Source of the DNA: Bacteroidia bacterium
Lineage (GTDB): Bacteria; Bacteroidota; Bacteroidia; Palsa-965
DNA: 64,000 nt
Direction of reading: 5' to 3'
Assembly (NCBI GenBank): GCA_038237845.1
Contig: JBBRYH010000003.1
Location: 80,483-144,482 of the forward strand
This document shows, piece by piece, positions 1 through 64,000 of the stretch. The notes beneath the pieces were generated by a model, which saw only the letters and a program-made list of their open reading frames with translations, ran no database searches and was not told where the DNA came from. A program made the position numbers and the translations under genes. The number at the start of each line of letters is the position of its first letter. Position 1 is the stretch's first letter.

Positions 1-20
1 GTTCTAAAGCGAATTAGCAA

Positions 21-851
21 CTAATATTCTTGAACTAATGCCATCGCTTCTTTTACGTCATGTACTCGTAAAATTTTCACTCCTTTTTGCAAAGCAATTT
101 TATGGACTTCTGTTGTTCCAGTAAGCGCTTCATCTGGTTTTTCACCATATAATTTAGTAATCATTGATTTTCTGGATAAGCCAGCCAAAACAGGAAAGCC
201 CATGCCTACAAAAACTTCAAGTTGATTAAGTAATTGATAATTATGCTCTACTGTTTTTCCGAAACCAAAACCAGGATCAAGAATTATCTGTTTTACGCCA
301 CGGGTCTTCAACTTTTCAATTTGTATTTCAAAAAATGATTTCACCTCCTCTATAACGTTTCCATACACCGGATTTTTTTGCATCATATCAGGTGTACCTT
401 GAATATGCATTAAAATATAGGGCACTTGCAGTTCTGCGACCGTTTCAAACATTTGCTCATCCATTGTTCCACCAGAAATATCATTAATAATATGCACACC
501 TGCATGTACACTTTTCCTTGCAATTTCACTTCGATAAGTATCGACTGATAAAATCGTTTTCGGAAATTTTTCTCGGAGGACTTCAATAATATCTTTCAAT
601 CTATTCCACTCCTCCTCTACAGAAACACCTTTTGAGCCCGGTCGAGTAGAAACCGCACCGATGTCGATAATTTTTGCTCCCGCCAAAATCATTTTTTCGG
701 CCTGATTAAGAGCACTTTCGACCGCAATATATCGACCTCCATCGTAAAATGAGTCGGGAGTTACATTAAGAATTCCCATAACTGCAGGCTTAGAAAGATC
801 CAGGGAAAGGGCTCTGCAAAACAGGTGTAATTGCGTATCTTGGGCCTTCAT
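21..851 (-). CDS. folP: dihydropteroate synthase
   Basis: 276-aa ORF with the pterin-binding DHPS motif GILNVTPDSFYDGG near the N-terminus, then ...DIGAVSTRPG and a C-terminal GFGFGKT. Full-length match to the DHPS fold. Confidence 0.9.
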   Translation of the reverse strand: MKAQDTQLHLFCRALSLDLSKPAVMGILNVTPDSFYDGGRYIAVESALNQAEKMILAGAKIIDIGAVSTRPGSKGVSVEEEWNRLKDIIEVLREKFPKTILSVDTYRSEIARKSVHAGVHIINDISGGTMDEQMFETVAELQVPYILMHIQGTPDMMQKNPVYGNVIEEVKSFFEIQIEKLKTRGVKQIILDPGFGFGKTVEHNYQLLNQLEVFVGMGFPVLAGLSRKSMITKLYGEKPDEALTGTTEVHKIALQKGVKILRVHDVKEAMALVQEY

Positions 852-860
852 TAGTTAATT

Positions 861-1403
861 ATGACAAACACGTCGAAACAGTACGACGCAAGTATAGCAA
901 TCTGCAGGGACATCTTCGCCAAAAAATTGCGCGATTATGGAACTTCATGGCGCATGTTCCGAATTTCATCAATAACTGATCAGGTTTTTATAAAAGCACA
1001 ACGCGTTCGCACGATTGAAGAAAATGGAAATCAGAAAATAGCAGATGATATTAAAGGAGAATATATTGGAATGGTTAATTATTCCATAATTGCCTTAATA
1101 CAGATAGAATTAAAAAATGACTCCAGAACGGAAATGCCTGTTGATGAAACGATAAAATTGTATGAGAAATACGCACAAGAGGCTAAGTTGTTGATGGAAA
1201 ATAAAAATCATGATTATGGTGAGGCATGGAGAGACATGCGCATTAGCAGTCTAACTGATCTTATTTTAGTAAAATTATTACGAATCAAACAAATTGAAGA
1301 TAACGAAGGTGCAACTGTTATTTCAGAAGGTATTGATGCCAATTACTTCGACATAATCAATTACGCTATCTTTGCTTTGATCCGTCTTTCAGAAGAAAAA
1401 TAA
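861..1403 (+). CDS. DUF1599 domain protein carrying two tandem DUF1599 repeats
   Basis: 180 aa. Two internally homologous halves: YGTSWRMFRISSITDQVFIKAQRVRTIEENG and YGEAWRDMRISSLTDLILVKLLRIKQIEDNEG. Starts 10 nt after folP on the other strand. This folP-DUF1599 arrangement is conserved in Bacteroidota. Confidence 0.7.
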   Translation: MTNTSKQYDASIAICRDIFAKKLRDYGTSWRMFRISSITDQVFIKAQRVRTIEENGNQKIADDIKGEYIGMVNYSIIALIQIELKNDSRTEMPVDETIKLYEKYAQEAKLLMENKNHDYGEAWRDMRISSLTDLILVKLLRIKQIEDNEGATVISEGIDANYFDIINYAIFALIRLSEEK

Positions 1404-1406
1404 AAT

Positions 1407-2822
1407 ATGGGATTCTTAAAAAGTCGACTTTTTCGTTTTATTGCATCCTTAGGGCTTGCAGCTTTATTTTTCTTTCTTTGTCCGCCCTGTTTCAGTAAAA
1501 TGTCTTTGGGATTTGTTTTAGGACTTCTTGTCATCATTATTAACGGCAATACATTTTTCGGTCGTTTTCGTTGGCTCACACATATTTGCCGTCTCTTGGT
1601 CGGCGGACTTTTTATTTTCTCCGGGTTTATTAAAGCAAATGATCCTGTAGGTTTCAGTATTAAATTGGAAGAATATTTTGAGGTTTTCGGCCAAGGATTT
1701 AGTTGTGATATGAAAATTGAAGGGAAGACAGATGCTACGATTCCTTGTGTAAAAGAACGTGAGCAGGCTGCACAAAAAACTTCCGAAAGTTCATTAAAGC
1801 CGATGTATGATTTCTTCGGAAAATATTCTCTTCCGTTGGCCATTATTATTTGTGGATTTGAAATGGCTTTAGGTCTGTTTCTTATTTTAGGATTGCAGGT
1901 GCGATGGACCTTATTGCTCCTTTTAGCAATGATCGTATTTTTTGCATTCCTTACCTTTTACTCGGCTTGCTGTAATAAGGTAACGAGTTGTGGATGTTTC
2001 GGAGATGCGATCAAACTCACGCCATGGGAATCCTTCTGGAAGGATTTAATTTTATTGATATTAATTTCTATCATTTTTGTTGGCGAGCAAAATGTTCAAC
2101 CCCTATTCAAAAACAGAATTGTACTAGCAGGAGTTGCAGGAATTGGCCTTTTTCTATCCTTTGCCTTCCCTGTTTACACCTATCGTCATCTTCCGATTAT
2201 TGATTTCCGTCCCTATGCAATAGGAACAAACTTGTGGGATGCTTCTCAAAGAAAAGATCCGAAAGTAACTGGTTGTAAAAATGATTCTGTTGTTTTTCAA
2301 TTCTATTATTATCATAACAATGATAGTATGGGACCTTACAAAATGTTTACGATGGAAAATCTGCCAGATAGCACTTGGAATTTCTTCTGTCGCTATGATA
2401 ATATAATTCGTAAAGGAAATTGCAATGCAACGGTTCTTGATTTTAATCTGACCGATCCAGAATCAGGAATGAACTTGAACGATTCTTTGCTGAAACGAAA
2501 AGGAATTCAGTTTATGCTAATCATGTTTGATATTGAAAAGGCAGATCGCAGTGTGATGGGGAAAGTAAATTTATTTTATGATGACTGCCAAAAAAATGGA
2601 ACACCTTTCAATGGTTTATCCAGCGCATCCTATGAACAAGCTGCAGCATTCAGAACTGAAACAGGCGCAAAATATCCGATGTTGAGTGTGGATCAAACTG
2701 CATTAAAAACTGTTATCCGTTCAAACCCCGGTTTACTCATGTTGAAAGATGGTGTTGTTACAGCAATGTGGCATGCTAATGATTTCCCCGTGTATTCAGA
2801 AGTTATACAAAAATACAAGTAG
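1407..2822 (+). CDS. DoxX-family integral membrane protein with a C-terminal extracytoplasmic domain
   Basis: 471 aa with several TM helices. DoxX-like core LVGGLFIFSGFIKANDPVGFSIKLEEYFEVFG. Starts 4 nt after the DUF1599 gene, so it appears operonic with it and with tpiA downstream. Confidence 0.6.
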   Translation: MGFLKSRLFRFIASLGLAALFFFLCPPCFSKMSLGFVLGLLVIIINGNTFFGRFRWLTHICRLLVGGLFIFSGFIKANDPVGFSIKLEEYFEVFGQGFSCDMKIEGKTDATIPCVKEREQAAQKTSESSLKPMYDFFGKYSLPLAIIICGFEMALGLFLILGLQVRWTLLLLLAMIVFFAFLTFYSACCNKVTSCGCFGDAIKLTPWESFWKDLILLILISIIFVGEQNVQPLFKNRIVLAGVAGIGLFLSFAFPVYTYRHLPIIDFRPYAIGTNLWDASQRKDPKVTGCKNDSVVFQFYYYHNNDSMGPYKMFTMENLPDSTWNFFCRYDNIIRKGNCNATVLDFNLTDPESGMNLNDSLLKRKGIQFMLIMFDIEKADRSVMGKVNLFYDDCQKNGTPFNGLSSASYEQAAAFRTETGAKYPMLSVDQTALKTVIRSNPGLLMLKDGVVTAMWHANDFPVYSEVIQKYK

Positions 2823-2834
2823 CATTAATCCTAA

Positions 2835-3917
2835 GTGATCAAATTTATTGTTAAGCGTGTCATGTATGGTTTCCTCGTTTTATTCGGGGTAGTCACTACC
2901 GTGTTCCTGCTTTTCAACGTTCTTCCAGGTGATCCTGCGCGTATGCGATTGGGTCAGCATACGGATGAAAAATCCTTAGAAATTATTCGAAAAGATTTGA
3001 ATCTGGATCTTCCGATGCACACGCAATATTTCATGTTCTTAAATGACCTTTCTTTCTTTTCAATTCATAGTGCAAAAGATAGTAGTAATCATTTTTACCT
3101 TGATACTTTAAAGTATGGCCATCCTTCAAAAATTGTCAGTATTGGCAATGGAAAATCCATCTACATTAAAGCACCGTATTTAAGAAGATCCTATATCAGT
3201 CAACGACCAGTTTGGGATATTGTTCGAAGAGCTTTCCCAGCAACTGTTGTCTTAGCCATTAGCGCAATACTTTTTGCTTCCTTATTTGGAATCATGTTTG
3301 GAATTTTCAGTTCAATTTACAAAAACTCATTTTGGGATCGCTTAATTTCTGTCATTTCTACTTTAGGAATGGCAGGCCCATCGTTTTTCTTTGCTTTGAT
3401 TATTTCATGGCTCTTTGGTTATGTATGGCATGATTGGACGGGATTAAAAAATCTTGGAAGTCTGTATTCACCTAATATTTATACAGGAGAAGACGATCTT
3501 GATTTGAAGAATTTAATTCTTCCTGCATTTACTTTAGGAATTCGTCCATTGGCACTTATCATTCAATTGACAAGAAGTTCAATGCTCGAAGTAATGTCAA
3601 TGGATTATATCCGAACTGCTCGTGCAAAAGGACTTAGTAATTTTAAAGTAATTGTAAAGCACGCCTTAAAGAATGCACTTAATCCGGTTATTACAGCTAT
3701 TTCAGGTTGGTTTGCAGGATTAATGGCTGGTGCTGCTTTTGTTGAAGCGGTATTTGATTGGAAAGGAATTGGTAACGCAGTAGTTGAAGCCCTTTTGAAT
3801 TATGACCTTCCAGTTGTTATGGGAAGTACATTGATTTTCTCTACCTGCTTTGTTGCAATTAATATTATTGTTGATATTGTTTATGCCCTGTTGGATCCAA
3901 GAGTCAGATTACAATAA
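2835..3917 (+). CDS. ABC transporter permease (Dpp/Opp-type binding-protein-dependent inner-membrane component)
   Basis: 360 aa. N-terminal MIKFIVKRVMYGFLVLFGVVTTVFLLFNVLPGDPA is typical of DppB/OppB-like permeases. Six predicted TM segments and an EAA-like loop (IRTARAKGLS). Confidence 0.7.
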   Translation: MIKFIVKRVMYGFLVLFGVVTTVFLLFNVLPGDPARMRLGQHTDEKSLEIIRKDLNLDLPMHTQYFMFLNDLSFFSIHSAKDSSNHFYLDTLKYGHPSKIVSIGNGKSIYIKAPYLRRSYISQRPVWDIVRRAFPATVVLAISAILFASLFGIMFGIFSSIYKNSFWDRLISVISTLGMAGPSFFFALIISWLFGYVWHDWTGLKNLGSLYSPNIYTGEDDLDLKNLILPAFTLGIRPLALIIQLTRSSMLEVMSMDYIRTARAKGLSNFKVIVKHALKNALNPVITAISGWFAGLMAGAAFVEAVFDWKGIGNAVVEALLNYDLPVVMGSTLIFSTCFVAINIIVDIVYALLDPRVRLQ

Positions 3918-4022
3918 ACTGATGTAGTCATTAATTACAACCATTAGTATTGTCCTTTATTAAATCGACAAAACAAAATAAGAAAAGTAAATCCTAGCTC
4001 ACAAAATTACCAGATCAAAAAA

Positions 4023-4799
4023 ATGCGCCTTAAGATAATTGCCGGCAATTGGAAAATGAATAAGAATTACGGAGAAGCTTTGATGCTAGCTACCGAAGTT
4101 GCTTATGATGCCAGTAAAGCTCACCACCAACGATTGCTAACAATTCTAGCTCCCCCTTTTCCTTTTATCTCAGCAGTCGCACGCTCCATTGAAGGTACAG
4201 ATGGAATTGCTGTTGCAGCTCAAAACTGCCATTTTGAAGAAACAGGAGCCTTTACAGGTGAAGTATCCGTCCCTATGATCATATCTGTTGGTGCGCGTTT
4301 TGTTATCATCGGACATTCAGAACGTAGAAGCATTTTCAATGAATCAAATGAACTTCTTCTAAAAAAAATAAATGCGGCAATCAGTCACGGCTTGAAACCA
4401 ATTTATTGTGTGGGAGAAACTGCTACAGATAGAAATTCAGGAAAACATTTTGAAACAATTACAAAACAATTAGAAGAAACCGTTTTTAAATTAAGTGAAT
4501 TTTCTTTTTTGGAAGTAGTCATAGCATATGAGCCAGTTTGGGCCATCGGTACCGGTGTTAACGCTACTTCAGCACAGGCCCAAGAAATGCATGCATTTAT
4601 CCGAAAAAGTATTGCAACAAAATTTAACACAAAACTTTCAGAGTCAATTTCTATCCTTTATGGAGGAAGTTGTAATCCAAAAAATGCTGCAGAATTATTT
4701 GCTTGTTCAGATGTAGATGGTGGATTAATAGGCGGTGCATCGCTGAACAAGGACGATTTTTCTGCTATTCGTAATGCCATGATCAAACATCTGGCATGA
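4023..4799 (+). CDS. tpiA: triose-phosphate isomerase
   Basis: 258 aa with TIM signature motifs AGNWKMN, IIGHSERR and AYEPVWAIGTG, plus YGGS. Confidence 0.92.
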   Translation: MRLKIIAGNWKMNKNYGEALMLATEVAYDASKAHHQRLLTILAPPFPFISAVARSIEGTDGIAVAAQNCHFEETGAFTGEVSVPMIISVGARFVIIGHSERRSIFNESNELLLKKINAAISHGLKPIYCVGETATDRNSGKHFETITKQLEETVFKLSEFSFLEVVIAYEPVWAIGTGVNATSAQAQEMHAFIRKSIATKFNTKLSESISILYGGSCNPKNAAELFACSDVDGGLIGGASLNKDDFSAIRNAMIKHLA

Positions 4800-4835
4800 G
4801 TTTGGTATGACTTACTTTATAATCACACGTTTGTT

Positions 4836-5615
4836 ATGAAAACTGCCCTATTAGTATTCGCATTTTTTGCCGGCTTTCAAGTGCTAACTGCACAAGAGAA
4901 AAACCAGGCCTGTTACAAAGACACCTCACTTGTTGATCATAACTTTTCACGCATTGATACCAACTACACCATTCGTGATCAATTCCGCACAGGTGATTGG
5001 GATCTTTTTTATGATTTCGGCCTGACAAAAAAAATGGCAGAATATCATTTTGATAAAACCGGAAATAAAATCGGTCATTGTACAGAGTGGTATGAAAATG
5101 GCAAAATCAAATCTGATTTTGACTATTCAAATTCATGGTTCAGTACATTTCCAGTTGGCACCCTATTCTTTCCTAAAGGAACCATAAAACTAGATCGCAA
5201 AGTCGCTTCTGATTCGTTAATGGAAACTACTTATTCTAAAGATGGGAAAATTACCAGAATTCGAAAATGGACCAAAGCAGGTCTGTTATGCGTAGAAATG
5301 CAATGGTGCGAAAACGGACTCTTGAGTTTAAATTATAATCCAACTTCAGCTATTCCTCTGCCTGTAAAAAAATATTACTGCAACGGCAAAATAAAATCAG
5401 AATACAATTGGTACGTCTATGGATATACCGGTTCATTCAATGAATATTACGAAAATGGTCAGCCATCGCTTAAAGGTCAATTCCAGGAATTACCAGAAGG
5501 CTCAACTGTGTTCATGGCCAGAAAAACCGGCGATTGGATTTATTATGATGCTAAAGGGAAGGTGACCAAAACAGAACATTGGAGTACAGGAAAATTATTA
5601 AAAACTGAAAAGTAA
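4836..5615 (+). CDS. secreted MORN-variant repeat protein (YwqK-like)
   Basis: 259 aa. Signal peptide MKTALLVFAFFAGFQVLTAQ. Repeated units EWYENGKIKS / YYCNGKIKSEY / YYENGQPSLKGQF are typical of the MORN-variant (YwqK) repeat family. Confidence 0.55.
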   Translation: MKTALLVFAFFAGFQVLTAQEKNQACYKDTSLVDHNFSRIDTNYTIRDQFRTGDWDLFYDFGLTKKMAEYHFDKTGNKIGHCTEWYENGKIKSDFDYSNSWFSTFPVGTLFFPKGTIKLDRKVASDSLMETTYSKDGKITRIRKWTKAGLLCVEMQWCENGLLSLNYNPTSAIPLPVKKYYCNGKIKSEYNWYVYGYTGSFNEYYENGQPSLKGQFQELPEGSTVFMARKTGDWIYYDAKGKVTKTEHWSTGKLLKTEK

Positions 5616-5631
5616 GTTTTTAAGAATTGAT

Positions 5632-7101
5632 TTATTCCAGGTTACCAATTGCAATTAGAATTTTCTCAAGACGTTTTTTCATTTCTGCTGGTGTGCAAGA
5701 ATAATTATTTGCTAAGAGCGAAAAACACAAAAGCTTACCGGATTTAGATTTAACAAAGCCTGCATATCCACGAGCACGATTGATATATCCTGTTTTCGCG
5801 TGCATGTTACCTTCAGCAAAGGTTCCTTTGCAAAGATTAGTCATAGACCCACTTTTACCTGCTACGGGAAGAGAATTCAAAAACGATGGATACCATTTCT
5901 GCAAAGCAATTTTCTGTAAAATGGAACATTGAATTAATGTTGTAATTCCATTCGAACGGGAAAGTCCACTGCCGTCGGTCATATTAAGTCCATCCAGGTT
6001 TACGCCCAAGGATTTCCAATAATTTTTTACTACTTCAATTCCATCTTCTGTTGTCCCACCTTTTCCCTTCAACATTCCTAGGGTTTTTAAAAGTTGCTCT
6101 GCATAAGTATTATCACTATGAATATTCGTTTGCTCAACAATTTGAGACAATGGAAGTGAATAAATAATTGAAAGTGTTTTGCGCTTGGTAATAATATTTT
6201 CATTTGCAACTTTCATTCTTCTTACTGTTGTTGGTTTCCCAGAAATGGAAATCTTCGGCAGACATAACTCATAAAAATCTTTCGCACATTGATAAGCAGG
6301 ATCCGGATTTGAAGCCCTTACTTCAAACTCCTTTTTACCAGCAGGAATAGTACCATGTACATAAAAGATATTACCAAATGGAGCGCCATAAACTAAAGCC
6401 TCATCTTTTTTCCCTTTTGTGGTTACATCAGATCTGTAATTTACATTATCTAAAACTGGCTTTGTCGAAGTTAAAATACAGGAATCACCTTTAGAAGAAT
6501 CAAAAAATAAACTTATTGAATTATCAGAATAGGCAAGTCCGCAAGTTCCTGCTCCGTAATATTGTCCGATATCACTCCAAGTCCATCCATCCGGAATAGG
6601 ATTTTCATCAAAACAAGAAGCGTCCCCAATAATATTACCATCAATCTTTCTAATTCCCATTGCTGTTAATCGAAAAGGCAGACTTTGAAAAAGGGAAATA
6701 CTGTCACCAGAATTCGGAAAAAGTTCGGAGTTTAATGTAGGGTCGCCTGATCCTTTCAGATAAACATTACCGGTAATTGAACCACTAACGCTATTATAAG
6801 TACCATCATATTCAATACGTGTTTCATATTTGAAATCCGGTCCTAACAAACCCAATGCAGCTCCAGTAGTTAGAATTTTTAAAGTACTTGCAGGAATTAA
6901 CGTCTGTTGCATATTATGCGAAGCAATCCACTTTCCACTATCAGCGGTCATTACTAAGAAACCCCAATTACCATGTGCGAGTACTGTATCCGCATTTAAT
7001 ACTGCAATTTCCTTTTCCAAATTAGTTGGAGAAATGCCAGAAATAAAAAATACAGTGAGGGGGACGCAAAAAAGAAAAATTCTAGCGCGAATACTTCTCA
7101 T
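5632..7101 (-). CDS. dacB: D-alanyl-D-alanine carboxypeptidase/endopeptidase (peptidase S13, PBP4-like)
   Basis: The S13 active-site region STLKILTTGAALGLLGPDFKYET (SxxK) and downstream SGN/KTG-like motifs are present. The signal peptide MRSIRARIFLFCVPLTVFFISG suggests the start at 7101. The longest ORF would begin at 7125 and overlap the upstream gene by 44 nt. Confidence 0.8.
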   Translation of the reverse strand: MRSIRARIFLFCVPLTVFFISGISPTNLEKEIAVLNADTVLAHGNWGFLVMTADSGKWIASHNMQQTLIPASTLKILTTGAALGLLGPDFKYETRIEYDGTYNSVSGSITGNVYLKGSGDPTLNSELFPNSGDSISLFQSLPFRLTAMGIRKIDGNIIGDASCFDENPIPDGWTWSDIGQYYGAGTCGLAYSDNSISLFFDSSKGDSCILTSTKPVLDNVNYRSDVTTKGKKDEALVYGAPFGNIFYVHGTIPAGKKEFEVRASNPDPAYQCAKDFYELCLPKISISGKPTTVRRMKVANENIITKRKTLSIIYSLPLSQIVEQTNIHSDNTYAEQLLKTLGMLKGKGGTTEDGIEVVKNYWKSLGVNLDGLNMTDGSGLSRSNGITTLIQCSILQKIALQKWYPSFLNSLPVAGKSGSMTNLCKGTFAEGNMHAKTGYINRARGYAGFVKSKSGKLLCFSLLANNYSCTPAEMKKRLEKILIAIGNLE

Positions 7102-7327
7102 AAATTTCATCAATAGCCTTTGCAAGTTCTCTATCCAAATTCGTCACAATATTTCCAGCATCGTGTGTACTTAGATTTATTTCAACGGTATTCCAAACAT
7201 TAGTCCATTCAGGATGATGATTCATTTTTTCACAAACAAATGCGACACTGGTCATGAAGGCAAAAGCCTCTGTAAAGTCTTTAAAAGTAAAAATGCGATT
7301 AAGATGATCCTGAGTTTCGTTCCACAT
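7082..7327 (-). CDS. pterin-4-alpha-carbinolamine dehydratase
   Basis: 81 aa. Family motif ...EKMNHHPEW.NVWNTV.I.L.THD... (PCD/DCoH fold). Its 3' end overlaps the dacB-like start by about 20 nt. Confidence 0.8.
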   Translation of the reverse strand: MWNETQDHLNRIFTFKDFTEAFAFMTSVAFVCEKMNHHPEWTNVWNTVEINLSTHDAGNIVTNLDRELAKAIDEIYEKYSR

Positions 7328-7515
7328 AATAGTTAGATAAAAATACCTGTTTCGGCAAAAACCAAAACCCAGTACAATTTACAAATAAACCCTACATCCG
7401 CACAAAGCTGTTTCTAAACCATGTTTTCTGAAAAAACATGAATATTTGGATAATTCCTTTTGTTTAACTATTATTGCCTTTTCTTAAACAGTATTAATAC
7501 CTTTTCTTGTCTGGA

Positions 7516-7584
7516 AATTCTGGAGCTATCAGTAAGGCAAAGAACGTTAAAAACATGACTTGGGTTCGATCCTTATCAGAATTA
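7516..7584 (+). other. tRNA-like remnant: perfect 7-bp acceptor-like helix plus a T-arm-like GGGTTCGATCC motif. Not a canonical cloverleaf.
   Basis: AATTCTG (7516-7522) is the exact reverse complement of CAGAATT (7577-7583). Immediately 5' of the latter lies TTGGG-TTCGATC-CTTAT, a T-stem/T-loop look-alike. I could not fold the intervening 37 nt into D and anticodon arms. Confidence 0.25.
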
Positions 7585-7642
7585 CAAGGAACATTATAAA
7601 ACCATTTGTTTAACAATATCGTATCTTCCTTAAACATATACA

Positions 7643-9145
7643 ATGTCTAAAATTGCAGTTATTGGTTCAGGATTCTCAGGATTGAGTGCCGCGGCATATC
7701 TCGCTAAAGCAGGTCACGAGGTACATGTATTCGAAAAGCATTCAACTGCTGGCGGGCGAGCACGGCAACTTATAACCGATAATGGTTATACTTTCGACAT
7801 GGGGCCAAGTTGGTACTGGATGCCTGATGTTTTCGAAAAATTCTTTGGAGATTTCGGACAAAAAGTTTCGAACCTTTATTTTCTTGAATTATTGAGCCCT
7901 GCTTTTGAGGTAGTTTTCGAAGGCCAAGAAAACATAAAAATACCCTCTTCATTTGATGAACTTGTAGATCTTTTTGAATCCATCGAAAAAGGTGCAGGTG
8001 AGCAATTGCATTTATTCATGAAGGACGCCAAGGAAAAATATGAATTTGGCATTGAGAACCTTGTTTATAAGCCCGGCATTTCCATTATGGAATACACCGA
8101 TTTAGAAGTAATAAAAGGTGCTTTACGCATGCGTTTATTTTCCTCCTTCAGTAAACATGTGCGGAACTATTTTAAAAACCCAAAGCTTATTTCCTTAATG
8201 GAATTTCCTGTTCTGTTTCTTGGCGCTATGCCAGCAGAAACTCCAGCCCTATATAGCTTAATGAATTATGCAGGATTAAAATTAGGTACTTGGTATCCTC
8301 ATGGAGGATTTGGAGCAGTTGTAGAAGCGATGGTACGTGTAGCTAAATTGGAAGGGGTAAAATTTCATTTTAATTCAAGTGTAAATGAAATTGTTATAAA
8401 TGATCTTGAAAAATCGGTGTCGGGAATAAAAGTAGATGATACGTTACATCATTTTGATGGCGCTGTTGCATCAGCAGATTACAATCATGTTGAACAAAAA
8501 CTTTTACCTGAACGTTATCGAAATTACACAGAAAAATATTGGGATAAAAAAACATTTTCACCCTCTTGCCTGATTTATTACATAGGAGTTAGTAAAATCA
8601 TTCCCTCTCTTGAGCATCATACACTGTTTTTTGATGAGGATTTGGATTTGCACGCGAGAGAAATTTACAAAGATCCGCAATGGCCCCATCGTCCCCTATT
8701 TTACGTTTGTTGTCCGTCCAAAACAGATAGTACTGTCGCTCCAGCTGGGCATGAAAACATATTTCTACTTATGCCAATTGCACCTGGTTTAAAGGATAAT
8801 GAAGAAACAAGAGCCATCTATTTTAATGAAATGATGACCCGACTCGAAAAAAAGACCGGTGAAAACATAAGGGATTTTATCGAGTACAAGAAAAGCTATT
8901 GCGTAAACGATTTTATCACAGATTATAATTCCTATAAAGGAAATGCATATGGTTTAGCGAATACTCTTGCGCAAACTGCAATTCTCAAACCAGGGATAAG
9001 AAACAACAAATTGAAAAACCTGTTTTATACAGGACAACTTACAGTTCCGGGTCCTGGTGTTCCTCCATCACTTATTTCCGGCAAAATAGCCGCAGAACAA
9101 ATTTGCTCACACTTTAAAAAACACGCGCATGAAGTCACTTTATGA
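7643..9145 (+). CDS. crtI: phytoene desaturase
   Basis: 500 aa. N-terminal FAD-binding motif IAVIGSGFSGLSAAAYLAKAGHEVHVFEKHSTAGGRA. Full-length CrtI-like amine-oxidase fold. First gene of the carotenoid operon. Confidence 0.88.
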   Translation: MSKIAVIGSGFSGLSAAAYLAKAGHEVHVFEKHSTAGGRARQLITDNGYTFDMGPSWYWMPDVFEKFFGDFGQKVSNLYFLELLSPAFEVVFEGQENIKIPSSFDELVDLFESIEKGAGEQLHLFMKDAKEKYEFGIENLVYKPGISIMEYTDLEVIKGALRMRLFSSFSKHVRNYFKNPKLISLMEFPVLFLGAMPAETPALYSLMNYAGLKLGTWYPHGGFGAVVEAMVRVAKLEGVKFHFNSSVNEIVINDLEKSVSGIKVDDTLHHFDGAVASADYNHVEQKLLPERYRNYTEKYWDKKTFSPSCLIYYIGVSKIIPSLEHHTLFFDEDLDLHAREIYKDPQWPHRPLFYVCCPSKTDSTVAPAGHENIFLLMPIAPGLKDNEETRAIYFNEMMTRLEKKTGENIRDFIEYKKSYCVNDFITDYNSYKGNAYGLANTLAQTAILKPGIRNNKLKNLFYTGQLTVPGPGVPPSLISGKIAAEQICSHFKKHAHEVTL

Positions 9146-9965
9146 CAATGTATCTGTTCAATGCAGTAAAATTACTACCCAAACTTATAGTACTAGTTTT
9201 TCGCTCGGAATAAAGTTTCTTGGTAAAAGGATGCAAAATCCAATTTATTCCATTTATGGTTTTGTCCGACTTGCTGATGAGATTGTAGATAGCTTTCATG
9301 GGTACGACAAAGCTACATTACTGAAAACATTTCAGAAGGATACATACGATGCTATTGAAAATAAAATTTCCCTAAATCCTATTCTGAATTCTTTTCAGGA
9401 AGTTGTTCATACCTACTCTATAGATATAAAATTGATAAATACTTTTTTAGAGAGTATGGAAATGGATTTACGAAAGATCACTTACAATGACGAAGGTTAC
9501 AAAAAATATATTTTTGGTTCTGCTGAGGCGGTTGGATTAATGTGTCTTTTTGTTTTTACAGAAGGCGATTTGAAACTTTATGAAAAACTAAAACCATCTG
9601 CGATGAAATTGGGAAGTGCTTTTCAAAAGGTGAATTTCTTAAGAGACTTGAAAGATGACTATGTAAGTCTTGGTAGAACCTATTTCCCTAATGTAGATAT
9701 GGGCAACTTCGGTGAAATTGAAAAGAAGGAAATTGAAATGGACATTGAAGCAGAATTTGTTGAGGCATTAGTTGGAATTCGAATGTTACATGTATCCTCG
9801 AGAGGAGGTGTTTATCTTGCCTATGTTTATTATCAATCCCTTTTCAAAAAAATAAAAGGAGTTCCTGCAAAAAAAATAATTACAGAAAGAATTCGTATTA
9901 ACAGTGGACAGAAAGTAGGTTTGATGTTGAATTCCATGTTTAAGGTACAAATGAATATAATTTAA
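9129..9965 (+). CDS. crtB: phytoene synthase
   Basis: 278 aa. Squalene/phytoene synthase motifs YGFVRLADEIVD and the second Asp-rich region (LRDLKDDY). Overlaps the crtI 3' end by 17 nt. Confidence 0.85.
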   Translation: MKSLYDNVSVQCSKITTQTYSTSFSLGIKFLGKRMQNPIYSIYGFVRLADEIVDSFHGYDKATLLKTFQKDTYDAIENKISLNPILNSFQEVVHTYSIDIKLINTFLESMEMDLRKITYNDEGYKKYIFGSAEAVGLMCLFVFTEGDLKLYEKLKPSAMKLGSAFQKVNFLRDLKDDYVSLGRTYFPNVDMGNFGEIEKKEIEMDIEAEFVEALVGIRMLHVSSRGGVYLAYVYYQSLFKKIKGVPAKKIITERIRINSGQKVGLMLNSMFKVQMNII

Positions 9966-9976
9966 TACATCTGTAT

Positions 9977-10540
9977 ATGAAAAAGGAATTTTTAATTCTC
10001 GTAGATGATTTCGATACTCCTATAGGAAAGATGGAAAAGATGCAAGTTCACGAGGCAGGACTTTTACATCGTGCCTTTTCTGTATTTTTATTTAATTCAA
10101 ACGGAGAATTACTTATGCAGCAAAGAGCTGATGAAAAATATCATTCTGGAGGTTTGTGGACAAATACTTGTTGCAGTCATCCTCAATTTGGCGAAGAAGT
10201 AGAAGATGCAATTGCGCGTCGATTACCTGAGGAAATGGGAATCAATACACTAGTTTTCCCAGTTTTTAATTTTATTTATAAATCAAAATTTGAAAATGGT
10301 TTGACTGAACATGAATTCGATCACATTTTTATTGGTATAACCCAAGAAAATCCCATTCCAAATCCTACTGAAGTAAAAAACTGGAAATTTGCAGATACAA
10401 ACTTCCTGATGCATGATATAAAATTAAATCCTCATTTATACACAACTTGGTTTCGAAAATGCCTCCCAAAACTTGTTGATCATTTCACAAAAGATGCAAT
10501 GCAAACCAAATTTTATCCGCCAGTGCTAAACCTTCAATAA
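9977..10540 (+). CDS. idi: isopentenyl-diphosphate delta-isomerase (type 1, Nudix)
   Basis: 187 aa. Type-1 IDI core HRAFSVFLFNSNGELLMQQRADEKYHSGGLWTNTCCSHP and the downstream E-rich Nudix-like segment. Confidence 0.8.
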   Translation: MKKEFLILVDDFDTPIGKMEKMQVHEAGLLHRAFSVFLFNSNGELLMQQRADEKYHSGGLWTNTCCSHPQFGEEVEDAIARRLPEEMGINTLVFPVFNFIYKSKFENGLTEHEFDHIFIGITQENPIPNPTEVKNWKFADTNFLMHDIKLNPHLYTTWFRKCLPKLVDHFTKDAMQTKFYPPVLNLQ

Positions 10541-10548
10541 ACCATCGG

Positions 10549-11010
10549 ATGCCAATTCTAATAAATATTCTAATCGTAATCATTGCCTTCATTAGCATGG
10601 AAGCTGTAGCGTGGCTTACACATCGATTTGTCATGCATGGACTATTGTGGTCCTTGCATCATGATCATCATAAAAAAGACAGTTATGGATTTCTTGAAAA
10701 AAATGATTATTTCTTCTTGATTTTTGCATGTCCAGGAATATTGGGTTTCTATTTTGGTGCTGAACAAGGATATAATTATTTATTTTATATCGGTTTAGGA
10801 ATTACAATTTACGGTGCAGCTTATTTTTTCATCCACGATATTTTCATCCATCAAAGAATTAAATTTCTAAGAAATAGTGATAATTTTTATTTCAGAGCTT
10901 TAAGAAGAGCTCATAAAATACATCACAAACATTTGGGCAAAGACGAAGGAGAGTGTTTTGGTATGTTATGGGTACCTTTGAAATATTTCAAAGAAGCAAA
11001 AAATAAATAG
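10549..11010 (+). CDS. crtZ: beta-carotene 3-hydroxylase (fatty-acid hydroxylase superfamily)
   Basis: 153 aa. His boxes HRFVMHG, HHDHH and HQRIKFL...HKIHHKH, as in CrtZ. Confidence 0.8.
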   Translation: MPILINILIVIIAFISMEAVAWLTHRFVMHGLLWSLHHDHHKKDSYGFLEKNDYFFLIFACPGILGFYFGAEQGYNYLFYIGLGITIYGAAYFFIHDIFIHQRIKFLRNSDNFYFRALRRAHKIHHKHLGKDEGECFGMLWVPLKYFKEAKNK

Positions 11011-11015
11011 TACTA

Positions 11016-11711
11016 ATGAAATCAACATACCTCCTTATTGATCTTTGCTCATTAAGTGTTCCACTGGTATTTTCTTTTCATCCAAAGCTGAATTTTTATC
11101 GACAGTTCAGATTTTTGTTCCCTGCTCTTTTTATTTCATCCGTCATTTTTATTCTTTGGGATATTCTTTTTACAAAAATCGGCATCTGGGGATTTAGCGA
11201 GACTTATACTCTTGGTATTAATTTTGCTGGATTACCCATAGAAGAATATTTGTTTTTCCTTTGTATTCCCTATGCTTGTCTATTCACATATCATTGTCTA
11301 TTACTTTTTTTCCACCCGCAATGGAAACCCAAAACAGAGAAAATAGTTGGGACAATATTATCTTCTCTTTTAATTCTTACCGGAATATTCTTCTACAACA
11401 AATGGTACACTTCTGTAACTTTCCTTTCATCAGGATTATTTATTTTACTAATCCTTTTTGTTTTTAAAGTTAAATGGTTTGGGAAATTACTTTCAATTTA
11501 CCCTGCACTCTTAATTCCTTTTTTCATAGTGAATGGTTTGTTAACCGGGACAGGACTTCAGGAACCTGTGGTATGGTATAACTCCAATGAAATTATAGGG
11601 TTCAGATTACTAAGTATACCGTTTGAGGATGTATTTTATGGAATGTTACTCTTGTTACTCAACATTTTAATTTATGAGCGATTGAAAGAGAAATCACAAC
11701 AGAACAATTAA
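11016..11711 (+). CDS. lycopene cyclase domain protein (CrtYcd-type fused membrane cyclase)
   Basis: 231 aa polytopic membrane protein placed last in the crt operon, 5 nt after crtZ. It resembles the heterodimeric/fused lycopene beta-cyclase domain family, not the FAD-dependent CrtY. Confidence 0.6.
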   Translation: MKSTYLLIDLCSLSVPLVFSFHPKLNFYRQFRFLFPALFISSVIFILWDILFTKIGIWGFSETYTLGINFAGLPIEEYLFFLCIPYACLFTYHCLLLFFHPQWKPKTEKIVGTILSSLLILTGIFFYNKWYTSVTFLSSGLFILLILFVFKVKWFGKLLSIYPALLIPFFIVNGLLTGTGLQEPVVWYNSNEIIGFRLLSIPFEDVFYGMLLLLLNILIYERLKEKSQQNN

Positions 11712-11750
11712 GGAAAGAATTTCGCTAGAACTTATTTTCTATACTAACGA

Positions 11751-12806
11751 TTACTTCTTAGTATAGAAATCAGAAATACTAGTTGTCAAAGTAAAAGTAT
11801 TGGTTCCTCCTGCTAGATGATAAGCCGCGTGGGCGTAACTGAAATTGAATTTATAAACATGAATCCCGACTCCAAAGGAGAATCCATCAGCGCCATGTCT
11901 TCCATCAACAATCAATTCTTTTCTTCGCATATAATTATATCCGAATCGAATTGAAACGGCTTTACCAAGTAATAATTCTCCACCGACCACCAAGTGTCTT
12001 CCAAATTTATCGCCAGCAGTTTTGAATTTACTCACCTTGATAGAATCACCAGTCAAAGGATCTACAAGTTCCGGTGGATTGTTTGGATCAATATAGGTTA
12101 AATCCCATTTCTGCAAATTGGTAAATGCAAAAGAAAAACGGAAAGGCATGTGTTGAGGTTTAAAAGCGACACCAGCTTCTACTTCAAAAGGCAGTTTTTC
12201 TTTTACGCCATCGGTATAAGGGTTGATCACCGTTCCCATGTTACGAAGCAAAAGTGAAGTAGTGAAATTTTTGTGAGGAACTTTATAACGTGCAGCTAAA
12301 TCAAGACCAAGTCCTGCTGCATTCCATAAATACAAATTTGACTGAATAAATTTCGCAGTTGCTCCAAAAGTGAAATTACTGTCAAGCATTCGGCTATATC
12401 CAACATTTATTCCATATTCCCCAGCAGAAAATTCACCGATGATTGCACCTGTATTATCAGTTTCCTTGAAAGTTCCATAATCAATTCGAGTTGCAGTTAA
12501 AGCGAAGGTTCCAACTTTTTTAACGTCGTAAGCAAATCCCGCATAACCATATTTTACATCAGAAAAATAATCTGCAAAACTCAGTGCTAACTGCGTGTGC
12601 ATGGAAGCATTCAACATTGAAGGATTCCAGGTCGCAAGATTAATATCATTATCATTTAATGCCATACAATTACCTCCAAGTGCAGCAGCACGAGCAGATA
12701 ATGGAAGATCAAGAGAAGCAAAAACGGCACTTCCTCCTATTTGTGCGCAAAGGCTTGTTAGGGAGAAAATACTGATAATTGCAAGAAGGGTCGCAGTTCT
12801 TTTCAT
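11751..12806 (-). CDS. outer-membrane beta-barrel protein, T9SS PorQ-like
   Basis: 351 aa. Signal peptide ending in AQ, then GGSAVFASLDLPLSARAAALGG (PorQ-type N-terminal motif). Alternating beta-strand pattern ending in aromatic residues. Size fits PorQ (~340 aa) better than PorV. Confidence 0.5.
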   Translation of the reverse strand: MKRTATLLAIISIFSLTSLCAQIGGSAVFASLDLPLSARAAALGGNCMALNDNDINLATWNPSMLNASMHTQLALSFADYFSDVKYGYAGFAYDVKKVGTFALTATRIDYGTFKETDNTGAIIGEFSAGEYGINVGYSRMLDSNFTFGATAKFIQSNLYLWNAAGLGLDLAARYKVPHKNFTTSLLLRNMGTVINPYTDGVKEKLPFEVEAGVAFKPQHMPFRFSFAFTNLQKWDLTYIDPNNPPELVDPLTGDSIKVSKFKTAGDKFGRHLVVGGELLLGKAVSIRFGYNYMRRKELIVDGRHGADGFSFGVGIHVYKFNFSYAHAAYHLAGGTNTFTLTTSISDFYTKK

Positions 12807-13156
12807 TGGTGGCTCTAAGATAAGAATTTGATCACGGTGATAACGAATAAATATGCTTCTTATTGCCTGACTTTTTCAAAGAAACCAGATTTTAAAACAC
12901 TAAGAATTCGGAGTTTCTGAAAATTTTATCAACGACACATAATATCGTCCTGGAAATTTGTGAAAATGATAACAAAAAGAAGTAAAATAGATTACCTAAT
13001 TCCGTTTCATTTGAAATGAATCTTGATTTGTTCCTTTAAATCTCTAATTCAATCAGCCCATTAAATTATATTTGCGGACGCATTGATCGAAAATTCACAG
13101 ATAATTACTTGCGAAACCGAATATAATTAAGTCCTTGCAGTTAAATAAAAATCTCC

Positions 13157-13780
13157 ATGTCCAACTATCAACTTGTTCATTTGCCGAAACCGGAAAATAC
13201 GGTGGAATACTTTGAACAAATTAAATTAATAAGCGAAAAATTCTGGAAACAGATAAAGTTAGATAGAACACTTTTTGCATTCCAGATTCAACCAAATTCA
13301 AAATGGAAAAAAGGATTGACAGAGGAAGAACTCAATCAATTTGAAAATGAAATGGGATTTAAATTCCCTGTCGCACTTCGAACTTTTTACAAATGCATGA
13401 ATGGTCTTGACAAAAAAGCGATAAATATCTATGGTGATTCAGGTGAACCTAGTGAGTATTCTCCGGTTTTTTATTCCTACCCGGATGATCTGGAATTAAT
13501 AAAGGAGAAAATTGACACAATTTATAAAGCAAACAAAACAGATCTTATCAAGTTAGCAAAAGCCAAAGCTTCACGCATATTTCCTATTTATGGCCATCGT
13601 TTTATGCTCATCGATGAACCCGGACAGCCTATTTTGTCAATGATGAATCGCGACATTATTTTCTATGTTGAAACCTTGAGTAAATTACTTGCGATTGAAA
13701 TTTTCCCAGATATAGAGAATGCGCATAATTTCCTGATTCATATTGAACATAAAGAACAGGCAAGATTCTGGCTTAAATAA
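13157..13780 (+). CDS. SMI1/KNR4 (SUKH-1) family protein, putative polymorphic-toxin immunity protein
   Basis: 207 aa. SUKH-1 signature LTEEELNQFENEMGFKFPVALRTFYKCMNG near the N-terminus. No toxin gene is adjacent. Confidence 0.55.
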   Translation: MSNYQLVHLPKPENTVEYFEQIKLISEKFWKQIKLDRTLFAFQIQPNSKWKKGLTEEELNQFENEMGFKFPVALRTFYKCMNGLDKKAINIYGDSGEPSEYSPVFYSYPDDLELIKEKIDTIYKANKTDLIKLAKAKASRIFPIYGHRFMLIDEPGQPILSMMNRDIIFYVETLSKLLAIEIFPDIENAHNFLIHIEHKEQARFWLK

Positions 13781-13854
13781 AAAAAGTGGTAAACAAAAAA
13801 CTGCTGTACTTTTTTCAAATACGACAGTTTTTATTTTTTACGCTAATACAAAGT

Positions 13855-16347
13855 TCAATTTACCTTTGAAAGTTTTGTTTCCCCCGGAACGGAAAGTATT
13901 AATGGATTTTTCACTTTTTCTTTTAATAAAGAATATTCTAAAACATCTCCCATTTTTTCTACATAATGGAAATTAATTCCCTTTAGATAAGTTGGATTAA
14001 TTTCTTCAATGTCTTTACGATTCTCTTCGCACAAAACTACTTCCTTTATTCCTGCTCGTTTTGCAGCAAGTATTTTTTCACGAATACCGCCAACGGCAAG
14101 AACTCTTCCACGTAAGGTAATCTCTCCTGTCATTGCAAGATTTCTTTTTACTTTTCGTTGTGTGAATGCAGAAGCAAGAGCAGTTAGCATTGCTATTCCT
14201 GCTGAAGGGCCATCTTTAGGTGTAGCACCTTCCGGTACATGCACATGCACATTGTAATGATCAAATAATTCAGCAGACAATCCCAAACTATCACTATGTC
14301 CGCGCAAATACTCCATCGCAATGATTGCAGATTCTTTCATCACAGCACCCAGATTTCCGGTTAAGGTTAATTTTCCTTTTCCACGACTCAAACTGGTTTC
14401 AATAAATAAAATATCACCTCCCACTTGTGTCCAAGCCAATCCTGTTACCACACCAGCCACATCATTTCCTTGATAACGATCTTTTTCATGAGCGGGGCCT
14501 AGAATTTTTTGGAGATCGTCAACAACAGGTTTTATTTTATATTTTTTCTCCATCGCAATGTTTTTCGCCGCATAGCGAACTACTCTTCCGATTTGTTTTT
14601 CAATTCCACGAACACCTGACTCACGTGTGTAATTTTCAATCATGAATTCGAGTACTGCATCATTCAAAATCATTTGAGACTTTTTCACACCATGATCTTC
14701 CAATTGTTTTGGAATCAAATGACGTCGCGCAATTTCTAATTTCTCTTCAGTCGTATAGCCAGGAACCTCAATTATTTCAAGTCGATCACGCAAAGCAGGT
14801 TGAATTGTTCCAAGCGAATTTGCGGTAGCAATGAAAAGAACTTTGGAAAGATCATAATCATGTTCAACGAAATTATCATAGAACGTAGAATTCTGCTCCG
14901 GATCCAAAACTTCCAATAAAGCGGAAGAAGGATCACCATGCCAGTCATTGCCAACTTTATCAATTTCATCAAGAATAAAAACAGGATTAGAAGTACCTGC
15001 TTTTTTAATGTTTTGCAAAATTCTTCCTGGCATTGCACCAATGTAAGTCTTACGATGTCCGCGCACTTCAGATTCATCTTTTAATCCGCCAAGCGACATG
15101 CGCACATACTTTCTTCCTAATGCTTCTGCAACGGATTTACCCAATGAAGTTTTCCCAACTCCAGGAGGGCCATACAAACAAAGAATAGGTGCTTTCATAT
15201 CACCTTTCAATTTTAATACGGCAAGGTGTTCAAGAATTCGTTCTTTAACTTTTTCAAGTCCGAAATGATCACGATCGAGAATTTTTTGTGCTTTATTCAA
15301 ATCAAATAAATCTTCTGAATATTCCTGCCATGGTAGGTCGAGTAATAATTCAAGATAATTTGTTTGAACAGAATGTTCTGCGGCGTTAGGATTCATCCGT
15401 TCCAACTTTGCCATATCTTTTGCAAAAGCTGCCGCAACTTCTTTACTCCACTTTTTTGTTTTGGCACGTTCCTTCATCTCCATTGCTTCCTGCTCATTCG
15501 GATTACCACCCAATTCTTCTTGAATGGTTTTCATTTGCTGATGAAGAAAATATTCGCGCTGTTGTTTGTCAATGTCCACCTTCACTTTTGATTGAATCTG
15601 ATTTTTCAGTTCAAGCATCTGAAATTCCTTCGAAAGTAAAGTCAATACACGGATAGAACGTTCTTTTAAATCCGTTAATTCAAGAATAGATTGTTTCTCT
15701 CCGGTTTCTGCATTCATGTTCGAAGAAATGAAGTTGAGCAGAAAAGAATTGCTTTCAATATTTTTAATGGCAATTTGAGCTTCCGTTGGAACCTGGGGGT
15801 TATTCTGAATAATTTTTAATGCAGTGTCTTTCACTGAAGCAATAATTGCTTTGAATTCCTGATCTCCTTTTTTAGGAAGTGTATCTACAAAGGGAGTAAC
15901 TTTTGCTTTTAAGTAAGGTTCGTTTTGTACTTCTTCTCCAAGAATAAATCGGCGTTTACCTTGTAGAATTACCGTAGTATTTCCATCTGGCATTCGCAAC
16001 ATCTTGATGATATAAGCAACAGTGCCAACAGCATTTAAATCCACCAATTGTGGATCTTCAATTGTATCGTTCTTTTGTGAAACAACGCCAATTGTTTTAT
16101 TGCCTTTGTGCGCTTCACGAATAAGCTTTATTGATTTATCACGACCAACTGTAATTGGAATTACCACTCCAGGAAATAAGACGGTATTTCTTAAGGGAAG
16201 AATAGGAAGTATATCCGGCAACACTTCCTTGTTCATTTGATCTTCATCCTCCGAACTCATCAATGGGATAAATTCTGTTTCTTCATCAGATATATTGGAC
16301 ATGTCAAATGCTTCTAAAAAATTATTTCTGTTCATATTTTGGGTCAA
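13855..16347 (-). CDS. lon: ATP-dependent Lon protease (endopeptidase La)
   Basis: 830 aa. LON N-domain, AAA+ Walker A GPPGVGKTSLGKS, and a C-terminal S16 protease domain with PKDGPSAGIAM (catalytic Ser) and a Lys dyad. Confidence 0.93.
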   Translation of the reverse strand: MTQNMNRNNFLEAFDMSNISDEETEFIPLMSSEDEDQMNKEVLPDILPILPLRNTVLFPGVVIPITVGRDKSIKLIREAHKGNKTIGVVSQKNDTIEDPQLVDLNAVGTVAYIIKMLRMPDGNTTVILQGKRRFILGEEVQNEPYLKAKVTPFVDTLPKKGDQEFKAIIASVKDTALKIIQNNPQVPTEAQIAIKNIESNSFLLNFISSNMNAETGEKQSILELTDLKERSIRVLTLLSKEFQMLELKNQIQSKVKVDIDKQQREYFLHQQMKTIQEELGGNPNEQEAMEMKERAKTKKWSKEVAAAFAKDMAKLERMNPNAAEHSVQTNYLELLLDLPWQEYSEDLFDLNKAQKILDRDHFGLEKVKERILEHLAVLKLKGDMKAPILCLYGPPGVGKTSLGKSVAEALGRKYVRMSLGGLKDESEVRGHRKTYIGAMPGRILQNIKKAGTSNPVFILDEIDKVGNDWHGDPSSALLEVLDPEQNSTFYDNFVEHDYDLSKVLFIATANSLGTIQPALRDRLEIIEVPGYTTEEKLEIARRHLIPKQLEDHGVKKSQMILNDAVLEFMIENYTRESGVRGIEKQIGRVVRYAAKNIAMEKKYKIKPVVDDLQKILGPAHEKDRYQGNDVAGVVTGLAWTQVGGDILFIETSLSRGKGKLTLTGNLGAVMKESAIIAMEYLRGHSDSLGLSAELFDHYNVHVHVPEGATPKDGPSAGIAMLTALASAFTQRKVKRNLAMTGEITLRGRVLAVGGIREKILAAKRAGIKEVVLCEENRKDIEEINPTYLKGINFHYVEKMGDVLEYSLLKEKVKNPLILSVPGETKLSKVN

Positions 16348-16490
16348 TTTGTCAGTACCGCAACACAGCGGCTTGTTACCTCAACATTTCTTAGGCCTTT
16401 TTCGCTTTCATTCGCTCTACCCGCGAGGATTTCTATTATTATTAGTCAATGAACGTGCCAGTCACCAAACACTGCCTTATTGACAAATTC

Positions 16491-17699
16491 CTATTTTCTT
16501 AATTTCTCAGTTTTCTTAAAAACACTATGGAGCATGGTGATTTCCTCTTTGTCAAGCTTTTTATTTCTTCTGCTATAAACGCGGTCAATCATTTCAATTG
16601 CTTTTTCAATTTGATGTTCTGTAATTCCGTCAGGACCACCCCAAACAAAATCAGGCAAGAATTTAGAAGGAAAACCTCCACCAAAAATATTTGCAGCCAT
16701 ACCCACAACAGTTCCTGTATTAAACATGGTGTTAATGCCACATTTTGCATGATCACCCATAATCACACCATGAAATTGCATCCCTGTATTTTCGTTTCCT
16801 CCAATGGAATAATTGAAAACAGAAACCTCTCCATAATTATTCTTAAGGTTAGAACAATTAGTATCAGCTCCAAGATTACACCATTCTCCAATTACAGAAT
16901 TGCCAATAAATCCGTCGTGTGCTTTATTTGAATTAGCAAAAAACACAGAATTTGAAACTTCACCTCCCACTTTACATCCGGGACCAATGGTAGTATCACC
17001 GTAAATTTTCGCACCCATTTTAATTGTTGCTCCATCTCCAATTGCTAATGGTCCTCTTAGCAATGAACCTTCCATTAATTCAGCTCCGTCTCCAATATAA
17101 ACAGGGCCTTTGGTAGCATTGATTATACAAGCTTCAGCATTTACATTTTTGCCTACGAAAACAGGATGAGTTCCTAGAATAGTATTGGAGGCAGAAAGCA
17201 CTTCACTTTTTCTTCCCTCTAAAATTTCAAAATCTTCAATAATTGCCTGCCCGTTATGTCTGAAAATATCATTTATGCGTTGCAGGATGATTACAGGTGT
17301 ATGCGTGTCTTTTATTGAAAAATCACCGTTCAAATGATCTTTAATTTTTAATGAAATTGGCGCTGCATCATTCCCAACATTTATGGCAATAATCATTTCT
17401 CCTTTCACTAATGCTTCACCAGGCTTCAAAGAAATTACTTCTAAAGCAAGTAATTCGTTAGGAACCACTCTGCCATTAATCCAAAGATGAAATTTAGAAA
17501 CATCACCTTTAAATGGATAATTATAATCCGCTAAATAATCAACTGTAAAGGTTGTACTTTCTGATTTGAGGTAAAATTCCCATTTTTCTCTAATGGTAAA
17601 AATTCCAATTCGAAAATCAGCAACTGGTCGCGTCCAAGCTAATGGAAGAAACTGTTCACGTAAATCATCATCAAATAAAACAATTCGAAAAGCTGACAT
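16491..17699 (-). CDS. putative sugar nucleotidyltransferase-like protein with left-handed beta-helix (GlmU-like C-terminal domain)
   Basis: 402 aa. The C-terminal half contains hexapeptide-repeat (LbH) segments (GDGATIKMGAKIYGDTTIGPGCKVGGEV...). The N-terminal domain resembles a nucleotidyltransferase fold. Confidence 0.6.
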   Translation of the reverse strand: MSAFRIVLFDDDLREQFLPLAWTRPVADFRIGIFTIREKWEFYLKSESTTFTVDYLADYNYPFKGDVSKFHLWINGRVVPNELLALEVISLKPGEALVKGEMIIAINVGNDAAPISLKIKDHLNGDFSIKDTHTPVIILQRINDIFRHNGQAIIEDFEILEGRKSEVLSASNTILGTHPVFVGKNVNAEACIINATKGPVYIGDGAELMEGSLLRGPLAIGDGATIKMGAKIYGDTTIGPGCKVGGEVSNSVFFANSNKAHDGFIGNSVIGEWCNLGADTNCSNLKNNYGEVSVFNYSIGGNENTGMQFHGVIMGDHAKCGINTMFNTGTVVGMAANIFGGGFPSKFLPDFVWGGPDGITEHQIEKAIEMIDRVYSRRNKKLDKEEITMLHSVFKKTEKLRK

Positions 17700-17756
17700 A
17701 TTTATTTCTTATTACAGGTTCTCTCTCAATGAGGATCAAGGTATACAAAGTTGAAC

Positions 17757-17790
17757 AAAAAAAATCCCCCCGTGTAATACGGAGGGACTT
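17757..17790 (-). terminator. rho-independent terminator downstream of rpmE
   Basis: On the minus strand: hairpin AAGTCCCTCCGTATTACACGGGGGGA (one mismatch) followed by a T7-8 run. Confidence 0.6.
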
Positions 17791-17820
17791 AATATGTGTT
17801 AATCCGCCTTAGCGATTGGA

Positions 17821-18072
17821 TTATTTCTTCTTTTCGTAACGAGTACGGAATTTATCAATACGACCCGCTGTATCAACAAGCTTCATTTTGCCTGTGTAAT
17901 ATGGGTGAGAGGTATTTGAAATCTCCATTTTAATCAATGGGTATTCAATTCCATCTTCATGTTTGATAGTTTCTTTTGTATCCGCACAAGACTTAGTTAT
18001 AAAAGTTATGTCGTTTGACATATCCTTAAATACTACAAGGCGGTAATTTTCTGGGTGAATTCCTTTTTTCAT
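17821..18072 (-). CDS. rpmE: 50S ribosomal protein L31 (type B, no CxxC zinc ribbon)
   Basis: 83 aa, [10 protein letters not shown]... The classic L31 N-terminus and length. The Cys pairs are absent, which places it in the non-zinc-binding B form. Confidence 0.9.
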
Positions 18073-18173
18073 GATTTTTTGTTCTTAGCCGTATCTCGTA
18101 CGGGGATGCAAAGATAACAAGTAAAATCTTATCTCCAAAAAGATTTAAATTGCTTTAAATAGACCTTTCATCT

Positions 18174-18956
18174 CTATTCCTTAATAAAACGGCTAACCGA
18201 ATTACCTGATTCTGTCTTTATCGAAACGAAATAAATACCTGAAGGCAAGCCAACCAAGCTAATGTTTTCATAGATATTATTAACTGATTTAAAGCTAGTT
18301 ACAGAGATTGATTCACCCAATGTATTAGACAATTCCATCTGCACATTTATAGCCTTTGGAAAGGTTTTGCTGATGTTTACAAAATCCAAAGCCGGATTTG
18401 GGAATATTGTAAAGTTATCTGCAACCGAATTGTTCTGAATTCCTACTGAGTTTGCAATGGTAACTAAACTACAAACCGGACAATTATTGGAATCCGTAAC
18501 GCAAAAATTGTAGTAACCTGAGCATAAATTACTTGCCGATGATCCATTCCCCCCTGAAGGTGTCCATGCGTAAGTATAGGGGGGTGTTCCACCTGTAACA
18601 GTACTTACAGCCGCTCCATCACAATTTGTACTTGAAGTGGCTGGGGTTAGCACCAACGAAATAACAATTTGAGTAGGCTGGGTAATTGTAATGGTACCCG
18701 TAGCAACACAATTATTCGCATCCGTAACATATGCTGTATACACTCCATTACACAATCCGCTTACACTTGCAGAGGTCGAAGAATTTGGACTCCAAGCATA
18801 GGAATAAGGTGGTGTTCCGCCAATTGGTGTAACAGTTGCCGTTCCATTACATGCATTGTAACAGGTTACATCAGTAGTAGCAACTTGAACAGAACATTGT
18901 GCATTAATGAAAACAGGAAAAAATGCCAAAACAATTATTAGTAAAATTTTTTTCAT
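18174..18956 (-). CDS. SprB-repeat secreted protein with T9SS type-A C-terminal sorting domain
   Basis: 260 aa. Signal peptide ending in NAQ. Two SprB-type repeats (DVTCYNACNGTATVTPIGGTPPYSYAWSP and its second copy). C-terminal Por_Secre_tail-like segment (...LPSGIYFVSIKTESGNSVSRFIKE). Confidence 0.7.
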   Translation of the reverse strand: MKKILLIIVLAFFPVFINAQCSVQVATTDVTCYNACNGTATVTPIGGTPPYSYAWSPNSSTSASVSGLCNGVYTAYVTDANNCVATGTITITQPTQIVISLVLTPATSSTNCDGAAVSTVTGGTPPYTYAWTPSGGNGSSASNLCSGYYNFCVTDSNNCPVCSLVTIANSVGIQNNSVADNFTIFPNPALDFVNISKTFPKAINVQMELSNTLGESISVTSFKSVNNIYENISLVGLPSGIYFVSIKTESGNSVSRFIKE

Positions 18957-18984
18957 AAAATAGTATCGATGTTTTTATAAAAAA

Positions 18985-19776
18985 TTATTGTTTTACAAAG
19001 CGCTGGGTGGAACTTACACCGGATCCTTTTACGCATGCAAAATAAATTCCGCTTGGTAAATTTGAAATATTTATTGTTTCATGGAGCATGTTGGTAGAGT
19101 CAAAGTTTTTTACAATTAATACTTCACCAAGCAAATTGCAAATTGAAATCGTCGAAGTTGTTGATCGATCAAAATTTGCATTTACTGAAACATAATCCAA
19201 TGCCGGATTAGGACTAATACTAAAATTCGAAGGGGATGATTGGCCATTTATCCCTGTTGAAAATGTTACAGTAAAGGTGCTACAAGTAGTACAATTATTT
19301 GCATCGGTTACACAACAGGTATAAGTTCCTACACATAGATTTGCAATGGTCGGTTGGTTTGAAGTAAATCCATTAGGTCCCGTCCATGCGTAAGTATAAG
19401 GTGATGTTCCACCAATCCCCAAGCAATAAGCAAAACCATCGCAACATGTTGCACAAGATGCTGGTCCTGAATTACCATTTGTAGTCAATAAGGTTGGTTG
19501 TGTCACTACAAAAGTGGCAGTTGCAACACATCCATTAGATTGATCTATTACTGTTAGGGTATAATTTCCAGCACATAATCCTGTTACATTTTGGGAAGTC
19601 ATATTTCCTGGATTCCATAGATAAGCAAAAGGCCCTGTTCCAACTGGAAAAGCATTTGCAGAAGCATTGCAATCTCCAAAACAAAGTTCATCAGTATGTT
19701 GCAATTGCACAAAACATTGCGCGTTCGTGATAAAAGGGATGCATAAGCAAACGAATAGAAAGTAGATTTTTTTCAT
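18985..19776 (-). CDS. SprB-repeat secreted protein with T9SS type-A C-terminal sorting domain (paralog of 18174..18956)
   Basis: 263 aa. Same architecture as the previous gene: signal peptide, two Cys-rich SprB repeats (ELCFGDCNASANAFPVGTGPFAYLWNP), and a CTD ending ...LPSGIYFACVKGSGVSSTQRFVKQ. Confidence 0.7.
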   Translation of the reverse strand: MKKIYFLFVCLCIPFITNAQCFVQLQHTDELCFGDCNASANAFPVGTGPFAYLWNPGNMTSQNVTGLCAGNYTLTVIDQSNGCVATATFVVTQPTLLTTNGNSGPASCATCCDGFAYCLGIGGTSPYTYAWTGPNGFTSNQPTIANLCVGTYTCCVTDANNCTTCSTFTVTFSTGINGQSSPSNFSISPNPALDYVSVNANFDRSTTSTISICNLLGEVLIVKNFDSTNMLHETINISNLPSGIYFACVKGSGVSSTQRFVKQ

Positions 19777-19905
19777 GTTTTGAATTTAAGAGGTTTAATT
19801 GCCAACATCAAGATACGAAAAAGCTATTATTAATTGGTTTATTTAGACATTAAAACAATTTTTCTTCAATTTCCCCGTCTTAGCAACGAATCCTATCTTT
19901 ACAAA

Positions 19906-21324
19906 ATGCGGAATGGTATTGTTGTCGTGATTTTATTCCTGTTGATTATCGCATCTCAATCTGGTTGTCGAAAAGATCCATTGAATGAAGATTCTTCAGC
20001 AAAACTTGAGTTTTCGGAGGATACAATTGTATTTGATACTGTATTCACGACTGTTGGTTCTGCCACTCGCCAATTCAAAGTTTATAATCGAGATAGGAAA
20101 GCTGTAAGAATAACTTCCATCAAATTGGCCGGCGGTAGTTCTTCCAATTTCCATTTAAATATCGATGGTGTTCCTTCTGTAAGTACTGGAGATATTTTAC
20201 TTAGAGGAGAAGACAGTATGTATGTCTTTGTGGATGTAGATGTTGATCCTAATAATGCTGCTTCTCCCTTGATGATTGAAGATTCTATAGAATTTGAAAC
20301 GAATGGGAATCACCAACAGATTATTTTAAATGCAGTTGGGCAAGATGCTTATTTCCACTACAACCAATATTTAACCTGCAATGAAATTTGGACGAACGAC
20401 AAACCACACGTTATTTATGGTTATGCCGTAATACCTTCGTGTTGTTCTCTCACTTTGATGCCAGGAACAAGAGTTTATGTTCATAATAATGGCGTTTTAG
20501 CTGCCGATTCATGTGCTACATTAAAAATTTTAGGCTCTTCTTCTAATCCAGTAACTTTTCAAGGAGATCGTTTAGAACCTGAATATGCTGATGAACCTGG
20601 TCAGTGGAATTTCATTTGGCTATCGACACAAAGTCACGATAATATTATTGATTGGGCAGTCATAAAAAATGGAAATGTTGGAATCTTATGTGACAGCACC
20701 TATACAGCTTCTACAAATCCGACGGTAAAAATTACCAATACACGGATCATGAATATGGCGTTAGCGGGAATATACGGCCGTGATTCTTGGGTTGAAGGTG
20801 ACAATGTTGCAGTTTCTAATTGTGCTCAATACTGTGTAGCAATCGCATATGGCGGAAAATGTAAATTCAGACATTGCAGTTTTGGTGATTATTGGAATAT
20901 TGATACAAGAACAACACCTTGTGTTTTATTAAATAACTGGTATAAAATAAATGACGCCCTAAATAATTATAGAGATCTTACTCAAGCTGAATTTTATAAT
21001 TGCATCATTTATGGTCCACTTGACAATGAATTAGCATTGGATTCAAATGCCGCTGCACCTACACAGTTTAATTATTTCTTCAAGAATTGTGTGATTAAAA
21101 CCGATGTAAACACTTCAAACACTGTTTATTTTCAAAACAATCGAATCAATCTTGACCCGGTTTTTCATGATCCAATTTTAAATGATTTGCATCTCAATGT
21201 TATCTCATCTGCAAAGGATTTTGGAGATTCATCTATTGGAATATTAATTCCTTTTGATCTTGGCAATATGAATCGTACCCTCGACGGTTTTCCGGATATC
21301 GGCGCCTATGAATATCAGCCATAG
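19906..21324 (+). CDS. hypothetical lipoprotein, probably a right-handed parallel beta-helix
   Basis: The longest ORF starts at 19834. A lipoprotein-type signal (MRNGIVVVILFLLIIASQSGC) supports the ATG at 19906. The body is rich in short N/G/T-containing repeats typical of pectin-lyase-like beta-helices. I could not assign a family. Confidence 0.4.
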   Translation: MRNGIVVVILFLLIIASQSGCRKDPLNEDSSAKLEFSEDTIVFDTVFTTVGSATRQFKVYNRDRKAVRITSIKLAGGSSSNFHLNIDGVPSVSTGDILLRGEDSMYVFVDVDVDPNNAASPLMIEDSIEFETNGNHQQIILNAVGQDAYFHYNQYLTCNEIWTNDKPHVIYGYAVIPSCCSLTLMPGTRVYVHNNGVLAADSCATLKILGSSSNPVTFQGDRLEPEYADEPGQWNFIWLSTQSHDNIIDWAVIKNGNVGILCDSTYTASTNPTVKITNTRIMNMALAGIYGRDSWVEGDNVAVSNCAQYCVAIAYGGKCKFRHCSFGDYWNIDTRTTPCVLLNNWYKINDALNNYRDLTQAEFYNCIIYGPLDNELALDSNAAAPTQFNYFFKNCVIKTDVNTSNTVYFQNNRINLDPVFHDPILNDLHLNVISSAKDFGDSSIGILIPFDLGNMNRTLDGFPDIGAYEYQP

Positions 21325-21426
21325 TTGCTTTATAAATCAACTTCGTTAAATTTATCCGATTACAAGCACTTAACTACCGACTATATTACTTACCTATAGT
21401 TAGGTTTGTATTCCAAAATCAGGAGT

Positions 21427-21894
21427 ATGAACCGAATTGCTTTATTTATTTTTTCAGGGATAATTCTTACAACTTTTTTTTCTTGTTCTACGAAACCTTC
21501 TACCGAATCAATTGAAGATCCAAACACAGAAAAATTCTCTAGCTACTTAATGAGAAATTTTGAAGATAGCATCCCCTTCGAAAATCACCTCTTTATTTTA
21601 ATAACGGCAAAAGATTCACCTCAAAATATCATCCCAATATTAAGTCGATTAAAAAATGAAATGAGTGGAATTCCAAAAACTAAATACACCATGATCTTCA
21701 GTTCTGCCATTCAATTACCCGACTCACTCAAACCAAAGTCAGGTTCGTATACCGATTGGAATTTGGAAATTGACAAACTGGATTTGAATTTAGCAGGGGT
21801 TTCCATTATCAAAACTTCAAATAACCGCATCCAAGAGCAATTAGTCTTAGATAAAGATGTGTTCGGTATGGAAAAGAAAATTCTGTCTTGGTAG
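21427..21894 (+). CDS. hypothetical small lipoprotein
   Basis: Signal/lipobox MNRIALFIFSGIILTTFFSC. About 155 aa. No recognisable domain. Confidence 0.35.
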   Translation: MNRIALFIFSGIILTTFFSCSTKPSTESIEDPNTEKFSSYLMRNFEDSIPFENHLFILITAKDSPQNIIPILSRLKNEMSGIPKTKYTMIFSSAIQLPDSLKPKSGSYTDWNLEIDKLDLNLAGVSIIKTSNNRIQEQLVLDKDVFGMEKKILSW

Positions 21895-21895
21895 T

Positions 21896-22939
21896 TTAGA
21901 AAAAGCTGGGTTTAGCCATTCTTGTATTCTGAGCGCTATAAATTCCAGTATAAATCAGCATAAATTCCAAGGCACCTTTGCCTTTACTAACTGCTGTCAA
22001 TCCTGAAATATTCAAATCATAATTAAAAGCAGCACCGATTGCGCCGAAATCGATTCTAACATAACCTGTCATCGCATCTTTTAAACGATACATTGCACCA
22101 ATAGAAAATGCTCTGTCGTTCTGAAAGGCAGTATAATGGGAACGATCTTGCAATTTATATTTAATACCTGCACCCATATTAATAATTCGTGCTGGCCCTT
22201 GTTGAACAAATTGCAATTGTGGAAGTAACCACGCATTCGAATTTTCCCCTAATGCAACTTGCGCGGAATAATGCAGCCCGATTTTCATATACAACTTATC
22301 TTTTCCTCCTAGGAATTCAATCTCCGGTCTACTAAGGTGAGCAACAGAAAGTCCACCGCTCATCTTAAATCGATCATTCGCAACTGATGAGATGGCAACT
22401 CCAGTTGCATAATCCCCAAATAAATAATGGTCGTTGGGCAAACTTGTTTCACCACTCGCTAAAGTTGCATCATAAAGCAACCCGTTAAATTGACTATCCC
22501 AACTTGAACTTCCTAGATTGATACTACGTTGCCCCATCCCCAGCTGAAGTCCAACAGAAAAGAAAGTCGCCCCTACTCCATCCAATGATTTATTATAAGA
22601 ACCACTAACTGAAAACTGATTATTCACCAAACTTGTACTGCCTGCTTTATCTGCATTTACATTCAATCCAATAGCAAAAAAATCCGGACTTGATTTATGC
22701 TTATCATGTTTTACTAAAGGCATATCGGCACCAAACGAATAAGTGGAATATGGTTTAGCCGAAATACTCCCCCATTGCATTCTATAATTATTAATAACAC
22801 GCAAATCACCTGTAAAATTTCCAGTTAATGCAGGATTAAGAGACAGCGGCGCCATTGCAAACATTGAATAATGGAAATCCTGCGCATTTAAAAAAGCGGT
22901 CATTCCAAAAACGGCAAAACAAATTAATATTCGTTTCAT
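21896..22939 (-). CDS. PorP/SprF-family T9SS outer-membrane protein
   Basis: 347 aa. Family N-terminal signature QDFHYSMFAMAPLSLNPALTGNFTGDLRVINNYRMQWGSI. It lies immediately downstream (13-nt gap) of a type-B CTD cargo gene, which is the canonical cargo/PorP-SprF arrangement. Confidence 0.8.
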   Translation of the reverse strand: MKRILICFAVFGMTAFLNAQDFHYSMFAMAPLSLNPALTGNFTGDLRVINNYRMQWGSISAKPYSTYSFGADMPLVKHDKHKSSPDFFAIGLNVNADKAGSTSLVNNQFSVSGSYNKSLDGVGATFFSVGLQLGMGQRSINLGSSSWDSQFNGLLYDATLASGETSLPNDHYLFGDYATGVAISSVANDRFKMSGGLSVAHLSRPEIEFLGGKDKLYMKIGLHYSAQVALGENSNAWLLPQLQFVQQGPARIINMGAGIKYKLQDRSHYTAFQNDRAFSIGAMYRLKDAMTGYVRIDFGAIGAAFNYDLNISGLTAVSKGKGALEFMLIYTGIYSAQNTRMAKPSFF

Positions 22940-22951
22940 AATTGAAATTTT

Positions 22952-25411
22952 TTATCGCACTAATGAAACATCACCTTTTAAAGTTTGTGTTGTAGCATTA
23001 TAAAAAACAGCTGTCGCAAACCATGTATAAACTCCAGTATTCATATCCTTTCCTCTGAATGAACCATCCCAGCCTTCATTGACACTTGAACTTTCAAAAA
23101 CCTTTTCTCCAAAACGATCATACACTTGAAAAGTCAATTCTTTTATTCCTGCCCCACGAACAAACAATTCGTCATTATGTCCATCTCCATTCGGAGAAAA
23201 AGCACTTGGTACAAAAATCGAATACGCTTCAATAACGTCAACTGTAACAGTATCAGTAACCGTGCATCCATTTGCATCAGTAAAGGTGACTGTATAAGTT
23301 GTAGTTACAGTAGGACTTGCAACAGGGTTTTGAATATTACTATTATTTAAACCTGTTGGTGGTAACCAAGAATATGAACCTACTCCACCTGTTGCATTTA
23401 ATTGTGTGCTATTGCCAATTGCGATGGTGGTATAAGGACCCGCATTTACAGTTGGCGTTGCACCAACATTGATAATATTTGTCATCACAATTGTATCTGT
23501 TCCAAATGCATTTGTAGAAATTAAGGTAACAGAATAATTTCCCGGATTATTATAACAGATATTGGTTGGATTTTGTGCTGTAGAACTTGATGGTGTTGCT
23601 CCTGGAAAACTCCAAGACCAACCTGTTGGTGTACCTGTACTAAGATCATTAAAATTAATACAACTCGATTCGCATATTGAATTATCACTTGCACTTAAAG
23701 CTGCAACAGGAGTAGCACAAACATTGACAGTAATGGTAACATTTGAAGTAGCTGTACATCCATTGGCATCTGTAACTGTCAAGGTATAAGTTGTAGTTGT
23801 TGCCGGAGTTACAGATACACTACTTCCCGTAAGGTTACCTGGTTGCCAATTATAAGTTGTGCCACCCGAACCATTTAATGTGGTAGTTTGACCTGTACAA
23901 ATGGATGCGTTAGGTCCAGCATTTGCATTCGGAGAAGGATTAACAACGATGTAAGCAGTTTTAGTCAAGGTTCCATTTCCATTTGCATTAGTAGAAACCA
24001 AAGTGACTGCAAAACTTCCTGCTGTTGGATAACATATATTAGTCGGATTCTGCGCAGATGAAGTTGTTGTTGATGCTCCGGTAAAAGTCCAAGTCCAACT
24101 GCTTGGCGAGTTCGAACTGAAATCAGTAAAATTGATACAATCTCCTATACAAATAGAAGAGTCACTTGCAATAAAACCAACTTGAGGTACACTGCAAGGT
24201 TGGACAGTTACCGTTACTTGGGCGGTATTTGTGCATCCAGCAACGCTAGTAGCCGTTACGGTATAAGTTGTTGTAACGGCTGGTGAAACAATAACAGGGC
24301 TTCCCACCAAAGCACCAGGATTCCACAAATAAGTTGAAGCACCTGAAGCATTTAGTGTAGAGTTTTGTCCTACACAAATTGTAGTTGGTGAAGCTGAAAC
24401 AATAATATTAGGTGCAGGATTAACAGTGATAACTACCGTACTACTACTACTTCCATTTGCATTTGTTGCCGTTAGCGTAACTGTATAGGTTCCAGCAGTT
24501 GCCCAAGTAACACCGAGAACATTTTGAGCAGTCGAAGAAGCAGGAGTTCCACTTGGGAAAGTCCAAGCCCAACTCGTAGGTGCTCCTGAAGAATTATCTG
24601 TAAAATTTACAGGTGTTCCAATACAAGTATTTGTTGTGGATGCAATGATTGCTGCTGCTGGCGCAATTACTGCACCTGTACTTAATGTAACATCATCTAC
24701 AGCGAATGAAGGGTCATTTCCAACTCCATCATCATTATTAACCCAACGAAAACCAATTTTTACATTCGCATTATTATTAGCAGAGGCAGGCAAACCAACT
24801 GAGTAGGCTGTCCATTTACCCTGTCCAAAACATGATGCATTATTTGTAGCAGTAGGAACGGAGATTTGCGACCAAGTTACTCCGTCAAAATACCAAATGG
24901 TTACTTCATCATTTGGAAGGGATCCACCTTCCATGTAAGCAAAAGAAAGTGTAATGGTGTTTTGTCCTGTGCAATTGATGGTTGGAGACTCAACTCTTTT
25001 ATCAGTGATCATTGCTCCTGAAGCCGGACCTGCATCATAAGCAGCACCACAATCTCCACTGGGACAGAAAAAAGCAGAAGCAGGAGAATTTGCAATATTA
25101 GCAATGTGTAAAGATCGATTAGTTAATGCACCATTTGAAAGACAACCATTTCCACAATTTCCAATTCCCATTCCTGCTTCGGTAGCGCTTATAAACCAAT
25201 CATTAGCGGAAGTTCCATTGGCAGAAGGTAAAGTAACAGTCCAACTTCCATTCGGTCCAACATAAGCAGGCACTAATTGCCCTTGATTACAACCAATACC
25301 AAAATTTTCAGTCCAGAAAATCTGCGCATTTGCATTGCTTGTGAAAAACAGGGAAAACAGAAACAGTAAAAATAAATTTCTCACACTAAATTCAGAGGAA
25401 AGGTGTTTCAT
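22952..25411 (-). CDS. large secreted PKD/Ig-like repeat protein with gliding-motility-associated (T9SS type-B) C-terminal domain
   Basis: 819 aa. Signal peptide. Three PKD-like repeats (CIGTPVNFTDNSSGAPTSWAWTF; CIGDCINFTDFSSNSPSSWTWTF; CESSCINFNDLSTGTPTGWSWSF). C-terminal type-B CTD: FVPSAFSPNGDGHNDELFVRGAGIKELTFQVYDRFGEKVFES...GWDG... Confidence 0.8.
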   Translation of the reverse strand: MKHLSSEFSVRNLFLLFLFSLFFTSNANAQIFWTENFGIGCNQGQLVPAYVGPNGSWTVTLPSANGTSANDWFISATEAGMGIGNCGNGCLSNGALTNRSLHIANIANSPASAFFCPSGDCGAAYDAGPASGAMITDKRVESPTINCTGQNTITLSFAYMEGGSLPNDEVTIWYFDGVTWSQISVPTATNNASCFGQGKWTAYSVGLPASANNNANVKIGFRWVNNDDGVGNDPSFAVDDVTLSTGAVIAPAAAIIASTTNTCIGTPVNFTDNSSGAPTSWAWTFPSGTPASSTAQNVLGVTWATAGTYTVTLTATNANGSSSSTVVITVNPAPNIIVSASPTTICVGQNSTLNASGASTYLWNPGALVGSPVIVSPAVTTTYTVTATSVAGCTNTAQVTVTVQPCSVPQVGFIASDSSICIGDCINFTDFSSNSPSSWTWTFTGASTTTSSAQNPTNICYPTAGSFAVTLVSTNANGNGTLTKTAYIVVNPSPNANAGPNASICTGQTTTLNGSGGTTYNWQPGNLTGSSVSVTPATTTTYTLTVTDANGCTATSNVTITVNVCATPVAALSASDNSICESSCINFNDLSTGTPTGWSWSFPGATPSSSTAQNPTNICYNNPGNYSVTLISTNAFGTDTIVMTNIINVGATPTVNAGPYTTIAIGNSTQLNATGGVGSYSWLPPTGLNNSNIQNPVASPTVTTTYTVTFTDANGCTVTDTVTVDVIEAYSIFVPSAFSPNGDGHNDELFVRGAGIKELTFQVYDRFGEKVFESSSVNEGWDGSFRGKDMNTGVYTWFATAVFYNATTQTLKGDVSLVR

Positions 25412-25468
25412 GATGAAGTTGTTAGCCAGCTACAAAATACGAAAATTTATGTAGGAAGTTTCAAAAAG

Positions 25469-26515
25469 CTAGCTCAGTTCAATCAAAAATTTCAACACAT
25501 CTACTCCATCTGCATAATCTAAAGGACCTGTTTTTTGAGAATTCCCAATTTGAATGGAATTCTTTATGTCCCTTGAATTACCAATGAGACATTGAATTTT
25601 ATCTTCCAAATTAGAAAGTTTTGTATTCAAATCTTCCTTAGAATAATAATATTCATAAAATAGTACTCCAGGAGGAGATGAAATTCCAGCATCTTCTTTT
25701 ATTAATAAAAAATTATTATCCAACAGAGGAATTGAACTCAATAAATACAAGGTTTTATGATAATCGTAATTATTCATGTATTTATTATTCTGAAGTATCG
25801 TCGATCCCCATGGATAGATCGATTCAAAAAACAAATTGAAATTGTAATTTTCAGGAACAAAAAGTTTTGTAACATTCCTACATCCCAATCCGAAATACCT
25901 GAAAATATCTTCTCCTAATCGTGAAAGTTCTTCACCACTTTCCTTTCCGGTAAGTACTGCAACGCCATTACGATTCCCCCTTATAATATTCGGATATTTG
26001 GAAAAGAAATGTTTAAAATATTCCGCCGAATTATTGCTCCCAGTTGCTATAATCGCATCAATTCCTCGAAGTGGTCCTTCCGTAAACTCAACAAACTCAG
26101 AAAAACGAGGTTCAATTTCAATTAATATTTCATTTAATAATGGCATTAGCAAAATGTCATCTGAAGCCAATTTCCCTATGAATTTATTTCCTGAAATCAA
26201 TACACATCGAAAATCATCGAATCCAACCATTGGGATATTTCCCGCCAAAATAACGCCGACTGTTTTGTGCTTATTATTTTCATTTATAGAATATCCTTCT
26301 ATCCAGGAAGTCATTCTTTGTGAACTCAAACCTTCACTTAGAATTTGCAAACGGTGAATTACATTTTGTTCCGTAAACCAACCGTTTCGATGATGTATTT
26401 CTGGTATTAGTGCATCCAGTTTTTTTCCACCAGAAGTTATTGCCTGATGGTTAAGGACATTTGAAATTTCTTCTCCGAGTTTTATAAATGCCTCAATTCG
26501 TTCTTTAAGATTCAT
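25469..26515 (-). CDS. acyl-CoA reductase (LuxC-like) family protein
   Basis: 348 aa. Overall similarity to the LuxC-type acyl-CoA reductase family. The conserved Bacteroidota context (divergent to a 2[4Fe-4S] ferredoxin and next to the serC-serA operon) supports the call. Confidence 0.5.
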   Translation of the reverse strand: MNLKERIEAFIKLGEEISNVLNHQAITSGGKKLDALIPEIHHRNGWFTEQNVIHRLQILSEGLSSQRMTSWIEGYSINENNKHKTVGVILAGNIPMVGFDDFRCVLISGNKFIGKLASDDILLMPLLNEILIEIEPRFSEFVEFTEGPLRGIDAIIATGSNNSAEYFKHFFSKYPNIIRGNRNGVAVLTGKESGEELSRLGEDIFRYFGLGCRNVTKLFVPENYNFNLFFESIYPWGSTILQNNKYMNNYDYHKTLYLLSSIPLLDNNFLLIKEDAGISSPPGVLFYEYYYSKEDLNTKLSNLEDKIQCLIGNSRDIKNSIQIGNSQKTGPLDYADGVDVLKFLIELS

Positions 26516-26594
26516 TCTAATTTATTTGCCGTATTATTTGAAAATAATTTATTTAAATTTGCAGGCCCAAAATTACTAAGAAGCGGGTTACACT

Positions 26595-26942
26595 ATGGCA
26601 ATTAAAATAACTGACGAATGTATCAATTGCGGCGCATGTGAGCCGGAATGTCCGAACAATGCAATTTACGAGGGAGGTTCTGAATGGCGTTTTGCTGATG
26701 GAACAACCGTAAAAGGAGCTTTCACTTCAAAAACAGGAATTTCATCAGATGCTGATGATGCACACGAGCCTGTTAGTATGGATTTATATTACATTGTTAC
26801 TGATAAATGCACTGAATGTGTTGGTTTTCACGATGAGCCGCAATGTGCTGCTGTTTGTCCTGTGGATTGTTGTGTCGACGATGAAAACCACAGAGAATCA
26901 AAAGAAGAATTATTGGCAAAAAAGGCAACCTTACATGCCTAG
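26595..26942 (+). CDS. 4Fe-4S dicluster ferredoxin
   Basis: 115 aa. Two cluster motifs: CINCGACEPECP and CTECVGFHDEPQCAAVCPVDCC. Confidence 0.85.
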   Translation: MAIKITDECINCGACEPECPNNAIYEGGSEWRFADGTTVKGAFTSKTGISSDADDAHEPVSMDLYYIVTDKCTECVGFHDEPQCAAVCPVDCCVDDENHRESKEELLAKKATLHA

Positions 26943-26965
26943 TTTATTTTTCACATAAATTAAGG

Positions 26966-27000
26966 AAATGCCGACTTATAAAAGGGTCGGCATTTTCATT
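26966..27000 (+). terminator. rho-independent terminator after the ferredoxin gene
   Basis: AATGCCGAC-ttataaaag-GTCGGCATT hairpin followed by a TTCATTT tail. Confidence 0.6.
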
Positions 27001-27061
27001 TGGGTGTATCTTTATACACTATTGACACAAACTTTCACGTTATAGAATCAGCGGTCATCTT

Positions 27062-28054
27062 ATGAATTTAAGAATTATATTCTTTTTGCTGCTGATTCCA
27101 TTTTTAGGTTTCTCTAAGCCTAAACTCGTGGATCAGAAACAACTCATTAAATATGAGGATTCGCTAAAAAAAATAGGTCCTGCAATGTTTTGTGGCACTG
27201 ATCAGGATAAACTCATCGCCAATAAAAAATTCATTGATCTTCTTCGCATTGCCATCAACTTAGAAGGCGCATTTGACTTTCCTTTTGATTCTCTTAAATT
27301 TCTTGCAAACCTTAAATCGCCAGACAATGCGATTCGCATTTTTAATTGGGATATTCCGAAAAATGACGGAAGCTATATGTATTATGGTTTTCTCATTGTA
27401 GATGAATCAAAAACTGGTCCTCAGAAAAAAAACGAGGAAAATAAATTCAGCATTTACGAATTAAATGATAAATCAGCAGAAATTAGAAATGCAGAACTTG
27501 CTGTTTTGTCCTGCGAAAAATGGTTTGGAGCACTTTATTATAAAATCATTGTCACAGAAGACAAGGACAAAAAATATTATTCTATTCTCGGATGGGATGG
27601 CAATAATAATTTGACATGGAAAAAAATCATTGATGTTATTACATTCGGAAAAGATGGCAAACCTATTTTTGGTGAAAAAAATCTTTTTGTTCGTGGCAGA
27701 ACCAGTTCTAAACGAGTAATTTTTGAGTTTCGTGCCGAAGTTTCTATGACTTTACGATACGAAGACGACAAAAAAAGAATCGTTTATGATCACCTCGCAC
27801 CTGAGGTAAGCGGAGCTGAAGGAATGTATCAATTTTATTCGCAGACATTTGTTTATGATTCCTTCGAATGGAAAAAAGGAAAATGGCAAATCAAAGAAGA
27901 TATTGATGCGAGGAATAATAAGTCTAAGAAGGACAATGAATACACGAATCCAACCGGTGATCAGAATGCTAATTCAAACGGCACCACTAGTAAAGCTCCG
28001 CCCGTTACCACCAAACATGGATTTTTCTATAAGCTCTTTCATAAGAAACCTTAG
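27062..28054 (+). CDS. hypothetical secreted protein with Lys-rich C-terminus
   Basis: 330 aa. Signal peptide MNLRIIFFLLLIPFLGFS. No recognisable family. Low-complexity K/N/T-rich tail. Confidence 0.4.
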   Translation: MNLRIIFFLLLIPFLGFSKPKLVDQKQLIKYEDSLKKIGPAMFCGTDQDKLIANKKFIDLLRIAINLEGAFDFPFDSLKFLANLKSPDNAIRIFNWDIPKNDGSYMYYGFLIVDESKTGPQKKNEENKFSIYELNDKSAEIRNAELAVLSCEKWFGALYYKIIVTEDKDKKYYSILGWDGNNNLTWKKIIDVITFGKDGKPIFGEKNLFVRGRTSSKRVIFEFRAEVSMTLRYEDDKKRIVYDHLAPEVSGAEGMYQFYSQTFVYDSFEWKKGKWQIKEDIDARNNKSKKDNEYTNPTGDQNANSNGTTSKAPPVTTKHGFFYKLFHKKP

Positions 28055-28195
28055 AAATTCTTTTTCTTAAAATCTCATTTTACTTTTTTTGGCAAATAAT
28101 AATTCCGCGCATTTATGGAATTATGGTCGCTTGTTAATCTTTCTCAAAACAAGCATAAGCGACCACTAATGGCGTTTATGTCAAAACGCTAAACC

Positions 28196-29278
28196 ATGAA
28201 AAACTTCCGCACAATCCTCCCGGCAATATTGCTCACAGGAATTTTTATTTATTCCTGTAATGCTGACCATGCTCCTTACGATGGTGGTCAAGCTTATGAA
28301 TCAAAAAAAACTGATTCAATTTCATCAACATCATATGCATACAGTCCACCTAGTGGGAACGAAAAAAATCGATCTGTTTCAGGAAATGCTGATGGAAGTT
28401 TTAATAACAAACCTTTAGGCGCATCAAAAGTTTCGTCGAATGATATTCCTAATGATCAAACCGAAAATAATAACAATGAATTTCAACAGTTTTTATATCT
28501 GATGCAATCCAATGTTGCAAGACCAACAAAACTGGATAGTACACATCGCTTTATAAGAACTGCTGACATTCGATTCAAAGTGAAAAATGTTGCAAGCACC
28601 TCCTATAAAATTGAAAATATTGTTTCCCGTTTAGGTGGTTATGTTGCCGATACAAAGTTGAACAGCCAACTTATTTCTAGTGATGAAAAACCAGTCAGCA
28701 TTGATTCTTCTTTACAAACTTTGCGTTATTTGGTTTCAAATACAATTGTCATTCGTATCCCTGTTGAAAATCTAGATACTACCTTAAAATCATTTGTACA
28801 ATTCATCGAATATCTAGATTACCGAAATGTAAATACAAACGATATTACCCTTGATTTGTTTGCAAATAGACTTGCTCAAGCTCGCATAGCTAAATTCAAT
28901 CAACGTCTTGCTTTTAATGTTGACAATAAACCAAACAAACTTGCAGATGCCCAAACAGCTGAAGAAAGCATGTTGCATCAGCAAGAAAATTCGGACAATG
29001 CATTAATTGAAAATCTTAGAAAAGATGATCAAGTTAAATACAGCACAATTACGCTTAACATTTATCAACCCCAAACCATTCGTCAAGAGTTGATCGCACG
29101 AGAAAGAAACATTGATGAATATGAACCAGGATTAGGAAGCAAAATGGCTTCTTCATTGTCCACTGGATGGCATGGTCTACAGATTATAATTCTTGGATTT
29201 ATTAGTCTTTGGCCACTTTGGTTAATCGGAGCAGGCTTGTATTATGTGATAAGACGTGTTTTAAAGAAGAATAAATAG
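28196..29278 (+). CDS. hypothetical lipoprotein with C-terminal transmembrane anchor (DUF4349-like architecture)
   Basis: 360 aa. Lipoprotein signal ...LTGIFIYSC. Long polar N/S/T-rich linker. C-terminal TM helix IIILGFISLWPLWLIGAGLYYVI followed by basic residues. Confidence 0.4.
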   Translation: MKNFRTILPAILLTGIFIYSCNADHAPYDGGQAYESKKTDSISSTSYAYSPPSGNEKNRSVSGNADGSFNNKPLGASKVSSNDIPNDQTENNNNEFQQFLYLMQSNVARPTKLDSTHRFIRTADIRFKVKNVASTSYKIENIVSRLGGYVADTKLNSQLISSDEKPVSIDSSLQTLRYLVSNTIVIRIPVENLDTTLKSFVQFIEYLDYRNVNTNDITLDLFANRLAQARIAKFNQRLAFNVDNKPNKLADAQTAEESMLHQQENSDNALIENLRKDDQVKYSTITLNIYQPQTIRQELIARERNIDEYEPGLGSKMASSLSTGWHGLQIIILGFISLWPLWLIGAGLYYVIRRVLKKNK

Positions 29279-29283
29279 AAAAA

Positions 29284-29361
29284 AGGGTATTTGAGAACTG
29301 TAGATTAGGAAGCCATTTGGTTAGTCAAAATACTGATTTTGCCCTAGTTAACTCAAATACC
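29284..29361. repeat. 11-bp perfect inverted repeat (GGGTATTTGAG ... CTCAAATACCC) enclosing a small inner hairpin
   Basis: Arms at 29284-29294 and 29351-29361. The inner GTCAAAAT-actg-ATTTTGCC stem-loop lies between them. It sits between the DUF4349-like gene and serC. Confidence 0.4.
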
Positions 29362-29459
29362 CTAATTTCCAACCCTCTTCAATCACTTTCTCATCTCTAT
29401 TGAGTAATTTTGGAAGCTTAGAAACATAAACTATGTCTACTTCCACTCTTCTCAAGAAA

Positions 29460-30527
29460 ATGCACAATTTTTCTGCTGGTCCAGGAATACTTCCTGTTGA
29501 TGTTTTGAAACAGGCCTCAGAAGCTTGTCTCAATTTTGACAACATGAATCTTTCTCTCCTTGAAATTTCACATCGCAGCAAAAACTTTGAAGCAGTGATG
29601 GATGAATCCAGAGAATTAGTAAAAGAATTATTAGGTGTTGGAAGTAATTATCAGGTGCTTTATTTGGGTGGTGGCGCCAGTCTTCAATTTGCAATGGTTC
29701 CTTATAATTTATTGCGAACAGATGGAACTGCTGCCTATGTTTCAACAGGAGTTTGGGCTGCTAAAGCAATTAAAGAAGCAAAAACGATAGGCAATACAAA
29801 AGTGATCGCTTCATCTGAAGATAAAAATTACGCTTACATTCCAAAGAATTATGAAATTCCTACGGATGCAGACTATTTGCATATCACTTCTAACAATACG
29901 ATTTACGGAACCCAGATAAAATCATTTCCAAAAACAAATGTTCCGCTTGTTTGCGACATGTCTTCAGATATGTTCAGTAAGCCTGTAGATGGAAATCAAT
30001 TCGCCTTAATTTATGCTGGTGCTCAAAAAAATATGGGTCCTGCAGGTGCAACCATGATTGCTGTTCGTGAAGATATCCTTGGCAAATCAGGAAGAAAAAT
30101 GCTTTCCATGTTAGATTACCAAGTTCATATCAAAGGTGGCTCGATGTATAATACACCTCCAGTTTTTTCAATTTACGTTTGTATGTTGACACTTCGTTGG
30201 CTTAAACAAAATGGAGGATTAAAATGGATTGAAAAAATAAATCAGGATAAAGCTTCGATGATTTACGGTGAGATTGATCGGAATAGTATGTTTTCGGGAA
30301 CTGTTTTGGATAAGGAAGATCGTTCTTTTATGAATGCTTGTTTTGTTTCTTCACGTCCTGAATTAGAACCTGAGTTTGACAAAATGTGGAAAGCAGCAGG
30401 AATCGACGGAATACGCGGACATAGAGATGTTGGTGGTTATCGCGCTTCACTTTATAATGCACTTCCTTTAGAAAGTGTAAAAGTTCTAGTTGAAGTAATG
30501 CAGGAATTTGAAAAGAAATTCGCTTAA
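29460..30527 (+). CDS. serC: phosphoserine aminotransferase
   Basis: SerC N-terminal motif HNFSAGPGILP and the PLP-Lys region. The longest ORF starts at 29433. The ATG at 29460 matches the family N-terminus. Confidence 0.88.
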   Translation: MHNFSAGPGILPVDVLKQASEACLNFDNMNLSLLEISHRSKNFEAVMDESRELVKELLGVGSNYQVLYLGGGASLQFAMVPYNLLRTDGTAAYVSTGVWAAKAIKEAKTIGNTKVIASSEDKNYAYIPKNYEIPTDADYLHITSNNTIYGTQIKSFPKTNVPLVCDMSSDMFSKPVDGNQFALIYAGAQKNMGPAGATMIAVREDILGKSGRKMLSMLDYQVHIKGGSMYNTPPVFSIYVCMLTLRWLKQNGGLKWIEKINQDKASMIYGEIDRNSMFSGTVLDKEDRSFMNACFVSSRPELEPEFDKMWKAAGIDGIRGHRDVGGYRASLYNALPLESVKVLVEVMQEFEKKFA

Positions 30528-30585
30528 TATTTTTTAAGAATTAATGAATGTCATTATTTCTATCTCCCTTATTTAATTCACTATA

Positions 30586-31536
30586 ATGTCAAAAAAAATT
30601 CTTGCAAACGACGGTATTGATGCTAAAGGAAAAGAGTTGTTGGAAAAAGCCGGTTATGAAGTCGTCACCGAAAAAGTAGATCAGAATAAATTAGTTGAGG
30701 AAATCAATGCAAAGGAGTATGTTGGATTGACAGTACGTTCTGCAACTAAAGTCAGAAAAGATTTAATTGATGCTTGCCCTAATTTGAAAGTAATTGGCCG
30801 TGGTGGTGTTGGAATGGATAACATAGATGTTGATTACGCCCGTGAAAAAGGTTTGCATGTTATCAATACTCCTGCTGCCTCTTCTCACTCTGTAGCAGAA
30901 TTAGTTTTTGCCCATTTTTTCGGAATGGTTCGTTTCCTGGATGATTCAAATCGCCAGATGCCGATGAAAGGTGCAACTGAATTTGATTCATTGAAGAAAA
31001 AATATTCTAAAGGAATTGAGTTAAAAGGCAAAACACTTGGCATTATTGGTTTCGGAAGAATCGGACAGGAAGTTGCGAAGATTGGCTTGGGAATCGGAAT
31101 GAAAGTAATTGCTCACGACCCATTTCTTACGGAAGCATTAATTGAAATTGACATTCATGGTGTTTCACCTGTTCGTGTAAAAATTGAAACACTTCCGATG
31201 GATAAAATACTCGAAGAAGCAGATTTCCTCACGTTACATGTTCCAGGTGGTAAAGTAATAACGGCTGATCAATTTGCAATTATGAAAACCGGAGTTTGCT
31301 TGGTGAATGCCTCACGCGGTGGAGTGATCGATGAAAATGATTTAATCGAAGCATTGAATTCCGGAAAAGTCGCTCATGCTGCGTTAGATGTTTTTGTTAA
31401 CGAACCGAATCCAATGAAAGAAATTCTCACACATGAAAAAATTTCTTTAACTCCACACATCGGCGCCGCAACGGAAGAAGCACAAGAAAGAATTGGAATT
31501 GAATTAGCCGAAAAAATAATTGTTGCATTGTCTTAA
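30586..31536 (+). CDS. serA: D-3-phosphoglycerate dehydrogenase (short form without ACT domain)
   Basis: 316 aa. D-isomer-specific 2-hydroxyacid dehydrogenase with NAD Rossmann motif GIIGFGRIGQEVA and catalytic R/E/H. It lies directly after serC. Confidence 0.85.
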   Translation: MSKKILANDGIDAKGKELLEKAGYEVVTEKVDQNKLVEEINAKEYVGLTVRSATKVRKDLIDACPNLKVIGRGGVGMDNIDVDYAREKGLHVINTPAASSHSVAELVFAHFFGMVRFLDDSNRQMPMKGATEFDSLKKKYSKGIELKGKTLGIIGFGRIGQEVAKIGLGIGMKVIAHDPFLTEALIEIDIHGVSPVRVKIETLPMDKILEEADFLTLHVPGGKVITADQFAIMKTGVCLVNASRGGVIDENDLIEALNSGKVAHAALDVFVNEPNPMKEILTHEKISLTPHIGAATEEAQERIGIELAEKIIVALS

Positions 31537-31584
31537 AATACAACACACGCTACTCAATACCCACTACTCAATAAATCATACGAC

Positions 31585-32832
31585 ATGGCAACCGTTGTCC
31601 CCTTCAAAGGAATACGCCCAACTCGCGACAAAGTTCAGCTGGTCGCATCGCGTTCTGTCGACAATTATTCTACAGGCGATCTTCACGAAAAACTGCGTGG
31701 CAATCCATTTACTTTTCTCCATGTTATTCATCCTGACTTCATGGATGGTAAAAAAACAAAACCAGGTTCGCCCGACAGATTAAAAAAAGTAAAAGCCCAA
31801 TACGAAACCTTTCGAGAAGAAGGAATCTTTTTACAAGATGAAAATCTATGTTATTATGTTTACCGTCAAGAAAAATTAGGGAATACATTTACAGGAATAA
31901 TTGCTTGCACAAGTATTGATGATTACCTCAAAGGCACAATAAAAATTCACGAACAAACTTTAACAGAACGTGAGAAAAAACTGAAAGCCTATCTTGAAGT
32001 TTGTGATTTTAATGCAGAACCAGTACTATTTTGTTATCCTGATCAGGTAGGAATCGAAAAAATTACTGCTAAAGCAACTTCTGTTCGTGCTGAATATGAT
32101 TTTACAACTACAGATAGAGTTCATCATTTACTCTGGGTAATCAGCGACCAGAAAGAAGTTAGTGAACTTCAAAATTATTTCGAAAAAGTTCCTGCTATTT
32201 ATATTGCAGATGGGCACCATCGTTCTGCCTCCTCCACATTACTTGGCCAATCACGCAGAGAAAAAAATCCTTCTTTTACAGGCAAAGAACCTTGGAACTA
32301 TTACCTCGGTGTATTTTTTCCCGAATCACAATTAAAGATTTTTGATTTCAATCGAGTCGTAAAAGAATTGAATGGTTTAAGTGAAGTAGAATTTCTTAAT
32401 GCACTCAAAAAAGATTTTGAAATTATTAATCATGGCAACACCATTTTTCGTCCTGCAAAGAAACACACCTTTTCGATGTATCTCGATTCAAATTGGTATG
32501 AATTAATATTGCATAAAGAATTGGTTCATGATGAACAACCCGTTGAGTCTTTAGATGCATATTTGTTGAGCCAACTTATCCTATCACCTATTCTCGGCAT
32601 ACATGATTTAAAAACTGATCCTCGAATTGGTTTTGTTTCAGGTATCAAAGGATTTGAAGAATTAAAAAACCAAGTAGATAATTGGAAATTCAAAGCTGCC
32701 TTTGGTTTATTTCCTGTGCAGATGGATGAATTGAAAAAGGTAGCTGACGCAGGAAATATCATGCCGCCGAAAACTACATGGGTTGAACCAAAGATGCGTT
32801 CTGGACTTGTGATATTTTCATTATCTGAATAA
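31585..32832 (+). CDS. DUF1015 domain protein
   Basis: 415 aa. The N-terminal MATVVPFKGIRPT... is characteristic of DUF1015. This family is commonly encoded with serA/serC. Confidence 0.8.
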   Translation: MATVVPFKGIRPTRDKVQLVASRSVDNYSTGDLHEKLRGNPFTFLHVIHPDFMDGKKTKPGSPDRLKKVKAQYETFREEGIFLQDENLCYYVYRQEKLGNTFTGIIACTSIDDYLKGTIKIHEQTLTEREKKLKAYLEVCDFNAEPVLFCYPDQVGIEKITAKATSVRAEYDFTTTDRVHHLLWVISDQKEVSELQNYFEKVPAIYIADGHHRSASSTLLGQSRREKNPSFTGKEPWNYYLGVFFPESQLKIFDFNRVVKELNGLSEVEFLNALKKDFEIINHGNTIFRPAKKHTFSMYLDSNWYELILHKELVHDEQPVESLDAYLLSQLILSPILGIHDLKTDPRIGFVSGIKGFEELKNQVDNWKFKAAFGLFPVQMDELKKVADAGNIMPPKTTWVEPKMRSGLVIFSLSE

Positions 32833-32833
32833 A

Positions 32834-33490
32834 ATGTCAATTTCGGAAAATATTTTAAACGCAAAAAAAGAACTTCCTCCCGAAGTAACTCTTCTTGCTG
32901 TTTCGAAAACAAAACCAGTAGAAGATATTCTTGAAGCCTACCATGCTGGCCAATTTGATTTTGGTGAAAATCGCGTTCAGGAATTAGAATTAAAATACAA
33001 AGCCTTACCAAAGGATATTCGGTGGCACTTAATTGGGCATTTACAAACTAATAAGGTGAAATTTATTGCACCTTTTGTTCACCTTATTCATTCAGTTGAT
33101 TCCGAAAAGTTACTTTACGAAATAAATAAAGAAGCAGTAAAATGCAATCGTATAATTTCAGTTTTGTTGCAAATTTATATTGCTGATGAAGAAACAAAAT
33201 TCGGTTTTTCATTTGAAGAAGCAGATTTAATATTAAATGCAAATCCAAAAACAAAATACCCCAACGTTCGCATTCAGGGATTCATGGGCATGGCGACAAA
33301 CACAGAAAATCAAAATAAAATAAGAGAAGAATTTAATTCGCTCAAACAATTCCTTTTAAAAAATGAATCCGCCATTGACAATTCGCAATCGGCAATTCTT
33401 TCCATGGGAATGAGTTCTGATTGGAAAATTGCAATTCAGGAAGGGAGTACCATGATTCGCTTAGGAAGTTCACTTTTTGGTACGCGATAA
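32834..33490 (+). CDS. yggS: YggS-family pyridoxal-phosphate homeostasis protein
   Basis: 218 aa. LLAVSKTKP (PLP-Lys) and C-terminal ...SMGMSSDW.IAI..GST.IRLGSSLFG. One-nucleotide gap after the DUF1015 gene. Confidence 0.85.
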   Translation: MSISENILNAKKELPPEVTLLAVSKTKPVEDILEAYHAGQFDFGENRVQELELKYKALPKDIRWHLIGHLQTNKVKFIAPFVHLIHSVDSEKLLYEINKEAVKCNRIISVLLQIYIADEETKFGFSFEEADLILNANPKTKYPNVRIQGFMGMATNTENQNKIREEFNSLKQFLLKNESAIDNSQSAILSMGMSSDWKIAIQEGSTMIRLGSSLFGTR

Positions 33491-33532
33491 AAATTAATTT
33501 AAAATTCAAACCTATCTTTTCTTGAACTAAAT

Positions 33533-34093
33533 TTGTCAAAATATTTTCCGATGGCTGAAGGCGACAAAAACAATAAAGACAATATTCCAGATCCATTTTT
33601 CCATGAGTCGGAAGAATATACTTCTGCATTTTTCGGAGAAGTTCCAGAAAAAATACTTGAAGCTTTTCCACTTAAGACAGATCAGAAAACAAAAAAAGAG
33701 TTGGTTATTCAATTAACTGACAAAGAAGTTCGCGATGCACGACCTGACGTACTGTTACTTTTAAAGGAAAACAATTCCCAGAATATTTTGTTGGAAATCA
33801 TCACCAACAAAACCTATAAAAGTCAACGTCACTTTATCATTGCTGCTTGTTGGGAAACTGGATTGGATTTCACGGCACATCTTGAAAAATTCATTAACCT
33901 TTTGGAAGATAAAGACACTGACGATTTTTCAATCATAGAAATCGCAACAGTTATTGACGAACTTCCAGGTCCCTTTGATGAAAAGGTTTTGGATAATTGT
34001 ATTTCCAAATTGGAAACCTTCTCTGTCAATGAACCTTTGAAACGTGAGATTTTAAGCGGCATTTCACTTCGCCTACGTTCATTTAAAAAATAA
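33533..34093 (+). CDS. hypothetical acidic protein
   Basis: 186 aa. No signal peptide. Acidic, probably alpha-helical. No family recognised. Confidence 0.35.
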   Translation: MSKYFPMAEGDKNNKDNIPDPFFHESEEYTSAFFGEVPEKILEAFPLKTDQKTKKELVIQLTDKEVRDARPDVLLLLKENNSQNILLEIITNKTYKSQRHFIIAACWETGLDFTAHLEKFINLLEDKDTDDFSIIEIATVIDELPGPFDEKVLDNCISKLETFSVNEPLKREILSGISLRLRSFKK

Positions 34094-34385
34094 AGCGTCC
34101 AAACATTTCAATTCCTTTCGCTTTATCCCACTTATCTTTCCATTCAAGGCCCTTTTTAATCCAACTAACGATTAGTTAACCGGAGGTTTTGAAGTATCAC
34201 TACTTTCGTTTCCGCATAGAATTGGCATTTCTATGCTTATCAATTTAATGCTTTTCAACATCTCAGTAAATCAGGTAATTTTCAATAGGTTAACTGATTT
34301 TGTATTGTTTAATATCCTCTTTTTTAGAGGTTATGAACATTTATTAACAGGCTATTAACACAAAAACTCAAGTTATCAATAGAAC

Positions 34386-34416
34386 CTTGAAGTTAGGTTA
34401 GTTAAGTCTAATTTTG
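34386..34416 (+). promoter_or_regulatory. putative Bacteroidota sigma-A promoter (-33 cTTG / -7 TAATTTTG) for the giant adhesin gene
   Basis: TAATTTTG at 34409-34416 matches the TAnnTTTG -7 consensus. The upstream CTTG at 34386-34389 is a 3/4 match to the -33 TTTG at the expected spacing. Low confidence. Confidence 0.25.
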
Positions 34417-34478
34417 CATTTCGCTCATAATATCAACCAAAAATAACATCCAATTTTTTGCAACATAAATCCAAACAC

Positions 34479-37400
34479 ATGACAAACACTTACAAAACAA
34501 ACCGAAAGAATTCAGCTTTTACGAATGGCATTCGTATGGCAGTATTGGCTTTCACTTTCTTAGCATTTGGCTTGAATTCAAATGCGCAGGTTTCTACTTA
34601 CACATTTGCTGCTTCGGCAGGAACCTATACTCCTATTTCCGGTGGAACTGTTCTTGGAACCCCGACTAATGATGATAACATATTTGCAAATAATCCAATT
34701 GGATTCCAGTTTTGCTATAACGGATCACTGTACACTGAGTTCGGTGTAAATGCGAATGGTTGGATTTATATGGGAAATTCAATTGGTTCAAGTTCATATA
34801 ATTCTTTAAGTACTGGTTTTACGAACAATGTAATTTCGGCTTTCAACTTTGATATTCAAGGAGAAGCTACAACAGGTGACCTTCAATATAAAGTACTTGG
34901 TTCTGCGCCTAATAGAACTTTGGTAGTTCAATGGTCAAATTATGATGCTTACCAAAGTGTTCTGAATACAGATGTTTACAATTTCCAGATTCGTTTATCA
35001 GAGACCACAAATCAAATCAGCAATGTTTACGGTTCATATACCTGTAACGTTGCGGCTCGTACAGCTCAAGTAGGTTTACGTGGTGCTTCAAATGCAGACT
35101 ATAATAACATCTCCGTTTCAAATGGTATTAACACTTGGGCAACACCAATTGCTGGTGTGACAAATGCTTCAACCGGAGAAATTAACAATACTCCTTTAGT
35201 TCCTGCCTCAGGACAAACTTATACTTGGTCACAACCTGCTGCACCTGCGCCACCAATCACATTGGCATTTTCTGCAGTTACTTCGACCGCAATGAATCTT
35301 TCATGGGTTGATAACTCAACAAACGAAGCAACTTTTTATGTTTATCGTTCAATTGACAATATCACTTTTACTTTGGTAAATACACAGGCTTCAACATCTG
35401 TTGCAACAACTGGTACAACTTACAATTTTGCAGCAACATCACTTTTCTCTAACACACTTTATTATTGGCGTGTTTTTGCAGGAAATGCAAATTGCGGAGG
35501 CACTCCCCTTACAGGGACACAAGCTACACTTGCAGGAACGATGTGCGGTACTTATACCATTGGACCCACAGGAGCTTATACTTCTTTAACTGCTGCTGTA
35601 GCTGCGGTGGTAACAAATGGCGTAAACTGTCCATTGATATTCGAATTTCAAGCGGCTTATTTAAGTACTGTAGAAACTTTCCCTATTGTAATTCCATTCT
35701 TAGGAAATGGCCCTGCTGCAACAATTACTGCCCGTCCTGAATTAGGTGCAACTAACCTTGCAATTACTTCTGCTGCAACACAAACTATTGATTTTAGTGG
35801 CGCAACCTATTTCAGTTTCGATGGTCGTCCTGGCGGAGTTGGTGTTTTATCACAACTTACAATCGATAATTCATCTATAACTGGTAATGCTGTTAGATTC
35901 ATCAATGATGCTCAGAATGATGGATTAAACTATATGAAAGTGCGTGGTGTAACTACTTCAGTTGCAACTGGTATTATTACTTTCGGAAACTCAATTACTA
36001 CAGGTAACAACAATAACTTTATTACCAATAGCGATATTACCAGTGGTGCTTCAAGTGCGGCGGTTTTAATTTATGGTTCTAATACCATAACAACTGCGCT
36101 TAATGCTGGAAACAATATCAGCAATAATAATATTTACAATTGGTTTAATGCAACGGCTGCTGATGCTGCTATTAGCATTAACGGAAGCTCATCTGCTTGG
36201 TCTATTACTAATAATAGCTTCTATCAAACTGCTAGTAGAACTTATACAATTGGTGTTTTACATTATGGCATTTTTATCAATAGCACAACAGGAACAACGG
36301 GTAACTTCACTGTCAATGGAAATTTCTTTGGTGGAAGTGCGGCAAATTGTGGCGGAAGCGCTTGGACAGATGGTGGTGCAGTCGCACATCGTTTTATTGC
36401 ACTTAATGTAACAACAGGCAGTGTTGGCATAAATAATATTCAGGGTAACACAATTAAAAATTTCAACTTCACTACTTCAAGTACTACCTCTACTACAAAT
36501 GGTATTTGGTGTGGTATCAGTCTTACAGGTACTTCTGCTAATATGAATGTTGGTACCACTACTCCTAATATAATTGGAAGCAATTCTGCAAATGGTCAGA
36601 TTGTAACACTTACATCTGGCTCAGGTGGTGCAACTGTAGGAATAAATTCTTCTGCTTCTGGAAACATAAATATTAATGGAAATCAAATTGGCGGAATTAC
36701 TGCTAACAGTACTTTACCCACAATTTCTTCAAGTATCAATGGAATTATTATTAGCTCAGGCTTCCCTTTAATTACAAATAACGTAATCGGAAGTGTAACA
36801 CTTGGAAGCAGTTTGGTAAATGCAATTAGTAACAGTATTACAGCAGGTCAGATTACTGGAATTAACAGTTCAGCGTTTTCAGGTGCTGTAATAATTACTG
36901 GCAATACAGTTTCTAACCTTACAAATCAATATGGCGGAACTTCCATAACAGGATATGTTCGTGGAATTGTTTCTACTAGCGGAATTAATACTATCAGTGG
37001 AAATACCATTGCAGCGTTATCAAACCTTGCACCGCAAACAGGTACTACAACAACAGCTTCTGTTATAGGAATCGGATTACAATCAACTTCTACAGCTATT
37101 CTTGGAAACCAAAGAGTTTTTGGAAATACAATTGGCGGACTTGCAAATGGTTCACCTTCAGGAAACGTTCAGGTCAATGGAATTTTAGTTACTTCATCAT
37201 TAACTACAGGATATACTTATAAAGTTTATAATAACAGTATTCAATCATTAGGTGCACCTCTTACTTCCGGAACTCCAATTATTGCTGGTATTCAGATTTA
37301 TGGTGGAACAGGACGTGTTTATAATAACATGGTTGTTCTTGGTGTTGATGTTCTTGGAAATGCAATCACTGCAAACCAAGAATATGATGGCATTTTCAAG

Positions 37401-40400
37401 AACACTGCAAATCAATCTACAATAGCTTTTAACTCCGTTTCTATTGCAGGAAATGGTGTTACTGCGGGAACCGCAAATACTTATGGATTCCGTCGCGCAA
37501 ATGGCCCAGTTGCAGCTCCAGTAGATTCTTTGTACAGCAATATTTTTTCTAACACCCGTTCAAATGGTGCAGGAACTGGATTCCATTATGGAACACAATT
37601 TAATGCTGTAACCGGAATTGTTTCTAACGGAAATGATTTTTATGGAACAGGAACTGGTTATCAAATGGGAGCAATTGGTGTTACTAACTATAACAGTGTT
37701 TCTGCTTGGACAGCAGCAACCACCTTTGATGCAAACTCTTTTGGTGTTGACCCTTTCTTCACTAGCACATTAAATCTTCACATCAATAATCCTGGTCAGA
37801 CTCCATTAGAATCAAGAGCGATTCCAATGGGAATTGTTTTTGACTTTGATAACCAAGTTCGTCCTGGACCAACAGCAATAAATGGCGGTGGTACAGGTCC
37901 TGATATTGGAGCTGATGAATTTGACGGATTTCCTGTTAACATCGACTTAGGCGTTCAGTTACTGGTTAGTCCACTTACTGTAGGTTGTCATACAGCAACA
38001 GAAAGAGTACGAGTACGAATTAAAAATAATGCAACTACCGCTATTAATATGGCTGTAAATAATGTAACCGTAAATGGAAGTGTAACTGGACCAAATCCAG
38101 TTGTGTTCCCAACGCTAACTATTACTTCCGGTGTTATCGCTGGTGGAGGAACCTTAGACACTACTTTATTATTAAATTATAATATGACATTGCCTGGTAC
38201 TTATGTATTCAATGCTGCAACTTCACAAGCACTTGATTTCGTAAATTCCAACGATGCAATGGGCGCAGTATCCATTTTCATTGGTGGCGGCGTAACTACA
38301 GTTTCACCTTCATCTATGTGTCTTGGCTTAGCAACAAATCTTGCAGTTGCAGGACAAACAAATGGAGGTACAATTCAGTGGCAGGAATCTGTTGATAATA
38401 TTACATGGACAAATATTGTAGGTGCAACAACAACTCCTTACAGCATTACTCCTACGCTGGATACAACTTGGTATCGCGCACAAGTTTGTGGATCATATAA
38501 CTCAATCTCAGATACTGCTAGAACAATTTTTGTATCTCCTGCCACAACTGTAGGTGCTACTCGTTGCGGAACTGGTCCGGTTACACTTACTGCAGCTGGT
38601 TCAGGAACTTTAAATTGGTATAACGTTCCAACAAATGGTTCACCAATTAATACAGGTACAACTTATTCTCCTACTGTTTCTACAACAACCACTTATTACG
38701 TTGAGAATTCTACTGGAACTTCCAATGGAATTCACCAAACAACATTTGCAGGTGGAAACGGTTCAGCTGGAAATGCGTTTACAGTAAAAGCACTTTCTAC
38801 ACCAATTACCATTACAAGTTTTGATGGCAACGTGAATGCTGGTACTTATACATGGGAAATTTGGTATCGTCCGAATGATTATTTGTTAAGCCCAGGATCA
38901 CAATTATCAAATGTTGGCTGGACACAGTTAGCAATTGTTCCCGGCGTTGTAAGTGCTGGTGCAGGATTACCAACTGCAATTCCTGCAGCATTAAGTCTTG
39001 TTATCCCTGCAAACACAACTTACTCTTTCCAAATTTTCACACAAACTGGAAGTGTAATTTATACAAACGGAACTGCATTAGGTGCACTTTATAATGCAAA
39101 TGCTGACCTTGAAGTTTATCAAGGACATGGTGGAACAGGATTTGCCGGAATGGTAAATAATCCTCGTGTGTTTAATGGACGAATTCATTACACTGCTGGA
39201 TGTTCAAGTTCACGTACATCTGTAGTTGCTACCGTAACTGCACCTCCTACAATCACAGCTGTGTCAGGCGCGCTTCAACTTTGTGGAAACGATACAACAT
39301 TATTAACAGTATCAAGTTCCAATACAAATTATGGATACACATGGTCACCAGCAACAATGTTGAATACAACCATTGGTGATTCTGTATTGTTCATGCCAAC
39401 AACACCTGGAAATTACACATACTATGTTGATGCATTAGATGGCGCAAGTGGATGTACAAATCGTGATACGGTTTCTATTACAATGAATGCAATTCCAACG
39501 ACAACTGCATCAGTAAACACTACACCGGTATGTGCAGGAAGTACTATCAACTTATCTGCTTCGCAGCCAGCATCCACTGTGCAGATTACTAATAACAATG
39601 TATTAAATACAAGCACAACCTATCCTGCTCCTTATGGAAATTGGTATGGTGGTTCTCGTCATCAAATGTTAATCCTTGCTTCAGAATTAACTGCTGCTGG
39701 TTTAACTTCTGGTAATCTTGCAGGCATGACCTTTCAGGTTACAAATACAAATGCATCAGCTGCCTTGACCAACTTCACAATTTCGATGGGTTCAACAGCC
39801 TTAACAGATTTGTCTGCAGGTTTTGCAGCGATAAGCGCAACAACTGTTTATACAAATCCAAGTTACGCTCCTACTGTTGGTGCCAATACGCACACTTTCT
39901 CAACTCCTTTCTTCTGGGATGGTTCATCGAATATTATTGTTGAAACTTGTTTCGCGAATTATACAACATTCCCGAATACCACTTTCACAAACAATTGTAC
40001 GATGCGTCAAACGACAACTACGTTTGTATCTACAGCTTATAATTTCTATGATAACACGGCAAACATTTGTGGAATTGCTAGCACAGCAACTGCAACTCAA
40101 CGCCCGAATATCGGATTCATCAGAAGCTTCAGTTCTTGGTCTTATAATTGGCTTCCTACTTTAAACGTTGCGAATCCAACTATGCAGAACACAACAGCTA
40201 CTCCTACTGTTACAACAAATTATATTGTTACAGTTACAGATGCATTAACTGGTTGCAACTCTTCTGATTCTGTGAATGTGGTTGTAAATCCAACGCCAAG
40301 TCCAATGTTAGGTGCTGATACTGCAATTTGTTCAAACACCGCATTAACTCTTGATGGTTCAACAGGAACTAACTATGGTTATTTATGGAACAATGCGGCA

Positions 40401-41864
40401 ACATCTCAAACTATAGCTGTTTCAGCGTTCGGTAACTATTCTGTAATTGTTACGGATACTGTTACAGGTTGTGCTGGTCGAGATACCATTCTTGTAGGAA
40501 TTAATGCAGCTCCTGCTTTCTCCTTGGGTTCTGATGTAACTATTTGCGCTGGAAATACCGCTTCATTCTCTGGACCAACAGGTCAATTCCATTACGCTTG
40601 GTCTACAACTGAAATCACGCAAGCAATAACAACTGGTGTTGCTGCTTCTTACGAATTAGTTGTAACGGATACAATCAATGCATGTTTTAATAGTGATACA
40701 ATTGCTTTGTTTGTAAATCCATTGCCAATTATTAATCTTGGTTCAGATACTTCAATTTGTAGTGTAAATGCTCCTTATGTTTTGGTAGCTACTGCAGGTG
40801 GTTACAGTTACAACTGGAGTGATCTTTCTACGAATGATTCTTTACTTGTTAATGCAACAGGTTCTTATTACGTTTCTGTTACAGATATTGCAACAACATG
40901 TTATAGCAGCGATACTGTACAAGTAACCATCAATACTTCACCTGTTGTTAGTCTTGGTGCTGATTCAACATTCTGTAGTGCTTCTGGTCCAATTGTCTTA
41001 ACTGCAACAGCAGGACCATTTGATTATTTGTGGAGTGATTTGTCAACAGGAATTTCTCTGTCAACAAATACTACTGGTATCTACAACGTTACTATTACCG
41101 ATTCAATCACAGGTTGTAATGCAATGGACACTGTTTCAATAATTGTCAATGCAAGTCCTGTTGTTAACCTCGGAGCTGATACTATGCTTTGTGGAGGTAA
41201 CGTAATACTAGATGCACAAAATGCCGGAGCTAACTATATGTGGAATACAACTTCAACGACACAAACAATTACTGCTTCAACAACTGGTAATTATTATGTT
41301 GACGTAACTAGTGGCGCAGGTTGTTTAGCAACAGACTCTATCATGGTCACTATTAATACTCCTCCAGTAGTAACATTTACACCGCAGGCAAATGCATGTT
41401 CAACTGATCCAGCGTTTACACTTGTTGGTTCTCCAGCTGGTGGAACATTCAGCGGACCTGGAGTAACAGGTAACATGTTTACACCTTCAGCAGCTGGAAT
41501 TGGTGCTCATACCGTTACATACTTCTACACCGATGTAAATGGTTGTTCTGGCTCTGTAGATGCAATTATAAACGTCAATGCTTGTGTGGGTGTAACAGAA
41601 CCGTTTATTGCAGCAGGAATGAATGTATTCCCTAACCCAAATAACGGATCATTCACCTTGACGATTAACGATGCAAACTTTACAGAAATCACCATGGAAA
41701 TTGTTACAATAGAAGGACGTGTCCTCATGAGTGACAAAGTATCCAATGTAAAAGGTGCTTATGTAAAACAATTTAATCTTAGTACTGAAGCAAACGGAAT
41801 TTACTTCCTGAAAGTGACTGCAAACGGGCAGACTTACATGCAAAAGGTGGTTAAGAATGACTAA
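34479..41864 (+). CDS. giant (about 2460 aa) cell-surface adhesin-like protein with T9SS type-A C-terminal sorting domain
   Basis: Signal peptide ...MAVLAFTFLAFGLNSNAQ. A fibronectin-III-like module (LSWVDNSTNEATFYVYRS...YYWRV). A long G/N/T/S-rich beta-helix-like region. Eight or more ~80-aa Ig-like repeats of the form LG(A/S)D(T/S)xIC. C-terminal Por_Secre_tail (...ANGIYFLKVTANGQTYMQKVVKND). The ORF opens at a TTG at 34458. The first ATG is at 34479. Confidence 0.8.
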   Translation: MTNTYKTNRKNSAFTNGIRMAVLAFTFLAFGLNSNAQVSTYTFAASAGTYTPISGGTVLGTPTNDDNIFANNPIGFQFCYNGSLYTEFGVNANGWIYMGNSIGSSSYNSLSTGFTNNVISAFNFDIQGEATTGDLQYKVLGSAPNRTLVVQWSNYDAYQSVLNTDVYNFQIRLSETTNQISNVYGSYTCNVAARTAQVGLRGASNADYNNISVSNGINTWATPIAGVTNASTGEINNTPLVPASGQTYTWSQPAAPAPPITLAFSAVTSTAMNLSWVDNSTNEATFYVYRSIDNITFTLVNTQASTSVATTGTTYNFAATSLFSNTLYYWRVFAGNANCGGTPLTGTQATLAGTMCGTYTIGPTGAYTSLTAAVAAVVTNGVNCPLIFEFQAAYLSTVETFPIVIPFLGNGPAATITARPELGATNLAITSAATQTIDFSGATYFSFDGRPGGVGVLSQLTIDNSSITGNAVRFINDAQNDGLNYMKVRGVTTSVATGIITFGNSITTGNNNNFITNSDITSGASSAAVLIYGSNTITTALNAGNNISNNNIYNWFNATAADAAISINGSSSAWSITNNSFYQTASRTYTIGVLHYGIFINSTTGTTGNFTVNGNFFGGSAANCGGSAWTDGGAVAHRFIALNVTTGSVGINNIQGNTIKNFNFTTSSTTSTTNGIWCGISLTGTSANMNVGTTTPNIIGSNSANGQIVTLTSGSGGATVGINSSASGNININGNQIGGITANSTLPTISSSINGIIISSGFPLITNNVIGSVTLGSSLVNAISNSITAGQITGINSSAFSGAVIITGNTVSNLTNQYGGTSITGYVRGIVSTSGINTISGNTIAALSNLAPQTGTTTTASVIGIGLQSTSTAILGNQRVFGNTIGGLANGSPSGNVQVNGILVTSSLTTGYTYKVYNNSIQSLGAPLTSGTPIIAGIQIYGGTGRVYNNMVVLGVDVLGNAITANQEYDGIFKNTANQSTIAFNSVSIAGNGVTAGTANTYGFRRANGPVAAPVDSLYSNIFSNTRSNGAGTGFHYGTQFNAVTGIVSNGNDFYGTGTGYQMGAIGVTNYNSVSAWTAATTFDANSFGVDPFFTSTLNLHINNPGQTPLESRAIPMGIVFDFDNQVRPGPTAINGGGTGPDIGADEFDGFPVNIDLGVQLLVSPLTVGCHTATERVRVRIKNNATTAINMAVNNVTVNGSVTGPNPVVFPTLTITSGVIAGGGTLDTTLLLNYNMTLPGTYVFNAATSQALDFVNSNDAMGAVSIFIGGGVTTVSPSSMCLGLATNLAVAGQTNGGTIQWQESVDNITWTNIVGATTTPYSITPTLDTTWYRAQVCGSYNSISDTARTIFVSPATTVGATRCGTGPVTLTAAGSGTLNWYNVPTNGSPINTGTTYSPTVSTTTTYYVENSTGTSNGIHQTTFAGGNGSAGNAFTVKALSTPITITSFDGNVNAGTYTWEIWYRPNDYLLSPGSQLSNVGWTQLAIVPGVVSAGAGLPTAIPAALSLVIPANTTYSFQIFTQTGSVIYTNGTALGALYNANADLEVYQGHGGTGFAGMVNNPRVFNGRIHYTAGCSSSRTSVVATVTAPPTITAVSGALQLCGNDTTLLTVSSSNTNYGYTWSPATMLNTTIGDSVLFMPTTPGNYTYYVDALDGASGCTNRDTVSITMNAIPTTTASVNTTPVCAGSTINLSASQPASTVQITNNNVLNTSTTYPAPYGNWYGGSRHQMLILASELTAAGLTSGNLAGMTFQVTNTNASAALTNFTISMGSTALTDLSAGFAAISATTVYTNPSYAPTVGANTHTFSTPFFWDGSSNIIVETCFANYTTFPNTTFTNNCTMRQTTTTFVSTAYNFYDNTANICGIASTATATQRPNIGFIRSFSSWSYNWLPTLNVANPTMQNTTATPTVTTNYIVTVTDALTGCNSSDSVNVVVNPTPSPMLGADTAICSNTALTLDGSTGTNYGYLWNNAATSQTIAVSAFGNYSVIVTDTVTGCAGRDTILVGINAAPAFSLGSDVTICAGNTASFSGPTGQFHYAWSTTEITQAITTGVAASYELVVTDTINACFNSDTIALFVNPLPIINLGSDTSICSVNAPYVLVATAGGYSYNWSDLSTNDSLLVNATGSYYVSVTDIATTCYSSDTVQVTINTSPVVSLGADSTFCSASGPIVLTATAGPFDYLWSDLSTGISLSTNTTGIYNVTITDSITGCNAMDTVSIIVNASPVVNLGADTMLCGGNVILDAQNAGANYMWNTTSTTQTITASTTGNYYVDVTSGAGCLATDSIMVTINTPPVVTFTPQANACSTDPAFTLVGSPAGGTFSGPGVTGNMFTPSAAGIGAHTVTYFYTDVNGCSGSVDAIINVNACVGVTEPFIAAGMNVFPNPNNGSFTLTINDANFTEITMEIVTIEGRVLMSDKVSNVKGAYVKQFNLSTEANGIYFLKVTANGQTYMQKVVKND

Positions 41865-41884
41865 TTGAATTATCAATATTAATT

Positions 41885-41920
41885 ACAGCCCCGATCATTT
41901 TTGGTCGGGGCTGTTTGTTT
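41885..41920 (+). terminator. rho-independent terminator after the giant adhesin gene
   Basis: CAGCCCCGA-tcatttttgg-TCGGGGCTG hairpin followed by a TTTGTTTT tail. Confidence 0.7.
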
Positions 41921-41972
41921 TCAAAAGGCTTGTTAAAGGGAAATTCAAGAATTATGCTTAATCACCCTGAGC

Positions 41973-43487
41973 TTGTTATCTTTACACCACTTGAAAACAC
42001 TTCGGCGATTTATTTTCAAATCCTACCTCCCACCGTTCGCGTTGACTTTCGTGATTTCGGTGTTTATTCTTTTCATGCAATTTTTATGGAAATGGATTGA
42101 CGAATTAGTCGGAAAAGGACTCGACTGGAATATCGTTACTGAACTTTTTACGTTCGCAGGATTGGCAATGATTCCACTTGCCTTGCCCATGGCAGTTTTA
42201 CTTTCTTCCCTAATGACATTCGGAAATCTGGCCGAAAATTATGAACTCGCTTCTTTAAAATCTGCAGGTCTTTCATTAGTAAGGATCATGAGACCACTTT
42301 TTTTCTTCACTGTTTTTATCACAGCTTCTGCTTTTCTATTTTCAAATTATGTTCTGCCTTATACAAATTTGAGAATGATGTCAACCTTATTCGACATTCA
42401 TCAGCAGAAACCTTCGTTAAATATTAAAGAAGGCGTTTTCAGTAATGAAGTAGATGGTTACAGTATTCGTATCAGGAAGATTGAAGGTGATGGTCAGATT
42501 CTAAGAGATATTATGATCTATGATCACACTGACAGAGCAGGTAATGTTCAATTGACAGTTGCCGAGTTTGGTAAAATGAGCGTGACTACTGACAATAGTT
42601 TTCTCGTTATTGAATTAAAAAATGGAGAAACTTATCGGGAACAATGGAACACTGCTAATGCAGAAAACACCAGACCCTTTATACGCATAAAATTTAAGGA
42701 ACAAACAGCTCGACTAGATCTTTCAGGATTGAAAATGGTGCGAACAAATCCTGAATTATTTAAAGAGAATGACAAAATGCTTACTGGTGGCCAGCTATTA
42801 AGTTACATTGATACGATGCGTCAATCTGTATCAGAGGACAAAGAAAATTTTTACGAAGCATTGAGTAATGCATATTTGACAAAAACAAAAATGTATTGGA
42901 AAGCTTTAGACACAATAGAAACAAAGGTGAAGAATGAAAATTTTATGCAAAGTCTGGGTGCAAGCGAAAAAGTGCGTGCCTATGAACTTGCTTTAAACAA
43001 TGCGCGAAACTCTAAGTCGGCGATTGAATCTAAATTAAATGAAATTGATGCGCAAGAACGTTCAATTATCCGTTTCAAAATTGAGTATTGGAGAAAGTGG
43101 AGTTTGTCATTTGCCTGCTTGATTATGTTTTTTCTTGGAGCTCCTTTAGGCGCACTGATTCGAAAAGGTGGATTAGGATTGCCGGTTGTAATTTCAATTG
43201 TTTTCTTTTTAATTTTTTGGGTGATGAGTATTGTTGGAGAAAAGCTAGCTAAAGAAGGTACTATCCCTGCTGAATTCGGTATGTGGTTTGGCTGCCTTAC
43301 TTTCCTCCCACTTTGTTTCTGGCTAACCAAAAAAGCAACGGCAGATTCAGGATTGTTTGATTCTAATAACGCACTTTTCCGATTCTTTACTTCGATAATT
43401 TCTAAATTCAGAAAACATAAAGTTGTTCCTGTTTCAGAAGCTATGGATGGGGCTGAAAATTCTCCGAATAATAATACAAAAGATTAA
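41973..43487 (+). CDS. LptF/LptG-family (YjgP/YjgQ) permease
   Basis: 504 aa. The N-terminal LKTLRRFIFKSYLPPFALTFVISVFILF matches the LptF/G start. Six TM helices with a large periplasmic loop. The frame opens right after a TGA, with TTG at 41973 as the most likely start. Confidence 0.75.
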   Translation: MLSLHHLKTLRRFIFKSYLPPFALTFVISVFILFMQFLWKWIDELVGKGLDWNIVTELFTFAGLAMIPLALPMAVLLSSLMTFGNLAENYELASLKSAGLSLVRIMRPLFFFTVFITASAFLFSNYVLPYTNLRMMSTLFDIHQQKPSLNIKEGVFSNEVDGYSIRIRKIEGDGQILRDIMIYDHTDRAGNVQLTVAEFGKMSVTTDNSFLVIELKNGETYREQWNTANAENTRPFIRIKFKEQTARLDLSGLKMVRTNPELFKENDKMLTGGQLLSYIDTMRQSVSEDKENFYEALSNAYLTKTKMYWKALDTIETKVKNENFMQSLGASEKVRAYELALNNARNSKSAIESKLNEIDAQERSIIRFKIEYWRKWSLSFACLIMFFLGAPLGALIRKGGLGLPVVISIVFFLIFWVMSIVGEKLAKEGTIPAEFGMWFGCLTFLPLCFWLTKKATADSGLFDSNNALFRFFTSIISKFRKHKVVPVSEAMDGAENSPNNNTKD

Positions 43488-43489
43488 GT

Positions 43490-44698
43490 GTGCGTATACT
43501 TCAGCTTACACCTAAGCCGCCAGTACCTGCAGTAGATGGGGGTGCGGTTGCGATGAATAGTGTTACTGAAAGTTTATTGAAAGCAAAACACGAAGTTCGT
43601 CTGCTTTGTATTGAAACAAAAAAGCATCCATTTCTTCCTGCAAAAATTTCGGAATCCTACAAAAGAGAAACTAAAATAGAAGCTGTTTTTGTTGACACAG
43701 CCATCAAACCTATCAATGCCTTTTTAAATTTATTCTCAAAATCAAGTTATAACATTGATCGTTTTAACTCAGTGGCGTTTGAAAATAAATTAATTTCTAT
43801 TCTTCAAAATGAGCAATTTGATATTATTCAGTTAGAAAGTTTATATATGATGCCGTATTTCGAAACGATTCGAAAATACAGTAAAGCCAAAATTGTTCTT
43901 CGCACCCATAATGTTGAATCGAAGTTATGGGAAAGAAAATGTGATCAGGAAAAAAATAGCTTAAAGAAAAAATGGTTTTTACATCTTACGAAAAATCTTA
44001 GTAGCTATGAAATTGCTGCATTTAAAAAGGTCGATGGAATTTTATCGATTACGGAAGAAGATAAACTTACCATCTGTGAATTATTAAATAATAGCTCAGC
44101 TCCTATTGTTGTTTTACCTTTTTCAATGGATCTATCCGAATTCGAATTGACTACAAAAATTACACCAAAACCATTTTCGGTTTTTCACTTGGGAGCAATG
44201 GATTGGGATCCGAATATTGAAGGTGTAAATTGGCTCGTAAAAAAAGTATGGCCATTGGTTCTTTCCAAAATCCCTAGTGCAACACTTCATTTGGCTGGCA
44301 GAAATTTAATAAAGGATGATTTACGTTTTTATGGGCCAAATGTTTTTATTCATGGTGAAGTTGAAAATGCTTTTGAATTTATGAATCAATATGCAGTGAT
44401 GACTGTCCCTTTGTTGACTGGCGGAGGGATGCGTGTAAAACTGGTGGAAGGAATGGCCTTGGAGAAAGCAATTATCACCACAACAATTGGGGCTGAAGGA
44501 ACAAATACACAAAATGAAAACCAATTGATGATTCAGGATTCTCCTGAAGATTTTGCCAATGCAATAGGTCAACTTTTAAATAATTCCATTTTTGCCGATT
44601 CGCTTGGTAAACGAGCCAGAGCATTTGCAAAAACAAATTTCGATTCTTCTGCCGCTTCAAAAAAAATGAGCGACTTTTACAGCAATTTACTACAGTGA
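43490..44698 (+). CDS. glycosyltransferase family 4
   Basis: 402 aa. GT-B fold with the C-terminal GT4 motif region (...VPLLTGGGMRVKLVEGMALEKAII.T.IGAEG). A GTG start 2 nt after the LptF/G stop. Confidence 0.75.
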   Translation: MRILQLTPKPPVPAVDGGAVAMNSVTESLLKAKHEVRLLCIETKKHPFLPAKISESYKRETKIEAVFVDTAIKPINAFLNLFSKSSYNIDRFNSVAFENKLISILQNEQFDIIQLESLYMMPYFETIRKYSKAKIVLRTHNVESKLWERKCDQEKNSLKKKWFLHLTKNLSSYEIAAFKKVDGILSITEEDKLTICELLNNSSAPIVVLPFSMDLSEFELTTKITPKPFSVFHLGAMDWDPNIEGVNWLVKKVWPLVLSKIPSATLHLAGRNLIKDDLRFYGPNVFIHGEVENAFEFMNQYAVMTVPLLTGGGMRVKLVEGMALEKAIITTTIGAEGTNTQNENQLMIQDSPEDFANAIGQLLNNSIFADSLGKRARAFAKTNFDSSAASKKMSDFYSNLLQ

Positions 44699-45870
44699 AA
44701 ATAGTTTGCATCACTTCCCGAATTCCATGGCCGCTTGAGAAAGGCGACAAACTTCGTGCGTACAACCAGATCAAACAACTTTCCGAAAGACATGAAATTA
44801 TTCTTTGCGCAATAAACGATACCACTGTTCATCCGGATGCGGAAAAAGAATTAAAAAAATTCTGTAAAGAAATTCACATTTGTAATATTTCAAAAATTAC
44901 AATTTTCTTCAATCTTGTTCGTGGCTTATTCAGTGGAATTCCGTTTCAGGTGGCTTACTTTACAAGTCCTAGGGCAAAAAAGAAAATTGATAAAATTCTT
45001 GCCGCATCAAAACCTGATCGCATTTATGCTCAACTTATCAGAACGGCAGAATATGTTCGACATCACAAAGAAATTCCTCGGACACTCGACTTTATGGATA
45101 TTTTTTCTAAAGGAATCGAAAGAAGAATTTCTAAAGTAACTGTTTTGTGGCGCTGGATTTTTAGAATGGAATGGAAACGCTTATTGAAATATGAAGCTGC
45201 CGTATTCAATGACTTTAATGCAACAACTATAATTTCTCAACAAGACAGAGATTTATTGCCCGTCAATAATCCTGCAAGAGTGCATGTTATTGCAAATGGA
45301 GTTGACACTTCGTTTTTTAAACCACTGCCAGCTGAAAAAGATTTTGATCTCCTCTTCAATGGAAATATGAATTATCCACCAAACATTGAAAGCGCTATTT
45401 ATTTGGTTGAAAAAATTCTTCCTGCAGTAAAAAAGAAAAATCCTAGGATTAAAATTCTTATTTCAGGAGCAAATCCAGCACCCGAAGTTTTAGCATTACA
45501 ATCAGAAAACGTAACGGTGACAGGATGGGTTGAAGATATTCGCAGCAGTTTTGCACGATCAAAAATTCTTGTTGCACCTATGCAATCCAGTATTGGATTA
45601 CAAAATAAATTATTGGAAGCGATGGCGATGAAAATTCCATGTGTTACTACAACACTTTCAAATAATGCTTTAAAAGCAATTCCTGATTCTCAAATTTTGG
45701 TTGCGGACACACCAGAACAATTTGCTGTACACATTCAACTTCTACTAAATCATCAGGACAAAGCAGAACAACTGGCCGAGAATGGCTATAAGATGGTTCA
45801 TGATCGATTCAATTGGGAACAAACATGTATTGCCTTGGAACAAATTATTATTCATGCAGGGGAAAATTAA
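44695..45870 (+). CDS. glycosyltransferase family 4
   Basis: 391 aa. GT4-like C-terminal domain (...ILVAPMQSSIGLQNKLLEAMAMKIPCVTT). The start codon overlaps the previous stop (ATGA). Confidence 0.7.
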   Translation: MKIVCITSRIPWPLEKGDKLRAYNQIKQLSERHEIILCAINDTTVHPDAEKELKKFCKEIHICNISKITIFFNLVRGLFSGIPFQVAYFTSPRAKKKIDKILAASKPDRIYAQLIRTAEYVRHHKEIPRTLDFMDIFSKGIERRISKVTVLWRWIFRMEWKRLLKYEAAVFNDFNATTIISQQDRDLLPVNNPARVHVIANGVDTSFFKPLPAEKDFDLLFNGNMNYPPNIESAIYLVEKILPAVKKKNPRIKILISGANPAPEVLALQSENVTVTGWVEDIRSSFARSKILVAPMQSSIGLQNKLLEAMAMKIPCVTTTLSNNALKAIPDSQILVADTPEQFAVHIQLLLNHQDKAEQLAENGYKMVHDRFNWEQTCIALEQIIIHAGEN

Positions 45871-46609
45871 ATTTCTACTTTTTTTATGTTTGCCCGCTTT
45901 TGCCTGTATGCAGGTAAATTCTTCGGGTAACAAAATTTCCAAAAGCGAAAGTGATTCACTTCATACTTCGTCTAACAATGAATGGAAATATGAAGATGAA
46001 TTTTATAAAATTTATTATTTGCAGCATCATAAAATTGCATTGACCAATACTCGTCCTTCCAAAGCAGACACCGCTATTAAACTTTGTATTCCAGCAGCAT
46101 TTACGCAATTAGATGATGGAAGTATTGACGGACTTTTTATTGTGAATGGAAAAGCCATCGATTCAAAAAAAGTAAATCATCATTTAGGAGGAGGCTTTTT
46201 AATTGAAGCAGATAAAATTCAGATGTTGGGAACGAATGATGGAAAAATATTGACTAACACCTGGCAAGATTCTGTTTGTAAATTAAACGTTTCTTTTTTT
46301 CAGCAGATACAAATGGTAAGAAATGGTGAAGCTTTGGTTTTTAATAAAGATCAAAAACTTTTTCAGCGTAGAGCAATTGTAATTTATGCCGATGGAAATG
46401 TAGCCATGATAGAAACTAAAAGCCCGATTACCTTAAGTGAATTTGCAAATGATTTGGTGCGAATGAAAGTGTGGAATGCAATGTACACCGACATGGGAAG
46501 CTATGATGAAGGCTGGGTACGCGATCCCGGAAACGAAAAAATAATAGTGATTGGAAATAATAGAATGGAAACAGCCAGACAAAGCAATTGGTTGATTTTT
46601 AAAAACTGA
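45854..46609 (+). CDS. lipoprotein, phosphodiester glycosidase (DUF2233)-like
   Basis: Lipoprotein signal MQGKIKFLLFLCLPAFAC starting at 45854, overlapping the GT4 gene by 17 nt. The motifs RRAIVIYADGNVAMIE and TDMGSYDEG loosely match the DUF2233 PRTAIG...DGGGS pattern. Tentative. Confidence 0.4.
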   Translation: MQGKIKFLLFLCLPAFACMQVNSSGNKISKSESDSLHTSSNNEWKYEDEFYKIYYLQHHKIALTNTRPSKADTAIKLCIPAAFTQLDDGSIDGLFIVNGKAIDSKKVNHHLGGGFLIEADKIQMLGTNDGKILTNTWQDSVCKLNVSFFQQIQMVRNGEALVFNKDQKLFQRRAIVIYADGNVAMIETKSPITLSEFANDLVRMKVWNAMYTDMGSYDEGWVRDPGNEKIIVIGNNRMETARQSNWLIFKN

Positions 46610-46912
46610 GGAAATATTTCTATTCAGCCCTGATTGAAGTGAAAAGCACAACGTACTTGCAACGGAAAGCAGGAAAAATGTTCATTTAACAATGCATTTT
46701 CACTGCTCCCATTCCGTTTATTTAATCCAAAACATTCGTTTTCATTTGCACTTGCTGTTTTAAGGATCTTGGATGATACTAATTATCACTACAAAACCTC
46801 ACAACTACCTCATTATCAACAACCATTGTTAGAAAACCCGGACTTGTTATTTAATACAAAGCGGAAATATTGCTATCTTTCCTACCGCACAGATCTACCT
46901 AATCCATTGTAC

Positions 46913-47266
46913 ATGAAACGTTTCCTAATTATTCTGCTCATCTGTTTGCCTTTTCTGTCGCTGACTGATACTAGAAGTTGGGTTTATATTCACCAAACTG
47001 TTGTATCAGACATTACGCCTTATACTGATGCGCTGGTTCATTCTGATCTTGATAAGTATCGCTATTTTGATATGCGTAATACTTTACATTTTGAAAATGG
47101 TTTGGATGTAGAATTACTTTCTGCTAACGAATTAACTGCTTCAGGAATTCCATTCAATAGCAGTCACGTAAGAACAGCTGTACCCTCCTTTGATACTCAT
47201 TCCATTTTCAAATTAACTGCAAATGGAATTTTAGTGGAAGTACAAACAAGATCTAAAATCAAATAA
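46913..47266 (+). CDS. hypothetical small secreted protein
   Basis: Signal peptide MKRFLIILLICLPFLSLT. About 117 aa. It lies directly upstream of the first giant type-B CTD gene. Confidence 0.35.
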   Translation: MKRFLIILLICLPFLSLTDTRSWVYIHQTVVSDITPYTDALVHSDLDKYRYFDMRNTLHFENGLDVELLSANELTASGIPFNSSHVRTAVPSFDTHSIFKLTANGILVEVQTRSKIK

Positions 47267-47271
47267 ACAAG

Positions 47272-50200
47272 ATGAAGAAAATATACTTTTTACTTTGTTT
47301 GGTTTTAGCTTCATTCGCTTTTACAACAAACACATTTGCTCAAGTTGCCAATGATGATTGTTTTGGTGCAACGCCATTAGGAACATTAGGTGCTCCTGCT
47401 CCATGTCCTAGCGGATTAGGTGCTGTTTCTACTTTCAACAATTTGACAAACGTGAATTCGGTAACAGAAATGCCGTATACAACACTCATCAATTGTCAGC
47501 CCTCCAACAATACACCGATGGCATCACCTGCTACGGACGTTTGGTTTTCATTTGTAAATAATGGTAATGCATTAAATATTACGATCAATGGAAATATTGT
47601 GAATCCAAACGTTGCTGTTTATCAGGGCGGATGTGCAGGACTAATTGGAAGAGGATGTGCGATTGGATCAGGAAATTCATTGACGGTTCAATTCGATCAA
47701 ATGACGATAGGAACCACTTATTATATTCAAGTAAGCGGAGGTACTCCAGCTGACCAAGGAACATTCACCATGACTTTACAGAATGTGAATTCATGTTCAG
47801 ATTGTTTACTTGCTTCGAGCATGACGGTAAATCCACTTCCTACTAATGGAACTTACCAAGGAGGAACAACAGTTACTTTTTGTTTTACTATTTCACAATG
47901 GGATCAACAAAATACAAACTGGTTACATGCAGTAATTCCAACTTTTGGTTCCGGATGGAATTTAGGATCCTTAACGGGATTAGTAGGTGCTGCAACTTGT
48001 GATGGAGGTCCAGGAGTTTGGTCTTGGTTTAATAATGTAAACACTCCGAATGGAAATGGAATTCTTTCAGGATTTTTCTTTGACGGTGATATTGTTCAAG
48101 GCGGACCAAACGGAAACCCTACCGATAATTTCGGTGACAATTGTACTGGTTTAGTGAACTGGACTTTCTGTTGGACGATTACAGCTGATCTTTGCCCTCC
48201 AGGAAACAATGGAGATGATTTAAGTATTACTGTAGATACATTCGGTGATGGTGAAACAGGTAACTGGACTAACGTAGCTTGCATTGCTGATCCTGTTTAT
48301 CAATTCAATGCTTCACTTGCATGTTGTGCCCCTCCACAAATGGTGCAGACAAACGTTTTGTGTTTCGGTGGTAATAATGGATCAGTAACTGCTACAGCAG
48401 TGGGTACAGGTCCATGGGATTATACATGGTACAATTCTTCTAATACTGTTTTACAAACTTCCCTTGGGAATGCGGGTGCAAATACCATTAACAATCTTAC
48501 AGCAGGTACCTATCATGTTACTGTTGTAGATAATAACAATGGTTGCACTACCACAACAACCGTTACCATAACTCAACCTACCCAGTTGACTTTAAATACA
48601 ACCTTTACTCCGGCGGCTTGTAACCAAGCTAATGGTACGGCAACGGTAACTCCAAGTGGAGGAATTGCGCCATACGATTTTGTATGGACGGATGCATTGA
48701 ACAATGTACTTCAAACAGCAAACAATTTACCGGGAGCCAATACACTGAATAATTTGGCAGCAGGCACTTACAATATTCTTGTTACGGATGCCAACAACTG
48801 TCTTTCCAACGTTTCAGTAACTGTTACGGGAGTACCTGGAAGTTTAGCAGATGTTACTGATAGTATTCCTGCAAGTTGTTTTGGAACTTGTGATGGATCT
48901 GCTACATGCACGCTGAATGGTGGAACTGCTCCTTATGCATATCAATGGAGTGCGAATGCAGCAAATCAGGTTACAGCAACTGCAACAAATCTTTGTGTCG
49001 GAACTTACACCGTAAATTACTCAGACGTTAATAATTGTTCCGGAAATGCAACCGTAGTGGTTACAGGTCCTCCTGCAGTTACCTCCACTGTTGCCGCAGC
49101 ACCAACTACAATTTGCATTGGTCAATCGAGCAATTTAACTGCAACACCTGCAGGTGGAACAGGTTCAGGTTACACGTATGTATGGACGCCTGTAGGAACA
49201 GGTAACACACAAGTTGTTTCCGTTTCTCCGATTGTAACAACTACTTATACTGTTGTAGTTTCTGACGGTAATGGATGTTCAGCTCCACCGGCAACAGTTA
49301 CCGTAACTGTAAATCCTGCAATCAACGTAACACTTGGAGCAAATCCAACTACAGTTTGTCTTGGATCACCATCGGTATTAACTGCAAATGGAAGCGGTGG
49401 AAATGGCGGACCTTACACTTACAGTTGGTTGCCAGTAGGAACTGCAGGAAATACAATTACTGCGAACGTTTCTCCAACGGTTACGACAACTTATACCGTA
49501 ATTATTTCTGATGGTTGTACGATTCCAAATGATTCAGCTTTTGTAACCGTTACCGTAAATCCTTTACCGGTTGTAACATATACTGGAACACCGCTTACAG
49601 GTTGTGCTCCATTAAACGTTTCTTTTACAAATACAACAGCAGGAAGTACAAATTGTCTTTGGGATTTCGGTGATAATTCAACTTCTGTAAATTGCGGACC
49701 AATCGTTTCGCATACTTACTTGAGTCCCGGTTGTTATGATGTAACACTTACCGTAATAGATGCAACAGGATGTATAGGAACATTGATGTTACCGAACTAT
49801 GTTTGTGTTGATGCAAATGTTCTCGCGCAATTCAGTGCAAGTCCACAACCGACAAACATTTTCAATACCAATATCAATTTCACTGATCAATCTACTGGCT
49901 CACCAATAACATGGACTTGGTATTTCGGGACCTTAGATAGTGCATTTGTGCAAAACCCTACTTACAATTTCCCTGGTGATGCTGCCGGCTGTTATGATGT
50001 AGTTTTGATTGCAAACAATGCTGCAAATTGTCCAGGTTCAGATACGATGCAAGTTTGTATTGATCCTGATTATGTTATTTATTTCCCTAACGCATTTACT
50101 CCAGATGGAGATGGTATTAATGAAGGATTTATTGGTGTAGGAGAAGGCATTAAGAAATATGAAATGTGGATTTTCGATCGCTGGGGTAATCAATTATATT

Positions 50201-50352
50201 ACACCGATGATATTAATAAACCATGGAATGGAACAGTTGCCGGTAAGAGCGGGCAAATCTGCGAGGAAGATGTTTATGTTTGGAAAGCTACAGTCGTTGA
50301 CGTATTTGACAAAAAACATAAGTTCATCGGTCACGTTTCATTGATCCGATAA
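47272..50352 (+). CDS. giant secreted protein with SprB repeats, PKD domain and gliding-motility-associated (T9SS type-B) C-terminal domain
   Basis: 1026 aa. Signal peptide MKKIYFLLCLVLASFAFTTNTFAQ. Multiple SprB-type repeats (VTPSGGIAPYDFVWTD.., CTLNGGTAPYAYQWSAN..). PKD-like module (CAPLNVSFTNTTAGSTNCLWDFGDNS). Type-B CTD (YFPNAFTPDGDGINEGF...WIFDRWGNQLY...PWNG). Confidence 0.8.
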   Translation: MKKIYFLLCLVLASFAFTTNTFAQVANDDCFGATPLGTLGAPAPCPSGLGAVSTFNNLTNVNSVTEMPYTTLINCQPSNNTPMASPATDVWFSFVNNGNALNITINGNIVNPNVAVYQGGCAGLIGRGCAIGSGNSLTVQFDQMTIGTTYYIQVSGGTPADQGTFTMTLQNVNSCSDCLLASSMTVNPLPTNGTYQGGTTVTFCFTISQWDQQNTNWLHAVIPTFGSGWNLGSLTGLVGAATCDGGPGVWSWFNNVNTPNGNGILSGFFFDGDIVQGGPNGNPTDNFGDNCTGLVNWTFCWTITADLCPPGNNGDDLSITVDTFGDGETGNWTNVACIADPVYQFNASLACCAPPQMVQTNVLCFGGNNGSVTATAVGTGPWDYTWYNSSNTVLQTSLGNAGANTINNLTAGTYHVTVVDNNNGCTTTTTVTITQPTQLTLNTTFTPAACNQANGTATVTPSGGIAPYDFVWTDALNNVLQTANNLPGANTLNNLAAGTYNILVTDANNCLSNVSVTVTGVPGSLADVTDSIPASCFGTCDGSATCTLNGGTAPYAYQWSANAANQVTATATNLCVGTYTVNYSDVNNCSGNATVVVTGPPAVTSTVAAAPTTICIGQSSNLTATPAGGTGSGYTYVWTPVGTGNTQVVSVSPIVTTTYTVVVSDGNGCSAPPATVTVTVNPAINVTLGANPTTVCLGSPSVLTANGSGGNGGPYTYSWLPVGTAGNTITANVSPTVTTTYTVIISDGCTIPNDSAFVTVTVNPLPVVTYTGTPLTGCAPLNVSFTNTTAGSTNCLWDFGDNSTSVNCGPIVSHTYLSPGCYDVTLTVIDATGCIGTLMLPNYVCVDANVLAQFSASPQPTNIFNTNINFTDQSTGSPITWTWYFGTLDSAFVQNPTYNFPGDAAGCYDVVLIANNAANCPGSDTMQVCIDPDYVIYFPNAFTPDGDGINEGFIGVGEGIKKYEMWIFDRWGNQLYYTDDINKPWNGTVAGKSGQICEEDVYVWKATVVDVFDKKHKFIGHVSLIR
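48620..50352. repeat. duplicated 3' segment, copy A (paralogous to 53030..54751)
   Basis: Roughly 75-85% nucleotide identity at its 5' end, rising to about 95% over the last ~930 bp, versus copy B. Identity is visible by eye over long runs, for example the runs beginning ...ggaaatacaattac.gc.aacgtttc.ccaac.gttacgacaacttataccgtaattatttctgatggttgtac. Confidence 0.8.
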
Positions 50353-50377
50353 AGTATTTTCAAATCAAAATTTTAGA

Positions 50378-50420
50378 ACAGATTCCTTTTTCCTAACAGA
50401 AATTGGAATCTGTTTTTTTT
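50378..50420 (+). terminator. rho-independent terminator after the first type-B adhesin gene
   Basis: ACAGATTCC-...-GGAATCTGT hairpin followed by T8. Confidence 0.7.
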
Positions 50421-50575
50421 ATGCCAAATAATCATATAACTAGCCATTTGCTAAGTTCCTGGATTTAATTGCATTAGACTTGTTTTTTTTATATATTTGA
50501 AAGTCCCTGAAACTCGTTTTGACTAAAGGCAATTCAGAAATCAGGTATTTGTTAGTGAATGAAAAATTCCCCAAG

Positions 50576-53500
50576 ATGAAACACTTTACTACGATCAAAA
50601 TTGCCTTCCTATTTTGTTTGTTTTCATTTTCTGCCATTGCGCAAATGGAACAACCTTCCAATGGTTTTCTAAAGAAACTTGGAGAACAATCGAATGCAGC
50701 ATTTGTTGAAAATGCTGGGCAGTTAAATAATATTGAGGGGCTTAAAGGGGAAGATGTTCTTTTCAGTTTTACGGATGACAGAGGATTGACTGCCTATTTT
50801 ACTAATTCAGGCGTTTTCTATAAAGTATTCAATAGAGTTCAAGTTACAGAAGAGGAATATGAGCGTGAGATGAAGAAAAAAGGGGGAACGAATTTTGAAG
50901 AAAATGAACCAGGCGAAAAAGACAAACCAAAATTTATTGTAAAGTCTTCTTTGGTTGAAATGAATTGGATTGGTGGTAATGATCACGCAAAAATTTACGG
51001 GAAAGAACAAACAGGCAATTACTTCAATTTTTATATGCCTGAAATTGATAGAGACAAAGTCATTGGATATGTAAATGGTTTCAAAAAATTAGTTTATGAA
51101 AATATTTATCCATTCATCGACATTGAATATTCAGTTCATCCTGAAAAAGGGTTAAAGTATTCCTACATCTTGCATCCTGGTGCTAATCCATCATTAATTC
51201 AAATGAATTACAAAGGCGCTACAATCAAAAAAGATGAAGCGGGAAATATTATTATTTCAACAGGAAACGGGAACATCACAGATTTTGCGCCGCAAACTTA
51301 TAAAGGCTTACAAACTGAAGGAAATATTATTGATTCTCAATTTGAACTCAAAAAGTCAAATACTATTTCATTCAGTTTTGCAAATGACCATGATCCAATT
51401 ACTCAAACAATTGTAATCGATCCTTGGCAAGTTGGGCCTAACTTCCCTGCTGCAAGCTATACTCCTAACGATCTTTCTGTAGATGGCGCTGGAAATATTT
51501 ATGTGTATTCCATTAACACCGCTACCTCTTCACGTATTGACAAATACAGTCCTGCAGGTGTATTCATTTGGACTTTCAACTTAGGAACGAATGCTGGTTA
51601 TTCTATTTTTCAAGGTGATGTAGCTTCTGATCCAGCAGGTAATGTTTACGTTTCAATTGGATTAGGTCCCAATAATAACACTGCATTTTACAACACGATT
51701 AAAATAAATCCTGCTGGTTCTGCTTTATTATGGGGAAATGCATCTGCAGGTACTGGTGCAAATAATATGATGGAAACTTGGACCATTACATTCAATTGTA
51801 GTTTTTCTCAGTTCTATCAATCAGGAGGCGGACGAATTGTTGCGGGAACTACCTACTTCAACATGAGTGTTGAAGAACCCGTGAATGCTGCAACAGGTGT
51901 AGAAGGTACATTGGTTGAAAACGATTCCTTAGGTGATATTTATTGCACGTATTACGCACCAAATAATTTTATCTATCACATGACTGGTGACAGTAATGTC
52001 ACACCCAATTTAGCAGGCGGATTAATAGCAGCTACTTCTGGATCAGATAATAATTTGATTTGTTTTAATGCTGCAACCGGAGTTCGAATGTTTCGTGTTC
52101 ATACAGGATATGCTTATGTAGATGGAGATGTGAAAGCTCCAGGATCTGTAGGTATGAATGCAATTACTTCTAATTGCCAATATTTATATACAACAAATGG
52201 ATCAAAATTAGATAGATGGGATCCTGTTACAGGCGCACACTTTAATCAAGTAACAATTCCAGGTGGCAGTACAACTCCCGGAACTGTTAATGCAGGAATT
52301 ACTACTGACAAATGCGGTAATATTTTTGTTGGGTCGGCCAATAATATTTATGAATATGATGCCACATTGAATTTGATCAATACAATTGGCGGACTCCCCG
52401 GTGTTGTATTTGATTTAGCTTGGGCAAATGCAGCAAATACCTCGCTCGCTGTTTGTGGAGGAACATCCAATGCAACTACTTTCCTTGCAAATGTTGCAGT
52501 AACCGCATGTGTCTTGCCAAACTTCGTTACTGTCACAGCAGTCCAACCTTCTTGCGCTGTACCAACTGGATCAGCAACAGCCACGGCAACTTTCTGTGGT
52601 GGACCTTACACCTACTCATGGAGTGATGGACAAACTACACAAACTGCAACTGGATTACCTCCAGGAACATATACAGTTACTGTCTCCTCTTCGGTTTCAT
52701 GTCCTTACTCTTATGTTCAAACACAAACTGTAACTATTGTCCCAGGATCTGGAACATTATCAACTGCTCAAACAAGCAACGACAATTTGTGTAATGCTGG
52801 TTGTGCAGGCTCAGCTACTGTTACACCTTCAGGCGGACTAGCACCATATACTTACGCGTGGTCGCCAAGCGGAGGAAACGCTGCTACTGCAACTGGACTT
52901 TGCGCAGGAACATACACCTGTGCAGTTACTGATGCCTCTGGTTGTGCAACTACAGTTTCATTTACAATTACTGCACCACCACCAATTGTACTAGCGAGTA
53001 CATCTGTAGGTGCGAGTTGTAATCAAACAAATGGTTCTGCAACTGTAACGCCAAGTGGTGGAACAGGACCATATGATTTTGTTTGGACTGATGCATCGAA
53101 TACTGTTTTACAAACAGCAAACAATGTAGCTGGAGCAAATACATTAAATAATATTGGAACTGGAACTTACAACGTACTCGTAACGGATGCCAATAATTGC
53201 CTATCGAGTATTTCGGTAATTGTTTCTGGTGCACCTGGCGGTATTACTAGTGTTATGACGAACGCTGCAGTAGTTTGTTTCGGAGATTGTAATGGAACAG
53301 CAACTGCAACAGTAAGTGGTGGAACAGGTCCTTACACTTATCAATGGAGTGCAAATGCCGCGAATCAAACGACTATAACTGCAACGAATCTTTGCGTTGG
53401 AACATACACTGTAAATTACTCCGATGTAAACAACTGCTCAGGAACAGATACTGTAACAGTTACTGGACCGACACAAGTAACAGCAACAATTGTCGCTGCA

Positions 53501-54751
53501 CCTGCTACAATTTGTATTGGACAATCTTCAACACTTACAGCAACACCTGCTGGCGGTTCAGGAGTTGGTTATACTTATGTGTGGAGTCCTGTTGGAACTG
53601 GAACAACACAAAGTGTTTCTGTATCTCCAATCGTTACCACAACTTATACCGTTGTTGCAACAGATGGAAATGGATGTCCAGGCGCTCCTGTAACCATTAC
53701 AGTTACTGTCAATCCTCCTGTGAATGTTACACTCCTTGCTAATCCAAGTCCTGTTTGCATTGGATCACCTTCTACATTAACTGCTACACCGAATGGTGGA
53801 AATGGCGGACCTTACACTTACAGTTGGTTACCAGTAGGGACTGCAGGAAATACAATTACAGCAAACGTTTCACCAACAGTTACGACAACTTATACCGTAA
53901 TTATTTCTGATGGTTGTACCACTCCGAATGATTCTGCTTTTGTAACCGTTACCATAAATCCTGCACCAATTGTAACATTTACTGGAACACCACTTACAGG
54001 TTGTGCTCCATTAAACGTTTCGTTTACCAATACAACAGCAGGTAGTACAAATTGTCTTTGGGATTTCGGTGATAATTCAACTTCTGTAAATTGTGGACCA
54101 ATTGTTTCACATACTTACTTGAGTCCTGGTTGTTATGATGTATCACTTACGATAACAGATGCAACAGGATGTATAGGAACATTGATGTTACCGAACTACG
54201 TTTGTGTAGATGCAAATGTTCTCGCGCAATTCAGTGCAAGTCCACAACCAACAAACATTTTCAATACCCACATCAATTTTACTGATCAATCAACTGGTGC
54301 ACCAATAACATGGACTTGGTATTTTGGGACTTTAGATAGCGCTTTTGTGCAAAATCCAACTTACAATTTCCCTAGTGATGCTTCTGGCTGTTATGATGTA
54401 GTTTTGATTGCAAACAATGCTGCAAATTGCCCTGATTCAGATACGATGCAAGTTTGTATTGATCCTGATTATGTAATTTATTTCCCTAATGCATTTACGC
54501 CGGATGGCGATGGTATTAATGAAGGATTTATTGGTGTTGGAGAAGGCATTAAGAAATATGAAATGTGGGTTTTCGATCGTTGGGGTAATCAATTATATTA
54601 CACAGATGATATAAATAAACCATGGAACGGAACCGTTGAAGGTAAGAGCGGACAAATCTGCCAGGAAGATGTTTATGTTTGGAAAGCAACTGTCGTTGAC
54701 GTATTTGACAAAAAACATAAGTTCATCGGTCACGTTTCATTGATCAAATAA
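50576..54751 (+). CDS. giant secreted protein with N-terminal beta-propeller-like region, SprB repeats, PKD domain and T9SS type-B C-terminal domain (paralog of 47272..50352)
   Basis: Signal peptide MKHFTTIKIAFLFCLFSFSAIAQ (ATG at 50576; the longest ORF starts at 50519). A unique N-terminal ~800 aa. The C-terminal ~575 aa is 75-96% identical to the upstream gene, including its PKD module and type-B CTD. Confidence 0.8.
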   Translation: MKHFTTIKIAFLFCLFSFSAIAQMEQPSNGFLKKLGEQSNAAFVENAGQLNNIEGLKGEDVLFSFTDDRGLTAYFTNSGVFYKVFNRVQVTEEEYEREMKKKGGTNFEENEPGEKDKPKFIVKSSLVEMNWIGGNDHAKIYGKEQTGNYFNFYMPEIDRDKVIGYVNGFKKLVYENIYPFIDIEYSVHPEKGLKYSYILHPGANPSLIQMNYKGATIKKDEAGNIIISTGNGNITDFAPQTYKGLQTEGNIIDSQFELKKSNTISFSFANDHDPITQTIVIDPWQVGPNFPAASYTPNDLSVDGAGNIYVYSINTATSSRIDKYSPAGVFIWTFNLGTNAGYSIFQGDVASDPAGNVYVSIGLGPNNNTAFYNTIKINPAGSALLWGNASAGTGANNMMETWTITFNCSFSQFYQSGGGRIVAGTTYFNMSVEEPVNAATGVEGTLVENDSLGDIYCTYYAPNNFIYHMTGDSNVTPNLAGGLIAATSGSDNNLICFNAATGVRMFRVHTGYAYVDGDVKAPGSVGMNAITSNCQYLYTTNGSKLDRWDPVTGAHFNQVTIPGGSTTPGTVNAGITTDKCGNIFVGSANNIYEYDATLNLINTIGGLPGVVFDLAWANAANTSLAVCGGTSNATTFLANVAVTACVLPNFVTVTAVQPSCAVPTGSATATATFCGGPYTYSWSDGQTTQTATGLPPGTYTVTVSSSVSCPYSYVQTQTVTIVPGSGTLSTAQTSNDNLCNAGCAGSATVTPSGGLAPYTYAWSPSGGNAATATGLCAGTYTCAVTDASGCATTVSFTITAPPPIVLASTSVGASCNQTNGSATVTPSGGTGPYDFVWTDASNTVLQTANNVAGANTLNNIGTGTYNVLVTDANNCLSSISVIVSGAPGGITSVMTNAAVVCFGDCNGTATATVSGGTGPYTYQWSANAANQTTITATNLCVGTYTVNYSDVNNCSGTDTVTVTGPTQVTATIVAAPATICIGQSSTLTATPAGGSGVGYTYVWSPVGTGTTQSVSVSPIVTTTYTVVATDGNGCPGAPVTITVTVNPPVNVTLLANPSPVCIGSPSTLTATPNGGNGGPYTYSWLPVGTAGNTITANVSPTVTTTYTVIISDGCTTPNDSAFVTVTINPAPIVTFTGTPLTGCAPLNVSFTNTTAGSTNCLWDFGDNSTSVNCGPIVSHTYLSPGCYDVSLTITDATGCIGTLMLPNYVCVDANVLAQFSASPQPTNIFNTHINFTDQSTGAPITWTWYFGTLDSAFVQNPTYNFPSDASGCYDVVLIANNAANCPDSDTMQVCIDPDYVIYFPNAFTPDGDGINEGFIGVGEGIKKYEMWVFDRWGNQLYYTDDINKPWNGTVEGKSGQICQEDVYVWKATVVDVFDKKHKFIGHVSLIK
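53030..54751. repeat. duplicated 3' segment, copy B (paralogous to 48620..50352)
   Basis: See copy A. Includes a near-identical CTD-coding region. Confidence 0.8.
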
Positions 54752-54774
54752 ACACAACTATTAATAAAAATATT

Positions 54775-54816
54775 ACAGATTCCAGATTTTCATAAATCTG
54801 GAATCTGTTTTTTAAG
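54775..54816 (+). terminator. rho-independent terminator after the second type-B adhesin gene
   Basis: ACAGATTCCAGATTT-tcat-AAATCTGGAATCTGT hairpin followed by T6. It shares its GGAATCTGTTTTTT 3' arm with the 50378..50420 terminator. Confidence 0.7.
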
Positions 54817-54828
54817 GAACTTTGCACT

Positions 54829-55338
54829 ATGACACAGATAAGAACTTTAGTAATGAATTCAAAACAGGTTGGGCAGCGATTGAATCGATTGGCTTGGCAG
54901 GTTTATGAGAATTGTTATAATGAAAAGGATATTATAGTTGCAGGAATTTCAGGGAATGGTTTTATTCTCGCTACGCGACTTGCAAAGTTGCTTGGTGAAA
55001 TTTCTCCTCTTCAAATAAAATTGTGTGAAATAAAAATTTCCAAAGATGCGCCGCTTGATGGCCAAGCGTCTATTGATTTAGATAAAAAAGAGATTGAAGG
55101 CAAAACCGTAATTGTGGTAGATGATGTTTCAAACTCAGGTCGTACGTTGATGTATGGTGTCAAGCTTTTCTTGGAGTCGCCTGTAAAATCGTTATTGACG
55201 CTTGTGTTGGTAGACCGGGATCATAATCGGTTTCCAGTTAAGACTAATTTTGTGGGGTTGTCTTTAGCTACAACCATGCAGGAGCATATTTCTGTTGAAA
55301 TAGAATCAAATGGAGAAGCTTCCGTATATTTGGACTAG
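54829..55338 (+). CDS. phosphoribosyltransferase-family protein (PyrR-like)
   Basis: 169 aa. PRPP-binding motif VIVVDDVSNSGRTL. Type-I PRTase fold. Confidence 0.7.
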   Translation: MTQIRTLVMNSKQVGQRLNRLAWQVYENCYNEKDIIVAGISGNGFILATRLAKLLGEISPLQIKLCEIKISKDAPLDGQASIDLDKKEIEGKTVIVVDDVSNSGRTLMYGVKLFLESPVKSLLTLVLVDRDHNRFPVKTNFVGLSLATTMQEHISVEIESNGEASVYLD

Positions 55339-55380
55339 AAAAGTAGGGAATGAGATTGGTGACAAGAGACAAGTATATTA

Positions 55381-56691
55381 ATGCTTATTAAGTTGAAAAA
55401 GCTTTCCCTCCTATTTTTTGTATTTATTGGTCTTTCCTTAAGTCTTAGGGCTAATCCATTTCCATTAAATAGACATTTAAAAACACTTTTGGATAGTGGG
55501 GAATATTTTCAATTCAGACATGATTTTGAAGAGGAGATACCCGCTTCTAGCTATGCAGAAAAGTGGTTTTGGGAGCCCGAACATTTGTATTTCCTAGCCT
55601 GGGATAATTACCTTTTTAATAAATCAAAAACTTCAAATCATAATATTGAATCTTTATTAAGCGATTCGAAATTCACTTGTCCGGATTCGATTATTGCGGA
55701 GATGCTACAACTTCATTATCAGAATGATTTAAGGTTGTTTCAATACAAAACAGCGGATTCAATTTGCAACATTTTATTATTCCGGTTTCCATCTGTAATT
55801 GATCCGCAAGTGTTAGCTGGAATTAAAAACTCTTCGCAAATTACAGCTGCTTTAATTTCCGTTCCGCCACAGACCATTGAACGAAATGGTGAATTAGTTG
55901 TAAAATACAAAAGGGACATTGCGAATCTGATAAAGGTTCCGGTGACGATGAATAATAAGTCTGATGATTTTATTTTTGATACCGGTGCCAATTTCTCAAC
56001 AATCAGCGAATCAGAAGCTAAAAAAATGAATGTCCATATGCTGAATGCAACGTTCGGTGTTATGAGTTCATCAAAAGCATCTGTTTCCACAGGCTTAGGT
56101 GTTGCTGACAAATTAGAAATTGGAAATGTTATTTTCAGGAATGTTGTATTTCTAGTAATGCCTGATAAAGCATTAAAATTTTTAGGTGGGCTTTATAAAA
56201 TCAAAGGGATAATTGGCTTACCTGTTATTGCACAAATGGGCCAGATAGAAATAAGAAAAAATCACAACATAATTGGTACAACAGCTGTCATTGAAAATCA
56301 CATTTTAAATCTTGGTCTGGAAGGCAATACTCCTTTCGTTGCTGCAACATTTTTTGAGAAAGAACATATTTATATTTTTGATACTGGAGCTGCGGCTTCC
56401 GTTTTTGGAAAACGATTTAATGCTGCTTATGCCGAAAAACTTACTACCGCAAAGGATGGAACCGCGCATGTGGGAGGTGCAGGTGGCGTTCAAAAAGTGG
56501 TCACCAGAACTGCAAAAAACATTTCATATAATTTCGGAAAGGGAAATAGTGTTTTAAAGGTAATTTCAATTCAGTTAAATGGGGTTTCTGATGCGATAGG
56601 AAATTTTTATGGAATAATAGGAGAAGATGTTTTTATGCATTGGGAAGTGATGACAATAAATTTCGATTTAATGTTTGTGGAAGTTAGATAA
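55381..56691 (+). CDS. secreted retropepsin-like aspartic protease with two DTG active-site motifs in one chain
   Basis: 436 aa. Signal peptide. Two separate catalytic-type motifs, FIFDTGANFSTIS and IYIFDTGAAASVFG, each followed by GxxG-like flaps. This suggests a single-chain pseudo-dimer. Confidence 0.6.
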   Translation: MLIKLKKLSLLFFVFIGLSLSLRANPFPLNRHLKTLLDSGEYFQFRHDFEEEIPASSYAEKWFWEPEHLYFLAWDNYLFNKSKTSNHNIESLLSDSKFTCPDSIIAEMLQLHYQNDLRLFQYKTADSICNILLFRFPSVIDPQVLAGIKNSSQITAALISVPPQTIERNGELVVKYKRDIANLIKVPVTMNNKSDDFIFDTGANFSTISESEAKKMNVHMLNATFGVMSSSKASVSTGLGVADKLEIGNVIFRNVVFLVMPDKALKFLGGLYKIKGIIGLPVIAQMGQIEIRKNHNIIGTTAVIENHILNLGLEGNTPFVAATFFEKEHIYIFDTGAAASVFGKRFNAAYAEKLTTAKDGTAHVGGAGGVQKVVTRTAKNISYNFGKGNSVLKVISIQLNGVSDAIGNFYGIIGEDVFMHWEVMTINFDLMFVEVR

Positions 56692-56702
56692 ATTAAATTT
56701 TT

Positions 56703-57728
56703 ATGGAAATTGGTATTGATAGTTTTGCAGCCGTAAATTCTGGAACAAATGCAAGCGATTCGAGCAGTAGCGCCGAATCCATTTCACGTTTACTTGATCG
56801 AATAGAACACGCAGATAAATCAGGATTAGATGTATTTGGAATTGGTGAGCATCATCGCAAAGAGTTTTTGGATTCAGCAAATACATTAATATTAGCTGCG
56901 GCTGCGGCCAGAACAAAAAATATAATTCTGACAAGTGCAGTTACGGTTCTTAGCGCATCAGATCCGGTTCGCGTATTTCAAAATTTTGCAACGCTTGATT
57001 TAATTTCAAATGGTCGTGCAGAAATGGTTGTTGGTCGCGGATCATTTACAGAAGCCTTTCCATTATTTGGCTTAAGCTTGGACGACTATGACGAATTGTT
57101 CACTGAAAAGCTGGATCTCTTACTAAACATTCGAAAAAACGAAACCGTAAACTGGTCTGGTCAATTTAGAGCTTCTTTAAAAAATCAAGCAATTTATCCA
57201 CGTCCAGTTCAAAAAAATATTCCGATTTGGCTTGGCGTTGGCGGCACACCAGAATCATTTGCAAGAGCAGGTCAATTAGGTTTGCCATTAATGGTTGCAG
57301 TAATTGGAGGAGATACGCATCGCTTTCGACCCTTAGTTGATTTGTACAGAGAGGCTGGTAAACGAGCAGGTTTTGCTCCTGAACAATTAAAAGTTGGTTT
57401 GCATTCTCTTGGCTATGTCAGTACTTCAACTGAAGAGTCAATTGAAGAATACTATCCGGGTTATGCAGAAACATTCACAAGAATTGGCAAAGAACGTGGC
57501 TGGCCTCCCGTGACTAAAGAACGTTTTCTTGCACAAACTGGTCCACTTGGCGCGTTAGTTGTGGGTAATCCAGAAGAGGTAGCTGCAAAAATTCTGCGTC
57601 ATAGTGAAGCGTTGGGGGGAATCTCCCGTTTCTGTTTTCAAATGGACAATGCAGGACTTTCACATGAAAAACTGCTCCAATCTATTTCATTAATAAGTAA
57701 AGTGAAATTGATTGTAAACAAAAATTAA
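56703..57728 (+). CDS. LLM-class (luciferase-like) flavin-dependent oxidoreductase
   Basis: 341 aa. TIM-barrel LLM hallmarks (N-terminal MEIGIDSFA..., and the AAAAARTKNIILTSAVTVLSASDPVRVFQNFATLDLISNGRAEMVVGRG segment). Confidence 0.75.
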   Translation: MEIGIDSFAAVNSGTNASDSSSSAESISRLLDRIEHADKSGLDVFGIGEHHRKEFLDSANTLILAAAAARTKNIILTSAVTVLSASDPVRVFQNFATLDLISNGRAEMVVGRGSFTEAFPLFGLSLDDYDELFTEKLDLLLNIRKNETVNWSGQFRASLKNQAIYPRPVQKNIPIWLGVGGTPESFARAGQLGLPLMVAVIGGDTHRFRPLVDLYREAGKRAGFAPEQLKVGLHSLGYVSTSTEESIEEYYPGYAETFTRIGKERGWPPVTKERFLAQTGPLGALVVGNPEEVAAKILRHSEALGGISRFCFQMDNAGLSHEKLLQSISLISKVKLIVNKN

Positions 57729-57755
57729 AACATCACTTTAAAGCTTTTAAATATT

Positions 57756-58724
57756 TTGATTAGATTTTTTTTTCTTCATCTCTTTATTTTCGCAAGTCAA
57801 ATGGTATTTGCTCAAAATACTTTGACTGAAATTAAGGTGCGTAGTTCTAATCCCGGTCATTTAAAAATGTTTATTCATATTCCGAAGAATCACAGGGACA
57901 GTTTAAAACAAATGCCTTTAGTTGTAGCACTCCATGGCTGCACACAAAATGCAAATGAAATTGCCGTACAATCAGATTGGAATAAATTGGCAGATTATTA
58001 TGGATTTTATGTTCTCTATCCGCAACAAAATTTCCTAAACAACCCCAATGAATGTTTTGATTGGTTCAATAAAAATGACATTGAAAAAAATAAAGGCGAA
58101 GTTTATTCTATAAAACAAATGATTGATTTTGTAATAGACACTTTTTCTATTGATACCACCCGCATCTTTGCTTACGGATTATCCGCTGGCGCTGCTATGA
58201 GCGTTGCCTTGTTGGCAGATTATCCCTATTTGTTTAGTGCAGGTGCAATTCTAGCAGGAGGACCTTACATGGCTGCTACTAATCCTACAGCCGGTTTAGT
58301 ATCTATGACATCACCAAAAAACAAAACATCAAAACAATTAGGCGAAGTTGTATTAAAACAAAATCCTGATTACAAAGGAAAATATCCAAAGATCATTATT
58401 GTGCATGGAAAAAAAGATCCTGTGGTAAATATCAAAAATTCCTACCAATTAATTCAGCAATAGACTTATGTAAATCAAACAGACACCATTGCTGATTCTA
58501 CACTACATGCTTTTGCTAACCATCCTGACATTACAAAATATAGTTATACTAACAAATCAAATGCTGAAGTGGTCATTTTTTATGAAGTAGAAAATCTAGG
58601 TCATGCCTTAATGGTTGATCCAGGTGAAGAAATTACGCAAGGTGGAACGACTGGTATTTTTTCTGTCGACATGAATTTTTTTAGCACCTATTGGATAGCA
58701 AAAGATTTCGGTCTGATAAAATGA
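57756..58724 (+). pseudogene. PHB-depolymerase-family esterase (alpha/beta hydrolase) interrupted by an in-frame TAG at 58461-58463
   Basis: Signal peptide. LVVALHGCTQNANE...NPNECFDWF and the nucleophile elbow GLSAG. Asp-loop HGKKDPVV. Then TAG. The same frame stays open for 87 more codons to TGA at 58722-58724 and encodes ...ENLGHALMVDPGE, the expected catalytic-His motif. Confidence 0.55.
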
Positions 58725-59101
58725 GATTCAACAAAAAATACTTAGCGCTGACAATTTTAATCTTTTTGATTGAGTTGATGATTGCTCTTTTTTTACATGA
58801 CAAAATTATCCGACCCTATATCGGCGATGTACTGGTTGTAATTCTGATTTTTTGTTTCTTTAGAATTTTTCTCAACGCCCCTACTCCGCGCTTAGCCATT
58901 TACGTATTTATATTTGCCTGCTGCATCGAAACCTTGCAATACTTTCATCTGGTAAATAGACTTGGATTAGAAAAAATAAAAATTGCAAGAATAATTATTG
59001 GAACATCCTTTTCCTGGTATGATATTGTATCCTACTTTATTGGTTTTCTAATAATAATATTGGCTAATCGAATATTTAATCAAAAGGTAAAACGAACTTA
59101 A
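58721..59101 (+). CDS. small integral membrane protein (DUF2809-like)
   Basis: About 126 aa, four TM helices. The IRPYIGDVLVVILIF motif is reminiscent of DUF2809. The longest ORF starts at 58691. The ATG at 58721 is favoured because it overlaps the esterase stop. Confidence 0.4.
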   Translation: MRFNKKYLALTILIFLIELMIALFLHDKIIRPYIGDVLVVILIFCFFRIFLNAPTPRLAIYVFIFACCIETLQYFHLVNRLGLEKIKIARIIIGTSFSWYDIVSYFIGFLIIILANRIFNQKVKRT

Positions 59102-59102
59102 T

Positions 59103-59624
59103 TTATTTAATCGAATTCAGTTCTTTTAAAACCATTCTTCCACGCGCCAAAATACCCCCAGAGGCCTCTTTCATCTGTTCCTCAATCACAATTTTTAATT
59201 CGCGTTTCAGTTCAGGTTCCTTGTGGGTTATTTTCAATAACACTGTCATTGAAAATGCTTTAATAGCAATCGGATATTGACTTTTAATCAAAAAACCAAA
59301 ACATGCATTGACTACTTCACCCTGGTGTTTTTTAGGAACTTCTATAAATTGAAATAGTTTCAACATGTGTCGTTGAACGGCAGGATGTGTGTCTTTTCTT
59401 AATAGCAACTTGATGAATTTCGTCAAATAAGGTTTCGCGAGTTCAGGATATGCGATTGCTATATCTGCCACTGGCCAGGATGAAAGTTGCGAAAGTCGAT
59501 ATTCCCCAATGATTAAAATATTAACCAATTCAGCGAATCGTTTTTTATCCTGCCCAACCCAATTAATTATTTTATTGGCCTGAGATTTGGAGTGTTCTGC
59601 TAGAATTGTTTTTCGTAAATTCAT
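59103..59624 (-). CDS. hypothetical helical-repeat protein
   Basis: 173 aa with a predicted all-alpha, HEAT-like repeat character. No confident family assignment. Confidence 0.3.
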   Translation of the reverse strand: MNLRKTILAEHSKSQANKIINWVGQDKKRFAELVNILIIGEYRLSQLSSWPVADIAIAYPELAKPYLTKFIKLLLRKDTHPAVQRHMLKLFQFIEVPKKHQGEVVNACFGFLIKSQYPIAIKAFSMTVLLKITHKEPELKRELKIVIEEQMKEASGGILARGRMVLKELNSIK

Positions 59625-59664
59625 ATCCTGATTGCAGACTAAAGATATCTCTTAACAATCCATT

Positions 59665-60405
59665 TTGAAAAAAATAATATTACTTCTTCTCCTTTTTCCA
59701 TCGTTCTTAAGAGCGCAGAAATATCCTGCCTTTCCGAAACGTGTTGCACTTGCATTGCAACAGGCAAATAAACCTCTTCAAGACAGAACTGATTATGAAT
59801 ATTTTAATCAGCCCTTTGTTGCCAATTTTCATCCTATTGGTTGGTCAAAAGATGGCAAAGCAGCTTTTCTAGAATGGTCCGAAGGCGAAGGCTCTTGTTA
59901 CATGCGCGTAATTATTTATGATGCAATTAAAGACACTGTCGCTGGCTCTTGGTCTGAAGATTTCGGTGATGAAAACAAAATGACTATTGAACAAATTCAG
60001 GCATTATGGCCAAGAGATAAAGATTCCATTTTACCGCTATTATTAAAATTTCAGATTGTTGCCGATACACATCAACTGTATATGGATTTTCCTTTTGATT
60101 ATACTTCTGGAAAAACAAAGAAGGAATTTACGATGGAATATATGCATCATTCGTTACAAGGTGACAATCATTTTTCAGATAGCTTATTTTTGATGTGTGG
60201 AGTGCGTCAAAATAATAAGACAGATTCGTTGCGATTGAGACTTGGTGGATATAAAGCATTAGAACTTTTTCCTTCGGGAATGTGGATGAGTCCGGATAGA
60301 AAATACGGACTTATAATGGTGGTGAGTGTAAATGGAAAACAACACCGCGATGAACCTCCACACACAATTGAATTTCAGCCCAAGGCAATAAAATTGCCGG
60401 AATAA
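59665..60405 (+). CDS. hypothetical secreted protein
   Basis: 246 aa. Signal peptide MKKIILLLLLFPSFLRAQ. No recognisable domain. Confidence 0.4.
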   Translation: MKKIILLLLLFPSFLRAQKYPAFPKRVALALQQANKPLQDRTDYEYFNQPFVANFHPIGWSKDGKAAFLEWSEGEGSCYMRVIIYDAIKDTVAGSWSEDFGDENKMTIEQIQALWPRDKDSILPLLLKFQIVADTHQLYMDFPFDYTSGKTKKEFTMEYMHHSLQGDNHFSDSLFLMCGVRQNNKTDSLRLRLGGYKALELFPSGMWMSPDRKYGLIMVVSVNGKQHRDEPPHTIEFQPKAIKLPE

Positions 60406-60408
60406 AAA

Positions 60409-60882
60409 TTATTCTTTTACTGCGATTACACTTATTTCGATGTGAGCACCTTTTGGAAGTGCTGCAACCTGAACAGTTGATCGTGCTGGAAAATTTCCTT
60501 CAACAAAAAAACTTCCGTAAATTGAATTAATGGTTTTAAAATCATTAATGTTTGTAAGGTAAATTGTTGTCGTTGCAATATCCTTCAAGTTTAAATGGGC
60601 ACTTTCCAGAATCGCCTTAATGTTTTCCATTGCCCATTTGGTTTCAGCTGCAATATCTGAAGTGTCTAACAAGCCTGTTTTTAAATTAATTCCAACCTGG
60701 CCCGAAACAAAATAACAATTCCCTTTTCGGACCGCTTGTGAATACGGACCAATTGGATTGGGTGCATTTGTAGTAGAAATTATTTCCGGATTTATTTTTT
60801 GATCCTTTCCAGGACGAAAGTTCAAGTAAAGTAAAAATCCAATTGCAATGATTGCGAACGCGTAAAAAACGGTGTGCTTCAT
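60409..60882 (-). CDS. ridA: RidA (YjgF/TdcF) family enamine/imine deaminase with N-terminal membrane anchor
   Basis: 157 aa. N-terminal TM helix (VFYAFAIIAIGFLLYL), then the RidA fold with PIGPYSQAV, the GQ.G..L.TG. region and the C-terminal FPARSTVQVAALP...IEI. Confidence 0.8.
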   Translation of the reverse strand: MKHTVFYAFAIIAIGFLLYLNFRPGKDQKINPEIISTTNAPNPIGPYSQAVRKGNCYFVSGQVGINLKTGLLDTSDIAAETKWAMENIKAILESAHLNLKDIATTTIYLTNINDFKTINSIYGSFFVEGNFPARSTVQVAALPKGAHIEISVIAVKE

Positions 60883-60931
60883 AAGCTAAGCTAAGCAATA
60901 CTAAATTGTAATATTTAAAATAACGTATTGA

Positions 60932-62233
60932 CTATTTTGGTGCAGCTAATTCATTGATCATTTCTTTGATTGCAAGAACAAGCAAATCAAGATCTGCAAT
61001 ACTTGTATATACATTTGGTGCAATTCTAGCACCATGAATATTTTCCCAATTTATAGCAACACAATGAATGCGATATTTCTCCATTAATTTTGCTTCAATC
61101 TCTTCCGGTTTTAATCCTTCGATAGAAATATTAGCAATTGTTCCGCAGAAAGCAGGATTTTTTGGGGTATTAATTTTTACACCAGGAAGTTTTTCAACTT
61201 TTTCGGTCCAGTAATTTTTCAAATATCGAAGACGAGCTTCTTTTCTCTTAACGCCGATTAATAAATGAAAATCAATTGCAGAACTTATTGCCATCTCAGA
61301 AGCAAATGATCTGGTTCCTAATGATTCAAATTTTCGAATATCACCACTTTCAGGATCTGCGCTAGAGAGCAAAGGCAAAATCCCTTTTATTTTTTCTTTT
61401 TTGATCCAAAGCATTCCGCTTCCAAAAGGAGCACAAAGCCATTTATGCAAACTTGTTGCCCAATAGTCACAGCCTAAATCACCAATTTTATAATCAATCA
61501 AACCAAACGTGTGCGCCGAATCACAAATTACTTCAATGTTTTTTTTGTGTGCTTCATCTGCAATCATTTTTACAGGTAATACTTGACCTACCCAATTAAT
61601 CATGTGTGTTACATGAACCACTTTTGTTTTATCTGTAAATAAAGAAGTGTAAGCTTTTGTTAAGGCAACTGCATCTTCAGATGGCAATACGTGATTAATC
61701 CAAACCAGTTTGATTCCATCTCTTTTTTCCCTCTGCTTCCATGCATTCAACATGTTCGGATAATCCTGTTTGGAAACAATTACTTCATCTCCAGCTTTCA
61801 GATTTAATCCGAAAATAATTGTATTTAGTCCTTCTGTTGCATTACGATTTATAGCAACTTCATCAGGTGAAACTCCTGCAAGATCAGCAAGTCTCCGTCT
61901 TAACGGTTCACGCCCACGATCCAAATCACGCCACATATAAAAAGAAGGCGCTTCATTACAATATTGATAAAAACGAATATGCGTATCCTGAACAGGCTTT
62001 GGTTGTGGACTTACACCACCATTATTTAAATTGATCATGGTGGTATTTACAGTGTACTGTTCACGCACCCATGCCCAGAAATCATCATCAGAAGCGGTTA
62101 CTTCGGGAGGCAATAAATTAACACGTTCAAGTTGCTCTTTTCCCCTTGCGAAAATCGGATTGAATACTGCTGGGACAGCAAATGCACCTGCCGTAAAACC
62201 AAGTTGACGAAGAAAATTTCGACGATCTGACAT
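60932..62233 (-). CDS. class-V aminotransferase-fold PLP-dependent enzyme with twin-arginine (Tat) signal peptide
   Basis: 433 aa. Tat motif SDRRNFLRQLGFTAGAFAVPAVF. PLP-Lys motif ATSLHKWLCAPFGSGML, typical of class-V enzymes (cysteine desulfurase / C-S lyase / epimerase-like). Confidence 0.75.
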   Translation of the reverse strand: MSDRRNFLRQLGFTAGAFAVPAVFNPIFARGKEQLERVNLLPPEVTASDDDFWAWVREQYTVNTTMINLNNGGVSPQPKPVQDTHIRFYQYCNEAPSFYMWRDLDRGREPLRRRLADLAGVSPDEVAINRNATEGLNTIIFGLNLKAGDEVIVSKQDYPNMLNAWKQREKRDGIKLVWINHVLPSEDAVALTKAYTSLFTDKTKVVHVTHMINWVGQVLPVKMIADEAHKKNIEVICDSAHTFGLIDYKIGDLGCDYWATSLHKWLCAPFGSGMLWIKKEKIKGILPLLSSADPESGDIRKFESLGTRSFASEMAISSAIDFHLLIGVKRKEARLRYLKNYWTEKVEKLPGVKINTPKNPAFCGTIANISIEGLKPEEIEAKLMEKYRIHCVAINWENIHGARIAPNVYTSIADLDLLVLAIKEMINELAAPK

Positions 62234-62278
62234 TGGGAGATGTTTTTAAAAAATCAGATAAATAAAATAATACAACTA

Positions 62279-63124
62279 TTACTCAATGACTACTTTTCCT
62301 TTTCCAAGTAATTCGCCATCATTCGTAAGACTGTAAAAATAAACGCCACCAGAAAGTGTTGATGAATTGATAACTGCTTTATCACCTTCTACCATGTCAT
62401 TCATCACTTCGCGACCTGCCACATCAACTAAAACGAAATTTGTTTTATTGGTTTTGTTAGAAGCGTTAAACGAAACTGTAAAATTATCAATTGCAGGATT
62501 TGGAAAAAGCGAAACTTCTTCCATTGAAGCATGGTTAGCAATTGCAGTTGGAGATGTTGTCAAAAGATTAGTGTGCGTCCAATCATGAACACCGTCATTA
62601 CAAAGCCAAGAATAGGTACTGACATGCAATCCTTCACCAGGCCACGGATTCATATAGTTTACGTTATTCCCGGAGATTCCACTACCAACAATAAAATGAC
62701 CACCACCACTATACCAACCCCAACGAATAACATAAGGGCGATTACCAGCACACTCCGTTGTTATTTCAGTAGTTGTTAATGAAGCATATGTTCCATAATT
62801 CTGGATATTTGAAAAATGGATAAGAATATCCTGAATGCTTCCTGGATAACCAAAATTATAATTCCAATAATTACATCCCTGATTCGGATCAACACAACAA
62901 TTTACAGATCCGAAATTATTCCAAGTAATAACTGTTCTTGCATAATCATCAATATCACATTGCTGTTGATTATTTCCGTAGTAATCAAGAATACATTTGC
63001 TGACACCTGCCCAGCACCATTGATTTTGCTCTTGAACTACCAATCCGACATTTAGAATCTGCGCTTTAGTAATTCCAGAGAATACAAGCGAAAAAATAAG
63101 AGGTAAAAGTATTTTTCTTTTCAT
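62279..63124 (-). CDS. secreted peptidase-C39-like (papain-fold) domain protein with T9SS type-A C-terminal domain
   Basis: 281 aa. Signal peptide. The Q..WCWAGVSKCILDYYG (Cys) and GGGHFIVGSG (His) arrangement resembles C39-like cysteine peptidase domains. C-terminal Por_Secre_tail (...LSGGVYFYSLTNDGELLGKGKVVIE). Confidence 0.5.
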   Translation of the reverse strand: MKRKILLPLIFSLVFSGITKAQILNVGLVVQEQNQWCWAGVSKCILDYYGNNQQQCDIDDYARTVITWNNFGSVNCCVDPNQGCNYWNYNFGYPGSIQDILIHFSNIQNYGTYASLTTTEITTECAGNRPYVIRWGWYSGGGHFIVGSGISGNNVNYMNPWPGEGLHVSTYSWLCNDGVHDWTHTNLLTTSPTAIANHASMEEVSLFPNPAIDNFTVSFNASNKTNKTNFVLVDVAGREVMNDMVEGDKAVINSSTLSGGVYFYSLTNDGELLGKGKVVIE

Positions 63125-63130
63125 CGCAGA

Positions 63131-63757
63131 TTAGTTTTTAGAAGGTGACGCTAATTTTATTTTAACCTGTTCCAATACTTGTGCTTGGGTCATTACTTTA
63201 CCGTTCAATGAAGGCATTGAGGTCAGGGCAGAATTCATTGGATAATAATTTCCTTCGGCTAGTGTTTTTCCAGCTTCAACAAAAGCTACAAAATCACAAG
63301 CCAGCGGATAAATTCTAAGAATATATTTTTCATTCGCTGTTTGACCAAATGAATTGGATTGTAATTCTTTAGAAAGACCTACAGCTCCAATGTCAACAAC
63401 ATTCAAAGAGGAATCATTACCGAATACAGTTAGCAATAAACGATTTTCGTTATTGACAACAACAGGAACTCTCCATTCGTTTTGAAGAAGAATATAATCT
63501 TTCGCTCCAAGTTTCGCATCGTTATAAAACTCAGTTGTCAGGGAAATTGTTCTGTAAACTTCTCCGGTAGTTGCTGAAGAAAACTCGTCGCGACTTGCAA
63601 AGCCAAAACCTTCTTCATTGCCAACAGGAATTAATGCAAGAGATTTTTGTAGTTGCTCAATAGCAACATTTTTTACTTGCGCTGACGGAATATTCAAAGT
63701 TTTGAAACTTATACCCGAAATAGCAAGTAAGATTAGTAGTGTAGAGATTTTTCGCAT
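63131..63757 (-). CDS. hypothetical secreted protein
   Basis: 208 aa. Signal peptide MRKISTLLILLAISGISF. No recognisable domain. 6-nt gap to the C39-like gene downstream. Confidence 0.4.
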   Translation of the reverse strand: MRKISTLLILLAISGISFKTLNIPSAQVKNVAIEQLQKSLALIPVGNEEGFGFASRDEFSSATTGEVYRTISLTTEFYNDAKLGAKDYILLQNEWRVPVVVNNENRLLLTVFGNDSSLNVVDIGAVGLSKELQSNSFGQTANEKYILRIYPLACDFVAFVEAGKTLAEGNYYPMNSALTSMPSLNGKVMTQAQVLEQVKIKLASPSKN

Positions 63758-64000
63758 GTAGAAGATTTGAAAGGTGTGTATTGCTAGACCCTAAGTTAAT
63801 CGTTCTTCTGGGAAATTGAAACAATGTTGGAGGATAATTGCCTAAATGTTTAAAACAGGCAAATTATTGGTCATTTCGCCTATTAAATGGCGTTTCAAAA
63901 CAAAACAAAAGATCAAAATCAGTTCTTGATTAATTGTTCATGGAGTTTCAAAACCTGAGGAAGCAACAATTGAATCTCATCGTTTACTAAAGTGAAATCT

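Follow-up and report, generated by a model that had tools for sequence, protein, structure and literature searches.

Probable gene conversion of the secretion and anchoring module between two tandem T9SS type-B CTD adhesin genes

The window, i.e., the whole stretch of 64 kb of DNA that was analyzed, harbors two complete and separately terminated genes in tandem, both predicted to encode adhesins of the T9SS type-B CTD class. Based on the sequence of the window and of related loci, the 3′ tail of these genes has very probably been copied between them by gene conversion. This is concluded from a step in nucleotide identity and in synonymous divergence (dS), from a switch of the tree topology from grouping by orthology to grouping by genome, and from derived indels shared by both copies. 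Here, ordinary homologous recombination would be the mechanism.

The genes and their parts are listed in Table 1. Gene 1 is immediately followed by gene 2 and gene 2 by hpt, which is found near the pair together with genes for glycosyltransferases, an LptF/G permease and an aspartyl protease. Upstream, a small ORF ends 5 nt before the start of gene 1 and is therefore probably co-transcribed with it. Its product matches no Pfam or NCBIfam family; a homologue with 50–76% amino acid identity is present directly upstream of the gene 1 ortholog in nearly all related loci.

Table 1. Features of the tandem gene pair and of its direct surroundings (positions within the window).
Feature	Position	Strand	Content or basis
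Small ORF, 117 aa	46915..47266	+	Translation; signal-peptide-like N-terminus
Gene 1, predicted T9SS type-B CTD surface protein, 1026 aa	47272..50352	+	ORF, domain profiles
Gene-1-specific N-terminal region	47272..48612	+	Signal peptide, Cys/Trp-rich domain, first SprB repeat
modA copy 1, older shared segment	48613..49395	+	SprB repeats and 1.5 Ig-like repeats
Putative converted tract, copy 1	49396..50352	+	Last 318 codons and stop codon; half Ig-like repeat, PKD domains, type-B CTD
Gene 1 intrinsic terminator	50375..50420	+	Interrupted hairpin, then T8
Candidate promoter element TATATTTG	50492..50499	+	Matches -7 consensus TAnnTTTG; 77 nt upstream of gene 2 ATG
Gene 2, predicted T9SS type-B CTD surface protein, 1391 aa	50576..54751	+	ORF, domain profiles
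Gene-2-specific N-terminal region	50576..53011	+	Signal peptide, DUF7948, beta-propeller-like region, SprB repeats
modA copy 2, older shared segment	53012..53794	+	Pairs with 48613..49395
Putative converted tract, copy 2	53795..54751	+	Last 318 codons and stop codon; pairs with 49396..50352
Gene 2 intrinsic terminator	54775..54813	+	Perfect 15-bp stem, 4-nt loop, T6 (terminator scan)

Both genes contain SprB repeats, PKD domains and a CHU_C / TIGR04131 type-B T9SS CTD, as the preliminary description of this DNA had stated, and the Pfam and NCBIfam matches lie above the cut-offs. For TIGR04131, with a curated cut-off of 35 bits, the scores are 40.3 bits in gene 1 (residues 937–1026) and 37.6 bits in gene 2 (residues 1302–1390); for PF13585 (CHU_C; cut-off 27 bits) they are 38.0 and 36.3 bits, respectively. 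The N-termini MKKIYFLLCLVLASFAFTTNTFAQ and MKHFTTIKIAFLFCLFSFSAIAQ, read from the translations of gene 1 and gene 2, are signal-peptide-like. By the C-terminal HMM match and a predicted N-terminal Sec signal peptide, both proteins are assigned to the putative T9SS type-B CTD cargos. As a class, such cargos are further marked by five conserved motifs, A–E, within their last 100 aa and by secretion that depends on the T9SS and a shuttle.

The open reading frames and their unrelated N-termini were confirmed, and the only common element of the N-terminal regions is one SprB repeat (40% identity over 83 aa). The Cys/Trp-rich domain of gene 1 is a weak match to GBD_T9SS_assoc, whereas gene 2 carries DUF7948 (Pfam E = 1e-42) and the beta-propeller-like region. 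These are unrelated domains and not copies of one ancestor, so that the N-terminal parts cannot be described as diverging, as had been proposed. The N-terminal region of gene 1 is 67–83% identical to its orthologs on amino acid level. Distant homologues of the N-terminus of gene 2 (29–43% amino acid identity) carry type-A or type-B CTDs. The exact protein sequence of gene 1 was not found on database look-up, and the closest database relative is 77% identical on amino acid level.

The last 1,740 nt of both genes are collinear and gap-free at an offset of 4399, which agrees with the ~1.7 kb of paralogous sequence noted before. Within this alignment, the first 783 nt (modA) are 70.8% identical (29.2% divergence) and the following 957 nt are 92.8% identical (7.2% divergence); the encoded 318-aa tails are 95% identical. 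A gradient had been suggested, leading from 75–85% to ~95% nucleotide identity over the final ~930 bp. The rise itself was reproduced, with other values and as a single step instead of a gradient: the maximum chi-square breakpoint lies at 49396 (chi2 147), a value reached in 0 of 1000 permutations, and no second significant breakpoint was detected in either half of the 1,740-nt alignment. Across this position dS drops five-fold, from 1.38 to 0.28, and dN from 0.19 to 0.026, with a dN/dS of ~0.09 downstream. Such a drop in dS is not explained by stronger protein constraint alone. The 69 differences within the tract are evenly spread, with 12/7/50 of them at codon positions 1/2/3, and the reading frames of both copies are intact. 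Since the changes after the event are mostly synonymous, purifying selection still acts on both copies, which are presumably functional. The 5′ junction of the tract is located at the motif GGNGGPYTY.WLPVGTAGNT, which is conserved in all paralogs and orthologs, and the 3′ junction is the stop codon.

Identity had further been reported to extend into near-identical terminators. Instead, it falls to 37% just past the stop codon; the spacers between stop codon and terminator (24–26 nt) are not alignable between the genes, and the two terminators have only the outer 9-bp stem arms ACAGATTCC / GGAATCTGT and the T-run in common, whereas the inner stems and loops differ. The RNA folds have energies of −19.0 kcal/mol for gene 1 and −21.9 kcal/mol for gene 2, each with z = −6.1. 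A dispersed repeat was considered for the terminator and rejected, since the exact 14-mer GGAATCTGTTTTTT is present within the window at just the two terminator sites and the exact hairpin in 0 of 122 fetched loci. The ORF of gene 2 opens at TTG 50519. Upstream of it, TATATTTG is a weak candidate for an independent promoter of gene 2. TAnnTTTG represents the −7 promoter consensus of Bacteroidota. The motif is not enriched window-wide, and a sigma-70 promoter scan stayed at background level; the string TATATTTGAAAG is also found upstream of gene 2 in the related MAG locus L006.

For the orthology test 44 related loci were used, and neighbor-joining (NJ) trees with bootstrap were calculated from short segments of 96–271 columns. 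The test for concerted evolution covers two genomes, the window (W) and L006, because no close gene 2 ortholog was found beyond L006. In the modA tree the sequences group by orthology, with a bootstrap of 100% for gene 2 of both genomes (W_g2 and L006_g2) and of 87% for gene 1 (W_g1 and L006_g1). In the tree of the PKD part they group by genome (W_g1 with W_g2, 100%), and the CTD tree likewise unites the window pair (96%) and the L006 pair (98%). The tails of the window paralogs are 92.8% identical to each other vs. 64–72% to any ortholog on nucleotide level, and upstream of the breakpoint there is no such excess. In the alignment, a 1-aa deletion, the motif TNTTAGSTNC and a 2-aa insertion (GPIVSH) are shared by both window copies only; the indels and motifs TNTTAGSTNCLW and SVNCGPIVSHTY common to these copies are absent from 17 ortholog sequences. 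Grouping by genome inside the tract and by orthology outside, a supported breakpoint and shared derived indels are thus found together, and the gene conversion of the secretion/anchoring module that had been proposed is upheld at the level of sequence comparison.

The conversion had been regarded as recent or ongoing. Here, the data support one discrete event, which would be moderately old: the dS of the tract (~0.28) is similar to that between the species-level MAGs L003 and L004, and neither an unusually long identical run nor a younger sub-tract was found in the 1,740-nt alignment.

Orthologs of gene 1 are present in L002–L035. In ~20 relatives the gene is single-copy, with the NAGPA-like/small ORF pair on one side and hpt on the other. 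Most relatives have hpt right behind gene 1; this order without gene 2 was seen in L004, L005, L008–L014, L020, and L030. Among the fetched loci, the order gene 1–gene 2–hpt was observed outside the window only in L006, an independent MAG, which also contains the only close ortholog of gene 2 (74% amino acid identity). Searches of metagenomes and of proteins with the N-terminus of gene 2 yielded no close ortholog beyond L006, other relatives being at most 43% identical. A flank-gene tree, calculated from three genes including the N-terminus of gene 1, displays the topology ((W,L004) 90%, L006) 99% (NJ bootstrap). Since this places L004 together with the window, gene 2 is probably absent from the sister lineage L003/L004 through loss. 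The modA signature sites of L004 (10 of gene-1-type vs. 2) fit a deletion with the crossover further 3′, or that gene 2 was never present. The paralogous CTDs of L006 differ by a dN of 0.05 and the orthologous CTDs by 0.15–0.18; this gene pair appears to have homogenized its own CTD independently, over roughly the last 96 codons.

The history would then be as follows. The 1.74-kb 3′ region would have a common origin beneath unrelated passenger (N-terminal) domains. Its 5′ 783 nt would have been diverging since before the split from the L006 lineage, still tracking orthology, and the 3′ 957 nt would have been copied later from one gene into the other, presumably in one non-reciprocal event of homologous recombination involving direct repeats spaced 4.4 kb from each other. 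Among the signature sites of the window tail, 24 match gene 1 and 14 match gene 2 of L006, and the outgroups give the same ratio. The copied tract, comprising half an Ig-like repeat, the PKD domains and the CTD, would span all of the 150–235 aa reportedly needed as type-B secretion signal (PMC12618676). Furthermore, the repeat pair would have acted as recombination substrate elsewhere too, leading to the independent CTD homogenization in L006 and the probable loss of gene 2 in L003/L004.

A replacement of both tails by sequence of a third paralog at another genomic site, or by foreign DNA, is unlikely. Such a donor would fit the long stem branch that the PKD tree shows for the window pair, as well as a patch in the first PKD domain (~49592–49700), where both window copies are only 54–64% identical to every ortholog on nucleotide level and carry unique indels. 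In addition, the ~318-aa PKD-PKD-CTD module is widespread, with 983 database matches on many different passengers. However, two events with identical 5′ and 3′ junctions would be required, where one junction is detectable. No closer donor was found among 5.8 billion proteins, the best match (77%) being a syntenic ortholog, and the one further type-B module of the window reaches ~30% identity. Even under gene conversion within the pair, sequence of the first-PKD patch may derive from a third, unseen paralog.

A single duplication without any recombination, in which the last 957 nt are merely under stronger purifying selection on PKD and CTD, is very improbable. The CTD is indeed also the most conserved part among the orthologs, and the L006 pair, like other pairs, shows a mild climb in identity toward its 3′ end. 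The tail is better conserved in a distant tandem pair of L047 as well (70–80% vs. 40–50% amino acid identity elsewhere; dS 1.5 vs. 2.95, saturated). Purifying selection does not account for a five-fold synonymous drop at a single sharp point, for tails that are far closer between paralogs than to orthologs, which is not so upstream, or for a tree topology that changes across the breakpoint together with derived indels in both copies.

Equally improbable is a programmed variation, in which the shared tail would be a constant recombination handle for swapping passenger cassettes onto one expression/anchoring site. A cassette-like surface variation had been put forward before. Unrelated passengers on a common tail, database members of the DUF7948 passenger family with CTDs of either type A or type B, and a gene 2 that was gained or lost among close lineages would be in line with it. 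Nevertheless, both genes are complete, each with signal peptide and terminator, only two copies exist in 64 kb, and neither silent cassettes nor, in the neighborhood, recombinase or invertase genes were found. In the region of 46–56 kb no significant inverted repeats are present, those that exist being at most 28 nt long and imperfect. Moreover, a dS of 0.28 means that exchange is rare on an evolutionary timescale, and gene 1 is stably single-copy in ~20 relatives. An assembly artefact, i.e., a collapsed or mis-joined repeat giving a spurious near-duplicate tail, is the least credible explanation: tandem repeats of 93% identity are hard for short-read assemblers, and frameshifts do occur in related MAG loci (L002, gene 1 of L006), but 69 evenly spread differences, 50 of them at third positions, two intact frames, unique sequence flanking both copies and the same gene 1–gene 2–hpt layout in the independent L006 exclude it as a refutation.

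No PorP/SprF gene follows gene 1 or gene 2, nor is one present within 10 kb of the gene 1 orthologs in close relatives. The window contains a single PorP/SprF gene (21896..22939, minus strand), located behind another type-B cargo; it was judged an unlikely shuttle, since it is paired with this other cargo, whose module is ~30% identical overall to that of gene 1 and gene 2. The preliminary description was correct in the absence of an own downstream partner and not in calling this unusual, because a missing adjacent PorP/SprF is already known for type-B cargos. In F. johnsoniae, 9 of 12 type-B cargos have an adjacent porP/sprF-like gene and 3 of 12 are orphans (PMC12618676). The latter (Fjoh_1123, Fjoh_1720, Fjoh_4934) are all served by one unlinked orphan shuttle, Fjoh_1677, and crosstalk has been described between type-B CTDs at 68% identity (PMC12618676). 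By analogy, the near-identical secretion/anchor modules suggest that both cargos of the window are probably handled by one common unlinked PorP/SprF-like shuttle. Whether the homogenization was favored by selection is more doubtful. Tentatively, conversion could keep both CTDs matched to one shared unlinked shuttle, with several cargos co-evolving with a single partner, because recognition of type-B CTDs by PorP/SprF-like shuttles is highly specific and neither cargo has a linked shuttle. This would explain why the CTD lies inside the homogenized tracts of two independent lineages.

The gene pair represents a phylogenetically tested case in which the T9SS type-B C-terminal secretion/anchor module would have been copied between otherwise unrelated adhesin genes, and it suggests that tandem repeats of such genes promote homogenization as well as gene loss. 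It can be viewed as a natural "swap experiment," in which the moved unit would be PKD-PKD-CTD and not the 85-aa CTD alone. As orphan cargos whose 318-aa tails are 95% identical, both are predicted to depend on one and the same unlinked PorP/SprF-like shuttle. The case also calls for caution in annotation and phylogeny, since regions of such genes close to the CTD do not follow orthology.

Gene conversion between bacterial paralogs is classically known from tufA/tufB, the rRNA operons and the opa genes of Neisseria. The window pair resembles such concerted evolution, where repeats in dispersed or tandem arrangement exchange sequence non-reciprocally in a RecA-type manner, in that the paralogs within a genome are closer than the orthologs across genomes and in that the sharp tract boundaries ignore domain limits. 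In contrast to the tufA/tufB type, homogenization is confined here to the 3′ third of two genes without other homology, and the tract coincides with a secretion/anchoring signal and not with a whole gene. The SprB repeats, the type-B CTD (as in SprB) and the cell-surface adhesin architecture are reminiscent of SprB/RemA-type gliding adhesins. SprB, however, has ~6500 aa, whereas the window genes encode 1026 and 1391 aa and are not followed by sprF. Silent cassettes, invertible segments and a site-specific recombinase, as in pilE/pilS-, vlsE- and shufflon-like systems, were not found around the gene pair. Like the orphans of F. johnsoniae, both genes have no adjacent porP/sprF-like gene and mutually similar CTDs (>44% there, 95% here); unlike the window pair, those orphans have not been reported to be tandem or homogenized by conversion (PMC12618676). 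For rgpA, kgp, and hagA of P. gingivalis, surface-protein diversity has been attributed to rearranged domains and to gene conversion (PMC5266723). These are also T9SS cargos with different N-terminal functional domains; the 3′ adhesin modules that they repeat are identical or nearly so, and their CTD is conserved (PMC5266723). There, the CTDs are of type A and served by PorV, and the genes are dispersed and compared on strain level, whereas the pair described here is of type B, arranged in tandem and compared between species-level MAGs.

Gene 1 and gene 2 both encode products with a typical signal-peptide sequence at the translated N-terminus and a T9SS type-B sorting domain at the C-terminus (TIGR04131, 40.3 and 37.6 bits, respectively; cut-off 35 bits), and the latter is also matched by PF13585 (CHU_C). 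SprB repeats and PKD domains lie N-terminal to this CTD in both. The passengers are unrelated, as first described; a BLASTP comparison of the two passengers aligns one SprB repeat only. That of gene 1 has a domain rich in Cys and Trp that weakly matches GBD_T9SS_assoc, and that of gene 2 has DUF7948 (E = 1e-42) with a beta-propeller-like region behind it. The small ORF ending 5 nt before gene 1 occupies the same place in almost every relative (50-76% aa) and may be an operon partner of this adhesin gene.

Features of the window (coordinates in nt)
Feature	Coordinates	Strand	Remarks
Gene 1	47272..50352	+	1026 aa ORF
Gene 2	50576..54751	+	1391 aa; ORF opens TTG 50519, signal peptide from ATG 50576
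Small ORF	46915..47266	+	117 aa; signal peptide, no family match
PorP/SprF gene	21896..22939	-	sole one in window; PF11751 E = 8e-29
Type-B cargo	22952..25411	-	819 aa, PKD/CHU_C; PorP/SprF gene directly behind, canonical position
Tandem type-A pair	18174..18956, 18985..19776	-	260 and 263 aa; SprB repeats, type-A CTD
Large ORF	34458..41864	+	2468 aa; type-A T9SS CTD (TIGR04183), Ig_7 domains; mostly without family match
First PKD domain, patch	49592..49700, 53991..54099		both copies 54-64% nt vs every ortholog, unique indels

Over their last 1,740 nt, the adjacent genes 1 and 2 form a gap-free alignment at an offset of 4399. A gradient of identity had been proposed for this region; the profile is instead a single step with one breakpoint at 49396 (maximum chi-square scan, chi2 147; no more than 29 in 1000 permutations), with a divergence of 29.2% on the left and 7.2% on the right. 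The same method found no second significant breakpoint in the left or right half of the repeat, and the longest identical run of the right half (54 nt) is within the permutation expectation (mean 63). Nei-Gojobori estimates between the genes are dS 1.38 and dN 0.19 for 48613..49395, and dS 0.28 and dN 0.026 for 49396..50349, where 50 of the 69 differences fall on third codon positions. The dN/dS since the event, about 0.09, indicates both genes to be functional.

For the shared region, 19 sequences were aligned and NJ trees (200 bootstraps) were calculated for three segments. On the 5' side of the breakpoint the window genes group with their orthologs at L006, a related locus in another MAG (gene 2 100%, gene 1 87%). 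On the 3' side the two window copies group together (100% in the PKD part, 96% in the CTD), as do the two L006 copies (60 and 98%). Furthermore, a 1-aa deletion with the motif TNTTAGSTNC and a 2-aa insertion (GPIVSH) are common to both window copies and found in no ortholog of the alignment; all non-window sequences read TPNNP.W..C ... NCNP--.H at these indels. Within L006 the CTD dN is 0.05 between paralogs versus 0.15-0.18 between orthologs. This is concerted evolution, and it occurred independently in the window and L006 lineages, the two that retain the pair. Gene conversion of the 3' module is strongly supported by the dS step, the topology switch and the shared indels. The window event is not very recent: its dS (0.26-0.33) is similar to the value (0.20-0.26) for the sister MAGs L003 and L004. 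Ongoing conversion, as considered in the preliminary description, is not supported; a single, moderately old event is strongly supported, and the observation itself is real. The divergent patch in the first PKD domain either is a loop with accelerated change or was imported earlier from a further PKD paralog and then spread by the conversion.

The one discrete tract is 957 nt long. On the 5' side it begins within an Ig-like repeat, at the motif GGNGGPYTY.WLPVGTAGNT kept in every paralog and ortholog, and on the 3' side it ends at the stop codon. Probably, the direct repeats, 4.4 kb apart, exchanged sequence non-reciprocally in a RecA-type reaction that was resolved where pre-existing identity peaked. 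The tract (318 aa) covers the whole 150-235 aa reportedly required for type-B secretion (PMC12618676). The tandem type-A pair displays a uniform 45% identity along its length without 3' homogenisation; lying in tandem is therefore not enough to make tails uniform.

Both genes are followed by a strong intrinsic terminator of their own (-19.0 kcal/mol for gene 1, -21.9 for gene 2, z about -6). These had been called near-identical, which holds for the outer 9-bp stem arms and the T-run, whereas spacers, inner stems and loops differ. The high identity does not extend into them, but drops to about 37% directly 3' of the stop codon; the 14-mer reported from the hairpins is exact and occurs in the window at these two sites only. 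The terminators of the window pair and the L006 pair, four in all, show a recognisable relationship; the unit that was first duplicated therefore probably contained the terminator as well. In two relatives, short tandem units lie 3' of the adhesin gene in place of the hairpin (GGGAACGAATTACGAGA at L003:5585-5654, ACAGATTA-like at L001:1342-1440). Upstream of gene 2, TATATTTG at 50492, kept in L006, matches the Bacteroidota-type -7 consensus, a motif match alone being weak evidence.

With the N-terminus of gene 1 as query, a scan of contigs from one genome per species gave 44 related loci, all in uncultured Bacteroidia/Flavobacteriales-like MAGs, onto which the window proteins were mapped. The neighbourhood is kept across them: glycosyltransferases, an NAGPA-like gene, the small secreted ORF, gene 1, hpt and an aspartyl protease. 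In L004, L005, L008-L014, L020 and L030, hpt comes directly after the gene 1 ortholog; among the mapped loci only L006 (CAIQQJ010000006) has the order gene 1-gene 2-hpt, and the N-terminus of its gene 2 shows 74% identity to that of the window gene. No close gene 2 ortholog beyond L006 was found by metagenome scan and protein search, and the best protein match of the tail is 77%. A flank tree (GT2, gene 1 N-terminus and hpt; 1008 columns) gave ((window, L004) 90%, L006) 99%. The orthology of gene 2 between window and L006 makes it probable that their common ancestor had this gene and that the L003/L004 lineage lost it. The obvious route would be recombination between the direct repeats of 1.74 kb, which would leave the gene 1-hpt order seen there. 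In L004, the older 5' part of the shared region (48613..49395 and 53012..53794 in the window genes) is gene-1-type, and the tail is without usable signature. Frameshifts in the gene 1 orthologs of L006 (12237-12364, 2-nt deletion) and L002 (2700-2800, contig coverage 2.9x) may reflect errors in the MAGs or their assembly, or else incipient pseudogenisation in the presence of gene 2.

The DUF7948-propeller-SprB-PKD-type-B-CTD plan is also found widely in distant relatives (29-43% identity), some of which lie in tandem. One such array, at L047:7172-14346 with a third copy from about 14482, has paralogs with 40-50% aa identity over the first ~800 aa and 70-80% over the last ~300 aa; dS is saturated, and the contrast may be due to either conversion or constraint. 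Among homologues of the DUF7948-propeller passenger (P0121-P0137), the CTD is type-A (PF18962) in some and type-B (PF13585) in others; thus, exchange of the sorting module on this family has taken place over long timescales.

Neither gene has a linked PorP/SprF partner, and the canonical pair at 21896..25411 (-), whose cargo module is about 30% identical overall to that of genes 1 and 2, provides an internal contrast. That this lack is unusual, as initially thought, is not supported: in F. johnsoniae, three of 12 type-B cargos are orphans, all on one orphan shuttle, and shuttle crosstalk was seen at 68% CTD identity (PMC12618676). By this analogy, the two window proteins, which are 95% identical over 318 aa, probably use one unlinked shuttle. 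That conversion is under selection because it keeps both orphans fitted to a single shuttle appears unlikely.

A cassette system for surface variation, as suggested earlier, is not supported: silent copies, a recombinase and significant inverted repeats are lacking in this neighbourhood, and exchange is rare. That paralogous surface-protein genes undergo gene conversion is textbook knowledge; a full-text literature search yielded no account of type-B CTD modules evolving in concert. The situation resembles rgpA, kgp and hagA of P. gingivalis, T9SS cargos that have near-identical adhesin/CTD regions in common (PMC5266723).

Follow-up and report, generated by a model that had tools for sequence, protein, structure and literature searches.

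C-DES, the L-cystine C-S lyase of Synechocystis (1elq/1n2t), and EgtE/Egt2 have a SufS-like class-V fold with no persulfide-forming cysteine, and C-DES and related class-V C-S lyases carry out beta-elimination to 2-aminoacrylate/pyruvate, the type of product that RidA handles. The characterised bacterial RidA/PLP pairs known to us are cytoplasmic, and we know of no RidA partner of PvdN. The PLP enzymes known to be exported by Tat are PvdN and PtaA, periplasmic proteins of fluorescent Pseudomonas that tailor pyoverdine, and for PvdN export through Tat with PLP bound was shown experimentally, so Tat export of class-V PLP enzymes is already known (PMC6206403). RidA clusters with PLP enzymes that form 2-aminoacrylate, including 'cysteine desulfurase' genes, as was already noted in 2015 (Niehaus et al. 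2015, PMC4433059); the text of that survey never mentions signal, periplasm or membrane. No description of a periplasmic RidA was found in the literature.

In the window, which means the whole 64,000-nucleotide stretch of DNA analysed here, the ORF check placed the four ORFs, consecutive and all on the minus strand, precisely at the limits given in the preliminary description, with intergenic gaps of 49 nt (RidA/PLP enzyme), 45 nt (PLP enzyme/peptidase) and 6 nt (peptidase/hypothetical protein). The features are as follows.

60409-60882, minus strand: RidA (predicted enamine/imine deaminase, TIGR00004) with an N-terminal export/anchor extension, 157 aa
60823-60873, minus strand: hydrophobic segment of RidA, residues 4-20 (TVFYAFAIIAIGFLLYL), probable uncleaved signal anchor, a 17-21 residue stretch in homologs
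60932-62233, minus strand: predicted Tat-exported class-V (SufS/PvdN/C-DES-fold) PLP-dependent enzyme, 433 aa, Aminotran_5
61442-61444, minus strand: codon of Lys264, the PLP Schiff-base lysine (SLHKW), K in 203/203 aligned sequences
62147-62233, minus strand: twin-arginine signal peptide of the PLP enzyme, residues 1-29 (MSDRRNFLRQLGFTAGAFAVPAVFNPIFA, putatively cleaved before RG), RR-x-F motif
62279-63124, minus strand: C39-like (papain-fold) cysteine peptidase, predicted secreted, 281 aa, with fold, Cys/His and CTD as evidence; separate unit
62285-62509, minus strand: T9SS type-A C-terminal sorting domain (CTD) of the peptidase, residues 206-280, Por_Secre_tail
63131-63757, minus strand: signal-peptide-bearing hypothetical protein, 208 aa, partner of the peptidase by conserved position

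All four genes had been described as coding for exported proteins, and the N-terminus of each product fits this. Sequence comparison supports the assignment to families, the export signals, the conserved PLP/RidA pairing and the independence of the units, and it indicates that the four genes are two adjacent independent two-gene units and not a single module. Unit 1 is a class-V PLP enzyme gene followed by a canonical RidA gene, and unit 2, functionally independent by this comparison, consists of a predicted secreted hypothetical protein and a C39-like peptidase with a T9SS sorting domain. Thus the PLP/RidA pair, the export signals and the peptidase fold and CTD of the earlier interpretation were retained, while its four-gene pathway was given up.

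The PLP enzyme had been read as a class-V aminotransferase-fold protein, in agreement with its match to Aminotran_5 (PF00266, E 1.4e-40, 139.8 bits vs a gathering score of 21.5), the invariant Lys264 and a fold match at TM 0.74-0.81. The HMM check of the subfamily was positive at the level of Aminotran_5 only, and both PvdN (NF051467), the best NCBIfam match with 142.6 bits vs a cutoff of 650, and SufS (TIGR01979), with 133.8 bits vs 475.1, remained under cutoff. The closest solved structure by phmmer was PvdN (5i90, E 2.4e-30), aligned end to end over residues 1-419, and the best profile-level PDB matches were SufS/CsdA type II cysteine desulfurases (E 1e-37, TM ~0.74). In Foldseek, the AF2 model (pLDDT 78.6) matched SufS/Nfs2 at TM 0.74, PvdN at TMt 0.81 and C-DES at TMt 0.79. 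Among ~200 orthologs, 110 of the 433 positions were at least 97% invariant. Lys264 aligns with the HK lysine of SufS and PvdN, and the invariant Arg403 falls close to SufS's conserved C-terminal Arg in the alignment and is, as we assume from class-V enzyme knowledge, the carboxylate-binding residue.

The window enzyme is annotated as a cysteine desulfurase/selenocysteine lyase, like those in the pairs of Niehaus et al. 2015 (PMC4433059). We rejected a cysteine desulfurase identity because the position of the persulfide-forming catalytic Cys of SufS (C391 in the window) is variable, with T in 127, C in 29, S in 22, A in 17 and V in 6 of 203 sequences. In contrast to SufS, the enzyme is also predicted to be exported, and no SufE/SufU/SufBCD context was found around it. 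A PvdN ortholog was likewise rejected on its score against the equivalog cutoff.

The twin-arginine signal (RRNFLR) noticed earlier is well conserved. In the window enzyme the motif DRRNFLR is followed by the h-region LGFTAGAFAVPAVF, and of 120 homologs sharing 63% identity or more, 116 have an RR-x-F-type motif and four are calls truncated at the N-terminus. R4, R5 and F7 were at least 97% invariant among ~200 orthologs, the signal region can be aligned with the Tat signal of PvdN (MNDRRTFLKQAG), and in one locus tatC lies directly downstream of the PLP-enzyme ortholog (L069). These results suggest that the enzyme depends on Tat. PvdN and the window enzyme thus have in common a class-V fold, an aligning twin-arginine signal and a like export logic, in which the cofactor would be loaded before Tat transport, but they are only ~21% identical, and the window enzyme belongs to Bacteroidota, not Pseudomonadota.

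The second gene of unit 1 encodes, by its sequence, a canonical member of the RidA subfamily. It matched Ribonuc_L-PSP with E 8e-38 and TIGR00004 with 149.9 bits vs a curated cutoff of 106.25; residues 34-156 align with E. coli YjgF (1qu9), and the active-site FPARS arginine (R134 = Arg105 of S. enterica/E. coli RidA), IEI glutamate and GPYSQ tyrosine are conserved. The N-terminal hydrophobic segment reported earlier was borne out as part of a conserved 32-residue extension. In known RidA pairs (IlvA/TdcB-TdcF, CdsH, cysteine desulfurase/desulfhydrase clusters) a canonical RidA adjoins the PLP enzyme as it does here, and the hydrolysis of enamines/imines expected there is likewise expected here. 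What differs is that both partners here bear predicted export signals, Tat on the enzyme and an anchor, lipobox or signal peptide on RidA.

The best explanation of the whole, on which our confidence is evenly balanced, is that unit 1 is a periplasmic elimination/RidA-quenching pair and unit 2 is separate; its substrate, elimination chemistry and protective role of RidA are what we infer. The PLP enzyme would fold in the cytoplasm, bind PLP on Lys264 and leave via Tat, as its distant relative PvdN does. Once in the periplasm, the enzyme probably has an alpha-amino acid or an amino-acid moiety as its target; it has no persulfide-accepting cysteine, and its most likely chemistry would be alpha,beta-elimination of the C-DES/C-S-lyase type, yielding 2-aminoacrylate or a related enamine/imine. 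RidA, which an uncleaved signal anchor would fix to the outer side of the inner membrane and which in other lineages would be a lipoprotein or a soluble periplasmic protein, would hydrolyse this intermediate to a 2-oxoacid and ammonia and so protect the enzyme's PLP, assumed to be hard to replace in the periplasm. A need to quench 2-aminoacrylate there is an argument and not an observation, since the periplasm has no other obvious PLP targets. Beta-elimination (C-S lyase) activity is probable by analogy with C-DES, which the fold resembles equally and which also has no desulfurase Cys; C-DES is, however, only ~20% identical, cytoplasmic and free of a Tat signal, and cystine as the substrate is unsupported here.

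Fold and sequence fit a lyase, a PvdN-like oxidative decarboxylase, a transaminase and an epimerase alike. It is conceivable, although unlikely, that the enzyme carries out PvdN-like O2-dependent oxidative decarboxylation/deamination, or PtaA-like transamination, of a periplasmic amino-acid-bearing metabolite (e.g. a siderophore), and that RidA hydrolyses the released imine, not 2-aminoacrylate. PvdN is both the best NCBIfam match and the closest solved sequence, PvdN and PtaA provide the Tat-exported precedents, and the PLP-RidA pair in L091 has next to it a truly PvdN-like paralog, which scores 444 bits in the PvdN model and carries a Tat signal of its own. The imine deaminase activity of Rid proteins is also reported to be broad (PMC5619798). 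Against this reading, 142 bits is far under the equivalog cutoff, and in HMMER alignments the EHH of SufS and EH of PvdN are replaced by D157-Y158-P159-N160, invariant in this PLP family. The His of EHH is, as we take it, the residue that stacks on PLP. No pvdMNO pyoverdine context was found at the window end, in L001 or in ~90 related loci, and no siderophore/NRPS genes were found across ~90 loci. Furthermore, members of the PLP family from several Bacteroidota orders share 57-88% identity, and such conservation fits a housekeeping role better than the tailoring of a lineage-specific metabolite.

Immediately after the PLP gene comes RidA in 19 loci that were studied closely, with -11 to +49 nt between PLP stop and RidA start and overlapping reading frames in six of them; L091 and L096 have the same order. 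The pair persists across at least ten different flanking contexts. When the neighbours of the PLP gene were clustered, RidA came out as the commonest, with 20 loci, one of which is L053, where it is an unrelated upstream RidA. By these sequence counts, the PLP enzyme and RidA genes form a recurrent, tightly spaced conserved pair with predicted export signals on both products. About three quarters of the assessable PLP orthologous loci (~59/79) have no RidA within 5 kb; these are found in Chitinophagaceae, Spirosomataceae and Saprospirales. No active-site differences between RidA-linked and unlinked PLP enzymes were found among ~200 orthologs. As most loci are RidA-free and the enzymes alike, RidA would be accessory or encoded elsewhere. 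On the PLP tree, the linkage is a trait of one broad clade, which means that common descent accounts for part of the locus count.

These absences and the single clade, together with exported RidAs not linked to this PLP enzyme (L089 and L094) and the many signal-bearing RidA clusters that exist, would agree with mere neighbours, co-transcribed for historical reasons, in which the PLP enzyme works independently and RidA handles other periplasmic imines or serves as a chaperone. We consider this quite unlikely, as the pair outlasts all those changes of flank with frames that overlap or nearly abut, RidA is the single most frequent neighbour, and gene clusters of RidA with PLP enzymes that form 2-aminoacrylate are well established (PMC4433059).

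The periplasmic pair further depends on the location of RidA. Its domain begins at residue 33, behind MKH-TVFYAFAIIAIGFLLYL-NFRPGK, and 104 of 117 RidA homologs have a like extension with a hydrophobic stretch of 17-21 residues; a hydrophobic segment also stands at the N-terminus of all 19 linked RidAs. Between the window and L093, codons 1-32 comprised 12 identical, 11 synonymous and 9 non-synonymous codons, and the core 40, 48 and 37, respectively. Since the synonymous pattern of codons 1-32 resembles that of the core, the extension is taken to be translated, and the comparison indicates that it is under purifying selection.

The orientation of RidA in the window's own lineage is somewhat ambiguous, and the K/R distribution alone is not decisive. 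The window RidA has one K/R in the N-flank (MKH) and three within the nine residues past the segment (NFRPGKDQK), which a strict positive-inside rule would allow to be N-out/C-in; the mean net charges of the flanks are +1.2 (n) and +1.0 (c). Many close homologs carry NFFRNKK or NFSKKK behind the segment, and an SPase I site is not evident. Such features would suit a RidA anchored with its catalytic domain in the cytoplasm, so that the pair would not be extracytoplasmic in this lineage, which we regard as very unlikely. All close homologs have a Lys at position 2-3, like the n-regions of signal peptides. Moreover, operon-linked orthologs carry features compatible only with export: a lipobox in P0224 (L091) and P0230 (L096), both adjoining a PLP-enzyme ortholog; cleavable-type signal peptides in L057 (between AFA and DK) and L070 (between IFS and QT); and an acidic C-flank behind the segment in L048 and L055. 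A switch of compartment between orthologs at the same operon position would be unparsimonious.

In unit 2, the 281-aa protein had been called a C39/papain-fold peptidase with a T9SS CTD, and both parts of this were corroborated. Peptidase_C70 gave 20.0 bits vs 19 with no single stretch significant, and the precomputed C39_2 match was weak; the AF2 model, of moderate quality (pLDDT 65.9), resembled the C39 domain of ComA (TMt 0.67-0.69) and that of PCAT1 (0.62). W36-C37-W38, G140-G-G-H143-F144 and P160-W161 are invariant, and N159 is nearly so (at least 90%). The CTD matched Por_Secre_tail (PF18962, E 2.6e-11) and TIGR04183 (43 bits vs a cutoff of 23), and its profile matched solved translocon-bound CTDs of T9SS type-A cargo (8glk_D, E 2.9e-10; Foldseek TMt 0.80). 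Read from the sequence, the N-terminus is signal-peptide-like (MKRKILLPLIFSLVFSGITKA before Q, MKRK...TKA). Like the C39 domains of ComA and PCAT1 and the C70 peptidase AvrRpt2, the protein has a papain-like fold with conserved Cys and His; unlike ComA and PCAT1, it would be a stand-alone secreted protein with no ABC exporter fusion and has four extra invariant cysteines (C56, C76, C77, C84). It also differs from C39 and C70 in having a conserved partner, the putatively periplasmic hypothetical protein. This partner ends 6 nt before the peptidase start, has a signal-peptide-like N-terminus as read from the sequence (MRK...IPSA before Q) and showed no Pfam or NCBIfam match.

In Flavobacterium enshiense (L092), a homolog of the hypothetical protein (41% identity, E 8e-26) holds the same position before a peptidase homolog, and no PLP or RidA gene is present in that locus. 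The synteny of the peptidase, PLP enzyme and RidA trio was therefore split: PLP-RidA is recurrent, while the peptidase/hypothetical genes adjoin a PLP ortholog elsewhere only in L012 and L093, which belong to the window's own lineage. The locus table lists 18 other RidA-linked loci, and neither gene occurs in any of them. Shared contigs hint at a few further close relatives with the peptidase/hypothetical genes beside the PLP gene. That the T9SS-secreted peptidase frees peptides or amino acids for the PLP lyase, in one pathway of all four genes, is highly improbable: the common strand, the short gaps with no terminator-like hairpin between the four genes, the four-gene order of L093, the hypothetical-peptidase-PLP order of L012 (whose contig stops within the PLP gene, with the RidA position outside the available sequence) and the similar arrangement suggested by shared contigs would favour it, but L093 and L012 also match the window further upstream, in the DHDPS, T9SS-protein and CoaE genes, so the order reflects general lineage synteny, the peptidase-PLP gap widens to ~260 nt in L093, and the hypothetical-peptidase pair stands alone in F. 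enshiense. The peptidase feeding proposed in the preliminary description is thus withdrawn.

If the reading of unit 1 as a periplasmic elimination/RidA-quenching pair is true, it suggests that RidA-type damage control, so far described intracellularly, also operates in the periplasm.

The four consecutive minus-strand genes of the preliminary description were recovered as open reading frames at exactly the reported limits, and their families match what had been described:

60409-60882, minus strand: RidA, 157 aa; Ribonuc_L-PSP E 8e-38, TIGR00004 149.9 bits (cutoff 106), domain starting at residue 33
60932-62233, minus strand: class-V PLP enzyme, 433 aa; Aminotran_5 E 1.4e-40
62279-63124, minus strand: peptidase-like protein, 281 aa; T9SS type-A sorting domain 43 bits (cutoff 23)
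63131-63757, minus strand: hypothetical protein, 208 aa; no Pfam or NCBIfam match

In this order, the genes are separated by 49, 45 and 6 nt. The public contig L001 (Logan SRR19962011) encodes PLP, RidA and hypothetical proteins identical to those of the window, and its peptidase (L001:9110-9952) differs in one residue (99.6% identity), indicating that the window belongs to an assembly or strain that is very close to this one without being identical. Also in the window, on the plus strand, are a 436-aa protein with a signal-peptide-like hydrophobic N-terminus and a retropepsin-like Asp_protease_2 match (55381-56691; E 5.6e-17) and, at 56703-58463, a luciferase-like monooxygenase (E 2.7e-53) followed by a PHB-depolymerase-type esterase with a hydrophobic N-terminus (E 1.2e-26), whose ORF may be shorter than the full family length.

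The four genes had been taken as one extracytoplasmic pathway, with the peptidase feeding the PLP enzyme, and synteny across loci contradicted this. The 208-aa signal-peptide protein is a conserved upstream partner of the peptidase, with a gap of 3-6 nt. In Flavobacterium enshiense (L092:4420-5831), a homolog with 41% identity stands ahead of the peptidase homolog with 3 nt between them, and neither a PLP nor a RidA gene was found near this pair. The full four-gene order was seen in L093, where the peptidase-PLP gap is ~260 nt, and locus L012 has the hypothetical-peptidase-PLP order, with the contig ending inside the PLP gene. L093 and L001 also share upstream DHDPS, T9SS-protein and CoaE genes. 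Because the F. enshiense pair stands alone and the L093/L001 synteny extends more widely, the single module was rejected in favour of two neighbouring units, which by their gene order share an ancestry of position and not a pathway. Co-conservation held for the PLP gene plus RidA, and failed for the trio with the peptidase and for all four genes.

The reading of a T9SS-secreted C39-like peptidase was supported. In addition to the sorting domain above cutoff, the C-terminal part resembles CTDs in solved structures of the T9SS translocon, and a model of moderate confidence (pLDDT 65.9) resembles the C39 domains of ComA (TMt 0.67-0.69) and PCAT1 (0.62). At family level, the Peptidase_C70 match is borderline (20.0 bits, cutoff 19) and that to C39_2 weak. 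The family is widespread in Bacteroidota; W36-C37-W38, G140-G-G-H143-F144, P160-W161 and four further cysteines are invariant, and N159 nearly so. The 208-aa protein may act on the peptidase as inhibitor or chaperone, or be its substrate.

The PLP enzyme begins MSDRRNFLRQLGFTAGAFAVPAVFNPIFA/RG. An RR-x-F-type motif was present in 116 of its 120 best homologs (63-100% identity), the other four being N-terminally truncated gene calls. In an alignment of ~200 orthologs, R4, R5 and F7 were at least 97% invariant, as were 107 further positions, among them the Schiff-base lysine K264 and R403. The nearest solved structure in a single-sequence search was PvdN (5i90, E 2.4e-30), aligned over residues 1-419, with the signal lying over PvdN's own signal MNDRRTFLKQAG. 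PvdN is Tat-dependent by experiment and needs bound PLP for transport, and PtaA is a second Tat-exported PLP enzyme (PMC6206403). Motif conservation and the PvdN alignment together indicated that the Tat signal is conserved and in the right place, as first read from the window, and the alternative of a true start downstream was not borne out. A regular-expression search of the window, which was narrow, found no TatA motif or further Tat-signal proteins. In L069, a groundwater Bacteroidetes MAG, the gene directly downstream of the PLP ortholog is tatC (L069:6400-7242, plus strand; PF00902, E 4.7e-62), and no RidA follows.

A genome scan confirmed at least 598 relatives of the PLP enzyme, and 80 loci with 57-85% identity were kept. 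Orthologs with 57-88% identity occur across Chitinophagales, Cytophagales/Spirosomataceae, Sphingobacteriales, Saprospirales and Flavobacteriales, and current annotations wrongly call the family 'selenocysteine lyase/cysteine desulfurase' or 'isopenicillin-N epimerase'. HMM assignment upheld class-V membership, and placed the enzyme as an ortholog of neither of its top NCBIfam matches, PvdN (142.6 bits, cutoff 650) and SufS (133.8 bits, cutoff 475). Window C391 occupies the alignment position of the SufS persulfide cysteine, in a column of T127, C29, S22, A17 and V6 (203 sequences). Given this variable column, the family cannot be a cysteine desulfurase, which the scores below cutoff also spoke against. 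In HMMER alignments, the EHH of SufS, one His of which stacks on PLP in that enzyme, and the EH of PvdN fall on the invariant D157-Y158-P159-N160. SufS/Nfs2 (TM 0.74), PvdN (TMt 0.81) and the cystine lyase C-DES (TMt 0.79) matched an AlphaFold2 model (pLDDT 78.6) about equally, each at ~20% identity; Foldseek against the PDB did not separate the three as nearest fold, and the modelled fold therefore leaves the reaction unsettled. C-DES itself lacks the desulfurase cysteine.

PvdN and the window enzyme are both class-V proteins with a Tat signal, but the latter is far below the PvdN cutoff, and orthology was rejected on this score, on the lack of pyoverdine genes at the window end, in L001 and in about 90 related loci, and on a closer PvdN-like paralog in L091. 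This second Tat-signal class-V enzyme (L091:810-2117, minus strand; MDRRSFIRN…) scores 444 bits on the same model, and lies ~1.6 kb from, and divergent to, a Tat-PLP plus lipoprotein-RidA pair (L091:3691-5447). Since the paralog has its own Tat signal and this higher score, the window family appears to be a distinct, second Tat-exported class-V lineage, suggesting from sequence that exported class-V PLP enzymes fall into at least two lineages in Bacteroidota.

Residues 34-156 of the window RidA align with E. coli YjgF/RidA (1qu9), with FPARS (R134 corresponding to Arg105) and the IEI glutamate kept, making it a canonical RidA. Solved RidAs have nothing that corresponds to its first 32 residues, MKH-TVFYAFAIIAIGFLLYL-NFRPGKDQKINPEII; of 117 close homologs, 104 have a like extension with a hydrophobic stretch of 17-21 residues. 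In a comparison of the window with L093, codons 1-32 comprise 12 identical, 11 synonymous and 9 non-synonymous positions, and the core 40, 48 and 37, respectively; this similar pattern indicated that the extension is translated and constrained. A downstream TTG (codon 20) would give a cytoplasmic RidA, but conservation of the extension in protein sequence and its coding-like substitution pattern spoke against this as the main product, and it was rejected.

To determine how far the pairing extends, the four window proteins were compared with 88 loci by tblastn, and RidA was sought within 5 kb of the PLP gene. RidA lay directly downstream in 16 of the 80 genome loci and in the metagenomic L001, L002-L004 and L008. 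L053, where the RidA gene lies on the opposite strand ~4 kb upstream and its product lacks an export-type N-terminus, was left out of the linked count, and no RidA was found within 5 kb in the other loci. The pairing is therefore limited to about a quarter of orthologous loci. When all neighbours were clustered, RidA was the commonest (20 loci including L053), followed by a lineage-specific HI0933-like gene (17 loci). The distance from PLP stop to RidA start ranged from -11 to +49 nt, with overlapping genes in 6 loci. Historical co-location of the two genes with no shared chemistry would fit the roughly three quarters of loci that have no adjacent RidA, but the pair persists while its surroundings change through at least 10 contexts, which argues for selection on the PLP-RidA pair itself. 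In a neighbour-joining tree of the PLP proteins, linked loci formed one broad contiguous group with a few losses (L067, L076, L034, L021, L069), and the unlinked clades were Spirosomataceae, Chitinophagaceae and Saprospirales. No residue except K/R231 separated linked from unlinked enzymes, suggesting that both probably share the same chemistry and that RidA is probably an accessory partner, which may be encoded elsewhere or dispensed with. A scan for sigma-70 promoters and terminators gave counts no higher than shuffle expectation, Bacteroidota promoters being outside its motif set.

Other neighbours varied with lineage. In one sublineage (L058, L065, L066, L082, L067), same-strand genes ~1.4-4.9 kb upstream encode an APC-family amino-acid permease (AA_permease_2, E 1.5e-59), a putative SDR-like protein (N-terminal GATSGIG motif) and a putative signal-peptide protein; in L002 and L010, a TonB-receptor-like protein and a DUF4249 protein precede the PLP gene. 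These neighbours may hint at the substrate or reflect synteny only. In L005, L014-L016, L020 and related unlinked Chitinophagaceae, SecY, Map, an M20 peptidase (~510 aa, signal-peptide-bearing) and an HI0933-like flavoprotein precede the PLP gene, so that an exported peptidase, of a different family, also occurs near it in a different lineage.

Each of the 19 linked RidAs analysed carries a hydrophobic N-terminal segment with Lys or Arg ahead of it. P0224, whose gene starts 2 nt after the Tat-signal ortholog in L091, has the lipoprotein signal MKPIFFILIVTVLFAC/QHK, and P0230, whose gene overlaps a 58%-identical PLP ortholog in L096, has one ending ...VLSGC/GTKK. The RidAs of L057 (VVAFA/DK) and L070 (NIFS/QT) resemble SPase I substrates, and those of L048 and L055 have acidic C-flanks. 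In the window lineage, the segment is long and probably uncleaved, with one Lys before and three K/R after it (mean net charge n +1.2, c +1.0), and the positive-inside rule alone is ambiguous. These flanks would allow the opposite orientation, with the domain facing the cytoplasm, which we consider improbable given the clear export signals of orthologs in the same operon position. On the strength of these orthologs, the RidA domain is taken to lie in the periplasm, attached to the membrane through a signal anchor. The exported RidA first described is thus supported by the conserved extension and the linked orthologs, and left ambiguous by charge in the window lineage.

Exported RidAs were also found beyond this locus. 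The window RidA was searched against 1.84 billion cluster representatives, and the best 150 were examined. Among these, 19 of 58 single-domain matches had a hydrophobic N-extension, including lipoboxes, and one of the 19, P0452, has a Tat-like N-terminus (…KKISRRYLLKAAAGAAVAAPYF…), which suggests that some RidAs may themselves be Tat-exported. Of the 149 new sequences (P0361-P0509), 91 are at least 215 aa with tandem RidA domains, two or three in number and five in one protein; most are ~400 aa with three, and may be pseudo-trimers formed by a single chain. A signal peptide or lipobox stands at the N-terminus of many (e.g. P0362, P0364, P0369, P0377), and L089 and L094 hold exported RidAs with no link to this PLP enzyme. 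Signal-bearing RidAs thus appear common near the window RidA in sequence space.

The sequences support a coupled exported system by the export signals on both partners, the canonical RidA catalytic residues, the PLP lysine, the loss of the desulfurase Cys and the tight operon coupling. The PLP enzyme would carry out an enamine- or imine-releasing reaction, most plausibly an alpha,beta-elimination of the kind catalysed by C-DES and by further class-V C-S lyases that lack the cysteine. PvdN-like oxidative chemistry would also yield an imine product, but the 142.6 bits on the PvdN model against its cutoff of 650 speak against it. After alpha,beta-elimination, the tethered RidA would turn 2-aminoacrylate/2-iminopropanoate into pyruvate and ammonia. 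A Tat-exported enzyme would bring its own PLP, and re-loading in the periplasm is probably impossible; covalent damage of PLP by 2-aminoacrylate would then be irreversible, making a dedicated RidA valuable.

RidA is a textbook case of metabolite-damage pre-emption; to our knowledge, work on it has so far concerned the cytosol, mitochondria and plastids, beside 2-aminoacrylate-releasing enzymes. Its location beside PLP enzymes that form 2-aminoacrylate, some of their genes being annotated as cysteine desulfurase, is known from a survey in which signals, periplasm and membranes are nowhere mentioned (PMC4433059). Periplasmic RidA was not reported in the literature searched, the main RidA review being outside it, and nothing relevant to the Bacteroidota Tat-exported class-V enzyme was found there. 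PvdN is already a known case of a class-V PLP enzyme exported by the Tat route; what appears new is a known protective pairing moved to an extracytoplasmic compartment, with an uncharacterised, mis-annotated enzyme family.

We tentatively raise the possibility, in which our confidence is somewhat less than even, of an unrecognised RidA branch for extracytoplasmic enamine/imine control, with anchored, lipoprotein, Sec, possibly Tat and single-chain triple-RidA forms found widely among environmental bacteria. Within Bacteroidota, one of these forms would serve a Tat-exported class-V PLP lyase of a large clade as its dedicated partner and protect a cofactor whose replacement outside the cytoplasm may be impossible. 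Such a branch, if true, would define an undescribed periplasmic amino-acid catabolic step, e.g. of cystine or an S-conjugate. A conserved operon exporting a PLP enzyme and RidA would extend the RidA paradigm to the bacterial periplasm, the window family would be a second functional class in the very short list of Tat-exported PLP enzymes, after PvdN/PtaA, and it would point to an uncharacterised, highly conserved periplasmic amino-acid reaction across five Bacteroidota orders.
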